64,000 nt of DNA from Clostridiales bacterium (GTDB taxonomy: Bacteria; Bacillota; Clostridia; Christensenellales; DTU072): the NCBI GenBank assembly GCA_012838805.1, contig DUON01000015.1, positions 872-64,871 on the forward strand, written 5' to 3'. This document shows positions 1-64,000 of this stretch, one piece after another (positions within the stretch are counted from its first letter, which is position 1; the number at the start of each line of letters is the position of its first letter). The notes below the pieces were generated by a model that was given only the letters and a program-made list of their open reading frames with translations, had not been told where the DNA came from and searched no databases. A program made the position numbers and the translations under genes.

Positions 1-562
1 CGCCCAAGATTATATCCAAAAATTTTGAATCCTTCAAAACGGGCTGAATTAGGCTTATATCCATGTCGGGCACCCCCACCACAAAGAACAATACTATTGT
101 GGCAAGCATTAAAGGAACGGTAAAAAAAGCAAGTCTGCAAACAGTGCCTGCGCCTTTAATTGCGGCGAACGCCCCGGGAGCGATAATAAACAGAAATATT
201 ATCCATAGCGGAGTCTCGGCTAGCAAGTACGACTCTACAAAAAGTGCGGATATCAACATACACCCCACAAAGCAAAATATCGAAAGAAGAAGGAACATAA
301 CTGCCGAGATAGTTCCGCCCACTCTCCCTAAAATAATCTCGTTGGTCTCAACCAAATCAAAGCCCCTAAATTTATTGATAATATAAAGTAGCGGTAAATT
401 CATGATTAGAATAAAAACCATTGTCAAAAGCTGTACTATCCATACATCTTGATTGGCGGGAGGCGTTCTTATTACGGATAAGAATGTATACGGAAACATC
501 AAAGAACTGCCTGCCATAACCAAAGCCAACTGATTTGAAGATATTAAAGACCTATTCTGCAT
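1..562 (-). CDS. Spore germination receptor B subunit (GerAB/GerKB-type permease), N-terminal part; the 3' end lies beyond the window start
   Basis: Absent from the ORF track because it runs off the edge. Manual minus-strand translation from the ATG at 562 gives MQNRSLISSNQLALVMAGSSLMFPYTFLSVIRTPPANQDVWIVQLLTMVFILIMNLPLLYIINKF... and stays open to position 1. The profile is multi-TM, as expected for a germinant-receptor B subunit. The start overlaps the stop of the upstream Ger(x)C gene by 11 nt. Confidence 0.75.
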   Translation of the reverse strand, partial: MQNRSLISSNQLALVMAGSSLMFPYTFLSVIRTPPANQDVWIVQLLTMVFILIMNLPLLYIINKFRGFDLVETNEIILGRVGGTISAVMFLLLSIFCFVGCMLISALFVESYLLAETPLWIIFLFIIAPGAFAAIKGAGTVCRLAFFTVPLMLATIVLFFVVGVPDMDISLIQPVLKDSKFLDIILG

Positions 563-1763
563 ATACCCTTTCCCCTACTCTTTCTCTTGTATGTCCTTCC
601 GTTTCAATAATATTCTCAACAGTGACATTTATCGTTGCTTTAGCAAAATATTCGTCATCCCATTTATGTTTTATTGTTTTCCATTTTTTAGGATAATCTT
701 TATGAAAATAGTCTCCAAAACCGAATATATCGCTTTTAAATTCCGTCTGCACTTTTTGTATCGCTTCCTTTATTCTGGTCTGCATAAAATGATTTATATC
801 CTTTTCGGCTTTTTTGAGCTCTTTGTTTTCACTTATGTTATAGTCGCTCATATTCTCCGCAATAGCAAGTCTGGTTTTAATCTTAATATTGATATTGACA
901 TCTTCGCCCAGATATTCGGTATTCACTTGCGATTTGGATTCCATTACATAAATAGATATATTCCCCCCGCTTACGGGAATGGCTATATAAGCTTGTCTCA
1001 CCGTATCCGAGATAAGATTATAGGCTATGGCTTCCTGCCCGTCCAAATAACCCACAAGCTTATCTTCCTTAAAAACTGCAAGCCCTTCAAAGTCCATAAC
1101 ATATTTCTTTGGCTTTTTTTCTTCTTCTTCTTTGACATCCTCATCAAAATTAATTTTATTCTCTTTTACTTCTACCACACCCATAATCGGCTGTTTGCCT
1201 TCTTTGTATAAATCCTTTGCAAAATCCAAAGTAGTCACAAAAGTAGTAAGGGTGCTTCTTTCCTCTTTCAACCGTGAAAGGGCATAAATATACCCTCCCA
1301 CTTGATCTGAAAGTCCCGTTTCTGCTTGGAACAAAAGCAAAGGGTCTTCATTCTTCACAACCATCATAATGGGTCTTTGGTCCAGATAGAATTCTCTAAA
1401 GAAAAAATCCTGTATGGGCTCAATCCCGTATTGTGCCATTTTTTCGGTAAAAAATCTGACTCTGTTGTGGGTGCCGTAAAGAGCTTTCTCTAATTGAAGA
1501 TTTTGTTGAAGCGCTTCGGCAGGCGATCTTGCCTCGAATTCCATAATCAAAGACCTGGAAATTTGACTTTGCTGTGGGTCGTTTGAATGAGAGACATCTA
1601 AGAATTCACCGATTATCCGATAACCCTTATCTGATTTGTCATAAATAAAACTCAAACCCACAGCCATTTCTTCGGCCTCTACTCTTGTCCAGTCTCCCGC
1701 GATACCTAATAATATTAACGCTGCCATTATAAAATAGATAATTTTCTTAAACATTGAAATCAC
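552..1763 (-). CDS. Ger(x)C-family spore germination protein (germinant receptor C subunit)
   Basis: 403-aa ORF. An N-terminal hydrophobic segment is followed by ...LLGIAGDWTRVEAEEMAVGLSF..., which matches the opening of GerAC-type proteins. It lies between the A and B subunit genes with overlapping junctions. Confidence 0.8.
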   Translation of the reverse strand: MISMFKKIIYFIMAALILLGIAGDWTRVEAEEMAVGLSFIYDKSDKGYRIIGEFLDVSHSNDPQQSQISRSLIMEFEARSPAEALQQNLQLEKALYGTHNRVRFFTEKMAQYGIEPIQDFFFREFYLDQRPIMMVVKNEDPLLLFQAETGLSDQVGGYIYALSRLKEERSTLTTFVTTLDFAKDLYKEGKQPIMGVVEVKENKINFDEDVKEEEEKKPKKYVMDFEGLAVFKEDKLVGYLDGQEAIAYNLISDTVRQAYIAIPVSGGNISIYVMESKSQVNTEYLGEDVNINIKIKTRLAIAENMSDYNISENKELKKAEKDINHFMQTRIKEAIQKVQTEFKSDIFGFGDYFHKDYPKKWKTIKHKWDDEYFAKATINVTVENIIETEGHTRERVGERVYAE

Positions 1764-3213
1764 CCTTATAATTTACGACTTCGCCTATTTTGGTTTTATT
1801 ATTCACCACTGTTATCGATCTTCTCTTAATAAGGCTCAAAGGAAATCTCAGCATGTTATCCTTTTTATTTACCTTATTAAAAGAAGATAAGAGGGGAATG
1901 CCAAAAGATTGATTGCTTATTATTTGAGTTAGCATTATCAACAGCCCTGCGGATAGCCCCACAATTCCCATTGAGCCGCCCATAAGAAGCAGCACTATTC
2001 GATAAAAAGTTATGAATTCGTTCAGACTCATTATCGCCAAGCTGGCAACAGCCGTCAATGCAACTATGATTACGCTTGGCGCACCCACAAGCCCGGCGGA
2101 AACCGCTATATCTCCAAGAATTAAGGCGCCCACAATAGTGATAGCCGAACCAATCGATTTGGGAAGCCTTAGTCCCGCTTCTTTTATTATCTCAAACATG
2201 AACATTAAAAACAGAAGCTCAATCAAGGTAGGAAAAGGCGTGCCTTCCTTTGCTTGAATAATAGTGGTCAAAAATATGAGCGGCACCATTTCATGATGAA
2301 ATGTAAGCACCGCCGCCGTAAATCCCGGTAGCAGTATGCTGATTATTAAAGCGACTATTCTTAAAGCTCTAAGAAAATTCCCGTATATTGTGCGGTTATA
2401 ATAGTCGCCGGAATTCTTAAGCGAATCCATAAACAATTCGGGTATAGTAAGGGCGTGCGGAGAGCCGTCGCATAATACCACCACTCTTCCGTCCAGAAGT
2501 TTTATCGCCGCCACATCGGGCTTTTGAGTCAAGCCTATTCCCGACATTATGCTAAGCGGATTTTCTTCTAAATACTGTTCAAGGTGAGAGGATTCCAAAA
2601 TAGCGTCCACATCGATTTTTTCCAGTCTTTTCTTAACCTCGTCCAATACCTTTTTATTGACGATATTGTCAAGGTACGCTATGGCAATACTTGTATTTGA
2701 CTGTCTTCCCAAAACCCTTTTTTCCACAATGAGATTATGGGTTTTGAGCTTTCTTCTAAGAAGCATTACATTGGTGTATACATTCTCAACAAAGCCTTCT
2801 CTTGGACCTCTTATGACATTTTCGGCGTCGGGCTCCTCAACCGCCCTTTCCTTCCATTTTATAAGATCTATTGCCAGCACGCTTTTTGAGCCTTCATAAT
2901 ACAAGATTATAAGACCCGAAAGAACGCTTTTTATGACCTCGCTCATGGTATGAAGTTCCTTAAAGCCGCATTTTACCGCGGCCTTAACCCTGCCCGTAAA
3001 CTCACCAGATTTCAAAGGCTTAATGATATCCCTGTCCATTATATCTTTATCCACCATGCCTTCCACAAAAACTATAACCGCCTGTTTATGCCTTGTATCC
3101 AGCTTACTTATGACGATATCAAAGCTTTTTTGAAACAGACCTTTCAGCGCCTCTTCAAAGTCAGTGGCTTTTGAGGGAATATTTTCATTAGGATATACAG
3201 GTTTATCACTCAT
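1747..3213 (-). CDS. Spore germination protein, GerAA/GerKA-type A subunit
   Basis: 488-aa ORF with a soluble N-terminal domain (VIVFVEGMVDKDIMDRDIIKPL, ILYYEGSKSVLAIDL, RGPREGFVENV) and a C-terminal 4-5 TM region, typical of GerA-family A subunits. Confidence 0.85.
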   Translation of the reverse strand: MSDKPVYPNENIPSKATDFEEALKGLFQKSFDIVISKLDTRHKQAVIVFVEGMVDKDIMDRDIIKPLKSGEFTGRVKAAVKCGFKELHTMSEVIKSVLSGLIILYYEGSKSVLAIDLIKWKERAVEEPDAENVIRGPREGFVENVYTNVMLLRRKLKTHNLIVEKRVLGRQSNTSIAIAYLDNIVNKKVLDEVKKRLEKIDVDAILESSHLEQYLEENPLSIMSGIGLTQKPDVAAIKLLDGRVVVLCDGSPHALTIPELFMDSLKNSGDYYNRTIYGNFLRALRIVALIISILLPGFTAAVLTFHHEMVPLIFLTTIIQAKEGTPFPTLIELLFLMFMFEIIKEAGLRLPKSIGSAITIVGALILGDIAVSAGLVGAPSVIIVALTAVASLAIMSLNEFITFYRIVLLLMGGSMGIVGLSAGLLIMLTQIISNQSFGIPLLSSFNKVNKKDNMLRFPLSLIKRRSITVVNNKTKIGEVVNYKGDFNV

Positions 3214-3291
3214 ATTATTAGATTGTTCATAAAATAATTAACAATTCAAGAAATTCGACGCCTAACTTAAAAAATAAGGTATAATAAGTTT

Positions 3292-4845
3292 ATGAAAATC
3301 GTCTATATTGGAATAAGCTCAAAATTTATACACACTATGCCTGCGGGGTGGTTTCTTTCGGAATACCTAAAACATAGGGGGATAGCCGTAACTGAAATCT
3401 ACTCTAATATCAATATGCCTTATCAAGGCATCTTAAGCCAAGTCTTGGCAGAAAAACCCGATAAGCTCTTAGTATCGGTATATATCTTTAATGCGACGCT
3501 TTTGAAAAAATTAATAAAGGACATAAAAAAATTCTTGCCCCTTTGCGAGATAATCGTCGGCGGACCTGAAGCCGACGAATGGGTGGGGGCACATAAGGTC
3601 ATAAAAGGCGAAGGCGAACAAGCCCTATACGAATATTTGACCAAAGGCAAGATAGACACCCTATGCCCGCTGGAGGATTTGGACGCCATTCCCTCCCCGT
3701 ACACCAAAGATAGGGTGTTAAGTTCCCAAAACAAGCTTATTTATTATGAATCCTCAAGAGGATGCCCCTTTCATTGCAGTTATTGCATGGCATCTAATAG
3801 CAAAAAAGTAAGATACTTCAGTTTGGACAGAGTAAAAGAGGACCTAACAAACCTTGTCAGCTGGGGCGTTAAGATTATCAAATTCACAGACCGCACCTTT
3901 AATGCGAATACCCAAAGAACAGACGCTATTCTTACTTTTATTAAAGAAAAATTTTCTAACAGCGAAACATGTTTTCATTTTGAGGTGGGGGGCGATCTTT
4001 TTAAGCAGAGCTCCCTTGAAATATTAAAAGAGCTGCCCAAAGGTCTTGTTCAGATAGAAGCGGGAGTGCAGTCCTTAAACCTCAAAACCTTAAAAGCCGT
4101 CAATCGAAAATTTGATAAAGAAAAATTTATCAATAATATAAGCCAAATAATAGGCTTTGGAAATATCCATACCCACTTGGACTTGATAGCGGGACTTCCA
4201 TACGAGGACAAAGAATCTTTTATATCTTCATTTAACCAAACTATCGCCTTAAGACCGCATATGCTTCAATTGGGGTTTTTGAAATTCCTGAAAGGCACGC
4301 CCATTAGACAAACCTATAATGCCGAATATTCTAAGACTCCGCCATATGAGATAATCTCTAGCACTTGGCTGTCAAAAGAAGATATAGCCGAACTCAAAAA
4401 GGTAGAATATGTCTTGGACAAGCTTTACAACACCAACAGATTTCATTTTACATTAAGGCATCTCTTTGAAAAATATAAAAACCCCTACCAAGCGCTTAAG
4501 AACATAGCCTATTTCTTTGATGAGAAAGGGCTCAAAAGGGGAATGAGCTTAAATACCATATACCAAACAATGCTTGAGTTCATGAACTACCAAAAGGCAA
4601 AGGACTTGTTAAGACTGGACTTTGTTATAAGCAACAATTCCCGAAAGATACCCCGCCCCATAAAAGAGCCGTATGACGCTGATTTCAAACTGTTTTTGCA
4701 GCGCCACCCCCAAGACCGTTATGTCTTATATCAAAGATTCTCATACCTTCCCGACAAGCCAAAGGGCAATTATGTGGTCAAAGTCGACTACTCAAAAAGA
4801 GACAAAGTGTCTTCACTATATGAATGGCAAATCATAAAAGGCTGA
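3292..4845 (+). CDS. B12-binding-domain radical SAM protein (DUF4080-type C-terminus)
   Basis: 517 aa. It has an N-terminal Rossmann-like B12-binding region and the CX3CX2C motif in ESSRGCPFHCSYCMAS. Confidence 0.8.
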   Translation: MKIVYIGISSKFIHTMPAGWFLSEYLKHRGIAVTEIYSNINMPYQGILSQVLAEKPDKLLVSVYIFNATLLKKLIKDIKKFLPLCEIIVGGPEADEWVGAHKVIKGEGEQALYEYLTKGKIDTLCPLEDLDAIPSPYTKDRVLSSQNKLIYYESSRGCPFHCSYCMASNSKKVRYFSLDRVKEDLTNLVSWGVKIIKFTDRTFNANTQRTDAILTFIKEKFSNSETCFHFEVGGDLFKQSSLEILKELPKGLVQIEAGVQSLNLKTLKAVNRKFDKEKFINNISQIIGFGNIHTHLDLIAGLPYEDKESFISSFNQTIALRPHMLQLGFLKFLKGTPIRQTYNAEYSKTPPYEIISSTWLSKEDIAELKKVEYVLDKLYNTNRFHFTLRHLFEKYKNPYQALKNIAYFFDEKGLKRGMSLNTIYQTMLEFMNYQKAKDLLRLDFVISNNSRKIPRPIKEPYDADFKLFLQRHPQDRYVLYQRFSYLPDKPKGNYVVKVDYSKRDKVSSLYEWQIIKG

Positions 4846-4892
4846 TGAATTTTCTTATCTATGAGTTTGAAAAATAACAAGAAGTTTTTGCC

Positions 4893-5930
4893 TTATCTTT
4901 CTAAAATACCCTTTGCGGAAAAAAATTCCCTTTCTATTCTTTCGGGATAATTCCTCAATGTAAAACCGTCAAAATTCAGCCTTTGACTTATCATACAGCC
5001 ATTGTTTACTGTAATATTCATTTTCTTATAAACTGGACAATATATATTGAAACCGCTTTCGATTAGGTACTTAAATCTATTATCCCCTGCGTTCATATGC
5101 ATGCCAAAAGGCGAAATATAGATATTTGTGGGTCCCGTTATCGGCGCTATGACGCTGTTCCACTTCTCCGTATCTCTCTTAAGTCTTTCAAAGCTTATCG
5201 ATCCGTCCTTAAATCCAATGGAATGCCCGAAGCTGTGGCAGGCTATCCTCCAGCCATTGATTTTAAGTGCCCAAGCCACTTTTTTGGCGTTTTCGATATC
5301 ATGCGTGTCTCGGCTTATCCTATATCCAAAAACCCCTTGATATCCTGTGACCGCGATTATACCCTTGGCATTGTTAAAAGAAAAATCAGGATGGCTTTTT
5401 ACAAAATCTTCAACGACGGGAAAGATATCTCCCTCATAATCGATAACACTGCCGTCCTTTGTCCGTACCGTTGCCGCCAGTACACCGTTTTCGTCCACAA
5501 TCAATTTCTCTGCAAACCCGTCGTTTTTCATATAGTCATAATAATTCACATCGTCGACGGAAAGAATCAACGGTTTTTTCTTAGAATAAAACATAAGGGG
5601 TCTGTTGTTTATTATACAATCCCTGACATAATTAATATCTATAAGCGAAAAATCATTCTCATAAAGTCTATTTAAGATTTCCTTAAATTCCCCTCTTGTC
5701 ACCATCCAGTCCCTATACCCTTTGGCTCTGGGAGAGTTAAAAGCAAGCTCGGGATAAATAATAAAGCTATGAAAAAAGATATGGTATATCTTGCCGTTAT
5801 ATGGTACAGCCAAACTTGACTCAGACTGTTTGGGAACAGTCAAAGCGCTTGCGACTGGGGCGCTCGCCATGAGAGAAAATAGCGTGACAAGGATAAGTAA
5901 AAGCGCAATAAAATAAATAAACTTTTTCAT
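4893..5930 (-). CDS. Secreted polysaccharide deacetylase family protein
   Basis: 345 aa with a signal peptide (MKKFIYFIALLLILVTLFSLMASAPVASA). NodB-like motifs LILSVDDVNYYDY and CHSFGHS are present. Confidence 0.65.
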   Translation of the reverse strand: MKKFIYFIALLLILVTLFSLMASAPVASALTVPKQSESSLAVPYNGKIYHIFFHSFIIYPELAFNSPRAKGYRDWMVTRGEFKEILNRLYENDFSLIDINYVRDCIINNRPLMFYSKKKPLILSVDDVNYYDYMKNDGFAEKLIVDENGVLAATVRTKDGSVIDYEGDIFPVVEDFVKSHPDFSFNNAKGIIAVTGYQGVFGYRISRDTHDIENAKKVAWALKINGWRIACHSFGHSIGFKDGSISFERLKRDTEKWNSVIAPITGPTNIYISPFGMHMNAGDNRFKYLIESGFNIYCPVYKKMNITVNNGCMISQRLNFDGFTLRNYPERIEREFFSAKGILER

Positions 5931-5971
5931 AAGTTTATTATGAGCTAAAGCCTTATTCTTATGAAAAAGTG

Positions 5972-7144
5972 CTATTTAGACAAAGTGTATTCTTTTTTTC
6001 TTAGGATATTGTTTAAGACTTCTGTCATTATCAGAATGATAAGCCCCAATAAGAGCAAGTACAAGGGATATGCGCCTATGTTTATCTTTTCCGCGATAAG
6101 CCCAAATAAGGGTGACATAAGAGTAGAGCCCGTATAGGCACTTGCCATTTGAACTCCAATAATCGCCTGAGAATTCTCCTTGCCGAAGTTTGAGGGAGCG
6201 GCATGAATAATAGAGGGGTATATCGGAGCGCAACCCAGTCCGACAATAAACAGTCCGGCAACAATCATCATGTCTATACCCATGGGAATAGCGATGAAAA
6301 CTATCCCCGACAAAAGAACCACCGTACCGATTCTGATAAGCTGTTTATCCTTTATTTTATCAGCAATAGACCCAACCAAAAACCGCCCTATAGTTATTCC
6401 CAAGTAGAATATAGAGGCATACCTCGCCGCCTTATCGGGCGTGATGCCGCGAAATTCCACAAGATAACTGCTTGCCCACAATCCCGCTGTGGTCTCAACG
6501 CCGCAATAGGCGAAAAAGGCGACGCACATTATCAATACGCCTTTTATCCTGGCCACTTCTTTAAGCCTTAAGGGTGTTTTTTGTTTTTTCTTTCCTTTGT
6601 TCTTTTTCCATAACGGCAGACTGATAAAAAGAGCGGCGGTAAGCACTATTTGAACAATAGCGACGGTCAGAAACCCTTTATCCCATCCGTTCCCACCTGA
6701 TAAGAAATAACCCATAATATAAGGACCGACAGAATCGCCGATACCCCAAAAACCATGTAGCCAGCTCATATGTCTGGAGGAGTAATTCAATGCGACATAA
6801 TTATTCAAAGCAGCGTCCACCGCTCCAGCCCCTACTCCATAAGGAATCGCCCAAAGACACAGCATATAGAACTTTGTGGAGATTGAAAAACCAAAAAGCG
6901 CCGCAGCGGTCATAAAAACGCTTATCGCGGTCACCAAACCCGTCCCCAATTTCTTAGTAAGCCGTTCGGATAAAAGGCTGGACACTATGGTGCCGATTGC
7001 GATAATCATGGTTATGATTCCCGCATAGGATATGGGAGCGTCCAGCTGTCCGTACATAACAGGCCATGCCGCACCTACCAATGCATCTGGCAACCCAAGG
7101 CTGATAAAAGCTATATAAATGATGACAAGCAGTAAAGAATACAA
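5972..7144 (-). CDS. MFS transporter
   Basis: 390 aa, roughly 12 hydrophobic segments and a basic central loop (KKNKGKKKQKTP). TTG start preceded by AAGGGAGA about 11 nt upstream. Confidence 0.85.
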   Translation of the reverse strand: MYSLLLVIIYIAFISLGLPDALVGAAWPVMYGQLDAPISYAGIITMIIAIGTIVSSLLSERLTKKLGTGLVTAISVFMTAAALFGFSISTKFYMLCLWAIPYGVGAGAVDAALNNYVALNYSSRHMSWLHGFWGIGDSVGPYIMGYFLSGGNGWDKGFLTVAIVQIVLTAALFISLPLWKKNKGKKKQKTPLRLKEVARIKGVLIMCVAFFAYCGVETTAGLWASSYLVEFRGITPDKAARYASIFYLGITIGRFLVGSIADKIKDKQLIRIGTVVLLSGIVFIAIPMGIDMMIVAGLFIVGLGCAPIYPSIIHAAPSNFGKENSQAIIGVQMASAYTGSTLMSPLFGLIAEKINIGAYPLYLLLLGLIILIMTEVLNNILRKKEYTLSK

Positions 7145-7230
7145 ATTTTATGGTCTCCCTTGAATATAGCTAAAACTGGCTGTCTTTTTTGACAGCTCGT
7201 TTCTGACTTTGATTACCTATTTTGATACAA

Positions 7231-7281
7231 TTACGCACCCCTAGCTGAAATTACGCACCCCTGACTAGTTTTACGCACCCC
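7231..7281. repeat. Three perfect copies of TTACGCACCCC with exact 20-bp phasing, upstream of the MFS gene
   Basis: The copies start at 7231, 7251 and 7271. The 9-bp spacers differ (tagctgaaa / tgactagtt). On the minus strand the box reads GGGGTGCGTAA and lies 87-137 nt upstream of the MFS start at 7144. Confidence 0.9.
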
Positions 7282-7304
7282 ATGTAAAAAAATTAGCACC
7301 ACAA

Positions 7305-7322
7305 AAGCAGATGATTCTGCTT
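7305..7322 (-). terminator. Weak terminator-like hairpin just after the mini-ORF pair
   Basis: Minus strand: AAGCAGA-atca-TCTGCTT followed by TTGTGG. Stem 7 bp, loop 4 nt, poor U-tract. Confidence 0.3.
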
Positions 7323-7332
7323 CAAAAAAGTA

Positions 7333-7458
7333 TCAACTGTTATAATCAATTATTGAGAATGCATACTCACAGGTGCCGTACGGAAAAGTCATTTTAATAA
7401 CGTAAATCCTATCGAAATCAAGATCATATTCCTTCTTCTTAAACCAATCTGACTTCAT
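7333..7458 (-). CDS. Hypothetical 41-aa mini-ORF (MKSDWFKKKEYDLDFDRIYVIKMTFPYGTCEYAFSIIDYNS)
   Basis: Manual translation. Its ATG overlaps the TGA of the upstream 22-codon ORF in an ATGA arrangement. It could be a chance ORF in AT-rich DNA. Confidence 0.2.
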   Translation of the reverse strand: MKSDWFKKKEYDLDFDRIYVIKMTFPYGTCEYAFSIIDYNS

Positions 7459-7523
7459 GACGATAAAATCACTATAAATATCGCTGAAAATACAAGAACT
7501 AAAATTGATTTATACTTTTTCAT
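7455..7523 (-). CDS. Hypothetical 22-aa hydrophobic mini-ORF (MKKYKSILVLVFSAIFIVILSS)
   Basis: Manual translation. GTGGGT lies 5 nt upstream of the ATG. The basic N-terminus followed by an uninterrupted hydrophobic stretch resembles a signal peptide or a type I toxin. It could be a chance ORF. Confidence 0.2.
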   Translation of the reverse strand: MKKYKSILVLVFSAIFIVILSS

Positions 7524-7804
7524 ATTACCCACTTAAGACAATATGGATTTATAAGTAGATAATAACACTCAAATAATCAAGTATTAATACAGTACACCCA
7601 TAAATACGCAATCACAATATTTTTAAAAGCGACAAATCGTTCGGTCCATAGTCAAAAAATAAAATTGAATATTTAAAGCTGTAATGATCAAGAACTCTTT
7701 GGATACCAAGCGACTTTGACGAATCAATATTTTGCAACGCAAACGTTTTGGTATTAACCCAATATCTCGACATAGTCAATTGGTATTATAATGCTATTGG
7801 AAGT

Positions 7805-7833
7805 ATTGTACCAAATATTTGCTTTTATGTCAA
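7805..7833 (-). promoter_or_regulatory. Near-consensus sigma-A-type promoter with no conventional gene directly downstream
   Basis: Minus strand: TTGACA (7833..7828), a 17-nt spacer taaaagcaaatatttgg, then TACAAT (7810..7805). The spacer ends in TGG, giving a TGn extended -10. Confidence 0.55.
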
Positions 7834-7834
7834 A

Positions 7835-7866
7835 AACCAACCAAAAGAAAAACGTTATTGTTGGTT
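7835..7866 (-). terminator. Possible terminator hairpin after tRNA-Ala
   Basis: Minus strand: AACCAAC, an 18-nt loop, GTTGGTT, then a run of T that merges into the -35 of the next promoter. The loop is large, so the call is weak. Confidence 0.3.
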
Positions 7867-7883
7867 CTACTTAGGTTTTAAAT

Positions 7884-7959
7884 TGGTGGAGATGAGGGGA
7901 GTCGAACCCCTTGCCTCTTGAATGCCATTCAAGCGCTCTACCAGTTGAGCTACACCCCC
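7884..7959 (-). tRNA. tRNA-Ala (anticodon GGC)
   Basis: The reverse complement folds as a 76-nt cloverleaf: GGGGGTG TA GCTC AACTGGTA GAGC G CTTGA ATGGCAT TCAAG AGGCA AGGGG TTCGACT CCCCT CATCTCC ACCA. It has the G3:U70 alanine identity pair and an encoded CCA. Confidence 0.93.
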
Positions 7960-8029
7960 AATCTTTTCCCAAAATCCAGATTATTATAGCATCGCCGAAA
8001 CAAAAAATCAAATACTTTTCCTATAAATT

Positions 8030-8959
8030 CTATTGGGAATGCTTTTTAATAAACTCAAGTATCTTTTGCATAGCCCTTTTGGACTCAGGCATGAGTTTGT
8101 CCGCCATGGGATAAACATGGAACATTCCTTCGTCGATATGCAAAAATACATCTCCGCCCGCTTTTTCTATTTTTTCAGCCACTACTTTAGAGTCGTCCAA
8201 AAGCATTTCATGAGAGCCTACTGTTATAAAAGTCGGCGGAAAATCTTTATAATCCCCAAATATCGGCGAAAGCAGCGGGTCTTTTCTGTCATGGTCGCCG
8301 CAATAGCTATAAATGGGGCTATTCAGCATTTTATCAACCATATCCTCTTTAATTTCATACCTGCTTCCGAACATGGCATCTTTGTTATAGTTTTCAAAAT
8401 ACGATTTGCCTGAAGCCGTCATATCCGTCCAAGGCGAAATAAGAACCAATGCCTTGGGAAGCTTTTTCTTAAGCTCTTTAAGTTTAAGCGTTAAACTAAG
8501 TGTAAGATTGCCTCCCGCGCTGTCGCCAATGACTATGATATCTTCTTCCTTATAGCCGTTTTCTATCATCCATTCCCAGCCCTTCAAGGCGTCCTCTAAA
8601 GCTGCGGGAAAGGTGTGTTCGGGAGCTAATCTGTACTCTATCAGAATCACATCCGCTCCGCCTGCCGCCATGCTGTATTTATAGGCAGTGTTGCGGTATA
8701 TGTTGTTAAGCCCCATTATGTATCCCCCGCCATGCAGTAGATATATTGCTTTTTTATTGGAAGAATCTATCTTTTTTAGTATTTCGGTCGGTATACCGTC
8801 GATTTCAAATTTCCTTAATTCATAGCCTTTGGGAACCCTAAACCCTATCATTAAGTTACGGTACTTCATTTTATCCAAAAGATTGGGATTTTCTTCAGGA
8901 TTGAAGTTCATATATTTTTTTACTATTTTTGTTGCGATTTTTGCTCTTAAAGACGCCAT
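8030..8959 (-). CDS. Alpha/beta hydrolase, HSL/fold-3 esterase-lipase type
   Basis: Oxyanion motif LHGGGYIMG, nucleophile elbow GDSAGGN and a C-terminal GMFHVY His region. I chose the internal ATG (MASLRAK...) because GGGGGG lies 5 nt upstream; the 29-codon extension in the ORF track has no SD. Confidence 0.85.
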   Translation of the reverse strand: MASLRAKIATKIVKKYMNFNPEENPNLLDKMKYRNLMIGFRVPKGYELRKFEIDGIPTEILKKIDSSNKKAIYLLHGGGYIMGLNNIYRNTAYKYSMAAGGADVILIEYRLAPEHTFPAALEDALKGWEWMIENGYKEEDIIVIGDSAGGNLTLSLTLKLKELKKKLPKALVLISPWTDMTASGKSYFENYNKDAMFGSRYEIKEDMVDKMLNSPIYSYCGDHDRKDPLLSPIFGDYKDFPPTFITVGSHEMLLDDSKVVAEKIEKAGGDVFLHIDEGMFHVYPMADKLMPESKRAMQKILEFIKKHSQ

Positions 8960-9112
8960 ATTACACCCCCCAAAAAAATTTATTTTTTTAAGTAAATTAT
9001 ACATCAAAAAGCTATAAAATTCCATACTTTTTTTGTTTTCAGGCAAAAGATTGATTAAAAAGGCAGATTAAGATATAATTAATAGAAAGATAAGTCAAAA
9101 AAGGAGTTTATT

Positions 9113-11488
9113 ATGGCTTTGGATAAACACTTAAAAGTTCAAACCCAGCCCAAGACAAACGAAAATTTTATTATTAAAGGGGAAGGCTTCCGCCTTTCGG
9201 TATTGACTTCACAGCTCTTAAGGGTGGAAGTGGGCGAATTTACCGACGAGCCAACTCAGACGATATGGTTTAGGGATATCGATCGCCCCAAGTTCGCAAA
9301 AAGACAAGTGGGAAACAATTTATATATAGAGACCTTAAAAGTAAGGTTTTGCTTTAATACTAAGCTTAAGAAACTGACAAAGGTCGTTTTTATCAGCGAA
9401 GACAAGACGGTAAAATGCTTTGTTTGTAAAAACCTGAAAGGTACAAGAAGAACTTTGGATTTTACTATCGGCAAAGTACCTTTACAAAAAGGTCTTATGT
9501 CATACAACGGCGTTGCGGTACATGACGACAGCAAGTCGTTGTTGTTGATTGACGGACTGCCTGTCGCAAGGACCTCAAAATGTTCGGACAAGTACTATTT
9601 CGCCTATAATAGAGAATACCAAAATTGTCTTGTGGACTTTTTCAAATTGACGGGAAAATCCCCGCTTATCCCTCGATACGCTCTTGGCAACTGGTGGAGC
9701 CGTTACAAAGCCTATACTCAGAATGAATACATAGCCCTTATGGAGCGGTTCAAGAAGAAATCCATTCCCATAACCGTCGCCACAATAGATATGGACTGGC
9801 ATTGGGTGGATGTCCAAAATAAATTCAATTATCGCCCCATAAAAGGGAATATGGAAACGCTTAAGCCGGGCTGGACGGGTTATTCATGGAATACTGATTT
9901 ATTCCCGGACTACATGGCGTTTTTGAAATACCTTCACGAAAACAATATGAAGACCACCTTGAACCTGCACCCCGCGGACGGCGTAAGGTATTTTGAAGAT
10001 ATGTACGAAGAAATGGCACAAGAAATGGGTATAGACCCTTTGACAAAAAAGCCCGTTGAGTTTGATATCACAAACTCCAAGTTCATAAACGCATATTTTA
10101 AGATTTTACACAATCCTTACGAAAAAGACGGCGTGGACTTTTGGTGGATAGACTGGCAGCAAGGAAAAAAGACAAAGCTAAAAGGCCTTGACCCGCTTTG
10201 GGCTCTTAATCACTACCATTACTTAAACAGCCAAAGAGACTCCAGCCGTCCGCTTATTCTGTCAAGGTATGCGGGCATAGGAGGTCATCGATATCCTCTT
10301 GGCTTCTCCGGAGATTCCACCATAAAATGGTGTACTTTAAGATTTCAGCCCTACTTTACCGCTACCGCTGCCAATGTCGGGTATTTTTGGTGGAGCCATG
10401 ACATAGGCGGGCATATGCTTGGGAAAAAAGACGACGAAATGTTCTTAAGGTGGGTGCAGTTCGGCGTATTCAGCCCAATATTAAGGCTTCATTCCACCTC
10501 CCATGACCTGCAAGGCAAAGAGCCTTGGAACTATTCGGATATTGTGGAGGAATTGACGGTAAAAGCCCTGAGATTCAGGCACAGGCTGATTCCATATATC
10601 TATTCCATGAATTACTTAAGCCATAAAGACGGCGTTCCTCTTTGCAAACCCATGTATTATGACCACCCCGCTGAGTCCAAAGCCTACAAGTATAACAACC
10701 AATACTATTTTGGCACGGAACTTATCGTAGCACCCGTGGTATCAAAGATTAAGAAAAGCCTAAGTATGGCGAAAACCGATGTTTGGCTTCCCAAAGGGCG
10801 TTGGACGGATATCTTTAGCGGCAGAAAGTATACGGGAGGCAAGGTCGTATCTATGATGAGGGGCTTAAGCCAAATACCCGTTTTAGCCAAAGAAGGAGCG
10901 ATCATACCGCTATCAACAGACGGAAAGCAAAACGACTGGTCCAATCCAAGAGAGCTTTCTATATTGATATTTAGCGGTCAAAACCAATTTGAGCTTTATG
11001 AGGACGACGGGCAGACCAAGGACTATGAAAAAGGAAAATATGTCAAGACCAAGTTTTCCTTAAAAGAAGGTAATGCATTGCAGCTTACAATAAATAAAGC
11101 TGAGGGTGACTTGACCCTTGTCCCCGAGGAAAGGACATATCATCTATGCTTCAAGGACTTAGAAAAGGGCGATGTCAAAGTCTTTGTCAACAATAGCAAA
11201 ATTGACCCGAAAATTGATTTATCGGACGGCTTGAATGTGACCCTTGTTGCAAAACCCTTGGACTTTGTCAAAGTAATCATTGAAAACTTTGAAAAGAAAA
11301 CCAACGGCGACCCCTTGGAGAATGCAAGAAATATCCTTTCAAGGTATCAAAGGAAAAACATAATAAAAATGCTTATCTATAAGAGATACAAGCACATCTC
11401 CACAAAAGATAAAATGCTTGCAGCCATAAAGAGAGACCCGTTCTTACCCAAGATTGTCAAATGTGCGGTGATTGAAGCCATGGAATAG
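9113..11488 (+). CDS. Glycoside hydrolase family 31 (alpha-glucosidase/alpha-xylosidase-like)
   Basis: 791 aa. GH31-like blocks: TIDMDWHWVD, GVDFWWIDWQQG, RYPLGFSGDSTIKW and WVQFGVFSPILRLHS. Confidence 0.85.
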   Translation: MALDKHLKVQTQPKTNENFIIKGEGFRLSVLTSQLLRVEVGEFTDEPTQTIWFRDIDRPKFAKRQVGNNLYIETLKVRFCFNTKLKKLTKVVFISEDKTVKCFVCKNLKGTRRTLDFTIGKVPLQKGLMSYNGVAVHDDSKSLLLIDGLPVARTSKCSDKYYFAYNREYQNCLVDFFKLTGKSPLIPRYALGNWWSRYKAYTQNEYIALMERFKKKSIPITVATIDMDWHWVDVQNKFNYRPIKGNMETLKPGWTGYSWNTDLFPDYMAFLKYLHENNMKTTLNLHPADGVRYFEDMYEEMAQEMGIDPLTKKPVEFDITNSKFINAYFKILHNPYEKDGVDFWWIDWQQGKKTKLKGLDPLWALNHYHYLNSQRDSSRPLILSRYAGIGGHRYPLGFSGDSTIKWCTLRFQPYFTATAANVGYFWWSHDIGGHMLGKKDDEMFLRWVQFGVFSPILRLHSTSHDLQGKEPWNYSDIVEELTVKALRFRHRLIPYIYSMNYLSHKDGVPLCKPMYYDHPAESKAYKYNNQYYFGTELIVAPVVSKIKKSLSMAKTDVWLPKGRWTDIFSGRKYTGGKVVSMMRGLSQIPVLAKEGAIIPLSTDGKQNDWSNPRELSILIFSGQNQFELYEDDGQTKDYEKGKYVKTKFSLKEGNALQLTINKAEGDLTLVPEERTYHLCFKDLEKGDVKVFVNNSKIDPKIDLSDGLNVTLVAKPLDFVKVIIENFEKKTNGDPLENARNILSRYQRKNIIKMLIYKRYKHISTKDKMLAAIKRDPFLPKIVKCAVIEAME

Positions 11489-11501
11489 GAGCCAACAAGG
11501 C

Positions 11502-12299
11502 TTATTGAATTTTAACCTTTTGGGCGGCTTGGCTTTTATAAATCGTCCAGTATTTGAACCCTAAAGACAGCGCCAAGTCTTTTATTTCACTATAGCCTTC
11601 GCCCAGACGGTTTGTCTTATGGGCGTCCGAACCAAAGGTGATATTTTCTCCGCCAAGTTCATGATATCTTTTTATTATCGACATGTTGGGCATACAGATA
11701 TCGCCTTTTATATTGGCGTTTAGTTCCAAGGTCTTATCCTTTTCGATAATAGTTTTTAAGATAGTGTCAATTATGTCGGGAAAGTCCTCTCGCATTAAGA
11801 TTTTTTTCTCATAGACTGAATTTTTGGCGACATAGCCTATATGCCCTACTGTGTTATAGGGATAGGGAGCGTTTAAGCTATCCAAAACGCCCAATAGATA
11901 GTCCCCGTACGCTTCTTTCCTTTCCTTATTTTCAAAATAGGCGGGGAAGTACACATCATGATTGCCTATCGAATGCACGGAATTTATTATATAATCAAAC
12001 CTGTCAAAAGGGATATAGTCTCTATATTTGCCGTTGGCGTCTTTATGATAGCCAAGCTCCAGCCCCACCGCAAGATAAAGCCCTTTGGTCTTGTCTCTTA
12101 TCCTTTCTATCTCCTTAAGATAGCCCTCTATGTCAAGCTGCTGAAAATATTCGTACCCGTCAATTGAAAGATAATCCCAGTCACAATGGTCTGTCACGGC
12201 GACATATTCAATTTTTAAGCTCTTGGCTTTTTTGACAATGGATTCTATCCGCTGTCTTCCGTCGTGAGAATGATTGGAATGGGTATGGGTGTCTATCAT
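11502..12299 (-). CDS. PHP-domain phosphatase, HisJ-type histidinol-phosphatase family
   Basis: MIDTHTHSNHSHDG opening, VTDHCD and later GSDAH motifs. The start was moved to the ATG preceded by GAGGAGAAAAAG; the longer ORF-track start would overlap argS. Confidence 0.75.
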   Translation of the reverse strand: MIDTHTHSNHSHDGRQRIESIVKKAKSLKIEYVAVTDHCDWDYLSIDGYEYFQQLDIEGYLKEIERIRDKTKGLYLAVGLELGYHKDANGKYRDYIPFDRFDYIINSVHSIGNHDVYFPAYFENKERKEAYGDYLLGVLDSLNAPYPYNTVGHIGYVAKNSVYEKKILMREDFPDIIDTILKTIIEKDKTLELNANIKGDICMPNMSIIKRYHELGGENITFGSDAHKTNRLGEGYSEIKDLALSLGFKYWTIYKSQAAQKVKIQ

Positions 12300-12312
12300 C
12301 TTTTTCTCCTCT

Positions 12313-14007
12313 TTACATCTTTGCGGGCGCGGATATGCCAAGAAGCCTTAATCCCTCACCGATAACTGTCTTTACACACTTTGCCAGCATAAGCCTTGCG
12401 GTTTTGAGTTCGGGTTCGGCGTCGATTATTCTATGGCGATAATAGAACCTATTAAACGCTTTCGCCAAATCCACAAGGTATCTGCTGATATAGCAAGGCT
12501 CATATTTTTCTATCGTCTCAAAAAGCGACTCGGGGAATTTTTCCAAAAGCCCCACTACTTCCATAGCCTCTTTATTGTTTATGCCCTCATAGTCGGGTTC
12601 GCCCATTATACTATCGGCTTTTTCCAAAAGGCTGTTGCACCTTGCGTAAGTATACTGCACATAAGGTCCGGTCTCCCCTTCAAAACTCAATACCTTGTCA
12701 TAACTGAACACGATATCCTTTATACGGTTGTTGTAGAGCGCGGAAAAGATAACCGCCCCTACTCCCACTTTTTCCGCCGTCTCTTTCTTGTTCTTCAAAT
12801 TCGGATTTTTGCGAGCAATAATATCATATGCCTTTTTTACGGCTTTATTTAATACATCCTCCAGCAGTACGACTTTGCCTTTTCTCGTGGACATAACCCC
12901 GTCTTCAAGGGAGACCATTCCAAATGGGATATGGTAAAGCTCCCAGTCCTTGCCCATAAGTTCAAGCACCTTAAAAAACTGCTTGAAATGCAGATTCTGC
13001 TGATAAGCCACCACATAAAGACATTTATGGAAGTCATATGTCTTTTTGCGATAAAAAGCCGCCGCCAAATCCCTGGTGGCATAAAGGGTAGCCCCATCGG
13101 CTTTTACAAGCAGACAAGGGGGCATATCGTATTCGCTGAGGTCCACGACCTTTGCGCCCTCGGACTCGGTCAAAAGCCCTTTCTCTTCCAGCTCTTCAAG
13201 TACGGGCTGCATTTTATCGTTATAAAAAGCTTCGCCGTTGTAGCTGTCAAAACGCACATTTAGTCTTTCATAAACCTTATTCACCTCTTGGAGGGTGATA
13301 TCCTTAAACAGTTGAAAAAGTTCGAGCGCCTCTTTGTCACCGTCTTCTATTTTCTTAAAATATCTTCTTGCCTCATCGTCTAAAGCTTTGTCCTTTTCGC
13401 TTTCGCTATGGAATTTGACATAGAGGTCATTGAGGTATTTCACGCCTTTTTTTTCTAATAAGTCCCTATCCCCCCATCTCTTAAACGCCACGATTAGTTT
13501 ACCAAACTGTGTACCCCAGTCACCCAAATGGTTGATTCCAACCGCATTATAGCCTAATTTTTTATATACCTTATAGAGTGCGCTTCCTATGACGGTAGTC
13601 AAAAGATGACCTATATGAAAGGGTTTTGCGATATTGATTGAAGAGTAGTCAATACAGATTGTCTTACCCTTGCCCAAATCGCTGTCCCCAAAGTTTCCGC
13701 CCTTTTCTATTATATTAGCCAAAAGCGTCCGCCCCACAAAAAGCTTGTCCACATAAAAATTCACATAGCCGTTCACGGCTTCCACCTTTTTTATGGGCGG
13801 TTTGATTTTGTCTTTTATATCATCTTTTATCTGTTCGGCAATCATTTTTGGAGATTTCCTAAAAACTTTTGCAAACTGGAAACAAGGAAGGGCATAGTCT
13901 CCCATTTTGTTGTCGGGAGGAATGCTTATCAGATTATAGATATCTTTTTGGTCCATGCCCTCAATTCTTATCAACCGCGCGATTTCAAGTTTGTTGTTAT
14001 TTAGCAT
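12313..14007 (-). CDS. argS: Arginine--tRNA ligase
   Basis: 564 aa. It has a class I HIGH motif (PFHIGHL), an ArgRS-type N-terminal domain and a DALR-like C-terminus. Confidence 0.95.
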   Translation of the reverse strand: MLNNNKLEIARLIRIEGMDQKDIYNLISIPPDNKMGDYALPCFQFAKVFRKSPKMIAEQIKDDIKDKIKPPIKKVEAVNGYVNFYVDKLFVGRTLLANIIEKGGNFGDSDLGKGKTICIDYSSINIAKPFHIGHLLTTVIGSALYKVYKKLGYNAVGINHLGDWGTQFGKLIVAFKRWGDRDLLEKKGVKYLNDLYVKFHSESEKDKALDDEARRYFKKIEDGDKEALELFQLFKDITLQEVNKVYERLNVRFDSYNGEAFYNDKMQPVLEELEEKGLLTESEGAKVVDLSEYDMPPCLLVKADGATLYATRDLAAAFYRKKTYDFHKCLYVVAYQQNLHFKQFFKVLELMGKDWELYHIPFGMVSLEDGVMSTRKGKVVLLEDVLNKAVKKAYDIIARKNPNLKNKKETAEKVGVGAVIFSALYNNRIKDIVFSYDKVLSFEGETGPYVQYTYARCNSLLEKADSIMGEPDYEGINNKEAMEVVGLLEKFPESLFETIEKYEPCYISRYLVDLAKAFNRFYYRHRIIDAEPELKTARLMLAKCVKTVIGEGLRLLGISAPAKM

Positions 14008-15103
14008 TATTTATCTCCATAGCTGAAATTTTACTGTTTTGGATATTTAGTTCTGCATATTGATAATCCACAAGTCTGGAATCAAATTCCGTACAGGTCA
14101 AGATTGTCTGCAAGGGTTGGACGGCTTTCAAAAGCGCCTTTTGCCGAAAGAGGTCAAGTTCGCTCAACACATCGTCCAATAAAAGCACAGGATATTCCCC
14201 CAAGCTCTCTTTGAGCATAAATAGTTCTGCAAGCTTTAAGGATAACACCGCCGTTCTCTGCTGTCCTTGAGAGCCGAACTTGCGTATATCGATGCCGTCG
14301 GCGACTATCCTTAAATCGTCCCTATGCACGCCCCTTGAAGTATATTCAAGCTTTTTATCCTTTTCTAAAGACTCTTTATAAATTCTTGCCATACTGCCTT
14401 TTATGTCGTCAAAATCAAACTCTTCAGTCTCATAACTGATATCCAGCTGCTCTTTTCCTCTTGTGAGAAGTCGGTGCTGTTCTTTAGCGAACGGCACAAG
14501 ATTTTCAACAAACTGCTTTCTGTTTTTGACTATAAATTCCACGCAAGGGAGTATGGACTTTTCCACTACCGCAAGCATATCGTCCAGTGAAGGCTTGTCC
14601 TTATATTCCTTTAACAGCTTGTTCCTCTGCTGTAAGAGCTTGTTATACTTTATAAGCGTATAGAAATAAGTCTTGCTTTGCTGGGATAAGCTTATATCCA
14701 AAAACCTTCTTCTATCCACAGGGGATTCCTTGATAAGCTTCATCTCATTGGGAGAAAAAAACACCACATGAAGCACTCCCATAAGCTCTCCCAATCGGGA
14801 TATGGGAAGAGAATCTATGAGAATATACTTCCCTGTGGGGCTTATCGCAATTTCAATAACGCTCCTTAAGTGCTTTTTCTCTACCTCAACCTTAAGCCTT
14901 AATTGGTCTTTACCCCACCTTATCAGGTCCTTATCTTTGGTGTTTCTGGCGCTTTTACCTATTGAGGCATAATATATCGCGTCCAGAAGATTGGTCTTTC
15001 CAACGGCGTTTTTACCCTTGATAACATTAAGACCGTTATAAAAATCCACACGGGTTTTTTCATAACTTAAAAAATTATCAAGATACAGCCTTTTTACAAT
15101 CAT
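13997..15103 (-). CDS. recF: DNA replication and repair protein RecF
   Basis: Walker A GKNAVGKTNLLDAIYY, FSPNEMKLIKESPVDRRRFLD, signature GSQGQQRTAVLSLKLAE and Walker B PVLLLDDVLSELD. Start set at MIVKRLYL..., preceded by AAGGAAAAA. Confidence 0.9.
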   Translation of the reverse strand: MIVKRLYLDNFLSYEKTRVDFYNGLNVIKGKNAVGKTNLLDAIYYASIGKSARNTKDKDLIRWGKDQLRLKVEVEKKHLRSVIEIAISPTGKYILIDSLPISRLGELMGVLHVVFFSPNEMKLIKESPVDRRRFLDISLSQQSKTYFYTLIKYNKLLQQRNKLLKEYKDKPSLDDMLAVVEKSILPCVEFIVKNRKQFVENLVPFAKEQHRLLTRGKEQLDISYETEEFDFDDIKGSMARIYKESLEKDKKLEYTSRGVHRDDLRIVADGIDIRKFGSQGQQRTAVLSLKLAELFMLKESLGEYPVLLLDDVLSELDLFRQKALLKAVQPLQTILTCTEFDSRLVDYQYAELNIQNSKISAMEINNAK

Positions 15104-15111
15104 ATTTTTCC

Positions 15112-16020
15112 TTATTTGCAAAACTCGTAAGGCGTGACCTGATATACATAATAGTTCAGCCAATTATAAAAAAGCAGGTTTGCGGTAGAAGTCCAGCTCA
15201 TATCGATATTGTCTAAGTCGTCGTCAATGAAATAGTTTTTGGGTTTGTCAATATCCAAGCCCTTTGCCAAGTCCCTTAAATATTCATGCTTCAAAGTCTC
15301 TCTGTCATATTCGGAATGACCAAAGAAAAAGAACTTCTTGTCGTCTTTGGACTTGGCGATGCTTATACCGCATTCGTCGCCTACCGCCAAAACCTTAAGC
15401 ATCTTATTCCTGTATACTGCGCCCTCGTCTATCGTGGTGTGTCTGGAGTGCGGAATATTAAACCTGTCGTCCATACCTTTCAATAATAGGTCGAATTTTT
15501 CTACGGCTTTGTTTTTGAACACGCCAAACAGCTTTTTATCAAGCTGGTACTTTGTGATACCATAATGGTACTTCATGGCCGCCTGAGCCCCCCAGCATAT
15601 ATAAATAGTGCTGGTCACATTTTTATCTGCGAATTCCATAATCTCGCAAAGCTCCTGCCAATATTTTACTTCTTCATAATCAAGATTTTCCACCGGCGCT
15701 CCGGTTATTATCATACCGTCAAAAAATCTATTTTTTATTTCGGCATAGTTCTTATAGAATTTTTCCATATGCTTTTCGGGCGTGTTGGACGCCTTATAGG
15801 ATTGAGTTTTTACCAAAGTGATATTTACTTGCAGCGGCGTATTCCCCAAAAGTCTCATAAGCTGGGTTTCTGTAATAATCTTTGTGGGCATAAGGTTTAC
15901 TATTGCTATCTCGATAGGTCTTATGTCCTGGGTATCCGCCCTTTTTTTAGACATGACAAAGATATTCTCCTTGGTGAGAACATCATAAGCTGGAATCTCT
16001 TTTGGTATAAGTATGGGCAT
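15112..16020 (-). CDS. metA: Homoserine O-acyltransferase (MetA type)
   Basis: MPILIPKEIPAYDVLTKENIFVM... followed by IRPIEIAIVNLMPTKI, ICWGAQAA and GHSEYD, characteristic of MetA. Confidence 0.9.
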   Translation of the reverse strand: MPILIPKEIPAYDVLTKENIFVMSKKRADTQDIRPIEIAIVNLMPTKIITETQLMRLLGNTPLQVNITLVKTQSYKASNTPEKHMEKFYKNYAEIKNRFFDGMIITGAPVENLDYEEVKYWQELCEIMEFADKNVTSTIYICWGAQAAMKYHYGITKYQLDKKLFGVFKNKAVEKFDLLLKGMDDRFNIPHSRHTTIDEGAVYRNKMLKVLAVGDECGISIAKSKDDKKFFFFGHSEYDRETLKHEYLRDLAKGLDIDKPKNYFIDDDLDNIDMSWTSTANLLFYNWLNYYVYQVTPYEFCK

Positions 16021-16023
16021 ATT

Positions 16024-17319
16024 CTATCTCCTTTGACTTTTGTCTAACGCTTGTTGTATATCTTCAAGTATATCCTCTTCCCCCTCGATACCTACGCTTA
16101 ATCTTACCAAATTTTCGCTTATGCCACATTCCTCAAGCTGTTTGGCGTTTAGCTGCCTGTGCGTACTTGTGGCAGGGTGCAGAACTGAACTTCTGGCGTC
16201 GGCGATATGCGTTACTATATTAAAGAGCTTAAGCGCCTTTTGGAATTTGGACGCTGCCTCCCGTCCGCCTTTAATACCGAATGTCACCATGCCCGAACAC
16301 ATACACTTATCAAAATACTTTTTGGCAAGACCAAAGCTCTTGTCCTCTTCCAGACCAGCGTATCTTACCCACTCCACAGCGGGGCTGTTATGTAATAGGC
16401 GGGCTACCGCAAGTGCATTTGAGGAATGCCTTTGCATTCTCAAATGCAAGGTCTCTATTCCCATATTGGTTAAAAACGCGTTCATGGGTGCCATTTGTGC
16501 GCCGATATCCCTCATATACTGCACACGCGCTTTTGTGATATACGCCAAATCTTTGAAATCTTTAGCGTATACCATGCCGTGATAACTATTATCGGGAGTG
16601 TTAAAATCGGGATATCGGGGGTTATTTTGAAAATCAAAATTCCCTCCGTCTATAATAAGTCCGCCCAGACTGCAAGCATGACCGTCAAGGTATTTTGTGG
16701 AGGAATATACGACTATGTCCGCACCCCATTTTATAGGTCTGCATATCGCTGGGGTTATCAGCGTGTTGTCCACCATAAAAAGCACTTTATGTTTTTTACA
16801 GACCTCAGCGATTTTTTCTAAGTCCGCAACATCCATCGCCGGGTTGGCAAGCGTTTCCGCAAATACAAGCTTTGTCCTATCGTCTATATTTTTCTCCAGT
16901 TCAGATACCAAATTCTCGTCATGTTTAATAAATCTGCATTCAATCCCCAGTTTGGGCAGGGTGACGCCAAAGAGATTAAAGGTGCCGCCATATATTGTGG
17001 AAAGGCTTATTACATTATCGCCTTGACCAGCCACGGTCAGCACACCCAAGGTGATAGCCGCCATGCCGCTTGAGCATGCCATAGCACCTTTTGCGCCTTC
17101 CAAAACGGTCATCTTCTCTTCAAGAGCCCCCAGCGTGGGGTTTGAGAGTCGTGTATAAAAATATCCCGATTTCTTCAAGTCAAACAGATCTCCCATTTCT
17201 TCGGGAGTATCGTACTTAAAGGTGGTGGATTGATAAATCGGCAATACTCTTGGCTCGCCGTTTTTGGGTTTATAACCCGCCTGTACGCATTTTGTGTCGA
17301 TACTTTTCATAATGTTCAC
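16024..17319 (-). CDS. metY: O-acetylhomoserine aminocarboxypropyltransferase/sulfhydrylase (PLP-dependent, Cys/Met metabolism family)
   Basis: 431 aa. Motifs: TKCVQAGY, PIYQSTTFKYD, YSSTKYLDGH (PLP lysine region) and SVGIEGEEDILEDI. Confidence 0.85.
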   Translation of the reverse strand: MNIMKSIDTKCVQAGYKPKNGEPRVLPIYQSTTFKYDTPEEMGDLFDLKKSGYFYTRLSNPTLGALEEKMTVLEGAKGAMACSSGMAAITLGVLTVAGQGDNVISLSTIYGGTFNLFGVTLPKLGIECRFIKHDENLVSELEKNIDDRTKLVFAETLANPAMDVADLEKIAEVCKKHKVLFMVDNTLITPAICRPIKWGADIVVYSSTKYLDGHACSLGGLIIDGGNFDFQNNPRYPDFNTPDNSYHGMVYAKDFKDLAYITKARVQYMRDIGAQMAPMNAFLTNMGIETLHLRMQRHSSNALAVARLLHNSPAVEWVRYAGLEEDKSFGLAKKYFDKCMCSGMVTFGIKGGREAASKFQKALKLFNIVTHIADARSSVLHPATSTHRQLNAKQLEECGISENLVRLSVGIEGEEDILEDIQQALDKSQRR

Positions 17320-17325
17320 CTCGCC

Positions 17326-17772
17326 TTAGCTATTTTTGAAAGCCCTTTCAATCTCTCTCTTTTCCGCCTTTTCTTTCAAGGAACGCCTTTTGTCATAAAG
17401 TTCCTTGCCCCTGGCGACGCCGATTTCCACTTTGACAAGAGCCTGTTTGAAATACACTTTTGTGGGCACAAGGGTATATCCCTTTTGTTCTACTCTGCCC
17501 CGCAGTTTGTTTATTTCTCTTCTTTGCAATAAGAGCCTTCTCTGTCTTTTGGCTTCGGGATTAAAATGGCTTCCCTTTTCGTATGGGGATATATGCATAT
17601 TTATAAGAAAAACTTCTCCGCCCTTGACTATGGCGAAAGAGTCTCTTATATTGATTTTCCCCTGCCTTACGCTCTTGACCTCGCTGCCCAAAAGCTCAAT
17701 TCCCGCCTCGTATGTTTCCTCTATGAAATAGTCATGATATGCCTTTTTATTTGTGGCAACAACCTTTATCAT
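17326..17772 (-). CDS. smpB: SsrA-binding protein SmpB
   Basis: 148 aa. [27 protein letters not shown]..., with a basic C-terminal tail. Confidence 0.95.
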
Positions 17773-17791
17773 CTAAATCCTCTATTTTGTA

Positions 17792-17820
17792 ATAATAGCA
17801 TATTTCCCCTCTTAAATCAA
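17792..17820 (-). promoter_or_regulatory. Sigma-A-type promoter upstream of smpB
   Basis: Minus strand: TTGATT (17820..17815), a 17-nt spacer ending in TGC, then TATTAT (17797..17792). Confidence 0.5.
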
Positions 17821-17829
17821 TTTATTTAT

Positions 17830-17855
17830 AAAAAAGCGACTAACCTCTTAGCCGC
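17830..17855 (-). terminator. Rho-independent terminator after secG
   Basis: Minus strand: GCGGCTAA-gagg-TTAGTCGC (8-bp stem with one G-U pair) followed by TTTTTTAT. Confidence 0.55.
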
Positions 17856-17887
17856 CTTTATCTCAATCTTGTTTTGTCGTTTGCCTT

Positions 17888-18169
17888 TTATAGTGAAAGT
17901 CTTTCCTTTAATATCTGAATGACAAAAAACAAGATTGAGGTGACCAGTATCATAGCCGCCACAAAAATAGTCCATCTCTTGAATTTTGCATCCAGACTTT
18001 TGGATTTGTTCTTGCCAAAAAAGGATTCCGCTCCGCCTGCGATAGCGCCTAAATTAGAGGTGTTGCCCTGCTGCAGGACAACGATAATAATCATGGCTAT
18101 GGAAAGAAGCACCATAATCGACATGAACACTATGGACAATACCGTATAAAATAAATACCAATCAAACAT
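17888..18169 (-). CDS. secG: Preprotein translocase subunit SecG
   Basis: 93 aa from MFDWYLFYTVLSIVFMSI..., with two TM segments flanking a GGAESFFGKNKS loop. GGGAG lies 8 nt upstream of this ATG, so the 36-codon ORF-track extension was discarded. Confidence 0.7.
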   Translation of the reverse strand: MFDWYLFYTVLSIVFMSIMVLLSIAMIIIVVLQQGNTSNLGAIAGGAESFFGKNKSKSLDAKFKRWTIFVAAMILVTSILFFVIQILKERLSL

Positions 18170-18315
18170 ATCATTTACTCCCATCTGTTTAGAGATGCGA
18201 AACAATTCTAACACAGAATAAATCAAATTACAAGCAAAAATCATAATTTCAAATCTTTTCTTATAGTTTTTTATCAATTTATAGCGTAGAATATTAATTA
18301 ATCATGACTACTTAT

Positions 18316-18345
18316 TTGATATTTATTGAATGGATATGTTATAAT
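18316..18345 (+). promoter_or_regulatory. Sigma-A-type promoter for the membrane-anchored esterase
   Basis: TTGATA (18316..18321), an 18-nt spacer ending in TGT, then TATAAT (18340..18345). It lies about 30 nt upstream of AAAGAGGGA and the GTG start. Confidence 0.5.
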
Positions 18346-18374
18346 TCTTTGAGTATCAAAAAAAAGAGGGACTT

Positions 18375-19535
18375 GTGACAAAAGGCCGTTACATAATCAA
18401 AGAGATATTTTTCTATATATCTTTTATAATCGTATTTTCGATTGTCTTTTTAATGCTGAGCCTTATCCGCGCCCATTGGTATGTCTTCTTAGCCGCGGGG
18501 TTCTGCGGAGTTTTTCTTGTCTTTTTTAGAAAATCATTCTATTATAGAGGCTTTATTAAAGTAATCTCATGGATAATGGCTTTAATAATACCGCTTACGG
18601 GCATGGTGTATTTCCGCGCCGAAAAGAATGTGTCAGCAAGAGGGGTTTTGCTCCGTGAAAGCATAGGTTATATGACACGTTTGCCCTCCTTAAGCGGTGC
18701 AAGAATGATGTTCACCACCGAAGACCTCTTGAACAACATGCATTTTTGGAAAGCGCCCAAAGGATACACTCTTAAAGTGATTGAAAAAGACGGTATCTAT
18801 ATGGAAGAGCTGTCATATGAGCATTCTCAAACTCAAGATATTATTTTACAGCTTCACGGCGGAGGGTATATTATAGGTTTTATGGACATATATCGTCATA
18901 CCGCCTTGATGTATTCCAAGGCGGGGGGCGGAGCAAAGGTTTTTTCATTGGATTACAGAACAGCGCCCGAACACACTTTCCCCGCAGCTCTGGACGACGC
19001 CATGACGGCTTGGCAATGGCTTTTGGACGCGGGCTATAAACCTGAAAATATCATTGTGGCGGGGGACAGTGCGGGAGGAAATCTGGCACTTGCCTTGACT
19101 GCAAAATTGAGAGACCAAAAAAGCCCCCTCCCCAAAGCCTTGATTTTGATGTCTCCTTGGACAGACATGGCGGGGCAAGGTCCGTCACATATCTATAATC
19201 AAAACAAAGACCCTATCTTTGGGAACAAAAACGGAGTGGTCAACAATATAGACGGCAAGTCCAACCCTTATGCGGGCGATACCGATTTGAAAGATCCCTA
19301 TCTTTCCCCCGTCTATGGCGATTTTGAAGGCTTTCCTCCCATGCTCATACAAGTGGGCTCGCATGAAGTTTTGGAAAGCGACTCTTTAACCGTCGCCGAA
19401 AAAGCCCAAAAAGACGGCGTGGATGTGACCTTAACCCGTTATGAGGGCATGTTCCATGTATTCCAATTGGCGGGAAATCTGCTTCCCGAAAGCAAAAAAG
19501 CTTGGCAGGAAGTAGCCGAATACCTTAAAAATTAA
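18375..19535 (+). CDS. Alpha/beta hydrolase (fold-3 esterase) with an N-terminal triple-TM anchor
   Basis: LHGGGYIIGF, GDSAGGNLAL and GMFHVF motifs. It is clearly paralogous to 8030..8959 but has about 90 extra N-terminal hydrophobic residues. Confidence 0.85.
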   Translation: MTKGRYIIKEIFFYISFIIVFSIVFLMLSLIRAHWYVFLAAGFCGVFLVFFRKSFYYRGFIKVISWIMALIIPLTGMVYFRAEKNVSARGVLLRESIGYMTRLPSLSGARMMFTTEDLLNNMHFWKAPKGYTLKVIEKDGIYMEELSYEHSQTQDIILQLHGGGYIIGFMDIYRHTALMYSKAGGGAKVFSLDYRTAPEHTFPAALDDAMTAWQWLLDAGYKPENIIVAGDSAGGNLALALTAKLRDQKSPLPKALILMSPWTDMAGQGPSHIYNQNKDPIFGNKNGVVNNIDGKSNPYAGDTDLKDPYLSPVYGDFEGFPPMLIQVGSHEVLESDSLTVAEKAQKDGVDVTLTRYEGMFHVFQLAGNLLPESKKAWQEVAEYLKN

Positions 19536-20443
19536 ATTTTTTGTTTTACCGAAAATTTCTTTATAATCTCTATTGGATGATAACTCATCTTGGCTTTTCT
19601 CAACCCTTCGTCCCCCACATCTTCTTCTCTGTTCACAAAATAGACATCTTCATGCTTGAAATAGTTCAAAAACTCATTGTTAATGACGGCATAAGAGCCT
19701 TTATATTCCCTATCAGCTTTTTCTATATGCACAAACAAAATATCTCTTTGTATCTCCCCAATTGAAAAGGCGGCAATATTGCCTTCGACTTCAAGATATC
19801 CGCCTATCAGCCTTAATCTGTGATAGTCATTCAAGATATTATAGAGCATTTCCTTTTCCCTATAAAAAAGCGCTTGGTCTTTTTGCACCTGCTGATAATA
19901 ATTCTCAGAGAAATCTCTTATTCTTGGGATATCCTCTATTTTTATTTCCTTAAAGACATAGTCATGATAATTCCTTGCAAATTGGTTTATATGATTTCTT
20001 TTGCTGTGGTATTTTTTGCCTTTAAGGTACAGTAAATCCGAATATCTATATATGTATTCCCCCCAGTTCTCCAAATTTCTTATCTCAAAGATATCTCCAA
20101 AATGGTCGGTTAAAATTTTAGCGGCGGGCTCTGTGACCCCGTGAAAATTCATTGGTATATTGTGAAAAAGGCAATATTCCTTTATGCTGTCAAGCGCTTT
20201 TTTTACATCGCCTTCCCCCAAAGGGATGCTGAATGTGACATTACCTTTCAGGTTGCTTTTTATGATAAGCGTGTCATGGCTTATGGCAAATTCATAGTTC
20301 AAATACCCCTTCCACATATACAGTACGCCAGGGGTATAATCGCAAATTCTGAAAGGCTGATTAATTAAATAGCTATTGATTAAATCATAATCATCTAAAG
20401 AAATTTTTTTGAAAGACAAGATGCTTTTTTTTAGGTTAGTCAT
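19532..20443 (-). CDS. DUF2156-like protein (MprF C-terminal / GNAT-like fold)
   Basis: FKKISLDDYDLINSYL...ICDYTPGVLYMWKGYL... matches my recollection of stand-alone DUF2156 proteins. The start is uncertain: ATG at 20443 or TTG at 20470. Confidence 0.65.
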   Translation of the reverse strand: MTNLKKSILSFKKISLDDYDLINSYLINQPFRICDYTPGVLYMWKGYLNYEFAISHDTLIIKSNLKGNVTFSIPLGEGDVKKALDSIKEYCLFHNIPMNFHGVTEPAAKILTDHFGDIFEIRNLENWGEYIYRYSDLLYLKGKKYHSKRNHINQFARNYHDYVFKEIKIEDIPRIRDFSENYYQQVQKDQALFYREKEMLYNILNDYHRLRLIGGYLEVEGNIAAFSIGEIQRDILFVHIEKADREYKGSYAVINNEFLNYFKHEDVYFVNREEDVGDEGLRKAKMSYHPIEIIKKFSVKQKI

Positions 20444-20511
20444 ATATTCTTTAGCCAGCCAAACTGACAAATTCTTGACAGATTGACTGGCTATATACCT
20501 CTTTTGTAATT

Positions 20512-22695
20512 TTAGGTCGGATCAATCTCAACCACAATTTTGGCGTTATCAATAATATCTGGCGGAGGCAAAAGATTGCCAAAACCTGAAACATTGCCCC
20601 CACCGTTGACCTGATTTCCAATTCCCGGAATTTCAGGATAATACCCCGTGCCGAAGAACATATATCCGCCATTATCCTTGTATTGGGTTCCGTCAAAAGT
20701 CGCCGACCTTATCGTGCAGCCGGGCAGTATCGTCAGAGTGTAACTATCGGTAAGGACATTGAATATCTTGGTAAACGCTCCTTCCATGCTGGCATCGCCA
20801 GACAATACCAGAGTGTCCCCTTCCTCAAAATTGGATAGAGAATCAATGAGCTCCATATTAATAGTATGGGTTCCCAAAGGCAAATAATGTCTTTTAGGCG
20901 TCATACGGGAAGGAATGACGGCGGGATTGGCTATTATCTCCACAAAGTCTTCAACTATATCGCTGAGCACGCTGTTTCTTATCTTCGCGTTATATTCGTC
21001 CATATTGCTTCCCATAGAGAAATCATTGACCACGCCTATATTAATAAGCCTTTGCACCCGCACTGTGGACACAGCGGTTTCAAGCTCAAACGCCACATCA
21101 TAGATTAAGGTGTCGGGAGATATCATAGACAAAAATCCCGAGCTATAGTCTTCTTCCTCAAACACTTCTCTTATCTTAAGCGTGGCTATCTTATCGTTTA
21201 AGTCCTTTATCGGAGTGTCTTTCAAAGACTGAAGCAAGCTTTCTGAACTGGAGTCTATGGCAATAATCTCTCCCAGCTTCATATCCCGCACCAAGTCTTC
21301 AAGTTTATTGTGAAGATCCTTTACTTTGAGGTCTTCGTCTCCAAATTCGTCCTCTGTTCCCTCAGGGTCTATTTCGGGGTCGAAAGCCCTCATTTTTCTA
21401 AGTATGGGCGGAGATGTGATAGTGATTTCCATGACATGGCACATTCCCATATTGTCAATTCTCTGCCCTATATCTTCAATAGTGCTTTCTCCTATATATT
21501 CCCAAATATATTCTTCACCAGTTACCAAAAGGTCTTTTAATGGCGTGATCCTCAATTTGTCGTTTATGCCAAGAACCTCTGGGTTTTCCCCGTCTGCGGG
21601 TATGGTTTCAAGCGGACAATCTTTCAAAGCCCATAATACTTTTGTAGAACCGCCGGGTTCAGACGGGTCTTTGATGTCCATTATATCGCTAAGGGTCATA
21701 ACCTTAAGCGCGGCGTTTACTCCACCGTCGTCGCCGTCTAATGTGGTGTTGTTTTCTTTGAAGTATTGAAGTATTCGGCTGGAGTTTTCGTCTATGTTCA
21801 TAAGGTTCGATATAGGCATATTCAAGATATCCTGATATGCGTCTTCCGATCCTATTTCGGCAAGTGTCTTTTCCCTCAATTCGTAAAGAACTTTGTTCTC
21901 CGGGTCTATATCTATGACCTCTTCCAAAGTCATCTGCATAATATGGTCGTTTGTCTCTTTGGTTCCCAAATCCCCTACCCTGACATCTTTCAAGTGAATG
22001 AGCACATTGTTGGACTTATTGGGACCCTCTTCGACTATTGTTATGACTTCATGGAGCATAAGAGAATTTATTCTATTGTCAAGACCCGAATCGGGATCAC
22101 TGAGCTCTCCGATTTTCAAGTCTCTTAGGCTTCTGATAATGGGGCTTGAGTCGTCGTCGATTTCCACAAAATCTTCTAGCGGAAAGTTTTCCAAATCTTT
22201 TAATGCCATAGCAAGAGGCGTCTTAAGATATTCCGCATCATTAAAAAGCGGTATGTTGGGGAACTGTATCCCGAACTTATCGGAAGCGATTTCTAAAGTC
22301 ACATTCTGCGAAAAAGTCTCTCCAAATCCCGAAAGGGTGGATTCTCTTACTGCGTCCTCGGGAATGCCCGTGACATCGCTTATGGATGTGGATATGGTAA
22401 GTCCCAACGCCATCTCAATTTCTCCAATCGGCGTTGAGGTCATTGCACCCAATATGGGCAGAATCTTTTTCCCCCATTCAAGTATGGAAAGCTCTCTATA
22501 TTCTTCATAAAAATCAATGGGCAGTCCGTTGTTTTGGGCTAAATCTTCAACCGTGCCCATCATTCCTTCTTTAGTAACTATTATGTAGCCACCTAAAGCC
22601 AGCCCGCCGAACGCCAAGACAACGCCAAGTATAATGCAGAATATTCCAGTAACTATCTTACCAAAACATCCGCTTGCAAAATTAGAAAACCGCAT
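20512..22695 (-). CDS. Hypothetical acidic repeat protein with an N-terminal membrane anchor
   Basis: 727 aa from MRFSNF... (GGAGGA 7 nt upstream). One N-terminal TM segment is followed by a long acidic region with recurring short L-x-[DE]-[LIV] motifs. I recognise no family. Confidence 0.6.
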   Translation of the reverse strand: MRFSNFASGCFGKIVTGIFCIILGVVLAFGGLALGGYIIVTKEGMMGTVEDLAQNNGLPIDFYEEYRELSILEWGKKILPILGAMTSTPIGEIEMALGLTISTSISDVTGIPEDAVRESTLSGFGETFSQNVTLEIASDKFGIQFPNIPLFNDAEYLKTPLAMALKDLENFPLEDFVEIDDDSSPIIRSLRDLKIGELSDPDSGLDNRINSLMLHEVITIVEEGPNKSNNVLIHLKDVRVGDLGTKETNDHIMQMTLEEVIDIDPENKVLYELREKTLAEIGSEDAYQDILNMPISNLMNIDENSSRILQYFKENNTTLDGDDGGVNAALKVMTLSDIMDIKDPSEPGGSTKVLWALKDCPLETIPADGENPEVLGINDKLRITPLKDLLVTGEEYIWEYIGESTIEDIGQRIDNMGMCHVMEITITSPPILRKMRAFDPEIDPEGTEDEFGDEDLKVKDLHNKLEDLVRDMKLGEIIAIDSSSESLLQSLKDTPIKDLNDKIATLKIREVFEEEDYSSGFLSMISPDTLIYDVAFELETAVSTVRVQRLINIGVVNDFSMGSNMDEYNAKIRNSVLSDIVEDFVEIIANPAVIPSRMTPKRHYLPLGTHTINMELIDSLSNFEEGDTLVLSGDASMEGAFTKIFNVLTDSYTLTILPGCTIRSATFDGTQYKDNGGYMFFGTGYYPEIPGIGNQVNGGGNVSGFGNLLPPPDIIDNAKIVVEIDPT

Positions 22696-22714
22696 AAAAT
22701 TTTCCTCCAATACA

Positions 22715-23542
22715 TCAGCTTATCGCGCCGACAGTCTCCATAATTCCGTCAATAATCGATTGAATGTCTATTTTATCAGCTATAAAGTTATAGAGGAAGT
22801 TGTTGTCATAAATCAACTTGGCAACCGTTGAATCCTCAATCATTTGGTTGACGGGAATGATAACCTCATAATTGCCTAATAGTCTTACTATGGTCATAAA
22901 GCCAAAGACCAAAGCGGCGCTTATAATAAACCCTAAAACACCGCCCAGCACTTTATTGAGGTAATACCCGATATATGTGTTAGATACCAATTTCTTAATT
23001 ATCATAAATATTATTCTTATGATGATATACAAGATTATCCATAGCACGACAAAAGCCGCGGCGGACAGTATATAAGCCGTGATTACGGACACTACCGCCT
23101 TCAAAAACGGCGTGGGACCGTTCTGTTCCACTTGGGACTGCACTATGCTTTTAAGGGGTGATGCCAAAAATCTTAGTCTTGACCCACCAAAAATTTCGTC
23201 AAAGGGCTTGGGACCGTCTCCGGGATTAAAGCCCAGTTCTGGGGGAGTCTCAGGATCGCCGTCTAAATCATAAAAGTCAATGATTTGATGTGAATTGGGG
23301 CCACTGGAACTCAAAGGCTGGGCAACTTGGTCCACAATCCAGTCATCAAGATAAGTATTGTCTATAACGAAGGTAACAACGGTAGTAATCAAAAGTATAG
23401 CCAGAACTAATGCCAGAAGCGAAGATATAAATCCGTATACCATTTTGAACATTCCACGCCATATGCCGAATATCAAAAGTAGAATAGTCAACGCTATAAT
23501 TATGACATCAAGGATATTTATACTACCAAAAAAATCAGACAT
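22715..23542 (-). CDS. cvpA: CvpA-family membrane protein
   Basis: INILDVIIIALTILLLIFGIWRGMFKMVYGFISSLLALVLA is a typical CvpA opening. There are four TM segments, plus an unusual ~75-aa acidic/Pro-rich loop. Confidence 0.75.
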   Translation of the reverse strand: MSDFFGSINILDVIIIALTILLLIFGIWRGMFKMVYGFISSLLALVLAILLITTVVTFVIDNTYLDDWIVDQVAQPLSSSGPNSHQIIDFYDLDGDPETPPELGFNPGDGPKPFDEIFGGSRLRFLASPLKSIVQSQVEQNGPTPFLKAVVSVITAYILSAAAFVVLWIILYIIIRIIFMIIKKLVSNTYIGYYLNKVLGGVLGFIISAALVFGFMTIVRLLGNYEVIIPVNQMIEDSTVAKLIYDNNFLYNFIADKIDIQSIIDGIMETVGAIS

Positions 23543-23740
23543 AACGCCTCCAGCCTTATATACCTATAATAATTATAATATTTTAGATAAAGTCAGTTTA
23601 TCATATTTAGCTGCAAATTGCAAGATAAAAATTATTCCATATTTTAGTTATAATAGATAAATAAAATATATATTATTTAATGAACTTTGTATATTTTCCG
23701 CTAATTGGTCAACGCTCTTAGTTAAATAAAGGAGTGTAAA

Positions 23741-24244
23741 ATGCCAAAACCGGTTATTCTTTGCATAGGCACCGACAAAGTGCCCGGTGACAGTTTGGGT
23801 CCCGTGGTGGGAGATTTATTAATTATGAAATACAATATCGACGCTTTTGTATACGGGCACAGCGCAAAGCCCGTCAACGGAATAAATTATGAAGACTATA
23901 TTGAGCACATCTCCCTTCATCACAAAAACAGTCTGATTATCGCAATAGACGCCTGCGTGGGAAGGGAAGAGGATATCGGTAGAATAAAAATCTCCACAAA
24001 AGGTCTTGTGGCGGGCGAGGCGCTTAAGAAAAAAAATAAGACAATAGGTGATGTGGCTTTATTGGGCGTTGTCGCAAAAGCTGGAAAGGACAACCTTGAA
24101 CAATTGAAAAACGCCGATGTGGCTTTGATTAGGAGTATGGCAAACACTATGGCAAAAATAACCGTGAGTATTGTCAATTATGCCTATAATATAAAAAATC
24201 TGTGTTTTAGTGTAAAAAAAAGGGAAAACAGCGCATGCCGCTAA
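23741..24244 (+). CDS. yyaC: YyaC-type sporulation protein (GPR-like spore protease family)
   Basis: ILCIGTDKVPGDSLGPVVGDLL and IIAIDACVG motifs. AAAGGAG SD upstream. Confidence 0.75.
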   Translation: MPKPVILCIGTDKVPGDSLGPVVGDLLIMKYNIDAFVYGHSAKPVNGINYEDYIEHISLHHKNSLIIAIDACVGREEDIGRIKISTKGLVAGEALKKKNKTIGDVALLGVVAKAGKDNLEQLKNADVALIRSMANTMAKITVSIVNYAYNIKNLCFSVKKRENSACR

Positions 24245-24323
24245 TATCTTTATTTGTTGCCAAGTTCTTATTATTATGATATAATTACATTCTAAATTAT
24301 CATAATAAAATTTAAGAGGCATA

Positions 24324-26477
24324 ATGAGTAACAATAACAACAGAAAAGCTATTTATATAATTTTGGCAATAATTTTAGGGACTATACTGATATCTTCGCT
24401 CTTATGGACTAACGGCGTTTTTGGACCAAAACCTGAAAAAAAAGTATACAGCGAATTTATTGACGATTTAGAAAAAGGTGATGTCGCCGGCGTCATCTTG
24501 ACAGGCAATTACGAAATAAGAGTAAGGCTGAAGAACTCCAAGTTCACCCATGAGGAATTTTTGGACAACGAAAAAAATTCGGACTATACCTGTATCATTA
24601 CCGACAGAAATACTGTCAGCGAAGACATCCGAAATGTCTATAAAGAAAACGAGAACGAGGAAGGTTTTGAGGAATTGCCTTATATCTCCTTGAACGACCC
24701 TTCCGAAGGCAGTTTTTGGACGAATATCATTCCCATTCTATCCTTTGTGCTGATAGGCATCATGGTGATTTTTATCATTTTGTCAATGCGCGGAGGAAAA
24801 GGTGCAAGCAGCGCTTTGAATTTCGGCAAGACCAAAGCACGCCTAAATACTGGTGTAAAAGTCAGGTTTAGCGATGTGGCGGGCGCCGAGGAAGAAAAAG
24901 AAGAGCTTTATGAGATTGTGGACTTCTTAAAACATCCCAAAAAATATGTCAACTTGGGCGCCAGAATTCCCAAAGGCGTACTCTTGGTAGGACCTCCCGG
25001 AACAGGCAAGACGCTTTTTGCCAAAGCCGTCGCCGGCGAAGCCAATGTGCCCTTTTTCTCAATCTCTGGCTCTGATTTTGTGGAGATGTTTGTGGGAATT
25101 GGCGCAGCCAGAGTAAGAGACCTATTCAATCAAGCAAAAAAGAATATGCCCTGCATACTCTTTATTGACGAAATAGACGCCGTCGGCAGACAGAGGGGTG
25201 CTGGGCTTGGCGGAGGCAACGACGAAAGAGAGCAGACCCTCAACCAGCTGCTGGTGGAAATGGACGGCTTTACCACAAATGACGGCATTGTGATTATGGC
25301 GGCGACAAACAGAGTGGATATCTTAGACCCCGCGCTTATGAGACCGGGCAGATTTGACAGACAAATATATGTCCATATCCCAGATGTCAAAGGCAGAGAG
25401 GCTATATTCAAAGTCCACGCTCGAAACAAGCCCATAGCCAAAGATGTGGACTTCAAAAACCTTGCCCGACTGACAAGCGGTTTCAGCGGAGCTGATATAG
25501 AGAACCTCTTGAACGAAGCGGCGATACTTGCCGCAAGGCATAACCGTTCGGTAATAATCATGGAAGACCTGTTAGAGGGCATAAACAAGGTTATCGCTGG
25601 TCCGCAGAAAAAATCCCGACTAATAACCGAAAGCGACAAGAGAATAACCGCCTATCACGAGGCGGGGCACGCCCTTGTGGCAAAATTTATGAAGCACTGC
25701 AACGATGTACAAGAAGTATCCATAATCCCGAGAGGTGCAGCCGCTGGCTATACCTTGTCACTTCCCAAGAATGACGACAACCATATCACTATGAACAGAC
25801 TTCATGACGAAATAACCATGATACTTGGCGGAAGAGCGGCGGAAGAAATCATCATTCAAGACATTTCCACCGGGGCTTCCAACGACCTTAAGCGAGTCAC
25901 CCAAATAGCCAGAAGCATGGTATGCGAATGGGGAATGAGCGATAGTCTCAAAAACATGTTCTTTGGCGGAGACCAAGAAGTGTTTATAGGCAGGGACTAT
26001 AAGACTCATCAAAGCTATTCAGAAAAGATAGCAGCTATCATAGACGAGGAAATACAAAAAATAGTTGAGAGAAACTATGAAAGAGCCTTGAAAGTCATAA
26101 AAGAAAATTTAGATATTCTGGAAAACATAGTCAAGCTGCTTTTTGAAAGGGAAACTATCTATTCAGACGAAGTGGATATGCTGATTGAGAGAAGACCGCT
26201 TGAGGAAATAAACGAATATATAGACAAAAAGCTAAAAGAAAAAGAAGAATATAAAAACAATAACAACCCCTCTCCTTTTAAGCCCGCAAGCTCAATAATA
26301 GTCAAAGAGCCTTCCCAAACACCAACTCAATTGGAAGATAAAGGCGAAGATAAACCCCAAGATAAAGGCGAAGATAAACCCCAAGAAAAAGGCGAAGAAG
26401 CTCAAGAGAAAGAAAAAATCGTTAAGAAAGAAACAGCTGAAAAAAAGGAAGAAGAGGAAAAGAAAACTAAAGAATAA
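24324..26477 (+). CDS. ftsH: ATP-dependent zinc metalloprotease FtsH
   Basis: Two N-terminal TM segments, Walker A GPPGTGKT, Walker [12 protein letters not shown] region [19 protein letters not shown] and zinc site HEAGHA. Confidence 0.95.
26337..26400 (+). repeat. 24-bp perfect tandem duplication plus a degenerate third unit inside the ftsH 3' tail
   Basis: gataaaggcgaagataaaccccaa occurs at 26337..26360 and again at 26361..26384, followed by gaaaaaggcgaagaag. It encodes [21 protein letters not shown]. Confidence 0.9.
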
Positions 26478-26510
26478 AAAGACTAAAACTAATTCAGGAA
26501 AAGAATAAAA

Positions 26511-26531
26511 GGGGCTGTCTAAGACAGCCCC
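26511..26531. terminator. Bidirectional terminator hairpin between convergent ftsH and the HD-domain gene
   Basis: GGGGCTGTC-t(a)a-GACAGCCCC. The minus-strand reading is followed by TTTTATTCTTTTCC. The plus-strand reading has only a delayed T-run. Confidence 0.55.
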
Positions 26532-26639
26532 TGATTATATACCATTTTTTCTATTTATAACTAAAACAGCCCTTACTTTTCTTACTATATGAGTTAAAAT
26601 TTTAAGACGCTAAACTCATTTAACAAGTTCAGATACTTT

Positions 26640-27221
26640 TTATCCTTTTTTTTCGTCAAGGTATGTGGCTTGCAAGTCGGATATATGAAACAACAGGCTT
26701 ATCGGGTAACTATAAAAAACAGAGCTCAAAGCATAACTTCCGCCCAAAACCCTTTGGTCATAGCCTCCCATATGCCAGTTTATCGCCATGGCTTCATCTC
26801 TTGTAAGTCTCATAAAAGCGGAAATTATGTAAACGGACTTTTCACCGTGCCCGTAAGGCAGCTTATCGTCCACAGTAAAGTATGGAACGCTTTCCCATAC
26901 CCCTTCCCTTTTCACATTTTTATACTCGACTTTATAGTAGTCTACCTTGCACACATCGTGCAAAAGAGCGATGACGGCGACGCTTTCGGGACTAATTTTT
27001 TCCTCCCACATCCCCTCATATTCCATATCCAGATTTTGAATAAATCTATAATATGCCTTGACGCTGTGTTCGCATAGACCGCCTTGGTGGGCGGAATGAA
27101 ATCTTGTGCTTGCCGGTGCGGTGAAGAAATCGCTTTTTAATAGCCATTCAAGCAGCTTGTCGCTGCCCTCTCTCTTAATGTTTTCTTTATAGATACTCAA
27201 AAATTCTTCTTTATAGTCCAT
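26640..27221 (-). CDS. HD-domain phosphohydrolase
   Basis: 193 aa with FHSAHQGGLCEHS and ALLHDVCK (H...HD metal site). GGAAGGAAAG SD upstream. Confidence 0.75.
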   Translation of the reverse strand: MDYKEEFLSIYKENIKREGSDKLLEWLLKSDFFTAPASTRFHSAHQGGLCEHSVKAYYRFIQNLDMEYEGMWEEKISPESVAVIALLHDVCKVDYYKVEYKNVKREGVWESVPYFTVDDKLPYGHGEKSVYIISAFMRLTRDEAMAINWHMGGYDQRVLGGSYALSSVFYSYPISLLFHISDLQATYLDEKKG

Positions 27222-27253
27222 TCTTTCCTTCCGTTATTTGAATAATATATTTT

Positions 27254-27282
27254 ATTATACCATATATGAAAATAAAGCTCAA
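27254..27282 (-). promoter_or_regulatory. Sigma-A-type promoter for the HD-domain gene
   Basis: Minus strand: TTGAGC (27282..27277), a 17-nt spacer ending in TGG, then TATAAT (27259..27254). Confidence 0.5.
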
Positions 27283-27284
27283 AA

Positions 27285-27318
27285 CAAAAAAGCCACCCTT
27301 AAAAGGATGGCTTTTTTA
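27285..27318 (-). terminator. Rho-independent terminator after the SbcC-like gene
   Basis: Minus strand: AGCCATCC-ttttaa-GGGTGGCT (one mismatch) followed by TTTTTTGTTTT. A T-run is also present on the plus strand, so it may act in both directions. Confidence 0.6.
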
Positions 27319-27331
27319 ATCAGAAAACAAT

Positions 27332-30300
27332 TCACAGCGTCTTGGTCAAACTGTCAAGAATCTCTGCATTTTCGACAGTAACCATTAAAGGTCTTTTCTT
27401 GGTATACGCTGTCAGGGCATAGGCTATTTCTTTTGAAGTCTCATTTTCTTTAAGCGGGAATATCAGCATAAAATTCTCTCCACCTATCATGTCGATAATA
27501 GTCCTATTCAAAGCTGTTCCCAATACAAACGACATCAGCATCTTGTCTTCTTTCTTATAGCTTTCTCTTTCCACAACCTTTCCGCCGTTATTGTTGTCTA
27601 TCAGTACAAGGCTGCCGTTTGCTATATCCAAATTGTTTCTGCCCTTTGTAAGGGAATAAAGCTTTTTGCTCGCAAGCTTAATAATGAAGTCGGGGATATC
27701 TCCGCTCTTTTCAAGTATGCGTTTGACCTCTTTTAGGAAGTCCATTTTTTCTTGATACTTGGCAAGTTTGTCCTTTAATGCCAAGGCTTGTTGGGCGCTG
27801 CTCTTCATCTCTTTTCTATGGGCATAAACATCGGATATTTTCTGTCCTAACTCCTCAATCTTTGTGCTGAGGTTAAGGTATAGTTTTCTATTTTCTTCCA
27901 GACCCTCAAGCTCCTCTTTATATTTGTTTATGGTCTCTTCCAGCCTTTCTATATTGTTCTTATATACGGCTATGTTTTGATAATATGAGGCTATCTGCTT
28001 TTCTATCGAAGCTTTTTCGTCCTCTTTAAGTTGAAGCTTTTCAAGTTCAGCTGTGTTCTCGACATTGAGCGCAGCTAAACTACCTTCATAATCCGTCATA
28101 ATCCGGGCCAGGACTTCTTCGTCGGAAGAGAGTCTTGCATTCAAGGCGTCAAGCTCCCTGGTCTTTTCTGTCCTTTGCGATTTATACTTTTCAAGCACTT
28201 TCTTAACAGCGGAGTATTCCACCTTGATATCCTCTGCCTCTTCTTCGCTCTTTCTAATCTCCTCTATGACCTCGCCTATATATTCGCCCGAAGTCTTCAT
28301 GACCAGATTGGTATAGTCGTATTCCTCGTCGCCGATTTTTACTTTATTAAGCCTACCCTTAATGGCGGATATAAGACTTTCCAAACCTTGCTTTTCTTCA
28401 ATCAAATCATCCAGTCTCTTTCTCTTGGCACTCAAGTCCTCTTCCAAAGTGAAGCTCTCTTTCTCCACTAAAGCAAGCTCTTCCAGCCTCTCTTCAGCCT
28501 TGACTCCGCCCAAATTGGCTTCGATTGACTTATATCTATTTTCCGCTTGCTCCAAGCTTTCAGACGCCAAAGTATATCTTTGAAGAGTGTTGGGCAGTAC
28601 TTCCTCTTCAAGCTGTTTCTTTTCGTTTTCATAAAAAGCGATTCTTTGCTCATTCGCCTTAATCTTGTCTTCAAGCGCTTTAAGCTCGTTGGCAAGGCTC
28701 AACAAAGCCTCGTATTCGTTCATAGCGGAGTTCATCTTGTCCGCAAGTTCAAGATTTTCAGATACGCCGCTTTCATTATAGATATTCATTATGGTATTTG
28801 TCTTTGAGAGGATACTTTGTTTCAAGGACTCTATATAGACTCCACTTATCTTTATTCTTGCTTCCAATTCTCCAGTTCTCTTATTCAAGCCCTCCAGCTT
28901 TTGGGCATACTGCTGTTCATATTCAAGAGCTTTTTGGTATTCTTGATTTAATTTGGCGAGTTTTTCTTCCAATTCGCGGGCTTTTTGAGCGTCCTCTTCT
29001 TTTTTGCTCATGACAAGATTGTCGCATATCGGACATTTCTCACCATATTCAAGTTCCATATTTTGTTTTAAGTAATTTAACTTGATTTCAACGGAAACTA
29101 TTTTGTCTTGAAGAATTTGTTTGTTCTCAAACAGCTTTTGCATATGCCCTTTGAGACTTTCTTGGGCGTTATTGACTGCCTCCAAATTCTCCTCATATTC
29201 TTTTATGCCCTCTTGATTTTCGACGATTTTTTGCTTAATCTTTTCAATCTCGTCTTGTTGGGCAGCGACGATTATATGGTTTTTATAGAAATATTTCTTC
29301 TTATCGTCGGCTTTTTTAATGGCTTCGTCTAAGTCTTGACCCTTGATTTTTTCTTGAAGAGACTCCAATTTTTGCTTGTCTTGGACAAGCTCTTCGTCAA
29401 CGGCTTTTAATTGGGAATTTATGACATCAAGCCTTTTGGTTTCCATTTCCATACTGTTTTTTGCCGCTGCGATTATTTCACTTAATTTTTTGATTTCAGC
29501 TTCCAACGCCGCTCCTTCTCTAATCGCTTTCTTGACGGCGGGGTCTCTTTTTATCTCAAAAAGCCTTTGCTCGATATCGTCTACGCTGTTTTTTGTTGCC
29601 AAGATTTCGCGGTCGATTTCTTCAAGCCTTTGAACAAGACCTATCATCTCTTGGTCGTCTTTTTCAAAATACTTGTCTATGCCTTTTCTTATCTTGCTTT
29701 GAAGCTGGTCATCTGCCTTTAATTTTTCCACATTGTCATAGACAAGCTTTCTTAGCTCTTTTATTCTTTCAAGACAATGAATCAGCACTTTTTCAATCTT
29801 TTGGGAGCTCTTTTCTCCCTTTTCTATATTGGCGTCAAGCGCTTGGATTTCCGATTGGAGCGCGGCTATTTTTTCCTTAAGCTCAATATCCCTTTGCATT
29901 ATTTCTTCTTTTCTCTTGATTAAAAGAGCAAGCGCTTGGGCTTGGGCGCTTTTTTGCATGCGGGCTTCAAGCTCCTCTATTTCAGGCTCTAAGCTGAATG
30001 CTTTCTCAAGAAGAGCTTTTTGTTCTTCAAGCTCTTTTTGGGCTTTAAGCGCCTCTTCCCCTTTAAGAATTGACTTTGTCAGCTCTTCAAATTCCGTCTT
30101 AGCCTCCTGCCTTATGACCTTGGTTTCCTTAATGTCGTCTTTCATCATAGCCAAAGTTTTGGGATCCACATCGGGTATAAGCTCCAACTGCCAAGAAGTC
30201 TTTTGGTACTTCTCTTCAAGTCTCTTTTCGATAGTGTCTATATCGTCTTTTCCGCTTAAAAGCTCTTCTGAAAACTCCTTAAAGAATTCCTCCCTTTCTT

Positions 30301-30691
30301 TTGACGGGAGCATAAAGCCTGCGAATATCTTATCGCGGTCAATAAACGCAAGCTTTTCAAAACATTTGGCGTCCATTTTTATTTGGGAGAAGATTTTCTT
30401 ATCCACTTTGTCTTTGCCTCTGCAAACAAGACTGGCGTCCTTATAGGACAGTTCAGCTGTGCCCGCCGCAAAGTCTCTGCGGACTGTGTATTCTTCATTG
30501 TTGTATTCGTACCTTAATTCCAGTCTGCCTTGAGTTTGCTCACCGCCAAAAAGAGCAAGAGAAAAGTACTTTATCAGCTCTTCAAGGTTATCGTTTTGTA
30601 AGGCGACAAGCTTGGCTGTTTGAGGCGTAAAATCGTACTTTTGACATTCATCATTAAAAATACCGTCTACGGATAAAAATAATGGGCGCAT
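27332..30691 (-). CDS. Rad50/SbcC-like coiled-coil protein with a CxxC zinc hook and degenerate ATPase motifs
   Basis: 1119 aa. The N-terminus MRPLFLSVDGIF...YDFT resembles the SbcC opening. Very long heptad-rich Glu/Lys/Leu arms flank a central EKCPICD. The positions expected for Walker A, the LSGGE signature and Walker B read QNDNLEEL, YKKED and LIFPLKE. Confidence 0.8.
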   Translation of the reverse strand: MRPLFLSVDGIFNDECQKYDFTPQTAKLVALQNDNLEELIKYFSLALFGGEQTQGRLELRYEYNNEEYTVRRDFAAGTAELSYKDASLVCRGKDKVDKKIFSQIKMDAKCFEKLAFIDRDKIFAGFMLPSKEREEFFKEFSEELLSGKDDIDTIEKRLEEKYQKTSWQLELIPDVDPKTLAMMKDDIKETKVIRQEAKTEFEELTKSILKGEEALKAQKELEEQKALLEKAFSLEPEIEELEARMQKSAQAQALALLIKRKEEIMQRDIELKEKIAALQSEIQALDANIEKGEKSSQKIEKVLIHCLERIKELRKLVYDNVEKLKADDQLQSKIRKGIDKYFEKDDQEMIGLVQRLEEIDREILATKNSVDDIEQRLFEIKRDPAVKKAIREGAALEAEIKKLSEIIAAAKNSMEMETKRLDVINSQLKAVDEELVQDKQKLESLQEKIKGQDLDEAIKKADDKKKYFYKNHIIVAAQQDEIEKIKQKIVENQEGIKEYEENLEAVNNAQESLKGHMQKLFENKQILQDKIVSVEIKLNYLKQNMELEYGEKCPICDNLVMSKKEEDAQKARELEEKLAKLNQEYQKALEYEQQYAQKLEGLNKRTGELEARIKISGVYIESLKQSILSKTNTIMNIYNESGVSENLELADKMNSAMNEYEALLSLANELKALEDKIKANEQRIAFYENEKKQLEEEVLPNTLQRYTLASESLEQAENRYKSIEANLGGVKAEERLEELALVEKESFTLEEDLSAKRKRLDDLIEEKQGLESLISAIKGRLNKVKIGDEEYDYTNLVMKTSGEYIGEVIEEIRKSEEEAEDIKVEYSAVKKVLEKYKSQRTEKTRELDALNARLSSDEEVLARIMTDYEGSLAALNVENTAELEKLQLKEDEKASIEKQIASYYQNIAVYKNNIERLEETINKYKEELEGLEENRKLYLNLSTKIEELGQKISDVYAHRKEMKSSAQQALALKDKLAKYQEKMDFLKEVKRILEKSGDIPDFIIKLASKKLYSLTKGRNNLDIANGSLVLIDNNNGGKVVERESYKKEDKMLMSFVLGTALNRTIIDMIGGENFMLIFPLKENETSKEIAYALTAYTKKRPLMVTVENAEILDSLTKTL
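29024..29035 (-). other. CPIC zinc-hook motif at the apex of the coiled coil
   Basis: Residues 553-556 of 1119, almost exactly mid-protein, in the context MELEYGEKCPICDNLV. Confidence 0.7.
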
Positions 30692-30921
30692 TAGACCTCC
30701 AAAAATTTAAGAAACATATATATTTTTTGTAAATACTTTGTTTATATCATATCGGCGAAATTTTTTCTTACCTTAAATAAATAAACTGGCTATTTTTGTG
30801 ATTTTATGTTATATTATTAAGGCGACAAAAAATCCGCCTGCTTATTTAATATTAATTATTATTATACAACTATTAATTGCCTTTTGCAATACTTAATAAA
30901 TCGAAAAATGGAAGGAATGCG

Positions 30922-32655
30922 ATGTTTTTTTGCAAGTTAAGCCAAGGTTTTATCAATAACGGATATACCCTTGTCGAAAACGAATTCTTGCTTAGCCATA
31001 TGCCTGCGGCGGACGCCGTGGACATAAAAGTATATCTTTATGGCATGGCGATAGCAAATTCAGGACAGGAGAACAATTCTTTGGAAAAAATGGCGCTTGC
31101 GCTTAAGCTGTCCGAGGAGAGAATTCTTCAAGCATATAAGTATTGGCAAAAAATTGGTTTAGTGGACATCTCCGCGTCCTCTCCCCCCGTGATTTCTTAC
31201 AATCCCGTAAAACAAGCCCTTCCGCCCATAATCAAATATAAAAGCAAGGAATACTCTACTTTTGTGGAAGAGCTATATCGCCTTTTCCCCGAGGTGCTTT
31301 CTCCCAACTCCATAAACGAATTTGTAGACCTTATCAGCATAAATAAAATGGAAATCAACGCCATGCTGATGATAATAAAATACTGTGTTGACTATAAAGG
31401 CGAGAAAGTCAGCACGCCGTATATATTGTCGGTAGCCGACGATTGGATAAAAAAAGGTCTCACCACCGAAGAAAAAGTAAACGAGCATATTACAAATTTA
31501 GAAGCCAATTCCGAAGCCATACGGCAGATTTTCTCCACGCTGGGCGTAAAAAGGCAAGCGAATCTGGACGACAGACAGCTCTATGTCAAGTGGACCAAGG
31601 AATTTGGCTATAATCTGGACGCCATACTCACCGCCGCCCGAGCCTTAAAAAGAAGAGGCGGTATGCAAAGGCTTGATAGATATATGGACGAGCTCAAAAA
31701 CGCCAGTGCTTTCTCCGCTGTCGAAGTCGCCGAATACGCCAAGAACAAACAAGCTATATACGACCTTTCCATAAATGTGGTCAAAAATATCGGCGGATAC
31801 TATGCCTCAATGGATATCGTCATAGAGACCTATATCATTCCTTGGTTAAACAAAGGCTTTACCAGAGAAGCTTTGTTGACCATAGCCAAGTACTGTTTCC
31901 TAAAAAACATCAAAAATTTGGACGGTATGGAGCAAGTCGTAGAGAACTTTTATAAAATGGGGCTTTTGGATAAAGACAGTATCAATAATTATATAGAAAA
32001 GCAGATTGAAATCGACCAAAAAATCAAATCTATCTTTGAAAAATGCAATTATATGGGGCTTGTCACCAACCGTGACAGAGAATACTATCGCACTTGGATA
32101 GAATGGGGCTTTGACGACGAAATAATCTCCTATGTCGCCGACCTTGCCAAAAAGAACCCATTCCCCATACAGACCATGAACAGAAATTTAGGAATTCTCT
32201 ATCAAAATAGTATCAAAACCCTTGAAGAAGCAAAAGAGAAGCTTAAGACCCAAACAAAGGCACTTAAGCCTTCTTACACCCCAGGCGAGGAAGATTCTTA
32301 TATCTATAATTACAACAAAGCCTTGGAAATAATAAACAATAGACGAAATCTTGCCGAGCTTAAGGTCAAAAACACCTTGGACAAATTACGCAGCGATAAA
32401 GAGTTCTCCAAGCTTGAAAACAAAATGGGAGAGCTTAAGTTTGAAATAGCCAAAAGGGAAGCCCAAAACAAGAGTTTGGGCACCTTACCACAAGATTTTG
32501 AGCAAGTTGAAACAAAATACCTAAAGCGCCTTAAAGAGCTTGGACATACTCCAGACGACCTGCTCATAGAGTATTCTTGCAAGGAATGCAAAGACACTGG
32601 ATACATAAAAGGCAAAAAATGCAAATGCCTTATTGACTTGATTTATAATCAATAA
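30922..32655 (+). CDS. DnaD-domain / DnaB(Bsu)-type replication initiation protein with a C-terminal Cys4 zinc-ribbon motif
   Basis: 577 aa from MFFCKLSQG... (GGAAGGA SD). It has a winged-helix-like N-terminus and several DnaD C-terminal-type modules (YILSVADDWIKKGLTTEEKV, IIPWLNKGFTREALL, YRTWIEWGFDDEIISYV). It ends in a coiled segment and CKECKDTGYIKGKKCKC. Confidence 0.75.
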   Translation: MFFCKLSQGFINNGYTLVENEFLLSHMPAADAVDIKVYLYGMAIANSGQENNSLEKMALALKLSEERILQAYKYWQKIGLVDISASSPPVISYNPVKQALPPIIKYKSKEYSTFVEELYRLFPEVLSPNSINEFVDLISINKMEINAMLMIIKYCVDYKGEKVSTPYILSVADDWIKKGLTTEEKVNEHITNLEANSEAIRQIFSTLGVKRQANLDDRQLYVKWTKEFGYNLDAILTAARALKRRGGMQRLDRYMDELKNASAFSAVEVAEYAKNKQAIYDLSINVVKNIGGYYASMDIVIETYIIPWLNKGFTREALLTIAKYCFLKNIKNLDGMEQVVENFYKMGLLDKDSINNYIEKQIEIDQKIKSIFEKCNYMGLVTNRDREYYRTWIEWGFDDEIISYVADLAKKNPFPIQTMNRNLGILYQNSIKTLEEAKEKLKTQTKALKPSYTPGEEDSYIYNYNKALEIINNRRNLAELKVKNTLDKLRSDKEFSKLENKMGELKFEIAKREAQNKSLGTLPQDFEQVETKYLKRLKELGHTPDDLLIEYSCKECKDTGYIKGKKCKCLIDLIYNQ

Positions 32656-32693
32656 GGCATTTTATAACTTTTTCTTAATTATAAAAAATCTAT

Positions 32694-34361
32694 TTATTGA
32701 TCTTGTTCCAAAACTTCTTTTATCGCTTCTTTTTTAACGGGTCTGGAATCGCCATGTTTTACTAAAGCCATCAATACAACCGCTATGACAACGCTTATCG
32801 CCGAATAGGCAAAGAGCGCGGTGTCACCCAGTTTGTCCATAATTAGACCCGCGAAGAACGGCGTAACAGCCTGAGCGCTCATTGTGGCGACATAGTAGTA
32901 CCCTGTATATCTGCCCACCTGACTTTCGGGGGCAAGCTCTACCACCATGGGGAAGGTGTTGACATTGGCGATAATAAGTCCAAATCCCGAAATCAGATAG
33001 AATACGGCAAAGACATATTGTGCGTAAGAACTGGGTCTTATCCACAGCCAAATCAAAATATATGAAATTATCGCCATAACAAAGCCCACAATAACCGATT
33101 TTCTTCTTCCTATCTTTGTGGCAAGATATCCCACGGGTATAAAGGCTATCGCAGACACTCCCATACTGACGCCGGATATTATCGACGCCACGCCGGGGTC
33201 AAGGTTTAGCGTACGGGTAGTATATACTGAAAGGTTTGAGGTAACGGCGTTATAGCCGATAAACCACATAAATATCGCCGCTAAGATAAAGAAAAAGCTC
33301 ATCATTTTCTTTTTGTTTTCGACTTTGTCTTGAACGGTCAAGACAGCATCCTTTTCTTCTTTCTTAATTGCGTCTTCGTCGTTGTTTATACCGTATTCGG
33401 CACAGATTTCTTGACATTCTCTAACGAACTTGTTCTCATTGACCAAAATCAAAAAGACCGCAAGCAACAGCAGCATGCCTCCGCCCACGCATGCGAATAT
33501 ACCAATAAAGGGATTGCTGCTGATAAAAAATCCCACGGTATATATCACGAACGCCAAGGCGCCACCCACGCCTCCCATAAGGTTGATAATAGCGTTGGCG
33601 GGCGACCTCAAGGGCTTGGGCGTCACATCGGGCATAAGCGCCACAGCGGGGGAACGGAAAGTCGCCATGGACACCAGCACAAAGAACAAGATAATCATAT
33701 AGACCACCAGCCTTGAGATATTATGCTGAGTGATATTATCGTTGATTTGTTTGCTCATCCATGAATTGAAAGGCGAAACGCAAAAGCGCTGATAATCGGC
33801 ATTTTGGTCAAGATATGCCTTGGCTTGCTCGTCGCTCAATTGGTTGCCGTCTTTGTCATAATAAGTCTTTTTAATAAGACCTTTTGATTCCAATTCATAT
33901 TCCCCTTTCATGCCTATCTTTATAAATTTATTCTTATCAATATTGTTATTATTAAGATAAAGCTTGTCTCCAAAGTTTTCATAAATCTCTCCCCATTGCT
34001 CGACGGTCATCTGTTGAGTTATCTCTTCCCTTAAGGCGTTCGCTTCCTTAAGTTGGGTATTCGCCGATACGGGCACAAATATCATAAGCGCGACGGTGGC
34101 TACCGTGCCAAGCACAATGAAAGGGGTTCGTCTTCCAAACCTGGACTTTGTCTTGTCCGAAATTTTCCCGAATATCGGCAAAAGGAAAAGCGAAAGCAGA
34201 TTGTCCAAGCCCATAACCAGACCTCTCATGGCGTTGGAAAGTCCGAACGCCCTGTCCAAAAGATAGGGCACGACAAAATCATAGGCGGTCCAGAAAATCA
34301 TAATAATAGCAAATGCGAAACCTACCTTAATTGTCTTCTTGTAATCTAATTTTAGTTTCAT
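32694..34361 (-). CDS. MFS transporter (GPH/SLC45-like) with a large extra loop
   Basis: 555 aa. GKISDKTKSRFGRRTP is a motif-A-like loop after TM2. About 12 TM segments, plus a ~115-aa hydrophilic insert after TM3. Confidence 0.8.
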   Translation of the reverse strand: MKLKLDYKKTIKVGFAFAIIMIFWTAYDFVVPYLLDRAFGLSNAMRGLVMGLDNLLSLFLLPIFGKISDKTKSRFGRRTPFIVLGTVATVALMIFVPVSANTQLKEANALREEITQQMTVEQWGEIYENFGDKLYLNNNNIDKNKFIKIGMKGEYELESKGLIKKTYYDKDGNQLSDEQAKAYLDQNADYQRFCVSPFNSWMSKQINDNITQHNISRLVVYMIILFFVLVSMATFRSPAVALMPDVTPKPLRSPANAIINLMGGVGGALAFVIYTVGFFISSNPFIGIFACVGGGMLLLLAVFLILVNENKFVRECQEICAEYGINNDEDAIKKEEKDAVLTVQDKVENKKKMMSFFFILAAIFMWFIGYNAVTSNLSVYTTRTLNLDPGVASIISGVSMGVSAIAFIPVGYLATKIGRRKSVIVGFVMAIISYILIWLWIRPSSYAQYVFAVFYLISGFGLIIANVNTFPMVVELAPESQVGRYTGYYYVATMSAQAVTPFFAGLIMDKLGDTALFAYSAISVVIAVVLMALVKHGDSRPVKKEAIKEVLEQDQ

Positions 34362-34404
34362 AAAATAACTCCTAAAGGCGTTTTGCCTAAAATCATTCTA
34401 TATA

Positions 34405-34433
34405 ATTATAAGCCATGAAAGCCTATTTGTAAA
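34405..34433 (-). promoter_or_regulatory. Near-consensus sigma-A promoter upstream of the MFS gene
   Basis: Minus strand: TTTACA (34433..34428), a 17-nt spacer, then TATAAT (34410..34405). AGGAG lies upstream of the ATG at 34361. Confidence 0.6.
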
Positions 34434-34446
34434 TAAGAGAATTATT

Positions 34447-35247
34447 TTACAGCTCAAATATATAGTCGGTAGTGATATAATCCACTCCCGCCTCTACAAG
34501 CTCTTTGACCTTGTCTATATAGTTGACCGTCCATACATTGAGCGTCGCCGATTTCTTTTTTGCCATTTCAATAATGCTGTCGCTGACAATGTTCTGATTA
34601 ATTCCCACATTCTCCCCGTTATTAATTAATAATGTTGAAATAACCAGATTTGAGGACAAAGTTTGAACGGTTATGCTTGGGTCCACGCTTTTAATCTTTT
34701 GAATATTGCTCTGATGAAAGCTAATAAACTGGGTTCTTTCTAAAGGGAAGACGCTTTTCACAAACTCAATAAGCTCTTGTATCTCGTCTTGCTGGGGGGT
34801 ATATTTTAATTCTATAACCGCCATTTTGCCATACTGATAACAAATCTCAAGGTATCTTTCAAGGGAAACAAGCCTTATCCCCGTTGGGTCATGACCGTAT
34901 TTCTCGCTCTTAAGGGGCAGTGTCAAAGCATGTTCATAAGTAATATTAAAAATATTCATGCTCTCGTCCTCGAAGGGGTTGGCGTCATGGGCACAGACCC
35001 ATACCCCGTCCGCTGTCAGCCAGATATCCGTCTCTATCGCAAAGAAAAAGTCGCTTTTTGCAGCACTCAAAAATGCCTGTTCGCTATTTTCATAATATTC
35101 TGAACTGTGTCCTCTGTGAGCGATAAACTTGGTTCCCTCGGGTATCGTGAATTTATCTTTGGGCTGATACATCACCATACCAATAGATGCCGCCAGAATC
35201 AGTATTACAATCAAAGCTCCTACGGTCTTAAGAATCCTATTAAACAT
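34447..35247 (-). CDS. Membrane-anchored (extracytoplasmic) glycerophosphodiester phosphodiesterase
   Basis: N-terminal TM segment, then FIAHRGHSSEYYENSEQAF and FFFAIETDIWLTADG GDPD motifs. Confidence 0.85.
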   Translation of the reverse strand: MFNRILKTVGALIVILILAASIGMVMYQPKDKFTIPEGTKFIAHRGHSSEYYENSEQAFLSAAKSDFFFAIETDIWLTADGVWVCAHDANPFEDESMNIFNITYEHALTLPLKSEKYGHDPTGIRLVSLERYLEICYQYGKMAVIELKYTPQQDEIQELIEFVKSVFPLERTQFISFHQSNIQKIKSVDPSITVQTLSSNLVISTLLINNGENVGINQNIVSDSIIEMAKKKSATLNVWTVNYIDKVKELVEAGVDYITTDYIFEL

Positions 35248-35261
35248 ACGCTTTCCTTTTT

Positions 35262-36563
35262 TTAGTGTTGATTATGAAAGAATTCCCATAATTTTTGTTG
35301 CCATACGGCTATTTTTTTGTCGTCGTATTCGACAGGAATATCGTTCCCAAGGACTATCGCCTTTTGCATTCTATCGACCGCTTTTTTAAGGTTTAGCAGC
35401 AAGCCGATTCTGGGAAAGCCCGCGACAAGCTTTTTGAAGATATCTATAAACGACAATTTGACTGCGCCCCCGCTGCTGGACACCTCCATTTCCTTTTGGG
35501 AAATGATCCCTTTGTCGAATAAAAACGCAAGGTCCTCGCTCGGGGTTCTTAACAGCCATCTCTTTAAGGCGTCCACTCCCATATGACGACTACCCGCCTT
35601 ATACATAAACCTTACTTGATAGTTCCACAAGTTTTGTTTTTCCACTCCGCCTTTTATTATGGTTTCGGCAATCAGCCGTCCCGCAAACATAGAGCTGGCT
35701 ATCCCCGAGCCCAGCATGGGTATGGTCATAAAAGCGGCATCGCCAATGGCGGCATATCCGTCTGTGACCATTTTGGTAAGCGGATATCTTACGGGTATAG
35801 TGCAGATTTGTCCGCCATGTAAAAGCTTATCCCCCATGGAGGGATTGTCTTTTTTAAGCTCGTTCAGAGCATTGTCAAGAGTTTTCTTGTCCAGCTTGTC
35901 AATTCTTCCCACCAAGATATCAACTTCGCCCTCTATCTCATGCCTGCTCCAAGAAAGACCCTGCTCTCCCAAGTGCTTTAGGTAAGCTTTGCATTTATGC
36001 TCTATCTTGGCGTCTTTTCTTTCATAGAATCCCCTAAAGGCATAAAAAATATCCCCCGGATAGGGCTTTTGTTGGATATTAGAGGATTCAGGCAGAGAGG
36101 CTCTAAAAGCCGAAAGTGCGCCGCTGGAGTCTATGACCAAATCGGCTTTTATGTTCTTGCCTTTCACCTTTACGCCTTGAACCTTGTCGTCCTTTATCAA
36201 TAAGGAATCCACCTTGACATCAAAGAACATACTGCAATATTGCTTGGCTTTGTCAACCAGATACTTGGACAGCGCTCTTCTATGTATGCTCAAATCCCGC
36301 TCTCCTTTTATCGGCACAAAGAGAATGTTCTTTGCTTTGGGGATGACAAAAGACCAGTCGGATTTGGGGTGATAATGCTCTTTGTCGGGAAGAGGCAAGT
36401 CCAAATCCTTAAAAATCTGCGGTGCGACATCGTCATGCCAGTCATAGCTAAGCAAGTCCTCTTTTTCCTTTTCGTATAGACTGACCTCATAGCCGGCTTT
36501 GCCCAGCTCTGCCGCCGCTATTAAACCGCCGATTCCAGCGCCAATGATTACTATTTTACTCAT
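35262..36563 (-). CDS. FAD-dependent oxidoreductase (geranylgeranyl-reductase-like family)
   Basis: MSKIVIIGAGIGGLIAAAELGKAGYEVSLYEKE dinucleotide fold and a later GDAAFMT motif. Confidence 0.8.
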   Translation of the reverse strand: MSKIVIIGAGIGGLIAAAELGKAGYEVSLYEKEKEDLLSYDWHDDVAPQIFKDLDLPLPDKEHYHPKSDWSFVIPKAKNILFVPIKGERDLSIHRRALSKYLVDKAKQYCSMFFDVKVDSLLIKDDKVQGVKVKGKNIKADLVIDSSGALSAFRASLPESSNIQQKPYPGDIFYAFRGFYERKDAKIEHKCKAYLKHLGEQGLSWSRHEIEGEVDILVGRIDKLDKKTLDNALNELKKDNPSMGDKLLHGGQICTIPVRYPLTKMVTDGYAAIGDAAFMTIPMLGSGIASSMFAGRLIAETIIKGGVEKQNLWNYQVRFMYKAGSRHMGVDALKRWLLRTPSEDLAFLFDKGIISQKEMEVSSSGGAVKLSFIDIFKKLVAGFPRIGLLLNLKKAVDRMQKAIVLGNDIPVEYDDKKIAVWQQKLWEFFHNQH

Positions 36564-36575
36564 AAAAAATCCTCC

Positions 36576-37409
36576 TTAATGGACTAGTTTATATTCTTCC
36601 ATGGGATAAATATATCCCACAACCGGCAACATAGAATTATACACTTTTTCTATATCAAAAATGCCGTATTCCATACCTCCCTTTTTCTCCGAGCCCTTAT
36701 ATTCTCCTTGAAGAAGCACGGAATTAAGCTCCAAATCAGCTATAAACAACGCAATCTTTTGACCTTTTTCAATCTGCCTGAGCTCCTCTCCATAAGCCGA
36801 AAACGGTATGATTACTCTTCCACGGTCTTTCATAACCGATTGCAATACAGGTAAGAGTCTGGGAAACCCGTCCTTGTCAAAATACGATAAGAACTTAAGC
36901 GACATCATGTTCTTAAGCAACTTTACGCTGAGGTTAAATATCTTGTCCACGCCGTCCGAACAAGGTTTAACAAAAGGCTTGACCGCGCGTCCCCAAAGAG
37001 CGCCTTTTACTATACCGCCTATCGGCAAAGGCTGTTCTCCCGAAAAATTCACGACATCCATATAATGGATTTTTTCAATTCCAAAATACGAATTATACCT
37101 AAAAAGCGGCTGATTGTTGTACATGTCAAAGTCCTCGCCGGTGTCTGTGGCGCCCTTATACAGAGCCAGTCCCCGCCACCATTTTTTCTCAACGCTCACT
37201 ACCATGAATCCGCTTTTGGGATTTTTTTGGAGATTGGTCTTGCTAATGCCTTGCGTGAACTGTCCCCACATTATCGTTTTTTCGTCTTTTGCCTGTATCG
37301 ATGAAATAAGCGTGATATGGGGATATTCCCCGCTGACGGTTGATATAAGCCCCAATTTACCCGTTACGGCAAATTCTTTCATGTCCTTTTCACTGATTAA
37401 CTTTGTCAT
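36576..37409 (-). CDS. Two-domain PNPOx-like (FMN-binding split-barrel) protein
   Basis: 277 aa from MTKLISEK... (GGAGG 7 nt upstream). GKLGLISTVSGEYPHITLISS resembles pyridoxamine-5'-phosphate-oxidase-family barrels. Assigned by resemblance only. Confidence 0.55.
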   Translation of the reverse strand: MTKLISEKDMKEFAVTGKLGLISTVSGEYPHITLISSIQAKDEKTIMWGQFTQGISKTNLQKNPKSGFMVVSVEKKWWRGLALYKGATDTGEDFDMYNNQPLFRYNSYFGIEKIHYMDVVNFSGEQPLPIGGIVKGALWGRAVKPFVKPCSDGVDKIFNLSVKLLKNMMSLKFLSYFDKDGFPRLLPVLQSVMKDRGRVIIPFSAYGEELRQIEKGQKIALFIADLELNSVLLQGEYKGSEKKGGMEYGIFDIEKVYNSMLPVVGYIYPMEEYKLVH

Positions 37410-37411
37410 GA

Positions 37412-38335
37412 TTATACCTCCAACTTGGTCGCTCCCGACCAAACAGCGTTTTTATGATATTTTTTTGCCAAAGCCCAAAGCTTTTCTATCTTTTCCTTTT
37501 GGATAAGCTCCTTGTTTTCATAGCCCCAATCTCTATTCAACAACTGGTACTTATTCTTGCAAAGATTATTAAAGGTGACCAGCTCCCATTTAGTTATATT
37601 GGGCATATTTTCCTTAATAAACTTGCCTATTCCCTTTATGTTCTCCTCGCTATCCGTGCTGTCGGGAATTATCGGAGTTCTCACCCAGACTTCGGGTTTT
37701 TCAAGACTTCCCACTCTTTTGGCATTTTGCAGAATGAGTGTATTTTCCACATCGGTGAATTCTTTGTGCTTTTCGTTGTCGATATGTTTTATGTCATAGA
37801 GCAAGAGGTCGGTCTTTTCCAAAAGCTTTTGCAGAATCTTATAAGGATAGCATCCTGCGGTATCCAGCGCCGTATGTATGCCCCTTTTCTTAAGTTCATC
37901 CATAAGCTCATAAGCGTATTCCCAATGTAAAGCCGCCTCTCCGCCCGACAGCGTGACGCCGCCGCCGCTCTTTTCATAAAAAACCTTGTCTTTCAAAAGC
38001 TCATTTACAAGCTCTGATATCTCAATCTCACGCCCCTTTACCTCAATGGCGTTTGTCGGGCACTGCTCAGCGCACCATAAGCAGAAATTACAAAGCCTTT
38101 CTTCGAACTTTAGCCCGTCCTCATCAAAGGATATGGCTTTTTGCGGACACTCCAAACAGCTTAAGCACCCCATGCATTTATCTTTTATCCAATACTTTTG
38201 TCTATAAAAAGGAATGGATTCTGGATTTTGGCACCACTTGCATTTAAGGTTGCAGCCCTTAAAAAATACCGTAGTCCTTATTCCTGGTCCGTCCTCCGTC
38301 GACATCTTTTGTATATCTAAAATATAAGTCTTCAT
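37412..38335 (-). CDS. Glycyl-radical enzyme activating protein
   Basis: STEDGPGIRTTVFFKGCNLKCKWCQNPES (radical SAM cluster) plus CMGCLSCLECP and CNFCLWCAEQCP ferredoxin-type inserts, then the GGVTLSGGE SAM motif. Confidence 0.92.
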   Translation of the reverse strand: MKTYILDIQKMSTEDGPGIRTTVFFKGCNLKCKWCQNPESIPFYRQKYWIKDKCMGCLSCLECPQKAISFDEDGLKFEERLCNFCLWCAEQCPTNAIEVKGREIEISELVNELLKDKVFYEKSGGGVTLSGGEAALHWEYAYELMDELKKRGIHTALDTAGCYPYKILQKLLEKTDLLLYDIKHIDNEKHKEFTDVENTLILQNAKRVGSLEKPEVWVRTPIIPDSTDSEENIKGIGKFIKENMPNITKWELVTFNNLCKNKYQLLNRDWGYENKELIQKEKIEKLWALAKKYHKNAVWSGATKLEV

Positions 38336-38347
38336 ATTTTGCTTTCC

Positions 38348-40834
38348 TTAAAACTTGTTATGAATTTCTCTGGCTATGATTTCGTTTTGAAGCTCTCTTC
38401 CTATTGAAGCGAAATAGGCGTTGTATCCCGTCACTCTAACAAGCAAGTGTCTGTACTCCGAAGGATTTTTTTGAGCGTCTATCAGGGTGTCGGCGTCCAG
38501 CACATTTATTTGAAGCGCAGTGCCGCCGTTCTCCACATAAGCCCTTAAAAACGCCATAAGCTTTTGCTTGTGGATATCGTCCCTCAACAAGGACGGCGAA
38601 AGCGTTATGGTGTGGCTGGCACCGTTGGGAAGATAGTTTACATAATCCATAAAATCTCCGCCTTCTGCGACCTTTCCGCCCAGCGCCTTGCCTACCGAAT
38701 TGATGTTTGAGGTCGGACCGTTGGTGTCCGCACCGTTGCTTGGGCATATGGCGTTTGACAAAAACTGTCCACGCTTTCTTCCATCCGCACTTGCGGCAAG
38801 GATGTATCCGTCCCCCACCCAATAGTTCCAGCTCAGCATTCCCGGACGCAATTGGGCATCTGAAAGAGTGGTCTTATATTTCCAAACTTCCTCCGACCAA
38901 AGTTCCATAAACTTTCTTGCCATTTCGTCGGCTTCGTCGTCATCCCTTCCGTATTTGGGGGCTTTGTTTTTGGCGATTGCCTGAATCTTTTCGTATCCCT
39001 CCCAGTTATTTTTTAACGCCTCGACAAGCTCTTTCATTGAACAAATCTTTTTGTCATAAACCAAATACTTGATTGCAAGCAGACTATCCACGGTTGTGGC
39101 GAAGGTGACACCTTCCACCGTGACATACCTAAGCTCCGCTCCGCCTTGCGTTATGTCCTTAGCCTTGTCTATACATCCTTTGACAAGACAAGATAGGTAC
39201 GGAGTGGGATGATACTTCGCCCTAACGGTGTCGCTTTCGTCATAAAGACGCGCGATTTTCTCCACGATATAAGCCACTTGCTTTTCAAACGCCTTATAAA
39301 ATTCTTCGAATGTCTCAAACTTTTCAGGGTCGGGACTGTCCGAATGTTTTTTGGGGGGATTATATTTTCCCCACATCAAATCTTCATAACCGTTGAGGTC
39401 ATACCCTTTCCCCAAAGTAAGCTCCAAAGCCTTCAAAAGGTTGATATTGATATCCACCGTTCCCGAACGGTCGTTGCCCTGCATGGTGTTTTCCATACAG
39501 CCCACAGCGGCATAGTTCCATACGGTCTTTTCGTTAATGAAATGTTCCTTTCTGCTCTTTCTCGCCTGCCTTAAAAGTCCTGCCATCGCCCTTTCGTCAA
39601 AGTTCAATAAAAACGGCGCGCCTTGGCTTTCGGATATCATGTCCACAATTCTTTTCAAAAGCTTGTCGGGGGAATTCTTATGAAGACGCACATTGGGTTT
39701 GGGCTCAAGAATGGGGCTCATATCGTCTATGACATCCAATAGGATATAGCTCAATTCGTTTGTCAAGTCCTGACCTTGCTCTCCCTTTCCGCTAATCATA
39801 AACAACTGTCCAAACCCTGCGGTTATCCCTTGATTAGCACCCACTTTTATTTGGGCGTCATAAGCGGTGTTGCAGTGTACCCACATGCACTTCAAAATCT
39901 CCTTGGCAAATTCGTCCGTCATGCCTTGTTCTTTGGAAATCTTATAATAAGGATACAGATATTGGTCCAGCCTGCCAAATGACACGCCGGGTCCGGGATA
40001 GTTCTCGTCAGTCATGACCAGCATATGCGTAAGCCACAAGGACTGAACTGCCTGCCAAAAATCCTCGGCGGGATGATACGGCACTACTTCAAGGTTCTTG
40101 CTCATGGTCAATAGCTCCGCCTTTCTCTTTTTATCCTTTTCCTTTTCCGCAAGCTCCTTAAGCCGTTTGGAGTACTTTTCGGCAAGCTCGCAAGGCATAG
40201 TCGCCGCTATTCTCATTGCTCTAAGCTGACTGCCCTCGGCGCCTCTTTGTTGAGATTTTGTAAGACTTTGGTATTTCTTGTCAATCTCTTCTATGATGTA
40301 TTTGAAGCCCTTTTGCACAATGGTCGGATAGTCTGGGATAAGGTGTCCGCTTGTCGCCCCGCAGTTGCCGAATCCGCGGTCGTGAAATTCCAAAGTCCTC
40401 TTCCTCAAGCCGTTTTTGCCATAAAGTATCTTGGCTCTTTCTTTATTCTCTTTTTTGGTGTGGCAATGGCTTGCAAAAAGATTAAAGTTCGCACCGCAAA
40501 GCAGGTCTCCCGGGAGAATGTCCAAAGGAACTCTATTCACGATAGCCTCTTTAATAAACCAAGCCCGCCTTTCGGCTATACTCTTTTTATAAAAGTCTTG
40601 AGGAGCTTCAATTTTTCTGGCGATTTGGGGCAACCCACCCTTAAAGGTATTAAAAAAAGTGTATGTCTCGGGGACTATGTAATATGTGATTTCATTATAG
40701 ATTTCATCATGCTCCTCCCCAGTGGTGAAGACTTTGTACTCATTGTTCCAAGGTCTGTTGACACCTTCGAAGTAATAGTTTCTCAACCATTCAATTCTTG
40801 GCGTGAGGTTTTTTGGTTCTTTTATTTTGCCCAT
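38348..40834 (-). CDS. Glycyl radical enzyme (PFL2/dehydratase-like family), substrate unknown
   Basis: 828 aa from MGKIKEPKN... (AGGAGG 6 nt upstream). It has the C-terminal glycine loop LLVRVTGYNAYFASI and the thiyl loop AAVGCMENTMQG. Confidence 0.9.
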   Translation of the reverse strand: MGKIKEPKNLTPRIEWLRNYYFEGVNRPWNNEYKVFTTGEEHDEIYNEITYYIVPETYTFFNTFKGGLPQIARKIEAPQDFYKKSIAERRAWFIKEAIVNRVPLDILPGDLLCGANFNLFASHCHTKKENKERAKILYGKNGLRKRTLEFHDRGFGNCGATSGHLIPDYPTIVQKGFKYIIEEIDKKYQSLTKSQQRGAEGSQLRAMRIAATMPCELAEKYSKRLKELAEKEKDKKRKAELLTMSKNLEVVPYHPAEDFWQAVQSLWLTHMLVMTDENYPGPGVSFGRLDQYLYPYYKISKEQGMTDEFAKEILKCMWVHCNTAYDAQIKVGANQGITAGFGQLFMISGKGEQGQDLTNELSYILLDVIDDMSPILEPKPNVRLHKNSPDKLLKRIVDMISESQGAPFLLNFDERAMAGLLRQARKSRKEHFINEKTVWNYAAVGCMENTMQGNDRSGTVDININLLKALELTLGKGYDLNGYEDLMWGKYNPPKKHSDSPDPEKFETFEEFYKAFEKQVAYIVEKIARLYDESDTVRAKYHPTPYLSCLVKGCIDKAKDITQGGAELRYVTVEGVTFATTVDSLLAIKYLVYDKKICSMKELVEALKNNWEGYEKIQAIAKNKAPKYGRDDDEADEMARKFMELWSEEVWKYKTTLSDAQLRPGMLSWNYWVGDGYILAASADGRKRGQFLSNAICPSNGADTNGPTSNINSVGKALGGKVAEGGDFMDYVNYLPNGASHTITLSPSLLRDDIHKQKLMAFLRAYVENGGTALQINVLDADTLIDAQKNPSEYRHLLVRVTGYNAYFASIGRELQNEIIAREIHNKF
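38423..38437 (-). other. Glycyl radical motif RVTGY
   Basis: agagtgacgggatac on the minus strand, 25 codons before the C-terminus. Confidence 0.85.
39491..39502 (-). other. Catalytic Cys loop GCME
   Basis: ggctgtatggaa on the minus strand. The Cys-x-Glu arrangement resembles that of GRE eliminases and decarboxylases. Confidence 0.7.
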
Positions 40835-40844
40835 GACAAGCCTC

Positions 40845-41549
40845 CTAGTCATTAAATATTTTATAGAGTTTTTCTCCATGTGTGAGGATTTCCTCTAATA
40901 TTTCAGCCGCCCTTTCGCCGTCCTTTTGGCTTATGGCATCGGCGATTAGGCGGTGCTTTTCTACATATTCCTTAAAGCGCTCAATATTATTTTTATAAAA
41001 AATCTTGGTCATTTCAAGCGCAGTATCCTTAAAAGAGTTCATCACCGCGAAATAAACCATATTCCCAGACATCTTAATCAAGCGATAATGAAACTTAAAA
41101 TCATATTCTGCAAGTTTGTGATAATCTTTGCTGTTTTCTTTAACAAGCTTTTCTTCTCTTTCTATTACTTCAAAGAGTTCTTCTAAATCCTGCGGGTTGG
41201 CTGCGGCGTCTTTTACAGATTTCAGCTCAATAAGCAGCCTTGCCTCAAGGATATCCTTAGCCGCTTTTTTTCTTAATTTACAGTTTTGACACAGCGCCAT
41301 ATCCTTGACCGTATCCAAACTGCCTCTATTTATAAAATCATTGGTAATTGTCTTTTGTCTTTTTTGAACCAGCAGATACCCTTGCTCTTCCAACCGTGCT
41401 ATGCCCACATTTATAACGCTTCTGGAGCATTCAAACTCCTGTGCAAGCTTTCTAAGCGGAGGGAAACTGTCCCCAATTTTATATTCGCCGTTTAGTATCC
41501 TCTGCTTTATGGTATGTACAAACTTTTTAGTCAAATTTTCTTTTGGCAT
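40845..41549 (-). CDS. GntR-family transcriptional regulator (FadR/FCD-type C-terminal domain)
   Basis: IGDSFPPLRKLAQEFECSRSVINVGIARLEEQGYLLV winged HTH, with an all-helical C-terminal domain. Its stop codon lies inside the SD of the GRE gene. Confidence 0.9.
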   Translation of the reverse strand: MPKENLTKKFVHTIKQRILNGEYKIGDSFPPLRKLAQEFECSRSVINVGIARLEEQGYLLVQKRQKTITNDFINRGSLDTVKDMALCQNCKLRKKAAKDILEARLLIELKSVKDAAANPQDLEELFEVIEREEKLVKENSKDYHKLAEYDFKFHYRLIKMSGNMVYFAVMNSFKDTALEMTKIFYKNNIERFKEYVEKHRLIADAISQKDGERAAEILEEILTHGEKLYKIFND

Positions 41550-41563
41550 AAGCTGACCTTAAT

Positions 41564-41582
41564 ATTGTGGTATTACCACAAT
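41564..41582. promoter_or_regulatory. Perfect 19-bp palindrome ATTGTGGTA-T-TACCACAAT; candidate GntR operator
   Basis: 9-bp arms around one central base. The TGGTA..TACCA core fits the GT-N-AC logic of GntR/FadR operators. It abuts the -10 and covers the expected transcription start. Confidence 0.6.
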
Positions 41583-41609
41583 TATAACATATGCCAATTC
41601 TCCCGTCAA
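41581..41609 (-). promoter_or_regulatory. Sigma-A promoter of the GntR-GRE operon
   Basis: Minus strand: TTGACG (41609..41604), a 17-nt spacer ending in TGT, then TATAAT (41586..41581). Confidence 0.65.
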
Positions 41610-41674
41610 TACTCAACTAATTTTCGGCTTAAGTATAGTAATTATTGTGTACTTAAAATTAGCTTCTAAAAAAC

Positions 41675-43021
41675 CTAAAAACTTTTTTTATTCCTACTGA
41701 GGTATTTGAGCTGACCTTCTCTTGTCAATAAATCTTTTCCGTATATAGCCGCATTGAGCAAGCTCTTTAAGGCAAGCGACCTTTTATGTGCGGGGATATC
41801 AAGCTCAATCAAGTCCTTGCCGTCCACTTTCAAATCCTTTGTCGTAAAAGGAATGCCCTCGGCTTTCATTTTTTCAAAGACCTCTTTCAGCCTCGCCGCC
41901 GAAGGACTTTCTTCGCCCATTATTCCCCCTGCCTTATGGTCGGCTTGCTTAAGCGCTATGAGCTTATCTAAAATGTCAAAATTTTCTTGAATAAATCTTC
42001 TTATCGTGGAATCCTTAGTGTTTGTTTTGAGATCGTACATGTGCAGATACACAAGCTTTTTTACTTCGCTTATGGTTCTTTTGGGGTATTTTAAACGGTT
42101 GAGAATATTTTCTGCCATACGCTTTCCCTCACGGTCATGTCCTTTCATCGAACCGTCATTTTGAACGCAAAAGGGCTTGGCTATGTCGTGTAAAAGCGCG
42201 GCAAGCCTAATCTCCGCTTGCGAATACTCAAAGCACTTCAATATATGAGTGTAGACATCGTATTTATGATAATCTTTCCTTTGAGACAAGCCTTTTCCTT
42301 TTTCAAGCTCGGGCAGAATGTAGCTTAACAAACCTATCTTTTCCAATAGCTTAAGCCCCCTTATATGGGCGTTGGGGATATTATATTTCCGGTCAGCGGT
42401 GATTATCCTATCAAATTCGTCTCTTATTCTCTCGATTGCGATATCCTTAATCAAATATACATTTTCTTTGGCGGCGTCCATAACCGTTTTGTCGATATCT
42501 AAGCCCATCTCAGCCGCTTGTCTTGCAAGGCGCATCAGCCTTAAGCCGTCTTGTGAAAACACCCTCTCGGGCAAATCCACGGTTCTTATTATCCTATTGT
42601 TCAAATCATCTATCCCGCCCAAGGGGTCTACAAACTCGTCTTTTAAGATATCGTAATATACGGCGTTCACCGTAAAATCTCTTCTCTTGGCATCTATCAA
42701 GATATCGTCTGTCAAAGAGGATTGGTCGGGCGTATGTTTGCCGCCGGTATAAGTGTCCTTTCTAAAAGAGGTGAACTCAAAATATTTATCCTTATGTTCT
42801 ATCTTCAGCGTAAAGAGCTTTTTACTGGTCAAAGACGCCTTGAAAGGGCTGTCTTTAAGTCTTTCTATAACCTCTTGGGGAGATATGGCGGCTGCTAAGT
42901 CGATGTCGGTTATCTTTAAGCCCATGTGATAATTCCTTATTGCACCGCCCACTATATATAAAGGCTTGTCAAAATACCCGCTAAGCTCTATCAATGCTTT
43001 GATAAACGGTTCAGCTCTCAT
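41675..43021 (-). CDS. cca: CCA-adding tRNA nucleotidyltransferase with an HD domain
   Basis: YIVGGAIRNYHMGLKITDIDLA (polymerase-beta-type GG...DxD), RRDFTVNA and a later LLHDIAKP HD motif. Confidence 0.85.
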   Translation of the reverse strand: MRAEPFIKALIELSGYFDKPLYIVGGAIRNYHMGLKITDIDLAAAISPQEVIERLKDSPFKASLTSKKLFTLKIEHKDKYFEFTSFRKDTYTGGKHTPDQSSLTDDILIDAKRRDFTVNAVYYDILKDEFVDPLGGIDDLNNRIIRTVDLPERVFSQDGLRLMRLARQAAEMGLDIDKTVMDAAKENVYLIKDIAIERIRDEFDRIITADRKYNIPNAHIRGLKLLEKIGLLSYILPELEKGKGLSQRKDYHKYDVYTHILKCFEYSQAEIRLAALLHDIAKPFCVQNDGSMKGHDREGKRMAENILNRLKYPKRTISEVKKLVYLHMYDLKTNTKDSTIRRFIQENFDILDKLIALKQADHKAGGIMGEESPSAARLKEVFEKMKAEGIPFTTKDLKVDGKDLIELDIPAHKRSLALKSLLNAAIYGKDLLTREGQLKYLSRNKKSF

Positions 43022-43553
43022 AAATCTCCGATTTCAGCACGCATACCTCGGGTATGTTCCTGTATTTTTCGTTATAGTCAAGACCGTATCCCACCACAAA
43101 TTCATTGGGAATGGTGAATCCTATATAGTCTCCTTGGATGCTGACTTCTCTTCTTTCAGGCTTGTCCAAAAGAGCAGCGATTTTTATGGACTTTGGATTT
43201 CTTTGCTTTAATAATCTTACTAAGTACTGAAGGGTATTTCCGCTGTCTATTATGTCCTCAACAAGAATGACATTCTTGCCCTCGACGGGCTCGCATATAT
43301 CCTTTATTATCCTAACCTCTCCGCTTGAAGATGTGCCAGCGCCATAGCTTGAAACCGCCATGAAGTCAAAGTTCACATCCAAATCAATCTTCCTCACCAG
43401 ATCTGCGAAAAACAAGCTTGCTCCCCTAAGAATGCACACCAACAGGAGCTTCTCTCCCTTGTAGTCCTCTGTGATTTGCTTTGCAAGAACATTGGTTCTT
43501 TTGATTATTTCCTCTTCGCTTATCAGCACTTTTGCCACATTTTTGTACCTCAT
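43011..43553 (-). CDS. hpt: Hypoxanthine phosphoribosyltransferase
   Basis: 180 aa with LLLVCILRGASLFFADL and the PRPP loop VILVEDIIDSGNTL. Confidence 0.92.
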   Translation of the reverse strand: MRYKNVAKVLISEEEIIKRTNVLAKQITEDYKGEKLLLVCILRGASLFFADLVRKIDLDVNFDFMAVSSYGAGTSSSGEVRIIKDICEPVEGKNVILVEDIIDSGNTLQYLVRLLKQRNPKSIKIAALLDKPERREVSIQGDYIGFTIPNEFVVGYGLDYNEKYRNIPEVCVLKSEIYES

Positions 43554-44821
43554 ATAGTCTCCTTTTTTATTGCGTATATGTTTTTTGTATTTTTATCCAC
43601 CTTTACTATATCGCTTATCTCCACACCCAATATAATCAATACTTGCTTGCCCGAAGCCACCACAAGCAGCCTGTCCCTAAGCCTTTTGGGCATCTTGATA
43701 TCTGTCAAATAATCGCTGAGTTTTTTTGTTCTTCCATTGCACTTTTTGAAAATATCGCCCTCTTGCCTTTTTCTTATAACCGCATCTGCAGGGATTTTTT
43801 CGGGGTCAAAACTTCTGCCCTTGACTATCTTGTCCTCTAAAACAAACGATATTCTTTCACCGTCAAAGATATATTCCTTTTCTATATCGAACAAGGTGGG
43901 CTCGAAGGTATCGAAGCTCTTTTTCATAAACAAAAGCTTGTCATATTCCTTAACCGCCGTCACTCCATAGGGCAGGTCCAAGCAGGCGTTATTGGACTTT
44001 TGGGCAAGGCTTATTATATACTCCAAATGCCTTGTCTCTATATCCTTGATCACGCCCAGCTCTTCAAAAAGCTTCAATATGCCGTTTTTTTGAATTGCTG
44101 AATGGCTTTTTTGAAAGTTGTCAATATCAAAATATAGGGCGTTGTCTGTTTTCTTGATTGGAATCAAGTTCCTTTCAATATAGTCAAAAGTCTCTTTGGC
44201 GTTGTCTATAAGCCTTAAGATGCCCTTTTCCGCTCCCTCGAACTTCTTTTTTATAGTGGGAATAATTTCATTTCTTATATAATTTCTGGTATATTCGCTT
44301 TCAAAATTGGTGGAATCGGTCACATATTGGATATTGTTTTTTGTTGCATAGTTCTCAATATCTTGCTTGGTATAATTGATTAAAGGGTGAATAAACCTTT
44401 CAGAGTCAAGAATGCCTTTCAAGCCTTTTATGCCCGTTCCTCTAAAGATTCTCATAAGCACGGTCTCTATATTATCGTCGGCATGGTGGGCAAGCGCTAT
44501 GATATCGACTTTTTTCTCATCCAATAAACGGTTAAAAATCTCATACCTTAAGTTTCTGGCGCACAGTTCCACGGATTCACGCGTGAGGCGGCATTGGGAC
44601 AATACATCCACCTCAAACCTAAGGCACAAGATGTTGTTGTTATTGCAAAATTCCTCGACAAAATCGCTGTCGCTTTTTGAGTCAGCTCCTCTTATACAGT
44701 GGTCTATGTTTATGACGGTAATGTCCTTTTTCTGTTCCATTAAAAGATTAAGCAGTACCATTGAATCCATACCGCCGGACACGCCCACGCCTATTCTTTT
44801 GTTTGGTACAACGATTTTCAT
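43550..44821 (-). CDS. tilS: tRNA(Ile)-lysidine synthetase
   Basis: PP-loop VGVSGGMDSMVL, then HHADDNIETVLMRIFRGTG. 4-nt overlap with hpt. Confidence 0.9.
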   Translation of the reverse strand: MKIVVPNKRIGVGVSGGMDSMVLLNLLMEQKKDITVINIDHCIRGADSKSDSDFVEEFCNNNNILCLRFEVDVLSQCRLTRESVELCARNLRYEIFNRLLDEKKVDIIALAHHADDNIETVLMRIFRGTGIKGLKGILDSERFIHPLINYTKQDIENYATKNNIQYVTDSTNFESEYTRNYIRNEIIPTIKKKFEGAEKGILRLIDNAKETFDYIERNLIPIKKTDNALYFDIDNFQKSHSAIQKNGILKLFEELGVIKDIETRHLEYIISLAQKSNNACLDLPYGVTAVKEYDKLLFMKKSFDTFEPTLFDIEKEYIFDGERISFVLEDKIVKGRSFDPEKIPADAVIRKRQEGDIFKKCNGRTKKLSDYLTDIKMPKRLRDRLLVVASGKQVLIILGVEISDIVKVDKNTKNIYAIKKETI

Positions 44822-44881
44822 ATGATTATTATATACTCAAAAGACTTCTATATCAAGATAATTATTAAAGGCGTACGGCGT

Positions 44882-47125
44882 TTATACAATCCTCGCCGCA
44901 ATACAGCTCATATCGTCTCGGCTTTTTTCTTTCGCCATTCTATCGGCGTTGTTGACAATAAGTTCGGCAAAAACTTGCGGGTTTTTTGTGTTGGAAGAAA
45001 GCAATATGTCCTTTATCATATCCGTTCCCAGACTGTCCGCCACCCCGTCCGACACCAATAATATGATATCGTCTTTTTTGAGTTTTCTCTGTTCGATTAT
45101 CGGCACTGCCTCGTCTATTATGCCAAGGGGCAGACTGCCACTTTCTATAATTTCCACATTTCCGTTAGATAATATGAAACTCTCTCTGCCGCCTTGCTTT
45201 ATAAAGTCCGCGATACCCTTTGAGATATCGAATACCACAATATCAAGTGCGTTGAAGTCCTCTTCCTCTCTCAGATTGAGAAGCCCCCCGACACAAGATA
45301 ATATTGTGTTATGGTCGAAACCCGCCTTATAAAAACTCTCAATCATCAAAATAGCGTTCATTGAAGTGTCATAAGCTTGTTTGCCCCTGCCCATGCCGTC
45401 CACAAGAATAAGCATGAGCTTGTCTTGTGAAAGCCTTATTGCCTTGGTATTGTCACCTGATTTGTCGCCATAAGCTTTGGTCTTTTCGCCGTATACTAAG
45501 TCAAAAGGCGGGGCGGGCGTAAAGTGCAAGGTGATATTGCCCTTAATACTGGTTTCCCTAAGGCTCTCAAGCATTTTCACACCCAAAAACTCGGAAAGGA
45601 TTATTCTTATCCTTTCAGGATGCGCCTCGGCTTCTTTTATTATCACAGTTATTCTATCAGGTCTTTGTTCTTTGCCGTACACCACGATATCGCTGGCTGC
45701 GATACCCATTCGGCTAAGCTCTTCAAAAATTTCCTTTTCCAAAACCGTGTCGTATTTTATTTGGGTATGCATATCTTGGCTTAATTGGTTGAGCAAAAGC
45801 CCCATCCCCCGCATCTGAGCGATAATCATCTCCCGCCCCTTTTCAACGGATTTCTCAATCTGCATCCTTTGGCGGCTCTTTTTTACTAAATCGTTTATAA
45901 ACGACAAGAGAGTATTTATCTTTTTACAATTATTGGTTATCACAGGCGGCACATCCAAAATAGTGACTTTATTGTTGTCCATAGCCGATTGCACAAGCGA
46001 AGATATCACAAAAGAGGGCTCCCCCATGGTCTCTTTGCATTTTTCATAATTGAAACAATTTTTACACAGCTTGTCCACAACCTCTCTTGTCAAAAGCTGT
46101 CCGCTATATCTTGAATTTTTGTCCCTCGTCTCGCAAGACAAGATATCCTCAATCTCATAAAAAACTCGGCTTAAGGTATTCAGCCTGTTCGAAAGGTTCT
46201 TTCTGTCCCGATTGATAAGCGTTCTCAACCCCAGCTCTCTATTTGTGCCCCCTTCAAGGGCTCTGATTGTCAAAAATACCTTTGGCGGAAAACAGCAAGC
46301 AACAAAACATCCGGCGGCAAAAGGCAAAAGTGCGACCCAGTCCCAGCCTTTTCCAAAAAAATAATTGAATATAAAAGCTCCCATAAGAGTTGCGACGGCG
46401 GATATGTAGATATTTTTTTCCTTAAACGCCACAATAATCATCGCAAGGCTTATTAGTACGGCGATATAATAAAAGGATATTTGAGCCACGCTTCCCCCCA
46501 GCCCCGCAAGCCCCGCCACGGACAAGGCAAGGGAAGGCTTGAGCTGCCTTAAGAAAAGCAAAACAAGCGTGGAGACCATAAGGTATACGCTGAAATCTAA
46601 AATTGTGACAAAACTAAGCCCCGCGAATATCGCCGTCAAGAGTATACCGCCCGACAGCTTTTCGTCATGGCGAAGCCTGGCGTCAAAACCTCTTGTCAGT
46701 GCGGGCTGAAGATATGTCTTACACGCATAGAGAAACATTTGTGCGGTTAAAATGCTTATTATGGTATTGACGATTTGATACACATCCGCAGTTTTGAAAA
46801 CGATAAGGGGAAGGCAGGCTATAAAAGTATAGACGCATATCATAACCTGTGTTATCTTTTTTTTGAGCTTATAATGTATAAAGTATGCAGTGATAACCAC
46901 TATGCATGGGAATAAGGCATAAATCAGATTAAAAAGCTCAAAATTCAGTGCCATGGAGCCTACGGCGTAAAATACACAAAGGATAATCGCGTTCTGCCTA
47001 CAATAGACCAAAGCCATAAAAAACCCTATCGCAAAAGCGTATATGCCCGTATTTTTTTCCAAAACAAACATCAATAAAAGAATCAGAAAAAAAGCCAGAT
47101 AGTTTATTATTTTCTTTTTTTGCAT
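44882..47125 (-). CDS. spoIIE: Stage II sporulation protein E (PP2C phosphatase with a 10-TM N-terminal domain)
   Basis: 747 aa with about 10 N-terminal TM segments and a central regulatory region. The C-terminal PP2C reads LILVDGMGRGKQAYDTS...ILLVSDGVADS...DDMSCIAARI. Confidence 0.88.
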   Translation of the reverse strand: MQKKKIINYLAFFLILLLMFVLEKNTGIYAFAIGFFMALVYCRQNAIILCVFYAVGSMALNFELFNLIYALFPCIVVITAYFIHYKLKKKITQVMICVYTFIACLPLIVFKTADVYQIVNTIISILTAQMFLYACKTYLQPALTRGFDARLRHDEKLSGGILLTAIFAGLSFVTILDFSVYLMVSTLVLLFLRQLKPSLALSVAGLAGLGGSVAQISFYYIAVLISLAMIIVAFKEKNIYISAVATLMGAFIFNYFFGKGWDWVALLPFAAGCFVACCFPPKVFLTIRALEGGTNRELGLRTLINRDRKNLSNRLNTLSRVFYEIEDILSCETRDKNSRYSGQLLTREVVDKLCKNCFNYEKCKETMGEPSFVISSLVQSAMDNNKVTILDVPPVITNNCKKINTLLSFINDLVKKSRQRMQIEKSVEKGREMIIAQMRGMGLLLNQLSQDMHTQIKYDTVLEKEIFEELSRMGIAASDIVVYGKEQRPDRITVIIKEAEAHPERIRIILSEFLGVKMLESLRETSIKGNITLHFTPAPPFDLVYGEKTKAYGDKSGDNTKAIRLSQDKLMLILVDGMGRGKQAYDTSMNAILMIESFYKAGFDHNTILSCVGGLLNLREEEDFNALDIVVFDISKGIADFIKQGGRESFILSNGNVEIIESGSLPLGIIDEAVPIIEQRKLKKDDIILLVSDGVADSLGTDMIKDILLSSNTKNPQVFAELIVNNADRMAKEKSRDDMSCIAARIV

Positions 47126-47133
47126 TTTACACC

Positions 47134-47168
47134 CAAAAAAAAGCCTTACAATAAAATAATTGTAGGCT
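47134..47168 (-). terminator. Terminator-like hairpin between lepB and spoIIE
   Basis: Minus strand: AGCCTACAAT-tatttt-ATTGTAAGGCT (one bulge) followed by TTTTTTTT, ending 8 nt before the spoIIE ATG. Confidence 0.5.
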
Positions 47169-47211
47169 GTAAAAAGATAAAAATAATGTCTTTTTTTTTC
47201 TAATTTGGTCT

Positions 47212-47751
47212 TTATGCCTCTAATAAGGCAAAAAATGTAATATCCAGTCCCTTGTATCGCATAATTACTTTGCCTTGAATGGTGGAGATGTCTTCCATTT
47301 CTTGATAATTATGGCTGTCTGAAGATGCGTTTCTATTATCTCCCAAAAAGAACATCTTGCCTGTGGGCACCTGCACTTCCATTTCCCTATATGAGGGCGG
47401 ATACATGGGTTCGTTTATATATTTTTCCTTAAGTCTTTCTCCGTTGCGCCACACCTCAAAGGCGTGAATTTCCTCATTGAATTTTATTTGTATAAGGTCG
47501 CCCTCAAGACCGATAACCCTTTTCACCAGAGGTTTTTGATAATACTCACTATCAAAAACCACAATATCCCCATGCTTGATATTTTTAGTTCTGTACACCA
47601 AAACCCTGTCCTCGTCGTATATGGTGGGCACCATGGACTTGCCCTCGACCGGATACACGACAAGCACATAACGGCTTACATAGAAAGACGCTCCCATGCA
47701 TAAAAGAAAGAATATCGCAAGTGTCAATATACCTTTTATTCTATTAGCCAT
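47212..47751 (-). CDS. lepB: Signal peptidase I
   Basis: N-terminal TM segment, VEGKSMVPTI (catalytic Ser), VKRVIGLEGD (Lys box) and GDNRNASSDSH. Confidence 0.9.
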   Translation of the reverse strand: MANRIKGILTLAIFFLLCMGASFYVSRYVLVVYPVEGKSMVPTIYDEDRVLVYRTKNIKHGDIVVFDSEYYQKPLVKRVIGLEGDLIQIKFNEEIHAFEVWRNGERLKEKYINEPMYPPSYREMEVQVPTGKMFFLGDNRNASSDSHNYQEMEDISTIQGKVIMRYKGLDITFFALLEA

Positions 47752-47763
47752 TTCTCTCCCTAT

Positions 47764-49419
47764 TTATATAAATATTATTTTTCCTATTATTACATTTTTA
47801 TTGACTATTTTTATAGCCTTTATTTTATCCCAATCTTCAAGGGGCATCATGATTGAGTTCTTGAAATCGTTTGGCAAGAATTTATGGCTTACAAAAGCGC
47901 CGTCGCCCGTTTGCATAGGACTTGTTACCGCAAAAATCTCCACTTTGTCGTCTTCTTTTGCCACAAGCTTTATTTCAAGGTCTATATCCTCATAGCTATA
48001 CGCATCAATTTGCAAAATTCTGCCCTTATTGAACGGTGCCTTGGCTCCAATCTGATAATTTATGAGTTCGCCATAATTACTCATCACACCCTTGAGCCCA
48101 AGCGGCGTAGAGGCAACCATAAGACCGCTTTTTAAGAGTATTGCCTTATCCGCTTCTTCAGCGAAAGAGCCTGTCCCCATTGCACCCTCATAAACAATTC
48201 GGGAGTCCAAATCCACTGTCTTTTTTATTTCAAATTCGGCAAGTTCCTGATAGTCTTCAAGGGAACAAAGGGCAATACCGTCATGGTATTCCACTTTACA
48301 AAAGGCAAATATCGGACCTTCTGTTACCCCCACATCAAGCTTTGCCAAGAATTGGTCGGGGCTTATTGCGTCACATACCTTTTTATGCCAATTCCGTACA
48401 AGATGGTCATATTCCCCATACGAATAATACACTGCAACTTCTTTTATGTCCTTGGACTTATCCGCCTTGACATCGGCGTATATAAGACCATCGCTTGCTC
48501 TTATTTGTGTCTTGGGATTCTTTAAGCTCTTTCTTTTGGAAAAAATATCCTCTATCCAATTCAGCGTCGTCATATAAGCTTGATGACTTATGCTGTCCGC
48601 ACTCCTTGGCGTGATGACGATATTCGCCTGATTCTCTTTTAATAACATCATAAGGTTTGAAAGTCGGTCTATATCCGCCTCTCTACCGTTTGAGCTTATG
48701 GCAATCATAATAGGCACTTGAATATGCTTGGCGTAAGCTACGGCGGCAACACCGGTCAACCAGCACATAAGCTTATGGTCGATTTCCAGTTCGTTTTTTT
48801 CGCCGTATTTGTTCAGACCTATATATTCTCTGTATCCCGCACCGTTTATACAAACAAGACCTTTTAGTCTTATATCGCTGCCCGCCACCTGCATGGCTAC
48901 TTCGGTGGCGTCTCCTATGCCCATGACAATGATATCATCAATGCCCAGCTCTTTTTTAATGAAAGTAATCGTCCTTTTGACAACCATTGAATAAAGGTAC
49001 TGGCATGTCTCTTTCGCCGTGGGGCACACTTGGCTTATATGCTCTTCGGCTTCGGCGATATTGCCATATTTCAAACTGGGCGGAAAAGTAGTCTTATATG
49101 AGATATCGTTTCCCGTACAATCGGGCACAACGACCTTATACCCCATGTCCGCAAGGTCTTTAACCACCTTTTTTTGAACTTTTTTTCTATACTCCTGCAC
49201 TATCAGGACGGCTTTTTTTCGTCTTAATTTAATATTTTGAGTTACTCTTACGCCGACTCTGACCTTTCCGTCCTCGACGGTACACGCGGTAATGGTATAT
49301 GACCTATGCAGATAAAGATTCTCTTTATATTCGTCGTTAATCAGCGTCTCTAAAGACTCTTTTTCCGCGTCATAGTCCTGCCAGACCTGCGCAGGCGTCA
49401 TAATCTTATACTTGTTCAC
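47764..49419 (-). CDS. Hypothetical protein; the N-terminal half resembles an AXE1/dienelactone-type alpha/beta hydrolase but lacks a visible nucleophile
   Basis: 551 aa. GTG start preceded by AAGGGTG. The pattern KAVLIVQEY...DDIIVMGIGDATEVAMQVAG...GLVCINGAG resembles strand-elbow-helix elements of esterases, but Gly sits where Ser is expected. Confidence 0.6.
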   Translation of the reverse strand: MNKYKIMTPAQVWQDYDAEKESLETLINDEYKENLYLHRSYTITACTVEDGKVRVGVRVTQNIKLRRKKAVLIVQEYRKKVQKKVVKDLADMGYKVVVPDCTGNDISYKTTFPPSLKYGNIAEAEEHISQVCPTAKETCQYLYSMVVKRTITFIKKELGIDDIIVMGIGDATEVAMQVAGSDIRLKGLVCINGAGYREYIGLNKYGEKNELEIDHKLMCWLTGVAAVAYAKHIQVPIMIAISSNGREADIDRLSNLMMLLKENQANIVITPRSADSISHQAYMTTLNWIEDIFSKRKSLKNPKTQIRASDGLIYADVKADKSKDIKEVAVYYSYGEYDHLVRNWHKKVCDAISPDQFLAKLDVGVTEGPIFAFCKVEYHDGIALCSLEDYQELAEFEIKKTVDLDSRIVYEGAMGTGSFAEEADKAILLKSGLMVASTPLGLKGVMSNYGELINYQIGAKAPFNKGRILQIDAYSYEDIDLEIKLVAKEDDKVEIFAVTSPMQTGDGAFVSHKFLPNDFKNSIMMPLEDWDKIKAIKIVNKNVIIGKIIFI

Positions 49420-52090
49420 TTTTTTTCACCCTTTTCTTGTTAACAGCTATTTGAATTGCTTTTTGAGCTTCCACAAGCGGTATTATCATTATAGCAAATC
49501 CTACGCTTATTGCAATCTGCAAGGGTGTGAGCATTATTGCGCTGAAAGCCGTTTGCATAAACGGCAGTATCAAAACCATGAATAAAAGCGCTGTTCCCAC
49601 AATAAACGCCAAGTTAAGATGCTTGTTTGAGAAGGGGTTTTTGCTAAAGACGCTCTTTTCTTGCGAACGGCAATTATAAGAATGGAACAGCTCTATCATG
49701 CAAAGCGATACAAAAGCCATGGTTGACGGATACCTCATATCGATATCGCCAAATATCGTGTACCCTATAAAATATACGCTCAACACAAGCAAAGTCTGCA
49801 TCGCACCTTGAATAATGATATTCCTTCCCGTAATTCCCGAAAATAGGCTTGCACCTTGTTTTCGGGGCGGATAGTCCATAATATCTGGCTCGGCTTTTTC
49901 CATACCAAGAGCCAGTGCAGGCAAAGAGTCTGTGACAAGGTTCACCCACAATATCATAACCGGCGTCATAAACACCGTACCCGCAGGCATAATCATTGTG
50001 ACAATAAACAGGCAAAGCACCTCGGCTATATTCGTGGACAAAAGTATTTGAATGGCTTTTTTGATATTGGCATATACCTTTCTGCCCTCTTCCACGGCGT
50101 TTATTATGGTGGCGAAATTGTCGTCCGAAAGCACCATGTCCGCCGCGCCCTTGCTGACATCCGTTCCTGTTAAGCCCATACCTATGCCGATATCCGCCTT
50201 TTTTATGGACGGGGCATCGTTGACACCGTCTCCCGTCATGGCGACGATATATCCCTTTGTCTTGAAGGCATTGACTATTCTAACTTTATTCTCCGGACTT
50301 ACCCTTGCATAGACCTTGTATTTTTCTAAATTCTTTAAGAACTCGTCCTCTTCGATATTATCCAAATCTTGACCAGTGATTACAAGCTCGTCGTCGTTTG
50401 TTAAAATTCCCGTCTCCTTGGCGATAGCCCTTGCGGTGTCTATATGGTCTCCAGTAATCATAATAGGAGTCATACCCGCTTTTTTACATACTCGTACCGC
50501 CTCTTTGACTTCAGGTCTGGGAGGATCTATCATGCCCACAAGCCCCACAAAAATCAAATCTGTTTCCGCTTCTTCTTTGTCCAAATTCTCTTTTTTGATT
50601 GCAACCGCAAGCACTCTCAAAGCTTTATTCGCCATTTGGTAATTAATAAGCCTTATGTTATCCATGTCGTTTTTAGTGATGTTTCTTATCTCATCATTGA
50701 CTTGGATATACTTGCAGTTTCTAATCAAAACATCAGGTGCGCCTTTGATAAAAGCCACCTTGCCGTCTTTTGTCTGATTAATGGTGGTCATAAGCTTTCG
50801 TGCGCTGTCGAATGGGATTTCGTCCACTCTCAAGTTCTCGACTTTCATTCTTGTGACATTGACTCCCATGTCTCGGGCATAAGCCACAAGCGCTGTCTCT
50901 GTGGGGTCGCCCAAAAGCCTATTGTCGGATATCTCGGTATCGTTACACAACACCATTCCCATAATAAGATTTTCCACCGCCTTGTCATCGGGCTTTTCTC
51001 CAGCGCGAAAACTTTTTGCGTCCATAGTAAAAAGCTCTTTTACGGTCATCTGATTAAGAGTCAGTGTGCCTGTCTTATCCGAACAAATAATTTGACAGCA
51101 TCCCAGCGTTTCCACAGCGGGCAAGTTTCTTATGATAGCTTTTCTTTGGCTCATTCGTTGAACGCCTATGGCAAGGACTATGGTCACCACCGCGGGCAGT
51201 CCCTCGGGTATTGCCGCAACTGCTATTGCGACCGCCGTCATAAACGAATGCATAACTATATCCATGGTTATTATCGGAGTTCTTAACAGCACCACCGCAA
51301 ATATTATCGCCGCCGCCGCCAAGACCACCACGCTCAATATCTTTGCCGTCTTGGCAAGCTGGGCTTGAAGCGGAGTCTTTTGCTCTTCCGTTTGGCTCAG
51401 CATTTTGGCGATTTTTCCCACTTCGGTATCCATTCCAGTAGCTACCACAACGCCCTTTCCCCTGCCGTACGCCACAGCACCAGATGAAAATGCCATGTTG
51501 TTTCTGTCGCCCAAAGGTACATTCTCTTGTTCCAGTGCTTCAGAATGCTTTTCGCTGGGTACGGATTCCCCAGTAAGCGCCGCTTCCTCTATCTTTAATG
51601 AACTGGTTGAAATAAGCCTCATGTCTGCGGGCACGCTGTCCCCCGCCTCTAAAAGAACAATGTCTCCCACTACCAGATCTTCGCTGTTGATCTTCTTGAC
51701 TTCGTTGTCTCTCAGAATCTTGGCAAGGGGCTTGTTAATTTTTTTCAACGCTTCCAAAGCCGCTTCGGCTTTGCTCTCTTGCGCCAGTCCAATAAATGCG
51801 TTTATCAATACTATCGCCAGTATAATAAAGCTTTCCACAAGCTCAGAAGGCTGTCCTTCAATAATTGAAATGGTGGCGCTAACCGCTGCTGCCACCAAAA
51901 GGACAATTATCATGACATCCTTCATCTGATCCAAAAACCTCATGAGGAAATTTCTTCTTTTGTTTTCCCTTAAACTGTTTTTTCCATTAGCTTCCAGTCT
52001 TTTTTGGGCAGATTGGGAGCTAAGCCCGTTTTCCGAAGTATTACATTCTCTTAGAACCTCTTCACGGGACATGTTGTAAAAATTCTTCAT
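49406..52090 (-). CDS. P-type Ca2+-transporting ATPase (P2A/YloB-like)
   Basis: 894 aa. Motifs: TGES, ICSDKTGTLT, MITGDH, MTGDGVNDAPSIKKADIGI and PEGLP in TM4. Confidence 0.92.
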   Translation of the reverse strand: MKNFYNMSREEVLRECNTSENGLSSQSAQKRLEANGKNSLRENKRRNFLMRFLDQMKDVMIIVLLVAAAVSATISIIEGQPSELVESFIILAIVLINAFIGLAQESKAEAALEALKKINKPLAKILRDNEVKKINSEDLVVGDIVLLEAGDSVPADMRLISTSSLKIEEAALTGESVPSEKHSEALEQENVPLGDRNNMAFSSGAVAYGRGKGVVVATGMDTEVGKIAKMLSQTEEQKTPLQAQLAKTAKILSVVVLAAAAIIFAVVLLRTPIITMDIVMHSFMTAVAIAVAAIPEGLPAVVTIVLAIGVQRMSQRKAIIRNLPAVETLGCCQIICSDKTGTLTLNQMTVKELFTMDAKSFRAGEKPDDKAVENLIMGMVLCNDTEISDNRLLGDPTETALVAYARDMGVNVTRMKVENLRVDEIPFDSARKLMTTINQTKDGKVAFIKGAPDVLIRNCKYIQVNDEIRNITKNDMDNIRLINYQMANKALRVLAVAIKKENLDKEEAETDLIFVGLVGMIDPPRPEVKEAVRVCKKAGMTPIMITGDHIDTARAIAKETGILTNDDELVITGQDLDNIEEDEFLKNLEKYKVYARVSPENKVRIVNAFKTKGYIVAMTGDGVNDAPSIKKADIGIGMGLTGTDVSKGAADMVLSDDNFATIINAVEEGRKVYANIKKAIQILLSTNIAEVLCLFIVTMIMPAGTVFMTPVMILWVNLVTDSLPALALGMEKAEPDIMDYPPRKQGASLFSGITGRNIIIQGAMQTLLVLSVYFIGYTIFGDIDMRYPSTMAFVSLCMIELFHSYNCRSQEKSVFSKNPFSNKHLNLAFIVGTALLFMVLILPFMQTAFSAIMLTPLQIAISVGFAIMIIPLVEAQKAIQIAVNKKRVKKSEQV

Positions 52091-52099
52091 TGTCTAACC

Positions 52100-53542
52100 T
52101 CAGTTTTTATATTTATTTTTTAGCTTTTTATTAGTCAATTTTCTTGCCTTTAGGTTGCCTTTGCCCACTTTTCCTAAAGCGTTTAAGAAGAATTTTGCCA
52201 CATCCAACTTGCCTTTTATTATATTAGGATTATAATCTTTGCAATAATTAATAGCGTGTTTGTCAAATATTTTGCCGAACATGCTTAATCTTTGCAAAAA
52301 TCCCGTATAGTCGGCGTTTTGGGTCCACGCCCTTTCCGCCACCGCCAAAAGCCTTGGATAGGTCATATATTCAAGTCTGTCCACATCCAGTACATGTTCT
52401 GTCCATAAGGGAGCTTCCAGACCTATCACATTTTCTTCTATATCGCTGTCTATCTGATAATTATATGTTTTTTTCAATGGCGTCATACCATGTGGATAGT
52501 CTAAATAATAACTGAAGAACGGACTAATAATAATGCCTCTATTTTTCTTTGCCTCTTTCCTGACTACCTCATTGCATTCCTTGGTCTGCCTCCAATAGTG
52601 AACGGTGATATCCCCTTCAATGTTGTCGCCAAGCATACCGTCATTCCAATTTATTACCTTTTTGCCTTTTTGGTTAAGGTATTTTACCATTTTGGTCATA
52701 AAATATCCCTGAAGCTCTTCCTCGTTCTTTAAGCCGTTGTCTTTTATCGCCTTTTGACAGTGCGGACAGTCTATCCAATACAGCTTAAGCGCTTCATCGC
52801 CGCCAAGGTGTATGTACTCATAGGGAAAGAGCTGCGCTATCTCGTCCAAGACATCATAACAAAATTCATAAGTCTTGTCCTTTCCCGCACAGGCTATATT
52901 GGGGAAAATACCGTACCCTTCGGCTACCTTTATCTTTTCTTCTGTGCATGACAAGAAAGGATAAGAAGCTATCGCGGCGGAGAAGTGTCCGGGCATGTCT
53001 ATTTCAGGTATTACTTCAATATGCCTTTCCTTACAGTATTCAACTATCTCTTTAATTTGCTCTTTTGTGTAAAATCCCTTGACCGGCGTCTTATCCCCCG
53101 CCGTCTGTTCTCTTTGAGAGCCTATCTCGGTGAGCAAGGGGTACTTGTCTATCTGCACCCTCCAGCCTTGGTCGTTCGTCAAATGCCAATGAAACATGTT
53201 TATCTTAAATAGGGCAAGCATATCTATTTGTTTCTTAATCTCTTCAATAGTGAAGAAATGTCTTGAACAGTCCAGCATATAGCCCCTGTGCGAATACTTG
53301 GGCTTGTCCTCTATCTCCAGATATGGAACAGGCAAGTTTTCTTTAAGCTGTTCAAGGGTCTTTTGAGCATAAAAAAGCCCCGCCTCGTGCTCGGCTTCTA
53401 TGACGACTTTGTCCTTAATAAAAAGTCGGTAGCCTTCCTTGCCCAGCCCCGTCTTTTTTATCTTTTTCTCTATGTTGTCTAAATTCTCAGCTTGTCCTTC
53501 AAGTATTTTTATCTTTTGCGGATATGGAATAAGTTTCAGCAT
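52100..53542 (-). CDS. Beta-N-acetylhexosaminidase (GH20)
   Basis: HRGYMLDCSRHFF, NMFHWHLTNDQGWR and YIHLGGDEA catalytic blocks. No signal peptide. Confidence 0.88.
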   Translation of the reverse strand: MLKLIPYPQKIKILEGQAENLDNIEKKIKKTGLGKEGYRLFIKDKVVIEAEHEAGLFYAQKTLEQLKENLPVPYLEIEDKPKYSHRGYMLDCSRHFFTIEEIKKQIDMLALFKINMFHWHLTNDQGWRVQIDKYPLLTEIGSQREQTAGDKTPVKGFYTKEQIKEIVEYCKERHIEVIPEIDMPGHFSAAIASYPFLSCTEEKIKVAEGYGIFPNIACAGKDKTYEFCYDVLDEIAQLFPYEYIHLGGDEALKLYWIDCPHCQKAIKDNGLKNEEELQGYFMTKMVKYLNQKGKKVINWNDGMLGDNIEGDITVHYWRQTKECNEVVRKEAKKNRGIIISPFFSYYLDYPHGMTPLKKTYNYQIDSDIEENVIGLEAPLWTEHVLDVDRLEYMTYPRLLAVAERAWTQNADYTGFLQRLSMFGKIFDKHAINYCKDYNPNIIKGKLDVAKFFLNALGKVGKGNLKARKLTNKKLKNKYKN

Positions 53543-53555
53543 TTTTTGTTCCTCC

Positions 53556-54293
53556 TTATTTTAATTTGGCGTCGGGTAGATAGATATCCCTATCCCCATC
53601 GCTTAAAATTATATTTTTAATTTCTATATTTGAGCTTCCCGTTCCTATCCTATCAAAAACCATAACAAAAAGGTCTATATCATGGTTCAAGGACATTCCC
53701 AAAGGCTTTGAATAATACAAAATACTAAAGCTTCCCTGACGAATAGACCTTAAGGATATCTCCCAATTTTCGATGCTTATGCGAATATCTTGACGGATTA
53801 AATTAGTGGTGTTATAGCTTATGTCCATCATCATTCCCTTGATGCCGGACAAATCCTCAATTTTCAGACTGGCTATGATGTCAAGCTTGTCTCCGTTTTC
53901 CTTTTCACGCAGTTGAATTCGAGCATTGGTTTCGATGTCAACGGCGTTTGTTACGATATAATTCCAAGGCGTGGTATAAAAGCCCATATATTTCGCTCTC
54001 ATTGATCTGGTCTCAGTGGGGCCCGTTGTGGTGGAGGTGTCAAACCCCTCCAGCATTGAGGGCAACACCCTTTCCACAATATCGCCTTTATTTTTTTTAA
54101 GCACAATTACAATATAAATGTTATTAAAGTCCAATTTTTCGTCCACAGCGTATACGGTCTTTAGGGAACCCTCTCTGAACTCAATATAATCTATATCATT
54201 TGGATTAATACCGCCTTTAGCGCACCCAAAAAACAAAAAAGCGGACATAGCCAGCAGTATGACAATCATCAATATATAACAGTGCTTCTTCAT
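53556..54293 (-). CDS. Lipoprotein with an Ig-like N-terminal module and a cohesin-like C-terminal module
   Basis: Lipobox LFFGC at residues 20-24. Residues ~30-115 resemble the Ig-like modules of the upstream giant protein. Residues ~120-245 form a beta-rich module (IIASLKIEDLSGIKGMMMDISYNTTNL ... DIDLFVMVFDRIGTGSSNIEIKNIILSDG) whose pattern recalls type I cohesins. Its ATG overlaps the upstream TGA (ATGA). Confidence 0.7.
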   Translation of the reverse strand: MKKHCYILMIVILLAMSAFLFFGCAKGGINPNDIDYIEFREGSLKTVYAVDEKLDFNNIYIVIVLKKNKGDIVERVLPSMLEGFDTSTTTGPTETRSMRAKYMGFYTTPWNYIVTNAVDIETNARIQLREKENGDKLDIIASLKIEDLSGIKGMMMDISYNTTNLIRQDIRISIENWEISLRSIRQGSFSILYYSKPLGMSLNHDIDLFVMVFDRIGTGSSNIEIKNIILSDGDRDIYLPDAKLK

Positions 54294-57200
54294 TGGCTAT
54301 CCTCTTCTTGTTCTAAAAGCTCTTCTTCAAGTTTTTCTACCCACTTTATAAAATCGGTTAGGGTATATCTCTTGTCGCCCGTAATGTCGCCGTAAAGCGC
54401 CGAATACTCAAGCCCCGCCAGCAAATGGTCCGCCAGAATAGGTATATCGTTTATGTCAAACACCCCGTTGCCGTTAGCGTCGCCTTTAAGGTATACGCTA
54501 AAAGTCTCCAGAACAGTATTTTCATAATTGACCACTTGCACCTTTATAGCCGAAGACAAATACCTCTCTTGATTGAGCTCGTAGTCAATGTACTCTTCAT
54601 CGGATAAAAATCTTATATCCGCATAGGTCTCTACCATATTCTTGAACTGTGACAAGGTGGCGCTCTCTTCTAAGATTATCCTTGCGTTAAGGCGGTCTAT
54701 TCTTATTGTATCAGCATCTCCTTTTGCAATCAAGATATTGCTGTCAGCTTTTTCAGCAAAATAAATCTTAAAACTTGCGGACACCCTGAACTGCGATAAG
54801 GACAGAAGTATAATCTGCGATCCATTTTTTGTGGGCGTGGAATTAAATCCCCTTAAGTCATTTGCATACTCCGACAAGGCGACGATGGTTCTTTCTCCCG
54901 TTTGGGTTATTATTGTTACCCTGCCTCCGTCCAAATCCAGCTTTTCACCATATTGATAGTGTGTCTTATTGGGCGGTTTTATGCTTATTTCTCGTGGGGC
55001 GTCAATGACCTTGACAAGGAACTGCGTAGTGTATATTCCCCTATAAGTTATATACACGGGCTGTTCTCCGGGGACGGTGTTGTTGAAGTTGGTCTGGAAT
55101 CCTTCAGTGATATAATCCCTGTCCCCGTTTATATAAATAATGACCACCGTCAAGTCAAGCTCTTCTCCCACCGTATACACGCTTTTTGAGAATTCGCTGT
55201 CCACATGAATACGCCAGATACGGTTTCTTACCTCAAAATAGTATTGCCAATAATCGCCAGTGACCTTATAGGTTATCGTAACCAATTGAACGCCTATTAC
55301 GGTATTGTCAAAGCCCTCCACCGTGAACTCTTCATAGTTAAAGTAAATGGGATCGGTCAATTCGTCGCTTAAAAACCTGAGTCTTATGCTAAAAGAGCTT
55401 AAATCCAAAGGCTCGTTGACTTCATAAAATATCTTGGGGGAAGAAAAGACAAATATCTCTTTTATGTCGTCCAAAACCTCAACCCAAATATTACAAGACA
55501 ATTCTTTATAGCGTATTTGGACAAGCTGAAGCCCTTCTTGCTTATTGTTAAAGTCCACGAAGAACCAGTCTTGAACTATGCTTTCCACTCCGCTTGCCAT
55601 AACGGCATATACTGTTATATCGGGGTCTTGACCATAAAGCGCCGTCACATTCTGGATATGGGTATAAATCTCCAATTCATAATCATAGAATGAAACATCT
55701 TTAATTGCGGTAAAGCCCATCAGCGTGAACGATGCAGTTTGAGGGTTCAAAGAGGTATTGTCAATGCCCAGCATGACATCGTCTATTTCAATGTTATAAT
55801 CCATATTGTTCATTCTTATTTTTATTTTCAAATCGGTTTGGCTTGCGTACGGAAAAGTACTTCCCCCCACAATCTCCAAAGACTGTATTTGGCTTATTCC
55901 AAAAATAGGCAGGTCCGAAACGGTGTAGATAGAATAATAATCAACATAGTTGCTATGATTGACTTTTATATCCATATTTATAGTGTCCTCTCCTTCGGAT
56001 ATCTCATCCACTCCCTTATTAAAGCTCAATATCATATTCTCAAAGAATTGGTTTTGTCCGTCAAAGCCCACCTCTATAACCGCTCCGCCCGTAAAAGTCA
56101 CCCTTACGGATATGCTCCTATCCGGCGACTTGTTAATATCCACAACCGCCCTGTCCTCCAAAGTCATAGATGTTATCTCCACCTCCTCGACTTCGTCAAG
56201 AACATTCACAGTGACTTGACCTTCATATACATTGTCAAAATCAGGGTTATAGTACCTTATCCTTATGTTTTGGATACCCAATTTATATTTATTGTAGTCC
56301 AGTATCGTGACCCTTGAATCTATACCCGGCTGATAGTTCTCGTCAATATCCACGATATCTTGCCTTATTTGACTACCTGATTTCATATTTACCTTAAGGT
56401 GTCCGTTGCCGAAGATTTCTTCGCCGTATTTGAAGTTTACTTTGTCAAGTACGACCTCTATATTTGTGACTGCGTCCAAAACATCTATGACATATGTGAC
56501 AAAATGCTCCTTGACGAAACCTGCCTCATCCGCTATGGGGTCGGTATATTTTAGCGTCACAATCGTGGAGCCTAAAAGATGAGTATTATAAATAACTTCC
56601 AAATGACCTTCGGCAAAAAGCTGAGACAATGGAAAGGAGCTCTGCCCGTCAAAACCTCGCGTGATTTTCAAATATCCATATCTTAAATCAATCTCATCGC
56701 CGTACTCATAAATTCTTTTTATCTCAGAAAGATTCATAAGCTCACAGCTTATCGCCATATCAAATACGCTTATTGGGAATTTTACTGTATTGCTGACTCC
56801 GTCAACGGCTATTTCCACTTGTCTCTCCCCCAATTGGCTGGTAGCCGTATAATAGTTGACCACCATTTCGGGAACAATATCAGTTTCAAAACTCTCGCCG
56901 CCGACCAAATAAATTCTTACTCTGCCCCCTGACAAGTCAAGCTTTTCTTGATATGTATATACGCTTTTCCTGGGATTTGCCGACAATGTAATATTAGAGG
57001 CCGTCTCATACGCATAAACATTTACGGTATCAAGTATTCTTTGTTGCTGGGTTTGAGAGTCGAATACTCTTATTTGTATTTGCACAGGCTGTGATGCGGC
57101 CGCAACGCCAGTGACAAAACCGTTTTCGTCCACTCGAACACATTCGGGATTTGAAGAAGAATAAGTTATATTCTTTCTGTCGGTGGCGTTATATGGAGAA

Positions 57201-60200
57201 ATCCTTAAATCCAATCTTAGCGTCTGACCTACCTTTACGCCATAAGTATCTTGGGGAGCTTGTGCATTGATTAATTCAATAAAAGGAAGCGGGTTGACAG
57301 AAGGGAGGTTGAGCCTTGCGTCATTGTTTCTTCCCGCTCCGATTATCTTGCCGTCTTTTGTTATGGCTATGGTATGCTGTCCGCCTGCAGCAATCATGCC
57401 TACATTCTCAAATTCTTCCACATCCGTTTGCCCAAAAGAATTGTTGCCGATTGCAAAAGCTTTGCCTTTTGAATTTATGGCGACTATATGTTCGTCACTT
57501 GCGGCAATGTCCACTATGTCATACCATTGAGAAATAACACTCATATCGCTGACATATGCGCATTGTCCCGCATAATGGACTCTACCCGAATCGTCAAGCC
57601 CAAGCGTAAAACCCTCTTTCGCAACTATCTTGACTATATGGCGCCAGTCTTGCACATTGCACTGACCTCTATCATTGAGTCCCTTGGCGTCCAACAGACC
57701 ATTTTTGTATATGGCGACCGTATGGGTACGGCTTGTCGCCACTTGGTAGACACCGCTTTGGGAATTGAAGAAACCTGTCTGATTGTATTGGTTGTCCCCT
57801 ACAGCAACAGTCCCACCGTCGTACTTTATGCCCACTATTGTTCTTCCGCTGGTTGCGACATAAGCGATATCTGTCCAATTTATGGCGTTGGAGTCTGCCA
57901 TACTGCCCGCCACCAGCACTTCGCCGTCGGGCGTCACTCCTACCGTTGTGTCGCCGCCCGCCGCTATGTATACGATATTTCCCCAAAGCTCCACACCTGT
58001 TTGTCCCTCAAAATTGTCACCCATGGCATAAACCGTACCTTTGTTATTTAGTATCACGCTATGGTTGTTGCCCGCCGCTATCATGGAATTAGTGTTTATA
58101 TGTTGAATGACTTCCACTACCATTATCACTTCCAAGTCAGACCCTCTATGCTTTGCGGTGATTGTTGCGATTCCTTCATTGTGAGCGGTCATAAACCCAT
58201 CTGGGGTTACGCTGACAACTATTTCGTTGTTGGAGGAATAGCTTATTTTCCTATATGAGGCGTTTGCGGGGAATACCCCCACTTCCAATTGGTATGTATC
58301 GTCTTCTTTAAGCACTCTTCTTGTGAAAGGCGCGATTAAGGAAGAGACCTCTACATAATTATCTTGATAATAGATTATGTTATCTTGGATATTATTGGTT
58401 TGGTTTTGGTTGTCACCAGCATATAGCAACTTGCCGTCCTCTCTTAAAGCCACGCTATGGCGTTCTCCCGCCGCTATGTCGATAATATCGAAAAACAAGG
58501 CGGTATTCAATTGTCCAAAGGCGTTGTTTCCGACCGCAAGCACTCTGCCCGATTTGGTTAAGCCAAGAAGGTGCTTTGTCCCAGCATAAATTTTTGTTAT
58601 GTCCTCCCAACCCTCCGTCTGTGCTTTATCATTGAGCTCTCCAGTGACTACCACCTTTCCATCCCTTGTCAGTCCGGCGGTGAACTGGTCTCCGCAGGTT
58701 ATTTGAATAATATTTCTCCATGAGCTGAACCCGTCCTGATTCAGATTTTCTCCCGCAATATCCACCGTACCGTCTTTTTTCAAAGCGGCTATATGCTCTT
58801 TGCCTACGGCGATATCCACTATATTGGTCCAACCGCTTACCTTATCCAAATCCATCCTGCCCGCAGACACTACTTGACCGTTAAGGGTAAGTCCGAAAGA
58901 CACTCTGTCCCCAGCGGCTACTTTAATTATATTTTCCCAAGAGTTGATATTGTTTTCGCCGGATTGGAAATTCCCGGCAGCAGCGACCTTAAGGTTGCTT
59001 TTTATATATAGGATATGCTGCACTCCCGCACTTGCGGACAATACATCTTGCAAGACAAGACCGTTAAGTTCTGAAATGTTGGAGCTCACAAACGCCTTTC
59101 CGTCATCTCTAACCGCTATGGTAGCATTGATAGAAGCTTCTACGCTGGTGGTATAATTTATGTTTGTCATCTCAATGGACTGCCAGGTGGTCTGGGAATT
59201 GTCAATGCTATATTTTCCTAAATAGATATAGTCATTGTCGCTATCCACGGCGTACAATTCCATATCGCAAGGTTCTTCAAAGCTCTGCCACGCGCTTTCA
59301 TAGAATACGCTTGACAAAAAGCCGCTGCCCTTATGGTTTATCACAAACCTCACATCAAAAGATCTGAATCCGTTGTTATAGGATTGAACAAACTTGGCTC
59401 TATCAAGCCTTATTGAAGCGATTTGATGGTTGTTGTCGGATTTAAGCTTAATTATTAAATCGTTAAGGAAAGAGATATTGAAGTCTTGAATAACTTCAAG
59501 CTTGGCATACACACCGCTAAATACCTGGTCATTATTTAACTTGACATTATTCAAGGAGAGTTTATCCTTAAAATAATCATCATGTATATTGTTATCGCCG
59601 GATAGCCTAACCTCAAAAGTAATCTGCTGGTCGTTTATGGCAAGTGCTGTTATTATTACGCCGCTATTTTGTCCATTGGTATAGAAAAGCGTAGTGTCGT
59701 CATAACTTGAAGACGGCTTTTGTTCAAGGCTTACCCCCACCGAAGAGAAATCGGGATTTTGGGGCGATAAATAAGCCTTATTAAGGTTTGCCCGCGACCT
59801 TACCGAGTCCGAACCTACAGTCACGGCATTGGGTCTGAAAATATACACTTCATCAGGGTTGGATGCCCTATTCTTAAGAGCTTCCGAATTGCCATATACG
59901 CCTTGCTTGACTCTGTATACTATCAATCCCGAACCCGGGAGCGTGGAATCGTAAGATGTAACATTGTTGTTCCGATATTCCACCATAAAATATTCGTCGG
60001 GTCTTTGAGTGTTGATGCGATACGCCAAAACCTGATTTTTTGAAGTTGTGGTCACAGGCGACAGTCTATATATGCCATTAAATTCAATGGTTTCTATTTG
60101 ATTTTCGCCCAAAACATTGAGATACTTATGCCTCAAATGCGTAATCATAAACTGCGGGATGTCCCCCTCCCAATGCATAAGGTCCCAATCTCCGACAGAT

Positions 60201-61243
60201 GCCCAATTGTCTTCATAATGGTATAAGTCGGGAACTCCCAGAACATGTGCAAATTCATGCGCCAAAAGACCAACCGTCAGCTGTTCAAGGAAATTAAATG
60301 AATACTTTTTGACCTTTTTGTTCCCTATTGTGGCGGGCGCACCGTTGGAGATCTCGTCCAAATCCCATGAATGTGGCCAAAGCATGCCCCCCCATTCGCT
60401 GTAAGGGGAGCCGGAAATAAGGAAGTTCACCGCGTCCACATATCCGTCTTCAGTAATGTCTATATCCAGACCCTCAAAGTCGAAGTATTCCCTTGCCGCG
60501 CGGACAGCGTTGTTCAAAAGCGTCCTTTCTCTGACCAATCTGCTTGAAGAATTTCTTTTCAATTGATAATAGCTTCTGGGCTGGGAATCTTGATAAACAA
60601 AAATCTCCCCGTTCTTAATTGGATAGATATTATGTACAAGTATCTCGCCGTAAGATAATTGCTGATAATAGTCCGTCAAAGAATTTGTCGGTCCTGACAT
60701 AACGGAGTCGATATAGTTTTTGTTTATGTTGATATTTTCGCCCGCAAAGCTGATGAATATCACGAAATTTACTATTGGTTTGGATGAAGAGGCACTTTGA
60801 TAAAGGGTGGAAGCACTGTTTTCGGGATAGCTTGTGATGAGGTCGGGATTTTTGGCAAAGTCAATATCCGACACGGTCATTTTCTGCAATGCCAAGATTT
60901 TTTGACGGTGGTCTTTATATCTTATCGGCGTGGGGGTGGGTCTTCCGTTCCTGTTTGTGGCATAGACCAAATAACCGTTGTCTCTTAACAGTATGTAACC
61001 GTTCTCATCATGTAAGTAGTTAAAGTATTGATCCCCCGTAGCGTAAAAATGCGCCACAGAGCCGTCCGCCTCGACCATGGTTTGCTTAAAGGTGTTTTTG
61101 CCCACGATTTCGGTAGGTCTTGGCTGGGCGTCATAGCCTTGGCTTGCAACAAAAGCAAGAGCTATCAATATAATTAAGGACATTACTACCAGTATGGCTC
61201 TTTTTCTTTTGACTTTCACGCTTCCTCCTTTATTAGTCCCCAT
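54290..61243 (-). CDS. Giant secreted multidomain protein: M6 (InhA-like) metalloprotease, two RCC1-like propeller blocks, Big_2-like domains, about nine Ig-like modules and a C-terminal dockerin
   Basis: 2317 aa with signal peptide KRKRAILVVMSLIILIALAFVASQ. Zinc site LLAHEFAHVLGVPDLYH in an InhA-like context. About 37-aa W..I..IAAG..H..AL..DG.V.A.G.N..GQ repeats. YSSNNEIVVSVTPDGFMTAHNEGIATITA is Big_2-like. Repeated Y..GE.LDL.GG.V modules each end in V.V.D. It terminates in GDANGNGVFDINDIPILADHLL...GDITGDKRYTLTDFIKWV. Confidence 0.9.
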   Translation of the reverse strand: MGTNKGGSVKVKRKRAILVVMSLIILIALAFVASQGYDAQPRPTEIVGKNTFKQTMVEADGSVAHFYATGDQYFNYLHDENGYILLRDNGYLVYATNRNGRPTPTPIRYKDHRQKILALQKMTVSDIDFAKNPDLITSYPENSASTLYQSASSSKPIVNFVIFISFAGENININKNYIDSVMSGPTNSLTDYYQQLSYGEILVHNIYPIKNGEIFVYQDSQPRSYYQLKRNSSSRLVRERTLLNNAVRAAREYFDFEGLDIDITEDGYVDAVNFLISGSPYSEWGGMLWPHSWDLDEISNGAPATIGNKKVKKYSFNFLEQLTVGLLAHEFAHVLGVPDLYHYEDNWASVGDWDLMHWEGDIPQFMITHLRHKYLNVLGENQIETIEFNGIYRLSPVTTTSKNQVLAYRINTQRPDEYFMVEYRNNNVTSYDSTLPGSGLIVYRVKQGVYGNSEALKNRASNPDEVYIFRPNAVTVGSDSVRSRANLNKAYLSPQNPDFSSVGVSLEQKPSSSYDDTTLFYTNGQNSGVIITALAINDQQITFEVRLSGDNNIHDDYFKDKLSLNNVKLNNDQVFSGVYAKLEVIQDFNISFLNDLIIKLKSDNNHQIASIRLDRAKFVQSYNNGFRSFDVRFVINHKGSGFLSSVFYESAWQSFEEPCDMELYAVDSDNDYIYLGKYSIDNSQTTWQSIEMTNINYTTSVEASINATIAVRDDGKAFVSSNISELNGLVLQDVLSASAGVQHILYIKSNLKVAAAGNFQSGENNINSWENIIKVAAGDRVSFGLTLNGQVVSAGRMDLDKVSGWTNIVDIAVGKEHIAALKKDGTVDIAGENLNQDGFSSWRNIIQITCGDQFTAGLTRDGKVVVTGELNDKAQTEGWEDITKIYAGTKHLLGLTKSGRVLAVGNNAFGQLNTALFFDIIDIAAGERHSVALREDGKLLYAGDNQNQTNNIQDNIIYYQDNYVEVSSLIAPFTRRVLKEDDTYQLEVGVFPANASYRKISYSSNNEIVVSVTPDGFMTAHNEGIATITAKHRGSDLEVIMVVEVIQHINTNSMIAAGNNHSVILNNKGTVYAMGDNFEGQTGVELWGNIVYIAAGGDTTVGVTPDGEVLVAGSMADSNAINWTDIAYVATSGRTIVGIKYDGGTVAVGDNQYNQTGFFNSQSGVYQVATSRTHTVAIYKNGLLDAKGLNDRGQCNVQDWRHIVKIVAKEGFTLGLDDSGRVHYAGQCAYVSDMSVISQWYDIVDIAASDEHIVAINSKGKAFAIGNNSFGQTDVEEFENVGMIAAGGQHTIAITKDGKIIGAGRNNDARLNLPSVNPLPFIELINAQAPQDTYGVKVGQTLRLDLRISPYNATDRKNITYSSSNPECVRVDENGFVTGVAAASQPVQIQIRVFDSQTQQQRILDTVNVYAYETASNITLSANPRKSVYTYQEKLDLSGGRVRIYLVGGESFETDIVPEMVVNYYTATSQLGERQVEIAVDGVSNTVKFPISVFDMAISCELMNLSEIKRIYEYGDEIDLRYGYLKITRGFDGQSSFPLSQLFAEGHLEVIYNTHLLGSTIVTLKYTDPIADEAGFVKEHFVTYVIDVLDAVTNIEVVLDKVNFKYGEEIFGNGHLKVNMKSGSQIRQDIVDIDENYQPGIDSRVTILDYNKYKLGIQNIRIRYYNPDFDNVYEGQVTVNVLDEVEEVEITSMTLEDRAVVDINKSPDRSISVRVTFTGGAVIEVGFDGQNQFFENMILSFNKGVDEISEGEDTINMDIKVNHSNYVDYYSIYTVSDLPIFGISQIQSLEIVGGSTFPYASQTDLKIKIRMNNMDYNIEIDDVMLGIDNTSLNPQTASFTLMGFTAIKDVSFYDYELEIYTHIQNVTALYGQDPDITVYAVMASGVESIVQDWFFVDFNNKQEGLQLVQIRYKELSCNIWVEVLDDIKEIFVFSSPKIFYEVNEPLDLSSFSIRLRFLSDELTDPIYFNYEEFTVEGFDNTVIGVQLVTITYKVTGDYWQYYFEVRNRIWRIHVDSEFSKSVYTVGEELDLTVVIIYINGDRDYITEGFQTNFNNTVPGEQPVYITYRGIYTTQFLVKVIDAPREISIKPPNKTHYQYGEKLDLDGGRVTIITQTGERTIVALSEYANDLRGFNSTPTKNGSQIILLSLSQFRVSASFKIYFAEKADSNILIAKGDADTIRIDRLNARIILEESATLSQFKNMVETYADIRFLSDEEYIDYELNQERYLSSAIKVQVVNYENTVLETFSVYLKGDANGNGVFDINDIPILADHLLAGLEYSALYGDITGDKRYTLTDFIKWVEKLEEELLEQEEDSQ
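54329..54484 (-). other. Dockerin-like duplicated Ca-binding segment at the C-terminus of the giant protein
   Basis: Two EF-hand-like loops, DANGNGVFDIND and DITGDKRYTLTD, are each followed by a helix. Asp/Asn occupy loop positions 1, 3, 5 and 12. Confidence 0.7.
54758..57031 (-). repeat. Array of about nine 75-95-aa Ig-like (Big_3-like) modules
   Basis: Each module starts near Y.(Y/V)GE.LDL and ends in a V.V(L/I)D-like strand, for example KSVYTYQEKLDLSGGRVRIY...ISVFD, KSVYTVGEELDLTVVIIY...VKVID and KTHYQYGEKLDLDGGRVTII. Module number and borders were estimated by eye. Confidence 0.6.
57314..59146 (-). repeat. Two blocks of RCC1-like ~37-aa repeats (residues ~700-945 and ~1050-1310) separated by a Big_2-like domain
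   Basis: Successive units include NIIKVAAGDRVSFGLTLNGQVVSAGR, NIVDIAVGKEHIAALKKDGTVDIAGEN, DIIDIAAGERHSVALREDGKLLYAGDN and VGMIAAGGQHTIAITKDGKIIGAGRN. Confidence 0.75.
60245..60259 (-). other. HEFAH zinc-binding motif of the M6-like protease domain
   Basis: catgaatttgcacat on the minus strand, residues 329-333. Confidence 0.85.
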
Positions 61244-61301
61244 GACAGTATCTCAATAATACTATCCTTTAAAATGCTTTATCCAGTCTTAACTTCGTCT
61301 T

Positions 61302-64000
61302 TTACAAAGTCTCTATATCCGTGACATTGTCCATGAATATGTTCTCCAGTAGGATATCATAATGCGCTACGCTAAGAGACGCTAATCCCGTATTGTTAGC
61401 ATAGAAAGAACAATTTATGGCAGTAAACAAGGACATCTGCAAGTAAACCCCATGTCCTCTCGTAAACTCAAACCTTGAGCCTTCGATATGCGTATTGCCT
61501 TTGTTCGCCATCAATGCCGCATAGTTGTTACTGTTGAATCTGCTGTTTACGACCTCAAGAGTCTGCCCTCCGTCCATATAGACCCCGATTGAGAACCCTT
61601 CGATATAGGTTCTATCCAGCCTCAAAAGTCCCGCAAACATCGGAGCAGTGACTATGGCTCGTGCGTTTTGGGCTTCAGACATACCGCCGGGAGCAAGGAT
61701 TTCCTCATTCTTAAAGTAACTTCTCTTAATCTCAACCGAGGACGCGTTTCTATTCACATAGACGGAAGTATGGTTGGCATCTCCATTGAATCTTATGATA
61801 TCAATGGTTACCGCGCCCCTTTCTATTCTTATCGAATTGAATACGGTGGCAATATTTTGGCTGTTGTCTTTTACTTCGTTCATGGTTTTGTCATGCATAT
61901 CTTCAATGGACGAAAAGTCGCCGTATTCTGCGGATGTGTCATAACTTCCTATCAAGGTGATGCCCACATTTTTATCCACCACAAAGTCGCCATAGAAGCC
62001 GGGTGCAAGATACCAAACCTGGGTATCGCCCTCTTGCATAAGTCCGTATCTTTGATGAAGCTCTTCCTCGTCGTGAATGATTATGGCGTCTTGCACAGCT
62101 TTATTGATTCTGTATATGCCGTTTATCGCCGTAATGTTATAATTTCCAAAAAGCACGGGATCAAGGTTTATTACATCGTCTTCGGGTCTTTCGGCGTTCA
62201 GATAATACACCTTGTCACTGTCAAAGGTCTGTTTGAAGCCTACAAAACGGATGGGATATTCTCCGACCATATGCCTTGAGGTCACTTCGCTTTCGCACAC
62301 AAGATATCCAAACATAGAGGGCAGGTCGTCTCCCACTATGCCATAAAGCGAAATACTTGAGGCGAAATCTCTTACTTCCTGTAAATAATCGCTTTCAACC
62401 GTTCCCACCTCAATGCTCATTTCTTTAGGCAGAATATTTATGGTCTGCGCCTCAACCGTCCATGAGGGATAGTTGTTTCCGCCTTGAACAACGGCTGAGA
62501 AGGTGTATTGTCCAGCGTTTCTGATATAGTCCACAGGCTCGCCGTCTTTCCAGAACTTATACTCTATGGTGACGCCGGCAGGAAGATTTCCATTGGCGTC
62601 GTGCAAGCCCTCGCACCTTGGAAGAATGGGCTTGCCGGTATATGTCATCCAATTGGCGAAGTTCTGGTTTATCTGCGCCCTTCTGATACTTATTGTTATG
62701 ACCACTTCCTCGCCTTCTTTCATGACATAATTGGGGTTGGTTTCAGGAGGAATGGTCAGGGTTATTTCATAAGTGCCCGCCTCTCTTGGTCTGGTCTCAA
62801 TAATCATGTCGTTGTTTTCCATGTCCACATACCAGAACTCAAAAGCATAATCTATTTCCATAACGGTGTCGCCCGGAATTATTCTATTGTCCCACGCCAT
62901 AGCCTTGGCAGCGGTCAGGATTGCCTGCCTTTGCTCATAAGAAGTATCGGGGTAATGGTATTCGGGGAAGAAAGTAAGTATGACATCGTCAAGTATGGCG
63001 TTCATCTTTTGCAAAGCATAGATATTAGAGAAAATAGTCTGCATAAGATTATCAAACGCCCTTGCCTTTGCCTGCTCTAAGGTGAAATTGGCGTTTTCCC
63101 TCATGGCATAATCCAAAAGTGCGTTTTTGTCGTTTAAGGTTTCAGGCCAATTGGGTATCTTGACTTCGGGAAGTCCGGATATCTCGGGCATATGGATTTT
63201 GCCGTCATAGATATAGCTTCTTTCGATCACCCTGTCATCGGGAGAGATTTGGTTCCAAACAATGGATTTGACCTCGATTAAGACCAGCGCCTTTTGTTCG
63301 GCGTCATATTCGTCATAGAGCGGGAAGTACATATTGATAGCACTTTGAAGCGTATTGGCAAGCATTTGTTGAGCAGACGAATAAACGATAGACTCCAAGT
63401 GGTCGTACGCCATTGCCTTAACCTGCATAATAAAGAAATCTTTTTCTTCTCCCGCCAAGCTTTGATTTAGTATTAGCATATATTCTGCGTTGAGGATATC
63501 CATTTTTTCTTCGACGGAAAGCGGCCAGCCGGATATAAGCGGATAATCCCTTAAGCCCGTGGGTATAATCTCGTCCCAAACGGTTGCTTTGGTTTCTATT
63601 ATGATAAAAGATTTCATGCTATCCGACATTGAATCAAAATTGGGATAGTTCTCATAAATCAAAGTCTGAACTCTATTGTCAATAATATCTTGAATAAAGG
63701 CTTCCATGATTTCATAGAGGTTGTCTAAAGCCTGAGTCTTAACCAATTCCTCGTCCTCGTTCTCTCCGTTTTCATAAAGCTGGTCTTTTGCAATATCCAA
63801 TAGCTCGTCTTTTTTCGCTTGGGACAGCGGCCAATGGTCTACAAGGGGTCTTTCCTCAAAGCCTGTCGGCAAAATCTCCGTCCAAATAATAGCCTTTGCG
63901 GATACCAATATAGCTGCTTGTTCTTGCGGGGAACTGTTTTCATAATTGGGGAACTGCTCTTCAAGTACCTGTTCAAGCTTCCAATCCAGAAGCTCCTTCC
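61302..64000 (-). CDS. Large surface/secreted protein (C-terminal part): ~110-aa tandem repeats, MBG-like modules and a C-terminal right-handed beta-helix; the 5' end lies beyond the window
   Basis: The ORF-track Met at 63908 is an internal TTG, and the frame stays open to 64000 (..EQFPNYENSSPQEQAAILVSAKAIIW..). MBG-like strings are present (GEYPIRFVGF..., NYNITAINGIYRINKA). Beta-helix-type repeats appear in VNSRFNSNNYAALMANKGNTHIEGSRFEFTRGHGVYL...INCSFYANNTG. Confidence 0.8.
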   Translation of the reverse strand, partial: KELLDWKLEQVLEEQFPNYENSSPQEQAAILVSAKAIIWTEILPTGFEERPLVDHWPLSQAKKDELLDIAKDQLYENGENEDEELVKTQALDNLYEIMEAFIQDIIDNRVQTLIYENYPNFDSMSDSMKSFIIIETKATVWDEIIPTGLRDYPLISGWPLSVEEKMDILNAEYMLILNQSLAGEEKDFFIMQVKAMAYDHLESIVYSSAQQMLANTLQSAINMYFPLYDEYDAEQKALVLIEVKSIVWNQISPDDRVIERSYIYDGKIHMPEISGLPEVKIPNWPETLNDKNALLDYAMRENANFTLEQAKARAFDNLMQTIFSNIYALQKMNAILDDVILTFFPEYHYPDTSYEQRQAILTAAKAMAWDNRIIPGDTVMEIDYAFEFWYVDMENNDMIIETRPREAGTYEITLTIPPETNPNYVMKEGEEVVITISIRRAQINQNFANWMTYTGKPILPRCEGLHDANGNLPAGVTIEYKFWKDGEPVDYIRNAGQYTFSAVVQGGNNYPSWTVEAQTINILPKEMSIEVGTVESDYLQEVRDFASSISLYGIVGDDLPSMFGYLVCESEVTSRHMVGEYPIRFVGFKQTFDSDKVYYLNAERPEDDVINLDPVLFGNYNITAINGIYRINKAVQDAIIIHDEEELHQRYGLMQEGDTQVWYLAPGFYGDFVVDKNVGITLIGSYDTSAEYGDFSSIEDMHDKTMNEVKDNSQNIATVFNSIRIERGAVTIDIIRFNGDANHTSVYVNRNASSVEIKRSYFKNEEILAPGGMSEAQNARAIVTAPMFAGLLRLDRTYIEGFSIGVYMDGGQTLEVVNSRFNSNNYAALMANKGNTHIEGSRFEFTRGHGVYLQMSLFTAINCSFYANNTGLASLSVAHYDILLENIFMDNVTDIETL

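What the first reader, a model, noticed from the sequence alone, without database searches (positions are those of the whole stretch)
32694..41609. Glycyl-radical-enzyme operon of unassigned function, with two flavoproteins, an exported glycerophosphodiesterase and an atypical MFS carrier
Seven co-directional genes are separated by only 2-14 nt, apart from 85 nt before the MFS gene, which also has its own TTTACA-17-TATAAT promoter. In order they are: a GntR/FadR regulator, a GRE (RVTGY glycine loop, GCME thiyl loop), an activase with two extra ferredoxin-type clusters, a two-domain PNPOx-like flavin barrel, a GxGxxG FAD oxidoreductase, a membrane-anchored GDPD and the MFS. The locus has no microcompartment shell genes, no small GRE subunit, no aldehyde or alcohol dehydrogenase and no pyrroline-5-carboxylate reductase. 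It therefore does not resemble the choline, propanediol, glycerol, hydroxyproline, HPAD or PFL loci I know. The first ~100 residues of the GRE and the GCMEN loop also look atypical, since I recall GCVEP-like loops in the dehydratases. An extracytoplasmic GDPD plus a transporter suggests that the substrate is an alcohol or head group released from a glycerophosphodiester, then processed by radical and flavin chemistry. That last step is speculation.
Basis: partly seen in the sequence, partly recalled or inferred. Interest (0 to 1): 0.72.

Follow-up and report, generated by a model that had tools for sequence, protein, structure and literature searches.

The report
Orphan glycyl-radical enzyme plus flavoprotein cassette
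The window carries a real, uncharacterised radical enzyme that in hundreds of anaerobic species always comes with its activator and a two-lobed flavin-type protein. The lipid-head-group genes beside it here are local additions, not part of the conserved unit.

Summary
The seven-gene operon exists as described. All genes are on the minus strand with gaps of 2-14 nt (85 nt before the MFS). There is a strong promoter, an internal promoter before the MFS and a terminal hairpin.

The glycyl radical enzyme (GRE) keeps the RVTGY glycine loop, a GCMEN Cys loop (CxE motif) and the His of the dehydratases. It fails every curated family cut-off. It forms its own clade: at least 58% identity within the clade, at most 36% to other GREs.

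The conserved unit is not seven genes. In more than 180 loci from more than five phyla it is GRE + activase + a tandem PNPOx-like split-barrel protein. A FadR/PdhR-type GntR repressor usually precedes it, with a conserved TGGTAWTACCA operator.

The geranylgeranyl-reductase-like flavoenzyme, the GDPD and the MFS occur only in close Christensenellales relatives. Homologues of the first and last are common without the cassette.

Accessory neighbours elsewhere include GlpK, a lactate-type MFS, D-2-hydroxyacid dehydrogenases, MMSDH and phosphoesterases. They hint at a small anionic C3 diol such as glycerol-3-phosphate or glycerate, but no substrate is proven.

A 2026 GRE review lists nothing like it. 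I rate it a new variant of a known kind, of moderately high interest.

The parts
41581..41609 (-). Operon promoter, TTGACG-17 nt-(TG)TATAAT
   Evidence: 11 of 12 matches, TG extension; sequence read.
41564..41582 (.). Operator. It is a perfect 9+1+9 palindrome, ATTGTGGTAATACCACAAT (TGGTnnnACCA box of FadR/PdhR-type GntR regulators), and overlaps the -10 element and transcription start.
   Evidence: It is the only match in the 64-kb window. The same box lies upstream of GntR or the GRE in 43 of 46 sites across related loci from several phyla.
40845..41549 (-). GntR-family regulator of the FadR subfamily (wHTH + FCD/FadR_C), the presumed autoregulated repressor of the cassette
   Evidence: Pfam GntR 1.3e-12, FCD 2e-19, FadR_C 1e-8. 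Nearest NCBIfam models are NanR, LldR, FadR and PdhR, all below cut-off. A GntR gene is recognisable directly upstream of the GRE in 18/27 and 38/84 loci.
38348..40834 (-). Glycyl radical enzyme, 828 aa, founding a distinct clade. Key residues are His164, Cys446-Met-Glu448 and Gly803.
   Evidence: PFL-like 1.1e-132 and Gly_radical 8e-23. All NCBIfam equivalogs are far below cut-off. Family conservation is shown.
39488..39502 (-). Cys loop GCMEN (CxE motif of eliminase/isomerase-type GREs)
   Evidence: V-G-C-(M)-E-N-T-M-x-G-N-D-R-S is nearly invariant in 75 family members.
38423..38437 (-). Glycyl radical loop RVTGY (Gly803)
   Evidence: invariant in the family.
37412..38335 (-). GRE-activating radical-SAM enzyme with CX3CX2C plus two CX2CX2CX3CP ferredoxin-type motifs
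   Evidence: TIGR02494 at 312 bits, above the 174 cut-off. Pfam Radical_SAM, Fer4_12 and Fer4. Motifs read.
36576..37409 (-). Tandem PNPOx-like split-barrel protein (277 aa), the obligate partner of this GRE. The N-terminal lobe keeps an S56-K57...N63-P64 motif of the FMN-phosphate type.
   Evidence: AlphaFold pLDDT 90.9, pTM 0.89. Foldseek matches each lobe to HupZ, FMN-binding protein, PNPOx-like proteins and F420 reductases. 42 of 45 homologues hit PF01243. It lies directly after GRE-AE in 26/27, 81/84 and 34/35 loci.
35262..36563 (-). FAD-dependent oxidoreductase, a distant relative of geranylgeranyl reductases. It is a lineage-specific passenger of the operon.
   Evidence: GxGxxG and FAD Rossmann hits. 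DGGGPL reductase model scores 161 bits against a cut-off of 580; GG-red-SF scores 95 against 159. It is next to the cassette only in the window, L075, L003 and L010. Homologues of 37-44% identity sit after cysS elsewhere.
34447..35247 (-). Glycerophosphodiester phosphodiesterase with an N-terminal membrane anchor or signal. The catalytic domain is predicted to be outside the cell.
   Evidence: Pfam GDPD 2.7e-20. HRGH and ETD motifs and an N-terminal hydrophobic stretch were read. It follows the cassette in the window, L002, L003, L004, L005 and L075 only.
34405..34433 (-). Internal promoter-like site TTTACA-17-TATAAT in the 85-nt gap before the MFS gene; it has no operator box.
32694..34361 (-). 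MFS transporter (555 aa) with a hydrophilic insertion of about 110 aa. It is a lineage core gene, not tied to the GRE.
   Evidence: Pfam MFS_1, MFS_2 and MFS_1_like. 28 genome loci carry homologues of 45-78% identity, and only 2 of them carry cassette genes.
32623..32662 (-). Intrinsic terminator (16-bp stem), shared with the convergent DnaB_2 gene

Best explanation
**Shown.**
- The functional unit is a compact, mobile, self-contained cassette: operator - GntR(FadR/PdhR-type) - GRE - activase - tandem PNPOx-like protein.
- The GRE is a new clade of the CxE (1,2-eliminase/isomerase) branch of glycyl radical enzymes.
- Its partner protein is as tightly linked to it as the activase is.

**Inferred mechanism.**
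1. The regulator sits on the TGGTAWTACCA box over the promoter until a small acidic effector binds.
2. The three-cluster activase installs the radical on Gly803.
3. Cys446 abstracts a hydrogen from a hydroxyl-bearing carbon of the substrate.
4. Glu448 deprotonates that hydroxyl. His164 (the acid that protonates the leaving OH in glycerol dehydratase) helps expel a vicinal hydroxyl. The product is a carbonyl compound.
5. The split-barrel protein, probably carrying one FMN in its N-terminal lobe, then carries out a redox step on that product, or possibly on the substrate.

**Most speculative step.** The substrate is a small, polar, anionic vicinal diol of the C3 family, most likely sn-glycerol-3-phosphate or glycerate. 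In this window the operon has additionally recruited an exported GDPD, a distant GGR-like flavoenzyme and, loosely, an MFS gene. These would feed glycerophosphodiester-derived glycerol-phosphate to the cassette. They are not part of the conserved machine.
For: **Cassette conservation.**
- GRE, AE and P4 (the PNPOx-like partner) are found together in 26 of 27 genome loci of at least 58% GRE identity.
- They are together in 81 of 84 loci seeded on P4 and in 34 of 35 metagenome loci with room upstream.
- P4 relatives occur in at least 566 genome stretches of the species-representative genome collection and at least 499 metagenome stretches.
- Flanking genes differ completely between lineages. There are 94 clusters of immediate co-directional neighbours, and no Pfam family appears in more than 4 of them.

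**Regulator.** The operator is conserved across phyla and is unique in the window.

**GRE chemistry.**
- The CxE motif, His164 and Gly loop are invariant.
- The roles of Glu and His are taken from the 2026 GRE review (PMC13450708).
- It is a distinct clade.

**P4.** The fold and family are established. An S-K...N-P motif and an invariant, flexible R104-Y-N-x-Y loop are seen.

**C3 / anionic-diol hint.** The accessory neighbours point the same way:
- GDPD in 6 Christensenellales loci
- an equivalog-level GlpK (720 bits) immediately upstream in 5 Syntrophaceae-type loci, with an L-lactate-type MFS (450 bits) and a D-2-hydroxyacid dehydrogenase downstream
- D-2-hydroxyacid dehydrogenase also in Caldisericota and other loci
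- CoA-acylating MMSDH (589 bits) adjacent in 3 contigs
- a 2H phosphoesterase divergent across the operator in Caldisericota
- PfkB/FGGY kinases

The regulator's box and nearest models resemble PdhR and LldR, which sense C3 acids. That resemblance rests on my own knowledge of those operators.
Against: - No substrate was tested. Each accessory neighbour is confined to one or a few lineages, so each association may be a single evolutionary event or chance synteny.
- ATP-dependent GlpK followed by a dehydration of glycerol-3-phosphate has no obvious energetic logic, and 3-phosphooxypropanal is not a known metabolite.
- Two other accessory enzymes point rather to hydrophobic or isoprenoid substrates: the GGR-like protein, and CrtI-family pairs that are under the operator in L140/L145.
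- The window's own P4 scores no Pfam hit, and flavin binding is only inferred.
- Flavin-dependent reduction of a simple aldehyde or ketone is unusual chemistry for split-barrel proteins.
- Active-site mapping rests on pairwise sequence alignments that shift by 1-2 residues between templates.
Confidence: 0.55

Rival explanations
1. All seven genes form one pathway. The exported GDPD releases an alcohol or head group from glycerophosphodiesters, the MFS imports it, and the GRE plus two flavoproteins degrade it.
For: - The genes are tightly spaced and co-directional, with one strong promoter and one terminator.
- The same seven-gene order occurs in the two closest relatives, L001+L075 and L003.
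- GDPD follows the cassette in 6 Christensenellales loci.
Against: - The GGR-like gene, GDPD and MFS are absent from the cassette in all other phyla and in L006, L007, L008 and L054.
- MFS homologues occur in 26 further genomes without any cassette gene.
- GGR-like homologues sit next to cysS/ftsH.
- The MFS has its own promoter and no operator box.
Confidence: 0.15
2. The PNPOx-like protein is not a pathway enzyme. It is a dedicated low-potential FMN electron carrier, a flavodoxin surrogate, that reduces the activase's clusters for glycyl-radical installation. The GRE alone performs the whole conversion.
For: - The gene always follows the activase directly, often with overlapping or very short spacing.
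- The fold matches the small electron-transfer FMN-binding protein of Desulfovibrio.
- The cassette needs no further enzyme in most genomes.
Against: - No other GRE family is known to need its own reductant (review).
- The tandem architecture has only one lobe keeping the phosphate motif. Together with an invariant, flexible R-Y-N-x-Y loop, this looks more like a substrate site than a simple carrier.
Confidence: 0.2
3. The GRE is simply a divergent B12-independent glycerol or 1,2-propanediol dehydratase, so its function is already known.
For: - His164 and the CxE Glu are kept, as in glycerol dehydratase.
- GlpK is adjacent in Syntrophaceae.
- The PFL2-3 subfamily model gives the best score.
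Against: - The subfamily score is 449 bits against a cut-off of 678.
- The residues that align with glycerol dehydratase Ser282, Tyr339 and Tyr640 are Gly, Gly and Leu (the significance of these positions is from my memory of the GD structure).
- No 1,3-propanediol dehydrogenase, aldehyde dehydrogenase or microcompartment genes are conserved with it.
- The obligate P4 partner is unknown in those systems.
Confidence: 0.1
4. A HypD-like dehydratase of another hydroxylated cyclic amino acid, whose cyclic imine product is reduced by the PNPOx-like protein acting as a flavin imine reductase.
For: - The best equivalog-level and structural matches of both the GRE and the AE are HypD and its activase.
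- PNPOx-type enzymes interconvert amines and imines (my knowledge).
- The regulator class senses carboxylates.
Against: HypD Asp278, Asp339, Phe340, Tyr450 and Thr645 align with Pro, Gln, Leu, Asn and Trp. No amino-acid transporters or racemases are enriched nearby.
Confidence: 0.1

Closest known systems
trans-4-hydroxy-L-proline dehydratase HypD and its activase (PDB 6VXC/6VXE)
   Same: Best-scoring solved structure (340 bits) and best equivalog models for both GRE and AE. Shares the CxE Cys loop, the essential His (HypD His160 = His164 here), the Gly loop and a three-cluster activase.
   Different: Scores 428 bits against a cut-off of 1100. Asp278, Asp339, Phe340, Tyr450 and Thr645 are not conserved. 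The partner is a PNPOx-like protein, not a P5C reductase.
B12-independent glycerol dehydratase (PDB 1R8W/1R9D) and 1,2-propanediol dehydratase
   Same: Same branch (PFL2-3 subfamily is the best model). The Glu/His pair proposed to drive direct elimination of a vicinal hydroxyl is kept.
   Different: Below the subfamily cut-off (449 against 678). Pocket residues differ. There is no 1,3-PDO dehydrogenase or microcompartment context. The N-terminal ~160 residues are family-specific.
DHPS-converting GREs HpfG (dehydratase) and HpsG / IslA (C-S lyases)
   Same: They act on anionic C3/C2 hydroxy compounds. These are the closest chemical analogy for a glycerol-3-phosphate or glycerate dehydratase. 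Scores are 367-393 bits.
   Different: Of the Arg-Gln-Arg triad that anchors the sulfonate, the two positions that could be aligned are not kept: HpsG Arg183 and Gln187 align with Ala160 and His164. The third (Arg672) could not be aligned reliably. Cut-offs of 1000 are not reached.
PFL2 of Archaeoglobus fulgidus (PDB 2F3O), a GRE of unknown function
   Same: 311 bits. Shares local signatures absent from HypD and GD (ENY...S-x-GR-x-DQYLYP; Y-x-N-LPNGAS-x-TI-x-LS).
   Different: Only distant overall. The Cys loop is GCVEI. No PNPOx-like partner is known for it. Its function is unknown, so it gives no functional transfer.
PNPOx-like / FMN-binding split-barrel proteins (PF01243; HupZ, Desulfovibrio FMN-binding protein, F420-dependent reductases, PhdC)
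   Same: Each lobe of the 277-aa protein superposes on these (TM 0.5-0.78 normalised to the target). Homologues hit PF01243.
   Different: It is a fused tandem of two barrels in one chain, with family-specific invariant motifs (RYNxY, VYNSMxP). It is strictly linked to a GRE. The cofactor has not been established.
FadR-subfamily GntR regulators PdhR / LldR / GlcC
   Same: wHTH + FCD architecture. The palindromic TGGTnnnACCA-type operator overlaps the promoter of its own operon.
   Different: All equivalog scores are far below cut-off (40-77 bits against 241-396). The effector is unknown.

Membership tests
Glycyl radical enzyme superfamily | PFL-like barrel plus C-terminal glycyl radical domain with an RVxG loop | tested here: met
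   PF02901 1.1e-132, PF01228 8e-23. RVTGY at 38423-38437.
Glycyl radical enzyme superfamily | Catalytic Cys on the Cys loop and a cognate radical-SAM activase encoded nearby | tested here: met
   GCMEN. The adjacent activase passes TIGR02494 (312 bits against 174).
Glycyl radical enzyme superfamily | Formation of a stable glycyl radical | not testable with these tools
   Needs anaerobic activation and EPR.
GRE 1,2-eliminase / isomerase class | [quoted passage not shown] | tested here: met
   C446-M-E448 is invariant in 75 members. The definition is from PMC13450708.
HypD (trans-4-hydroxy-L-proline dehydratase) | NCBIfam equivalog NF043068, cut-off 1100 bits | tested here: not met
   428 bits.
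HypD (trans-4-hydroxy-L-proline dehydratase) | Substrate residues Asp278, Ser334, Asp339, Phe340, Tyr450 and Thr645 | tested here: not met
   They align with Pro282, Thr338, Gln343, Leu344, Asn463 and Trp669. Only His160/His164 and the CxE motif are kept.
Choline TMA-lyase CutC | TIGR04394, cut-off 1050 bits | tested here: not met
   346 bits.
DHPS dehydratase / sulfolyases (HpfG, HpsG, IslA) | Equivalog cut-offs of 1000 bits; Arg-Gln-Arg sulfonate anchor | tested here: not met
   393 and 367 bits. HpsG Arg183 and Gln187 align with Ala160 and His164.
PFL2-3 / glycerol dehydratase subfamily (TIGR01774) | Subfamily cut-off of 678 bits | tested here: not met
   449 bits, with the match starting only at residue ~175 of the ORF.
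PNPOx-like FMN-binding split barrel (PF01243) | Sequence match to the family model | tested here: inconclusive
   The window protein has no hit at E of 0.01 or better. 42 of 45 homologues hit, with a best E-value of 4.5e-14.
PNPOx-like FMN-binding split barrel (PF01243) | Split-barrel fold | tested here: met
   AlphaFold pLDDT 90.9. Foldseek probability 1.0 to HupZ, 3IN6, 2HTD and the FMN-binding protein for each lobe.
PNPOx-like FMN-binding split barrel (PF01243) | Bound FMN (or F420 or haem) | not testable with these tools
   Only the S56-K57...N63-P64 motif in the N-lobe suggests it.
Geranylgeranyl reductase family | TIGR02032 cut-off of 158.8 bits; DGGGPL reductase NF041080 cut-off of 580 bits | tested here: not met
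   95 and 161 bits. Sources name the homologues only 'NAD(P)/FAD-dependent oxidoreductase'.
GDPD (glycerophosphodiester phosphodiesterase) | PF03009 gathering score | tested here: met
   73.9 bits against 23.6. The equivalog PRK09454 is not reached (49 against 264).
GntR family, FadR subfamily | N-terminal GntR wHTH plus C-terminal FCD domain; palindromic t.GT...AC.a operator | tested here: met
   PF00392 and PF07729 are above cut-off. The operator is conserved across loci. DNA binding itself was not tested.

The most novel reading that the evidence does not exclude
This is a new functional class of glycyl radical enzyme whose chemistry is obligatorily coupled to a flavoprotein. One possibility is a radical dehydration of glycerol-3-phosphate, or another anionic C3 diol, followed by an FMN-dependent redox step. 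Another is a reductive, RNR-like dehydroxylation in which the split-barrel protein supplies the electrons. Either would give fermenting and syntrophic anaerobes in methanogenic habitats a quinone-independent route for phospholipid- or teichoic-acid-derived glycerol-phosphate.
Probability: 0.2. Interest if true: 0.8.

Novelty: new variant of a known kind. Interest (0 to 1): 0.62.

Why it matters
Glycyl radical enzymes carry out some of the hardest reactions of anaerobic metabolism. Each newly assigned family (CutC, HypD, IslA, YbiW) has opened a pathway of ecological or medical weight.

This family is present in at least several hundred species across Bacillota, Spirochaetota, Chloroflexota, Thermodesulfobacteriota, Caldisericota and others, in digesters, sediments, peat and termite guts. 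It is very strongly conserved, at 58-85% identity across phyla. It has a partner type, a tandem PNPOx-like protein, that no described GRE system uses.

The analysis reduces the problem to a well-defined four-gene unit with a conserved operator. That makes the question experimentally tractable: screen the regulator for its ligand, then assay the enzyme. It also corrects the tempting but unsupported seven-gene pathway reading.

Tried and rejected
- **TRAP transporter upstream.** I first guessed that the four upstream genes (448/180/423/747 aa) were a TRAP transporter. Reading their homologues' sequences, they look like CCA-adding enzyme, Hpt and TilS; Pfam confirms the fourth as SpoIIE.
- **A universal accessory gene.** I looked for a transporter or downstream enzyme shared by all loci. 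I clustered neighbours in 27, then about 100, then about 180 loci, and summarised 94 neighbour clusters with Pfam. Nothing recurs beyond single lineages.
- **GGR-like and MFS as cassette followers.** Their homologues mostly live elsewhere.
- **Regulon expansion through the operator.** Within the loci held, the box is confined to the cassette promoter. Two Desulfomonilia-type loci (L140, L145) are exceptions, where it precedes two CrtI-family genes. One Caldisericota locus has a second site.
- **Literature.** Searches for a GRE with a PNPOx or flavin partner, with geranylgeranyl reductase, or with glycerol-3-phosphate found nothing relevant. The 2026 review lists no such enzyme.
- **Phosphonate / C-P lyase idea.** This was prompted by D-2-hydroxyacid-dehydrogenase neighbours and by a locus from the Phox-21 MAG. 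It was dropped because those dehydrogenases score as glyoxylate/hydroxypyruvate-reductase-like and there is no anion-anchoring Arg pair.
- **PilZ-like reading of P4.** Foldseek hits to MotI, PlzA and VCA0042 were rejected. Their TM-scores are 0.24-0.28 with rmsd 16-19 Å, and I saw no RxxxR / DxSxxG motifs on reading the sequence.
- **Not attempted.** I did not model the GRE, because the tools return no coordinates, so active-site geometry could not be inspected.

Full report
**1.

ORF listing and translation show seven co-directional genes on the minus strand:
- GntR, 40845-41549
- GRE, 38348-40834
- activase, 37412-38335
- a 277-aa protein, 36576-37409
- a 433-aa FAD protein, 35262-36563
- GDPD, 34447-35247
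- MFS, 32694-34361

The longest ORFs of the GRE and of the 277-aa protein overlap their upstream neighbours.

The consensus scan finds three signals:
- TTGACG-17-TATAAT (TG-extended) at 41609-41581, before GntR
- a 16-bp hairpin terminator at 32662-32623

Pfam and NCBIfam confirm every domain assignment except the 277-aa protein, which has no hit of its own. GCMEN and RVTGY are at 39488-39502 and 38423-38437.

Upstream are housekeeping genes: cca, hpt and tilS (recognised by reading their homologues' sequences) and spoIIE (Pfam). Downstream is a convergent DnaB_2 replication gene. Identical copies of the operon come from biogas-fermenter metagenomes. The nearest genomes are Christensenellales MAGs.

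**2. The GRE is a clade of its own**

- All 120 best database relatives are 63-100% identical and 823-858 aa long, apart from one 774-aa partial sequence. They score 1229-1933 bits and carry only generic names.
- In one genome per species, 27 loci encode relatives of 58-85% identity, from Christensenellales, other Clostridia, Spirochaetota, Brachyspira, Anaerolineae/Chloroflexota and Syntrophaceae. The next-best GREs drop to 36% or less.
- The best solved structures are HypD (340 bits), glycerol dehydratase (321), A. fulgidus PFL2 (311), CutC (294) and HpsG (287).
- Every NCBIfam equivalog is missed by a wide margin. HypD scores 428 against 1100, HpsG 393 against 1000, and CutC 346 against 1050. 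The PFL2-3 subfamily scores 449 against 678.
- A 75-member family alignment shows near-invariant, family-specific signatures around the presumed active site. These are G-x-G-N-x-G-x-T-S-G-H164, D-E-N-Y-P-G-P-G-x-S-F-G-R, G-I-T-x-G-x-G-Q-L, V-G-C446-M-E448-N-T-M-x-G-N-D-R-S-G-T-V-D-x-N and R-P-G-M-L-S-W-N-Y-W.
- Mapped on pairwise alignments and on the published HypD analysis (PMC7077986), His160 of HypD (His164 of glycerol dehydratase) and the CxE Glu are kept. HypD Asp278, Asp339, Phe340, Tyr450 and Thr645 are not. Arg183 and Gln187 of the Arg-Gln-Arg sulfonate anchor of the C-S lyases are not kept either, and the third Arg could not be aligned reliably.
- The June 2026 GRE review lists all characterised eliminases and isomerases (GD, PD, HpfG, HypD, HpyG, HpzG, CutC, IslA/IseG, HpsG, HplG, YbiW, PflD). 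It mentions no flavoprotein-coupled GRE.

The CxE plus His pair argues for eliminase/dehydratase-type chemistry with a hydroxyl leaving group. This is an inference from the roles given.

**3. The conserved unit is four genes, not seven**

- tblastn of the window proteins against the 27 family loci shows GRE, activase and the 277-aa protein (P4) together in every locus that is long enough. GntR is recognisable upstream in 18 of them. The GGR-like gene, GDPD and MFS appear only in the nearest relatives.
- Pfam-annotated contigs of four distant members show GntR-GRE-AE-P4 embedded in wholly different surroundings. These include ribosomal genes, fatty-acid synthesis, a tRNA synthetase, ABC transporters and IS elements.
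- Seeding on P4 gave at least 566 matching stretches in the species-representative genome collection and at least 499 in metagenomes. The GRE lies directly upstream in 81 of 84 and in 34 of 35 loci with room.
- Immediate co-directional neighbours from about 180 loci fall into 94 clusters. No Pfam family occurs in more than four clusters.
- Conversely, GGR-like homologues (37-44% identity) lie after cysS/ftsH in other Christensenellales and other Clostridia, with no cassette gene nearby. They form a large family named only 'NAD(P)/FAD-dependent oxidoreductase'.
- MFS homologues (45-54% identity) occur in 26 genomes without any cassette gene.

It fails for the PNPOx-like protein.

**4. A conserved operator defines the regulon**

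A perfect palindrome, ATTGTGGTAATACCACAAT, overlaps the -10 box of the GntR promoter at 41582-41564. The core (G/C)TGGTAWTACCA(C/G) recurs immediately upstream of GntR, or of the GRE where GntR lies downstream, in loci from Bacillota, Thermodesulfobacteriota, Spirochaetota, Chloroflexota and Caldisericota. With a strict pattern, 43 of 46 sites are in that position.

It is the only match in the 64-kb window even with two mismatches allowed. A single match is not itself above chance, since 40 of 100 shuffles give at least one. The significance comes from its position and its conservation. There is no box at the MFS promoter.

The box type (TGGTnnnACCA) and the nearest regulator models (NanR, LldR, FadR, PdhR, GlcC) belong to regulators of small carboxylic acids. 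The operator comparison rests on my own knowledge.

**5. The partner protein**

- P4 homologues are all about 272-296 aa, with no fusions among the best 120 hits.
- 42 of 45 hit PF01243.
- A profile search touches HupZ and PNPOx-like structures separately with its two halves.
- The AlphaFold model is confident (pLDDT 90.9, pTM 0.89) and shows two split barrels.
- Foldseek matches single lobes to HupZ, a Syntrophomonas FMN-binding protein, PNPOx-like proteins, F420 reductases, the Desulfovibrio FMN-binding protein and the prFMN maturase PhdC.
- The N-lobe keeps W-G-Q-F-x-x-G-x-S56-K57-x5-N63-P64, the kind of motif that binds the FMN phosphate in this superfamily (my knowledge). The C-lobe lacks it.
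- Invariant R104-Y-N-x-Y lies in the only low-confidence loop.

Cofactor and activity remain untested. I rate 'pathway redox enzyme' above 'dedicated electron donor for the activase', but the data do not exclude the latter.

**6. What the substrate might be**

Lineage-specific neighbours are the only clue:

| Neighbour | Where |
|---|---|
| Exported GDPD | window clade, 6 of about 10 Christensenellales-type loci |
| Equivalog-level glycerol kinase directly upstream, L-lactate-type MFS and glyoxylate/hydroxypyruvate-reductase-like dehydrogenase downstream | Syntrophaceae-type loci |
| Similar D-2-hydroxyacid dehydrogenases | Caldisericota and two further contigs |
| CoA-acylating methylmalonate/malonate-semialdehyde dehydrogenase; an RpiB-like protein in two of them | three contigs |
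| 2H phosphoesterase, divergent across the operator | Caldisericota |
| PfkB/FGGY kinases | several lineages |

GDPD and GlpK both make sn-glycerol-3-phosphate. The dehydrogenase, transporter and MMSDH fit C3 hydroxy- or oxo-acids. The known C3 GREs (GD, PD, HpfG/HpsG) are among the nearest relatives.

I therefore favour an anionic C3 vicinal diol, glycerol-3-phosphate or glycerate, as the working hypothesis. Each association may be a single event. The energetic logic of GlpK followed by dehydration is poor.

A second, conflicting hint exists. FAD enzymes of isoprenoid-type families join the cassette in three or more lineages. These are the GGR-like protein here, and CrtI-family genes that are under the operator in L140/L145 and lie downstream of P4 in L234, L237 and L257.

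**7. Verdict**

- The operon is real and correctly described.
- The GRE is a genuinely uncharacterised, widespread clade.
- The conserved machine is GntR-GRE-activase-tandem PNPOx-like protein, with a conserved operator.
- GGR-like, GDPD and MFS are local recruits, or mere neighbours.
- It is a new variant of a known kind. The interest lies in the obligate flavoprotein partner, the breadth of distribution and the clear experimental path.

Noticed in passing
L136, L148, L166, L174, L228, L254 (e.g. L166:10831-13209): In several Deltaproteobacteria/Desulfomonilia-type loci a second, different GRE (789-794 aa) follows P4 directly, with no second activase beside it. It scores 623 bits on PFL2-3 against a cut-off of 678 and belongs to no equivalog. 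L118 carries a further GRE-AE pair on the opposite strand.
   Followed up: partly
L140:2139-5405, L145:1940-; also L234:2301-3848, L237, L257: Two tandem CrtI/phytoene-desaturase-family FAD enzymes (TIGR02734, 314 bits against a cut-off of 238) lie between the conserved operator and GntR. They therefore belong to the same regulon in those lineages. Related genes lie just downstream of P4 in three metagenome contigs.
   Followed up: partly
L117, L129, L142, L152, L205 (e.g. L117:1388-8736): In Syntrophaceae-type loci the order is glpK - GRE - AE - P4 - L-lactate-type MFS (SfMCT model, 450 bits against a cut-off of 320), with no recognisable GntR. L138 and L142 add a D-2-hydroxyacid dehydrogenase.
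   Followed up: partly
L150:3264-5494, L156:1765-2400, L211: In Caldisericota a 2H (LigT-like) phosphoesterase is transcribed divergently from GntR across the operator. L150 has a second operator copy in front of a split hybrid-cluster-protein (Prismane) gene.
   Followed up: partly
L067-L074 (e.g. L067:6591-9293): Homologues of the window's GGR-like flavoenzyme sit in a conserved ftsH - (cysE) - cysS - GGR-like arrangement in other Christensenellales and other Clostridia. The family is very abundant in gut and rumen data (clusters of up to 1745 sequences) and has no assigned function.
   Followed up: partly
window 32694-34361: The MFS protein carries a hydrophilic insertion of about 110 residues between its N-terminal helices and the rest. 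Homologues across Christensenellales-like genomes (45-78% identity) match nearly the full length of the protein, insertion included. Its substrate is unknown.
   Followed up: no
window 54290-61243 and 27332-30691: There is a 2317-aa protein with RCC1 repeats, Big_2/Big_3 domains and a weak M6 peptidase match. There is also an 1119-aa ORF without any Pfam hit, in a stretch with strongly negative AT skew (-0.33).
   Followed up: no
window 38001-40000: The GRE gene is slightly richer in G+C (0.455) than the window average (~0.41). Together with 58-65% protein identity across phyla and unrelated flanks in every lineage, this suggests that the cassette moves horizontally.
   Followed up: no
L112 (MPOS01000014.1): One cassette-bearing genome is the 'Deltaproteobacteria bacterium Phox-21' MAG. 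From memory, this is the phosphite-oxidising Candidatus Phosphitivorax. No link to phosphite genes was seen in the 20 kb held.
   Followed up: no
L021:6069-7247: A PI-PLC-X-like phosphodiesterase (identified by eye only) lies four genes upstream of the cassette in a Bacillota MAG. In that MAG, GntR sits downstream of P4 and the operator sits directly before the GRE.
   Followed up: no

What the first reader, a model, noticed from the sequence alone, without database searches (positions are those of the whole stretch)
53556..61243. Non-cellulosomal dockerin/cohesin-like pair: a 2317-aa protease-propeller-Ig protein translationally coupled to a lipoprotein anchor
The giant ORF ends in a duplicated Ca-loop/helix segment that fits a type I dockerin (54329..54484). 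Its TGA overlaps the ATG of the next gene (ATGA at 54290..54293). That gene encodes a lipoprotein (LFFGC lipobox) with one Ig-like module and a ~125-aa beta-rich C-terminal module whose hydrophobic pattern recalls cohesins. This would give a two-component surface-display device: a lipid-anchored cohesin holding a secreted M6 metalloprotease. No glycoside hydrolase or scaffoldin is involved. The cargo combines an InhA-type protease, two propellers and about nine Ig modules, which suggests adhesion to or degradation of host or matrix proteins.
Basis: partly seen in the sequence, partly recalled or inferred. Interest (0 to 1): 0.7.

Follow-up and report, generated by a model that had tools for sequence, protein, structure and literature searches.

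The report
Lipoprotein cohesin tethering a dockerin protease
Two overlapping genes of an uncultured Christensenellales bacterium encode a giant surface metalloprotease ending in a dockerin and a small membrane lipoprotein carrying a cohesin, most likely a plug-and-socket tether borrowed from cellulosomes and here holding a protease on the cell; binding itself is untested.

Summary
ORFs, the ATGA overlap and the dockerin coordinates are as stated. The 2317-aa protein has an M6 metalloprotease domain above NCBIfam and Pfam cut-offs, two seven-bladed RCC1 propellers, 2 Big_2 and 9 Big_3-like modules, and a C-terminal dockerin.

The window's dockerin is below Pfam's cut-off on its own. All 9 orthologues match Dockerin_1, both Ca loops are canonical in 40/40 family members, and the model superposes on type I dockerins.

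The 245-aa protein has a lipobox; its Cys is the only invariant column in 79 relatives. It also has one Big_3-like module and a C-terminal module whose model matches cohesins (top 20 PDB hits). Its family profile hits multi-cohesin scaffoldins.

In every related locus checked (about 27, all from Christensenellales or unclassified Clostridia), a dockerin-ending M6 protease gene directly precedes the cohesin lipoprotein gene. In one metagenome contig the two form a single ORF.

The best reading is a one-to-one, lipid-anchored cohesin-dockerin tether for a surface protease. Binding, Ca dependence and lipidation were not tested.

Non-cellulosomal cohesin-dockerin pairs are known, and databases already name both proteins. 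No paper I found describes this arrangement. I rate it a new variant of a known kind, of moderate interest.

The parts
54290..61243 (-). Gene for the 2317-aa M6 protease / propeller / Ig / dockerin protein. Database copy P0157 starts 8 codons later.
   Evidence: ORF list, translation, Pfam, identical database protein P0157.
61142..61243 (-). N-terminal export signal or signal-anchor, residues 1-34: KVKRKR followed by 18 hydrophobic residues.
   Evidence: Sequence. All homologues share a charged n-region plus 17-22 hydrophobic residues without a consistent AxA site. Cleavage is not resolved.
59912..60763 (-). M6 (InhA-type) metalloprotease catalytic domain, residues 161-444. The HEFAH zinc motif lies at residues 329-333 (60245..60259).
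   Evidence: TIGR03296 at 119.7 bits, above the 110.8 cut-off, full model length. Pfam Peptidase_M6 at 25.8 bits, above 22. Motif position.
58394..59131 (-). RCC1-like seven-bladed propeller 1, about residues 705-950.
   Evidence: Pfam WD40_RLD 768-947 and RCC1_2 stretches. Seven blade motifs read in the sequence.
58154..58318 (-). Big_2 module 1, residues 976-1030.
   Evidence: Pfam Big_2 best stretch.
57239..58096 (-). RCC1-like seven-bladed propeller 2, about residues 1050-1335.
   Evidence: Pfam RCC1_2 best stretch at 1055-1081, 10 stretches in all. Seven blade motifs read in the sequence.
56999..57172 (-). Big_2 / Big-like module 2, about residues 1358-1415.
   Evidence: Pfam Big_2 (2 stretches) and Big-like 1358-1391.
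54749..56992 (-). Stalk of Big_3-like repeats, residues 1418-2165. Eight repeats, plus an unassigned 100-aa stretch at 1685-1787.
   Evidence: Iterated HMM built on the orthologues, repeat E-values 4e-12 to 7e-22. Pfam Big_3.
54485..54736 (-). Beta-rich module abutting the dockerin with no linker, residues 2170-2253. It is a weak ninth Big_3-like repeat.
   Evidence: HMM E 2e-9. AF2 model of residues 2159-2317 with pLDDT 93.1 and pTM 0.84.
54329..54484 (-). Dockerin, residues 2254-2305. Ca loops DANGNGVFDIND and DITGDKRYTLTD, each followed by a helix.
   Evidence: Pfam Dockerin_1 at 18.3 bits, below the 22.9 cut-off, for this copy. 9/9 orthologues hit it, best 6.5e-6. The profile's top PDB hits are dockerins. 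The model superposes on type I dockerins at rmsd 1.5-2.3 A.
54293..54328 (-). Acidic C-terminal tail EEELLEQEEDSQ. It contains the ribosome-binding site GAGGA (54300..54304) of the next gene.
   Evidence: Sequence.
53556..54293 (-). Gene for the 245-aa lipoprotein. Its ATG overlaps the TGA of the large gene (ATGA at 54290..54293).
   Evidence: ORF list, sequence. The overlap is kept in 7 of 9 orthologous loci.
54222..54293 (-). Lipoprotein signal peptide and lipobox (LFFGC, Cys24).
   Evidence: Sequence. 80 of 86 family members carry a lipobox. The Cys is the only invariant column in a 79-sequence alignment.
53949..54197 (-). Big_3-like module of the lipoprotein, residues 33-115. Same repeat type as the stalk of the large protein.
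   Evidence: The HMM built from the large protein's repeats hits it at 3e-8, and at 7e-10 in orthologues. The AF2 model shows a beta module.
53559..53936 (-). Cohesin module of the lipoprotein, residues 120-245. All-beta, nine to ten strands, no helix.
   Evidence: AF2 pLDDT 85.9. The top 20 Foldseek PDB hits are all cohesins, E down to 6e-7 and TM up to 0.75. 7/9 family members hit Pfam Cohesin, best 4.1e-10. The profile hits multi-cohesin scaffoldins.

Best explanation
This is a two-gene surface-tethering device. Step 1 rests on sequence features (gene packing and RBS are observed, co-transcription and coupling are inferred); steps 2-5 are inferred.

1. The two genes are co-transcribed and translationally coupled (ATGA overlap, with the RBS inside the end of the first gene).
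2. Both products are exported by Sec. The small one is lipidated on Cys24 and stays on the outer face of the cytoplasmic membrane. It presents one Big_3-like spacer and one type I-like cohesin.
3. The large protein folds its C-terminal dockerin around two Ca2+ ions and plugs it into that cohesin, one to one.
4. The large protein is then held by its C-terminus. A stalk of about nine Big_3-like and two Big_2 modules carries two RCC1 propellers, probably ligand- or substrate-binding. The M6 zinc protease sits at the far, N-terminal end.
5. The protease cleaves extracellular proteins or peptides near the cell. The substrate is unknown.

The second dockerin repeat is conserved at the usual contact positions (10-11 = L-T), while the first repeat varies. 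This suggests a single rather than a dual binding mode.
For: **Module identities**
- Dockerin.
- Cohesin.
- Lipobox.
- M6 protease.

**Coupling.** The ATGA overlap and RBS are seen. No terminator-like site lies between the genes on the coding strand.

**Conserved pairing.** A dockerin-ending M6 protease gene directly precedes the Big_3+cohesin lipoprotein gene in:
- 9 of 9 orthologous loci;
- 3 of 3 more distant Christensenella loci;
- 13 of 13 further species genomes. There the protease is a short form of about 950 aa without propellers, so only protease, Big_3, dockerin and the lipoprotein are constant;
- two short metagenome contigs.

The pair is written as a single ORF in P0081/L014.

**Family-wide conservation.**
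- 47 of 49 large-protein homologues carry the C-terminal dockerin.
- Ca-ligand positions 1, 5 and 12 are kept in nearly all of 40 distinct dockerins, in both repeats (40/40, except position 5 of repeat 2, 39/40). Positions 3 and 9 are kept in 36-40 of 40.

**One partner in reach.** Only one dockerin and one cohesin are found in the 64-kb window.
Against: - No binding, Ca-dependence or lipidation data exist.
- The window's own dockerin scores below Pfam's cut-off (18.3 against 22.9 bits). Its second loop has Thr at position 3 and Lys at position 6 instead of Asn/Asp and Gly.
- The window's own cohesin gets no Pfam hit.
- The hydrophobic N-terminus of the large protein is long (18 residues) and lacks a clear cleavage site. 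The protein might therefore already be membrane-bound at its N-terminus.
- One syntenic relative (L064) has lost the second dockerin repeat yet keeps the lipoprotein.
- Whole genomes were not surveyed for other cohesins or dockerins.
Confidence: 0.7

Rival explanations
1. The large protein is anchored by its own uncleaved N-terminal signal-anchor. The cohesin-dockerin contact is then a second attachment that folds the C-terminus back to the membrane, or links neighbouring molecules into a surface lattice, rather than being the anchor.
For: The N-terminal hydrophobic stretch is 17-22 residues long in all homologues, with no conserved AxA-type cleavage site. The module identities are the same as in the main explanation.
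Against: Gram-positive Sec signal peptides are often this long. A dedicated lipoprotein partner conserved in every locus is hard to explain if the cargo is already anchored. No signal-peptide predictor was available.
Confidence: 0.15
2. The adjacency reflects shared regulation only. The dockerin docks onto a cohesin encoded elsewhere, such as a scaffoldin, and the lipoprotein cohesin recruits other dockerin proteins, as in an open many-to-many cellulosome-like network.
For: The lipoprotein profile also matches multi-cohesin scaffoldins of other organisms. Dockerins with similar loops occur on many proteins of Ruminococcus, Bacteroidales and others. Whole genomes were not surveyed.
Against: In the Christensenellales genomes hit by the dockerin scan, only this locus matched, though the pattern was narrow. 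The window holds no other cohesin or dockerin. Adjacency is without exception in about 27 loci, and one natural fusion exists. The pair diverges much faster than its flanks: 24-30% identity against 48-62%.
Confidence: 0.1
3. The two modules no longer bind each other. The lipoprotein acts as a maturation factor, inhibitor or chaperone of the protease, or as an unrelated substrate-binding lipoprotein, and the cohesin-like fold is simply a beta-sandwich.
For: The window's cohesin has no direct Pfam hit and the window's dockerin is sub-threshold. One relative has a half-degenerate dockerin.
Against: The Ca ligands of both loops are kept in nearly all of 40 distinct dockerins, which argues for selection on a functional dockerin. 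The cohesin fold match is specific: the top 20 hits are all cohesins, several of them solved in complex with dockerins.
Confidence: 0.05

Closest known systems
Type I cohesin-dockerin pairs of cellulosomes (C. thermocellum 1OHZ/2CCL, C. cellulolyticum 2VN5/2VN6, C. acetobutylicum CaCohA2-Doc0917 6KGC-6KGF)
   Same: Same two folds. The cohesin model matches these cohesins (E 6e-7 to 3e-4). The dockerin model superposes on these dockerins (rmsd 1.5-2.3 A). The dockerin has duplicated Ca-loop/helix segments with canonical ligands. The cohesin has no helix or flaps, as in type I.
   Different: - There is no scaffoldin with several cohesins, no CBM and no dockerin-bearing glycoside hydrolase.
- The cargo is a protease.
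- The cohesin sits on a lipoprotein.
- The pair is encoded one-to-one by overlapping genes.
- The two dockerin repeats are asymmetric at contact positions, unlike the symmetric dual-binding type I dockerins.
- The dockerin follows a beta module without a linker.
Single-cohesin anchoring proteins of cellulosome producers (C. thermocellum OlpA/OlpC 3UL4/4DH2, SdbA; R. flavefaciens ScaE)
   Same: One cohesin on a cell-bound protein serves to hold a dockerin-bearing partner at the surface. The OlpA and OlpC cohesins are among the structural matches, and their dockerins among the profile and fold matches.
   Different: Those anchors use SLH domains or sortase signals (own knowledge). Here the anchor is a lipobox Cys, invariant in the family. 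No paper I found describes a lipoprotein-borne cohesin.
Non-cellulosomal cohesin-dockerin modules (Peer et al. 2009 survey; C. perfringens GH84C/GH33 cohesins 2JH2, 2VO8, 2W1N, 2O4E; A. fulgidus cohesin 2XDH)
   Same: The modules occur outside plant cell-wall degradation, usually in single copies. The C. perfringens and A. fulgidus cohesins are among the best structural matches (ranks 5-15, TM up to 0.75).
   Different: In C. perfringens the modules link secreted glycoside hydrolases and toxins to each other (own knowledge). Here a protease is linked to a membrane lipoprotein, and the two genes are always adjacent. The survey paper could not be read here.
Minimal cellulosome-like system ClcC/ClcD of Cellulosilyticum lentocellum (PMC13487519)
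   Same: A single-cohesin protein and a single dockerin enzyme form a reduced one-to-one system.
   Different: [quoted passage not shown] This one has a lipoprotein and an M6 protease.
M6 metalloproteases (InhA of Bacillus thuringiensis/cereus/anthracis, PrtV of Vibrio cholerae)
   Same: Same catalytic domain family, with the HEXXH motif and TIGR03296 above its cut-off.
   Different: InhA and PrtV are about 800-900 aa secreted enzymes without dockerin, RCC1 propellers or a Big_3 stalk (own knowledge). No paper in the library combines dockerin with M6 or InhA. No solved structure is detectable by sequence for the N-terminal 697 residues.

Membership tests
Cohesin (Pfam PF00963) | Sequence match to the cohesin profile | tested here: inconclusive
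   The window protein itself gets no hit even at E 10. However, 7 of 9 close homologues hit PF00963, best 4.1e-10. The family profile finds proteins with 5-8 Pfam cohesin domains at library-wide E down to 1e-32. Membership holds at the family level.
Cohesin (Pfam PF00963) | Nine-stranded beta-sandwich (jelly-roll) fold | tested here: met
   In the AF2 model (pLDDT 85.9), residues 120-244 are all-beta. The top 20 Foldseek PDB hits are all cohesins, with E 6e-7 to 3.5e-5 and target TM up to 0.75.
Cohesin (Pfam PF00963) | Binds a dockerin | not testable with these tools
Indirect support comes from invariable adjacency and one natural fusion.
Dockerin (Pfam PF00404) | Sequence match to the dockerin profile | tested here: inconclusive
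   The window copy scores 18.3 bits (E 0.0027), below the 22.9 cut-off. All 9 orthologues hit the model, best 6.5e-6. The family profile's best PDB matches are dockerins (2y3n_B at 8e-6, 3ul4_B, 5m2o_B, 1ohz_B). Several homologues have PF00404 precomputed.
Dockerin (Pfam PF00404) | Two tandem segments, each a 12-residue Ca loop with ligands at positions 1, 3, 5, 9 and 12, followed by a helix | tested here: met
   The window copy has DANGNGVFDIND and DITGDKRYTLTD. Across 40 distinct family dockerins, positions 1 and 12 are Asp in 40/40 in both repeats. Position 5 is D/N in 39-40 of 40, position 3 is D/N in 37-38 of 40, and position 9 is T/D/N/S in 36-40 of 40. Loop-to-loop spacing is 28-33 residues. 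The window's second loop has Thr at position 3.
Dockerin (Pfam PF00404) | Three-helix dockerin fold | tested here: met
   AF2 model of residues 2159-2317 has pLDDT 93.1, with helices at model residues 108-118, 121-127 and 137-158. The highest-probability Foldseek matches (0.93-0.97) are dockerins 4dh2_B, 5lxv_B, 2vn5_B/D and 2vn6_B, at rmsd 1.5-2.3 A over 53-58 residues and target TM 0.63-0.78. Their E-values are weak (0.4-0.9) because the domain is small.
Dockerin (Pfam PF00404) | Ca2+-dependent folding and binding | not testable with these tools
   Only the ligand residues can be read.
Cellulosome | Scaffoldin with two or more cohesins, plus at least one dockerin-bearing glycoside hydrolase (definition as quoted in PMC13487519) | tested here: not met
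   There is one cohesin on a 245-aa lipoprotein, and the only dockerin in the window is on a protease. The adjacent GH20 has no signal peptide and no dockerin.
Type II/III X-dockerin dyad | An Ig-like X module packed rigidly against the dockerin and resembling known X modules | tested here: inconclusive
   A beta module abuts the dockerin with no linker, and the two-module model has pTM 0.84. However, no solved X-Doc chain matched across both modules.
M6 metallopeptidase (InhA family) | M6 catalytic domain profile above the curated cut-off, and a HEXXH zinc motif | tested here: met
   TIGR03296 scores 119.7 bits (cut-off 110.8) over model positions 1-286 of 286. Pfam PF05547 scores 25.8 bits (cut-off 22). 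HEFAHVLGVPD lies at residues 329-339. Activity was not tested.
Bacterial lipoprotein | Signal peptide ending in a lipobox with an invariant Cys | tested here: met
   The window protein has LFFGC with Cys24. 80 of 86 relatives carry a lipobox. The Cys is the sole invariant column of a 79-sequence alignment. Lipidation itself cannot be tested here.

The most novel reading that the evidence does not exclude
Christensenellales may use an order-wide, dedicated, one-to-one cohesin-dockerin plug with a lipid-anchored socket as a distinct way to attach a large protease stalk to a Gram-positive cell. This would be an anchoring mode beside sortase, SLH, LysM and direct lipidation. Pair members diverge much faster than neighbouring genes, so the family could be a natural series of mutually orthogonal cohesin-dockerin pairs.
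Probability: 0.5. Interest if true: 0.6.

Novelty: new variant of a known kind. Interest (0 to 1): 0.5.

Why it matters
Cohesin-dockerin binding is the classic assembly principle of cellulosomes and a widely used tool in protein engineering. Its role outside fibre degradation is poorly documented.

This locus gives a clean, minimal and testable case: one socket on a lipoprotein, one plug on a protease, and overlapping genes. It is conserved through an order that includes gut bacteria of current interest.

If the pair binds, three things follow:
- It explains how these organisms hold a very large protease at the cell surface.
- It adds a lipoprotein-based variant to the list of cohesin anchors.
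- It offers many naturally diverged pairs for specificity studies and synthetic scaffolds.

It does not change the known principle.

Tried and rejected
- **Direct Pfam scan of the lipoprotein and its C-terminal module.** No cohesin hit, even at E 10.
- **Sequence searches of the lipoprotein against PDB.** Only noise came back: a WNK1 fragment, and a scaffoldin at E 0.5. The fold comparison was needed.
- **Modelling the complex.** The structure tool returns no coordinates, so the natural fusion P0081 would not have been readable either.
- **Upstream very large protein as a second dockerin protein.** Rejected: it ends in a beta-helix, not a dockerin.
- **P0203 as a paralogue in the same genome as P0004.** I considered whether this pointed to a cassette swap. 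Rejected: the flanking genes are only 48-62% identical, so it is simply a more distant species.
- **Genome scan with the 79-sequence alignment.** It failed for lack of a conserved stretch. A 20-sequence subset worked.
- **Peer et al. 2009.** The paper could not be read.
- **X-Doc dyad reading.** No solved X-Doc structure matched both modules.

Full report
**1. What is in the sequence**

The minus strand carries a tight run of genes. A 2317-aa ORF lies at 54290..61243 and a 245-aa ORF at 53556..54293.

At the junction the sequence reads GAGGATAGCCAATGAAG. The TGA of the first gene overlaps the ATG of the second (ATGA, 54290..54293). A GAGGA ribosome-binding site lies 6 nt upstream, inside the end of the first gene. 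No terminator-like site on the coding strand separates these genes or their neighbours.

**2. The large protein**

- Pfam finds Peptidase_M6 (25.8 bits, cut-off 22), RCC1_2 (10 stretches), WD40_RLD, Big_2 (2 stretches) and Big_3 (2 stretches).
- NCBIfam's M6 domain model TIGR03296 matches end to end at residues 161-444 with 119.7 bits (cut-off 110.8).
- The zinc motif HEFAH is at residues 329-333.
- Reading the sequence gives two groups of seven RCC1-type blades, at about residues 705-950 and 1050-1335.
- An HMM iterated on the full-length orthologues finds nine Big_3-like repeats between residues 1418 and 2240.

The order from N- to C-terminus is therefore: export signal or anchor, M6 protease, about 250 unassigned residues, propeller 1, Big_2, propeller 2, Big_2, the Big_3-like stalk, dockerin, and a 12-residue acidic tail.

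**3. The dockerin**

- On its own this copy scores 18.3 bits on Pfam Dockerin_1, below the 22.9 cut-off.
- The segment is conserved in all nine orthologous loci. All nine hit Dockerin_1, best 6.5e-6.
- A profile of the nine finds solved dockerins first: 2y3n_B at 8e-6, then 3ul4_B, 5m2o_B, 5lxv_B and 1ohz_B.
- Of 49 large-protein homologues, 47 carry a C-terminal dockerin by a local HMM.
- Among 40 distinct dockerins, Asp at loop positions 1 and 12 is invariant in both repeats. Positions 3, 5 and 9 carry oxygen-donor residues in 36-40 of 40.
- An AlphaFold2 model of residues 2159-2317 is confident (pLDDT 93.1, pTM 0.84).
- Its helical part superposes on type I dockerins (2vn6_B, 2vn5_B/D, 4dh2_B) and on a Ruminococcus flavefaciens dockerin (5lxv_B), at 1.5-2.3 A over 53-58 residues. 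Foldseek probability is 0.93-0.97, although E-values are weak for so small a domain.

The window copy has Thr at position 3 and Lys at position 6 of the second loop. This is rare in the family.

**4. The small protein**

It begins with a lipoprotein signal, MKKHCYILMIVILLAMSAFLFFGC.

An exhaustive profile search found 412 relatives at E up to 1e-3. About 86 of them have the same 210-275-aa, two-module length. Of these, 80 carry a lipobox. In a 79-sequence alignment the lipobox Cys is the only invariant column.

Residues 33-115 are a Big_3-like module of the same type as the stalk repeats of the large protein (E 3e-8 with the stalk HMM).

Residues 120-245 get no Pfam hit directly. Three lines of evidence still identify them as a cohesin:
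- Seven of nine close homologues hit Pfam Cohesin, best 4.1e-10, and NCBI names one 'cohesin domain-containing protein'.
- The AlphaFold2 model (pLDDT 85.9) is all-beta there. Its top 20 PDB matches are all cohesins, several solved in complex with dockerins, with E down to 6e-7 and target TM up to 0.75.
- The family profile also retrieves proteins that Pfam shows to hold 5-8 cohesin domains, one of them with CBM2 modules.

The absence of a helix or flaps fits type I rather than type II cohesins (the classification is from own knowledge).

**5. Linkage elsewhere**

The nearest genomes are metagenome-assembled Christensenellales, from a Clostridiales bacterium DTU072, an uncultured Christensenella sp. 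and a Christensenellales MAG.

The gene order is kept in all nine orthologous loci. It runs: a protein of about 6300 aa, the M6-dockerin protein, the cohesin lipoprotein, GH20, a P-type ATPase, a 545-aa protein, an S26 signal peptidase, SpoIIE and TilS. Seven of the nine keep the ATGA-type overlap.

- Three more distant Christensenella loci found through the dockerin have the lipoprotein gene directly downstream. The 22 dockerin loci from other taxa do not.
- Thirteen further species genomes found through the lipoprotein all have a dockerin-ending M6 protease ORF directly upstream. There it is a short form of about 930-1000 aa without propellers.
- Two short metagenome contigs show the same junction.
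- In one JGI contig the two are a single 2343-aa ORF, P0081. Whether this is a true fusion or a lost stop codon cannot be told from one contig.

The constant core is therefore M6 protease, Big_3 repeats, dockerin, and the Big_3-cohesin lipoprotein.

Between two syntenic species the ATPase is 62% identical and GH20 48%. The large protein is only 30% identical and the lipoprotein 24%. Fast divergence of this kind is expected for surface proteins.

**6. Most likely mechanism**

The two products are made together and exported. The lipoprotein stays on the membrane through Cys24. The dockerin, folded around Ca2+, plugs into the cohesin.

The large protein then stands on its C-terminus, with the Ig-like stalk carrying the propellers and placing the protease outermost. 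The module identities and the linkage are shown above. Binding, Ca dependence, lipidation, topology and substrate are inferred.

Positions 10-11 of the second dockerin repeat are conserved (L in 36/40, T in 24/40), whereas the first repeat varies. This hints at a single binding mode through the second repeat.

**7. Rivals and weak points**

- The N-terminal hydrophobic stretch may be an uncleaved anchor.
- Other cohesins or dockerins elsewhere in the genome were not excluded.
- One relative has lost the second dockerin repeat.
- The complex could not be modelled.

**8. Comparison with what is known**

This is not a cellulosome: there is no multi-cohesin scaffoldin and no dockerin-bearing glycoside hydrolase (definition quoted).

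It works like the single-cohesin anchoring proteins of cellulosome producers, and like the non-cellulosomal cohesin-dockerin contacts of Clostridium perfringens. It differs in having a lipid anchor, a protease cargo and an obligate one-to-one gene pair.

Databases already label the two proteins 'cohesin domain-containing protein' and 'M6 family metalloprotease domain-containing protein'. Full-text searches found no paper that links dockerins with M6 proteases, cohesins with lipoproteins, or either module specifically with Christensenellales.

**9. Verdict**

This is a new variant of a known kind, of moderate interest, with simple decisive experiments available.

Noticed in passing
window 61302..64000 (-), runs off the window end: This is the C-terminal 899 residues of a very large protein; its orthologues are about 6330-6340 aa with no Pfam hit on record. 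It has repeated helical units of about 100 aa (recurring 'WPL' motif) followed by a right-handed beta-helix. It always lies directly upstream of the protease gene and has no dockerin.
   Followed up: partly
window 52100..53542 (-): A GH20 beta-N-acetylhexosaminidase without a signal peptide starts 13 nt after the lipoprotein gene. It keeps this position in the orthologues and in about half of the distant loci, including short-form ones. It may be a cytoplasmic partner in use of glycopeptide or amino-sugar products.
   Followed up: partly
L014 535..7566 (P0081, JGI metagenome 3300042620): A single 2343-aa ORF joins the M6-propeller-Big-dockerin protein to the lipoprotein, with its signal peptide retained, through a linker of about 80 aa. 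It may be a natural fusion or a lost stop codon. The downstream genes differ (aminotransferase IV, RecX).
   Followed up: partly
P0166-P0197 C-termini (homologues, not in the window): Many distant homologues carry 25-35 extra residues after the dockerin, with a recurring motif such as NAARAFIAPADGTFGRKRYV or VAKTIIATPSRLKGKENKYE. The function is unknown. The window protein has an acidic tail instead.
   Followed up: no
L045-L057 (13 GTDB species genomes): A short form of the protease, about 930-1000 aa (M6, Big_3 repeats, dockerin; no RCC1 propellers), pairs with the same kind of lipoprotein. The propellers are therefore an accessory insertion of the long form.
   Followed up: partly
L064 6001..13780 (P0203 locus): A syntenic relative has a dockerin that keeps only the first Ca-loop repeat, while the 267-aa cohesin lipoprotein is intact.
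   Followed up: partly
window 47212..49419 (-): A 551-aa protein with no Pfam family on record in its orthologues and an S26 signal peptidase gene are conserved a few genes downstream of the pair, before SpoIIE and TilS.
   Followed up: no
L042 91..4400 (Oscillospiraceae MAG): A 1034-aa dockerin-ending ORF is directly followed by a 435-aa ORF with a weak cohesin-like match (E 7e-5). This may be an independent adjacent dockerin/cohesin pair in another family.
   Followed up: no
L058, L059, L061: Proteins made of 7 to 17 tandem Big_3-like repeats of the same type occur in Clostridia, Lachnospiraceae and Acholeplasmatales MAGs. One starts with a lipoprotein-like signal.
   Followed up: no
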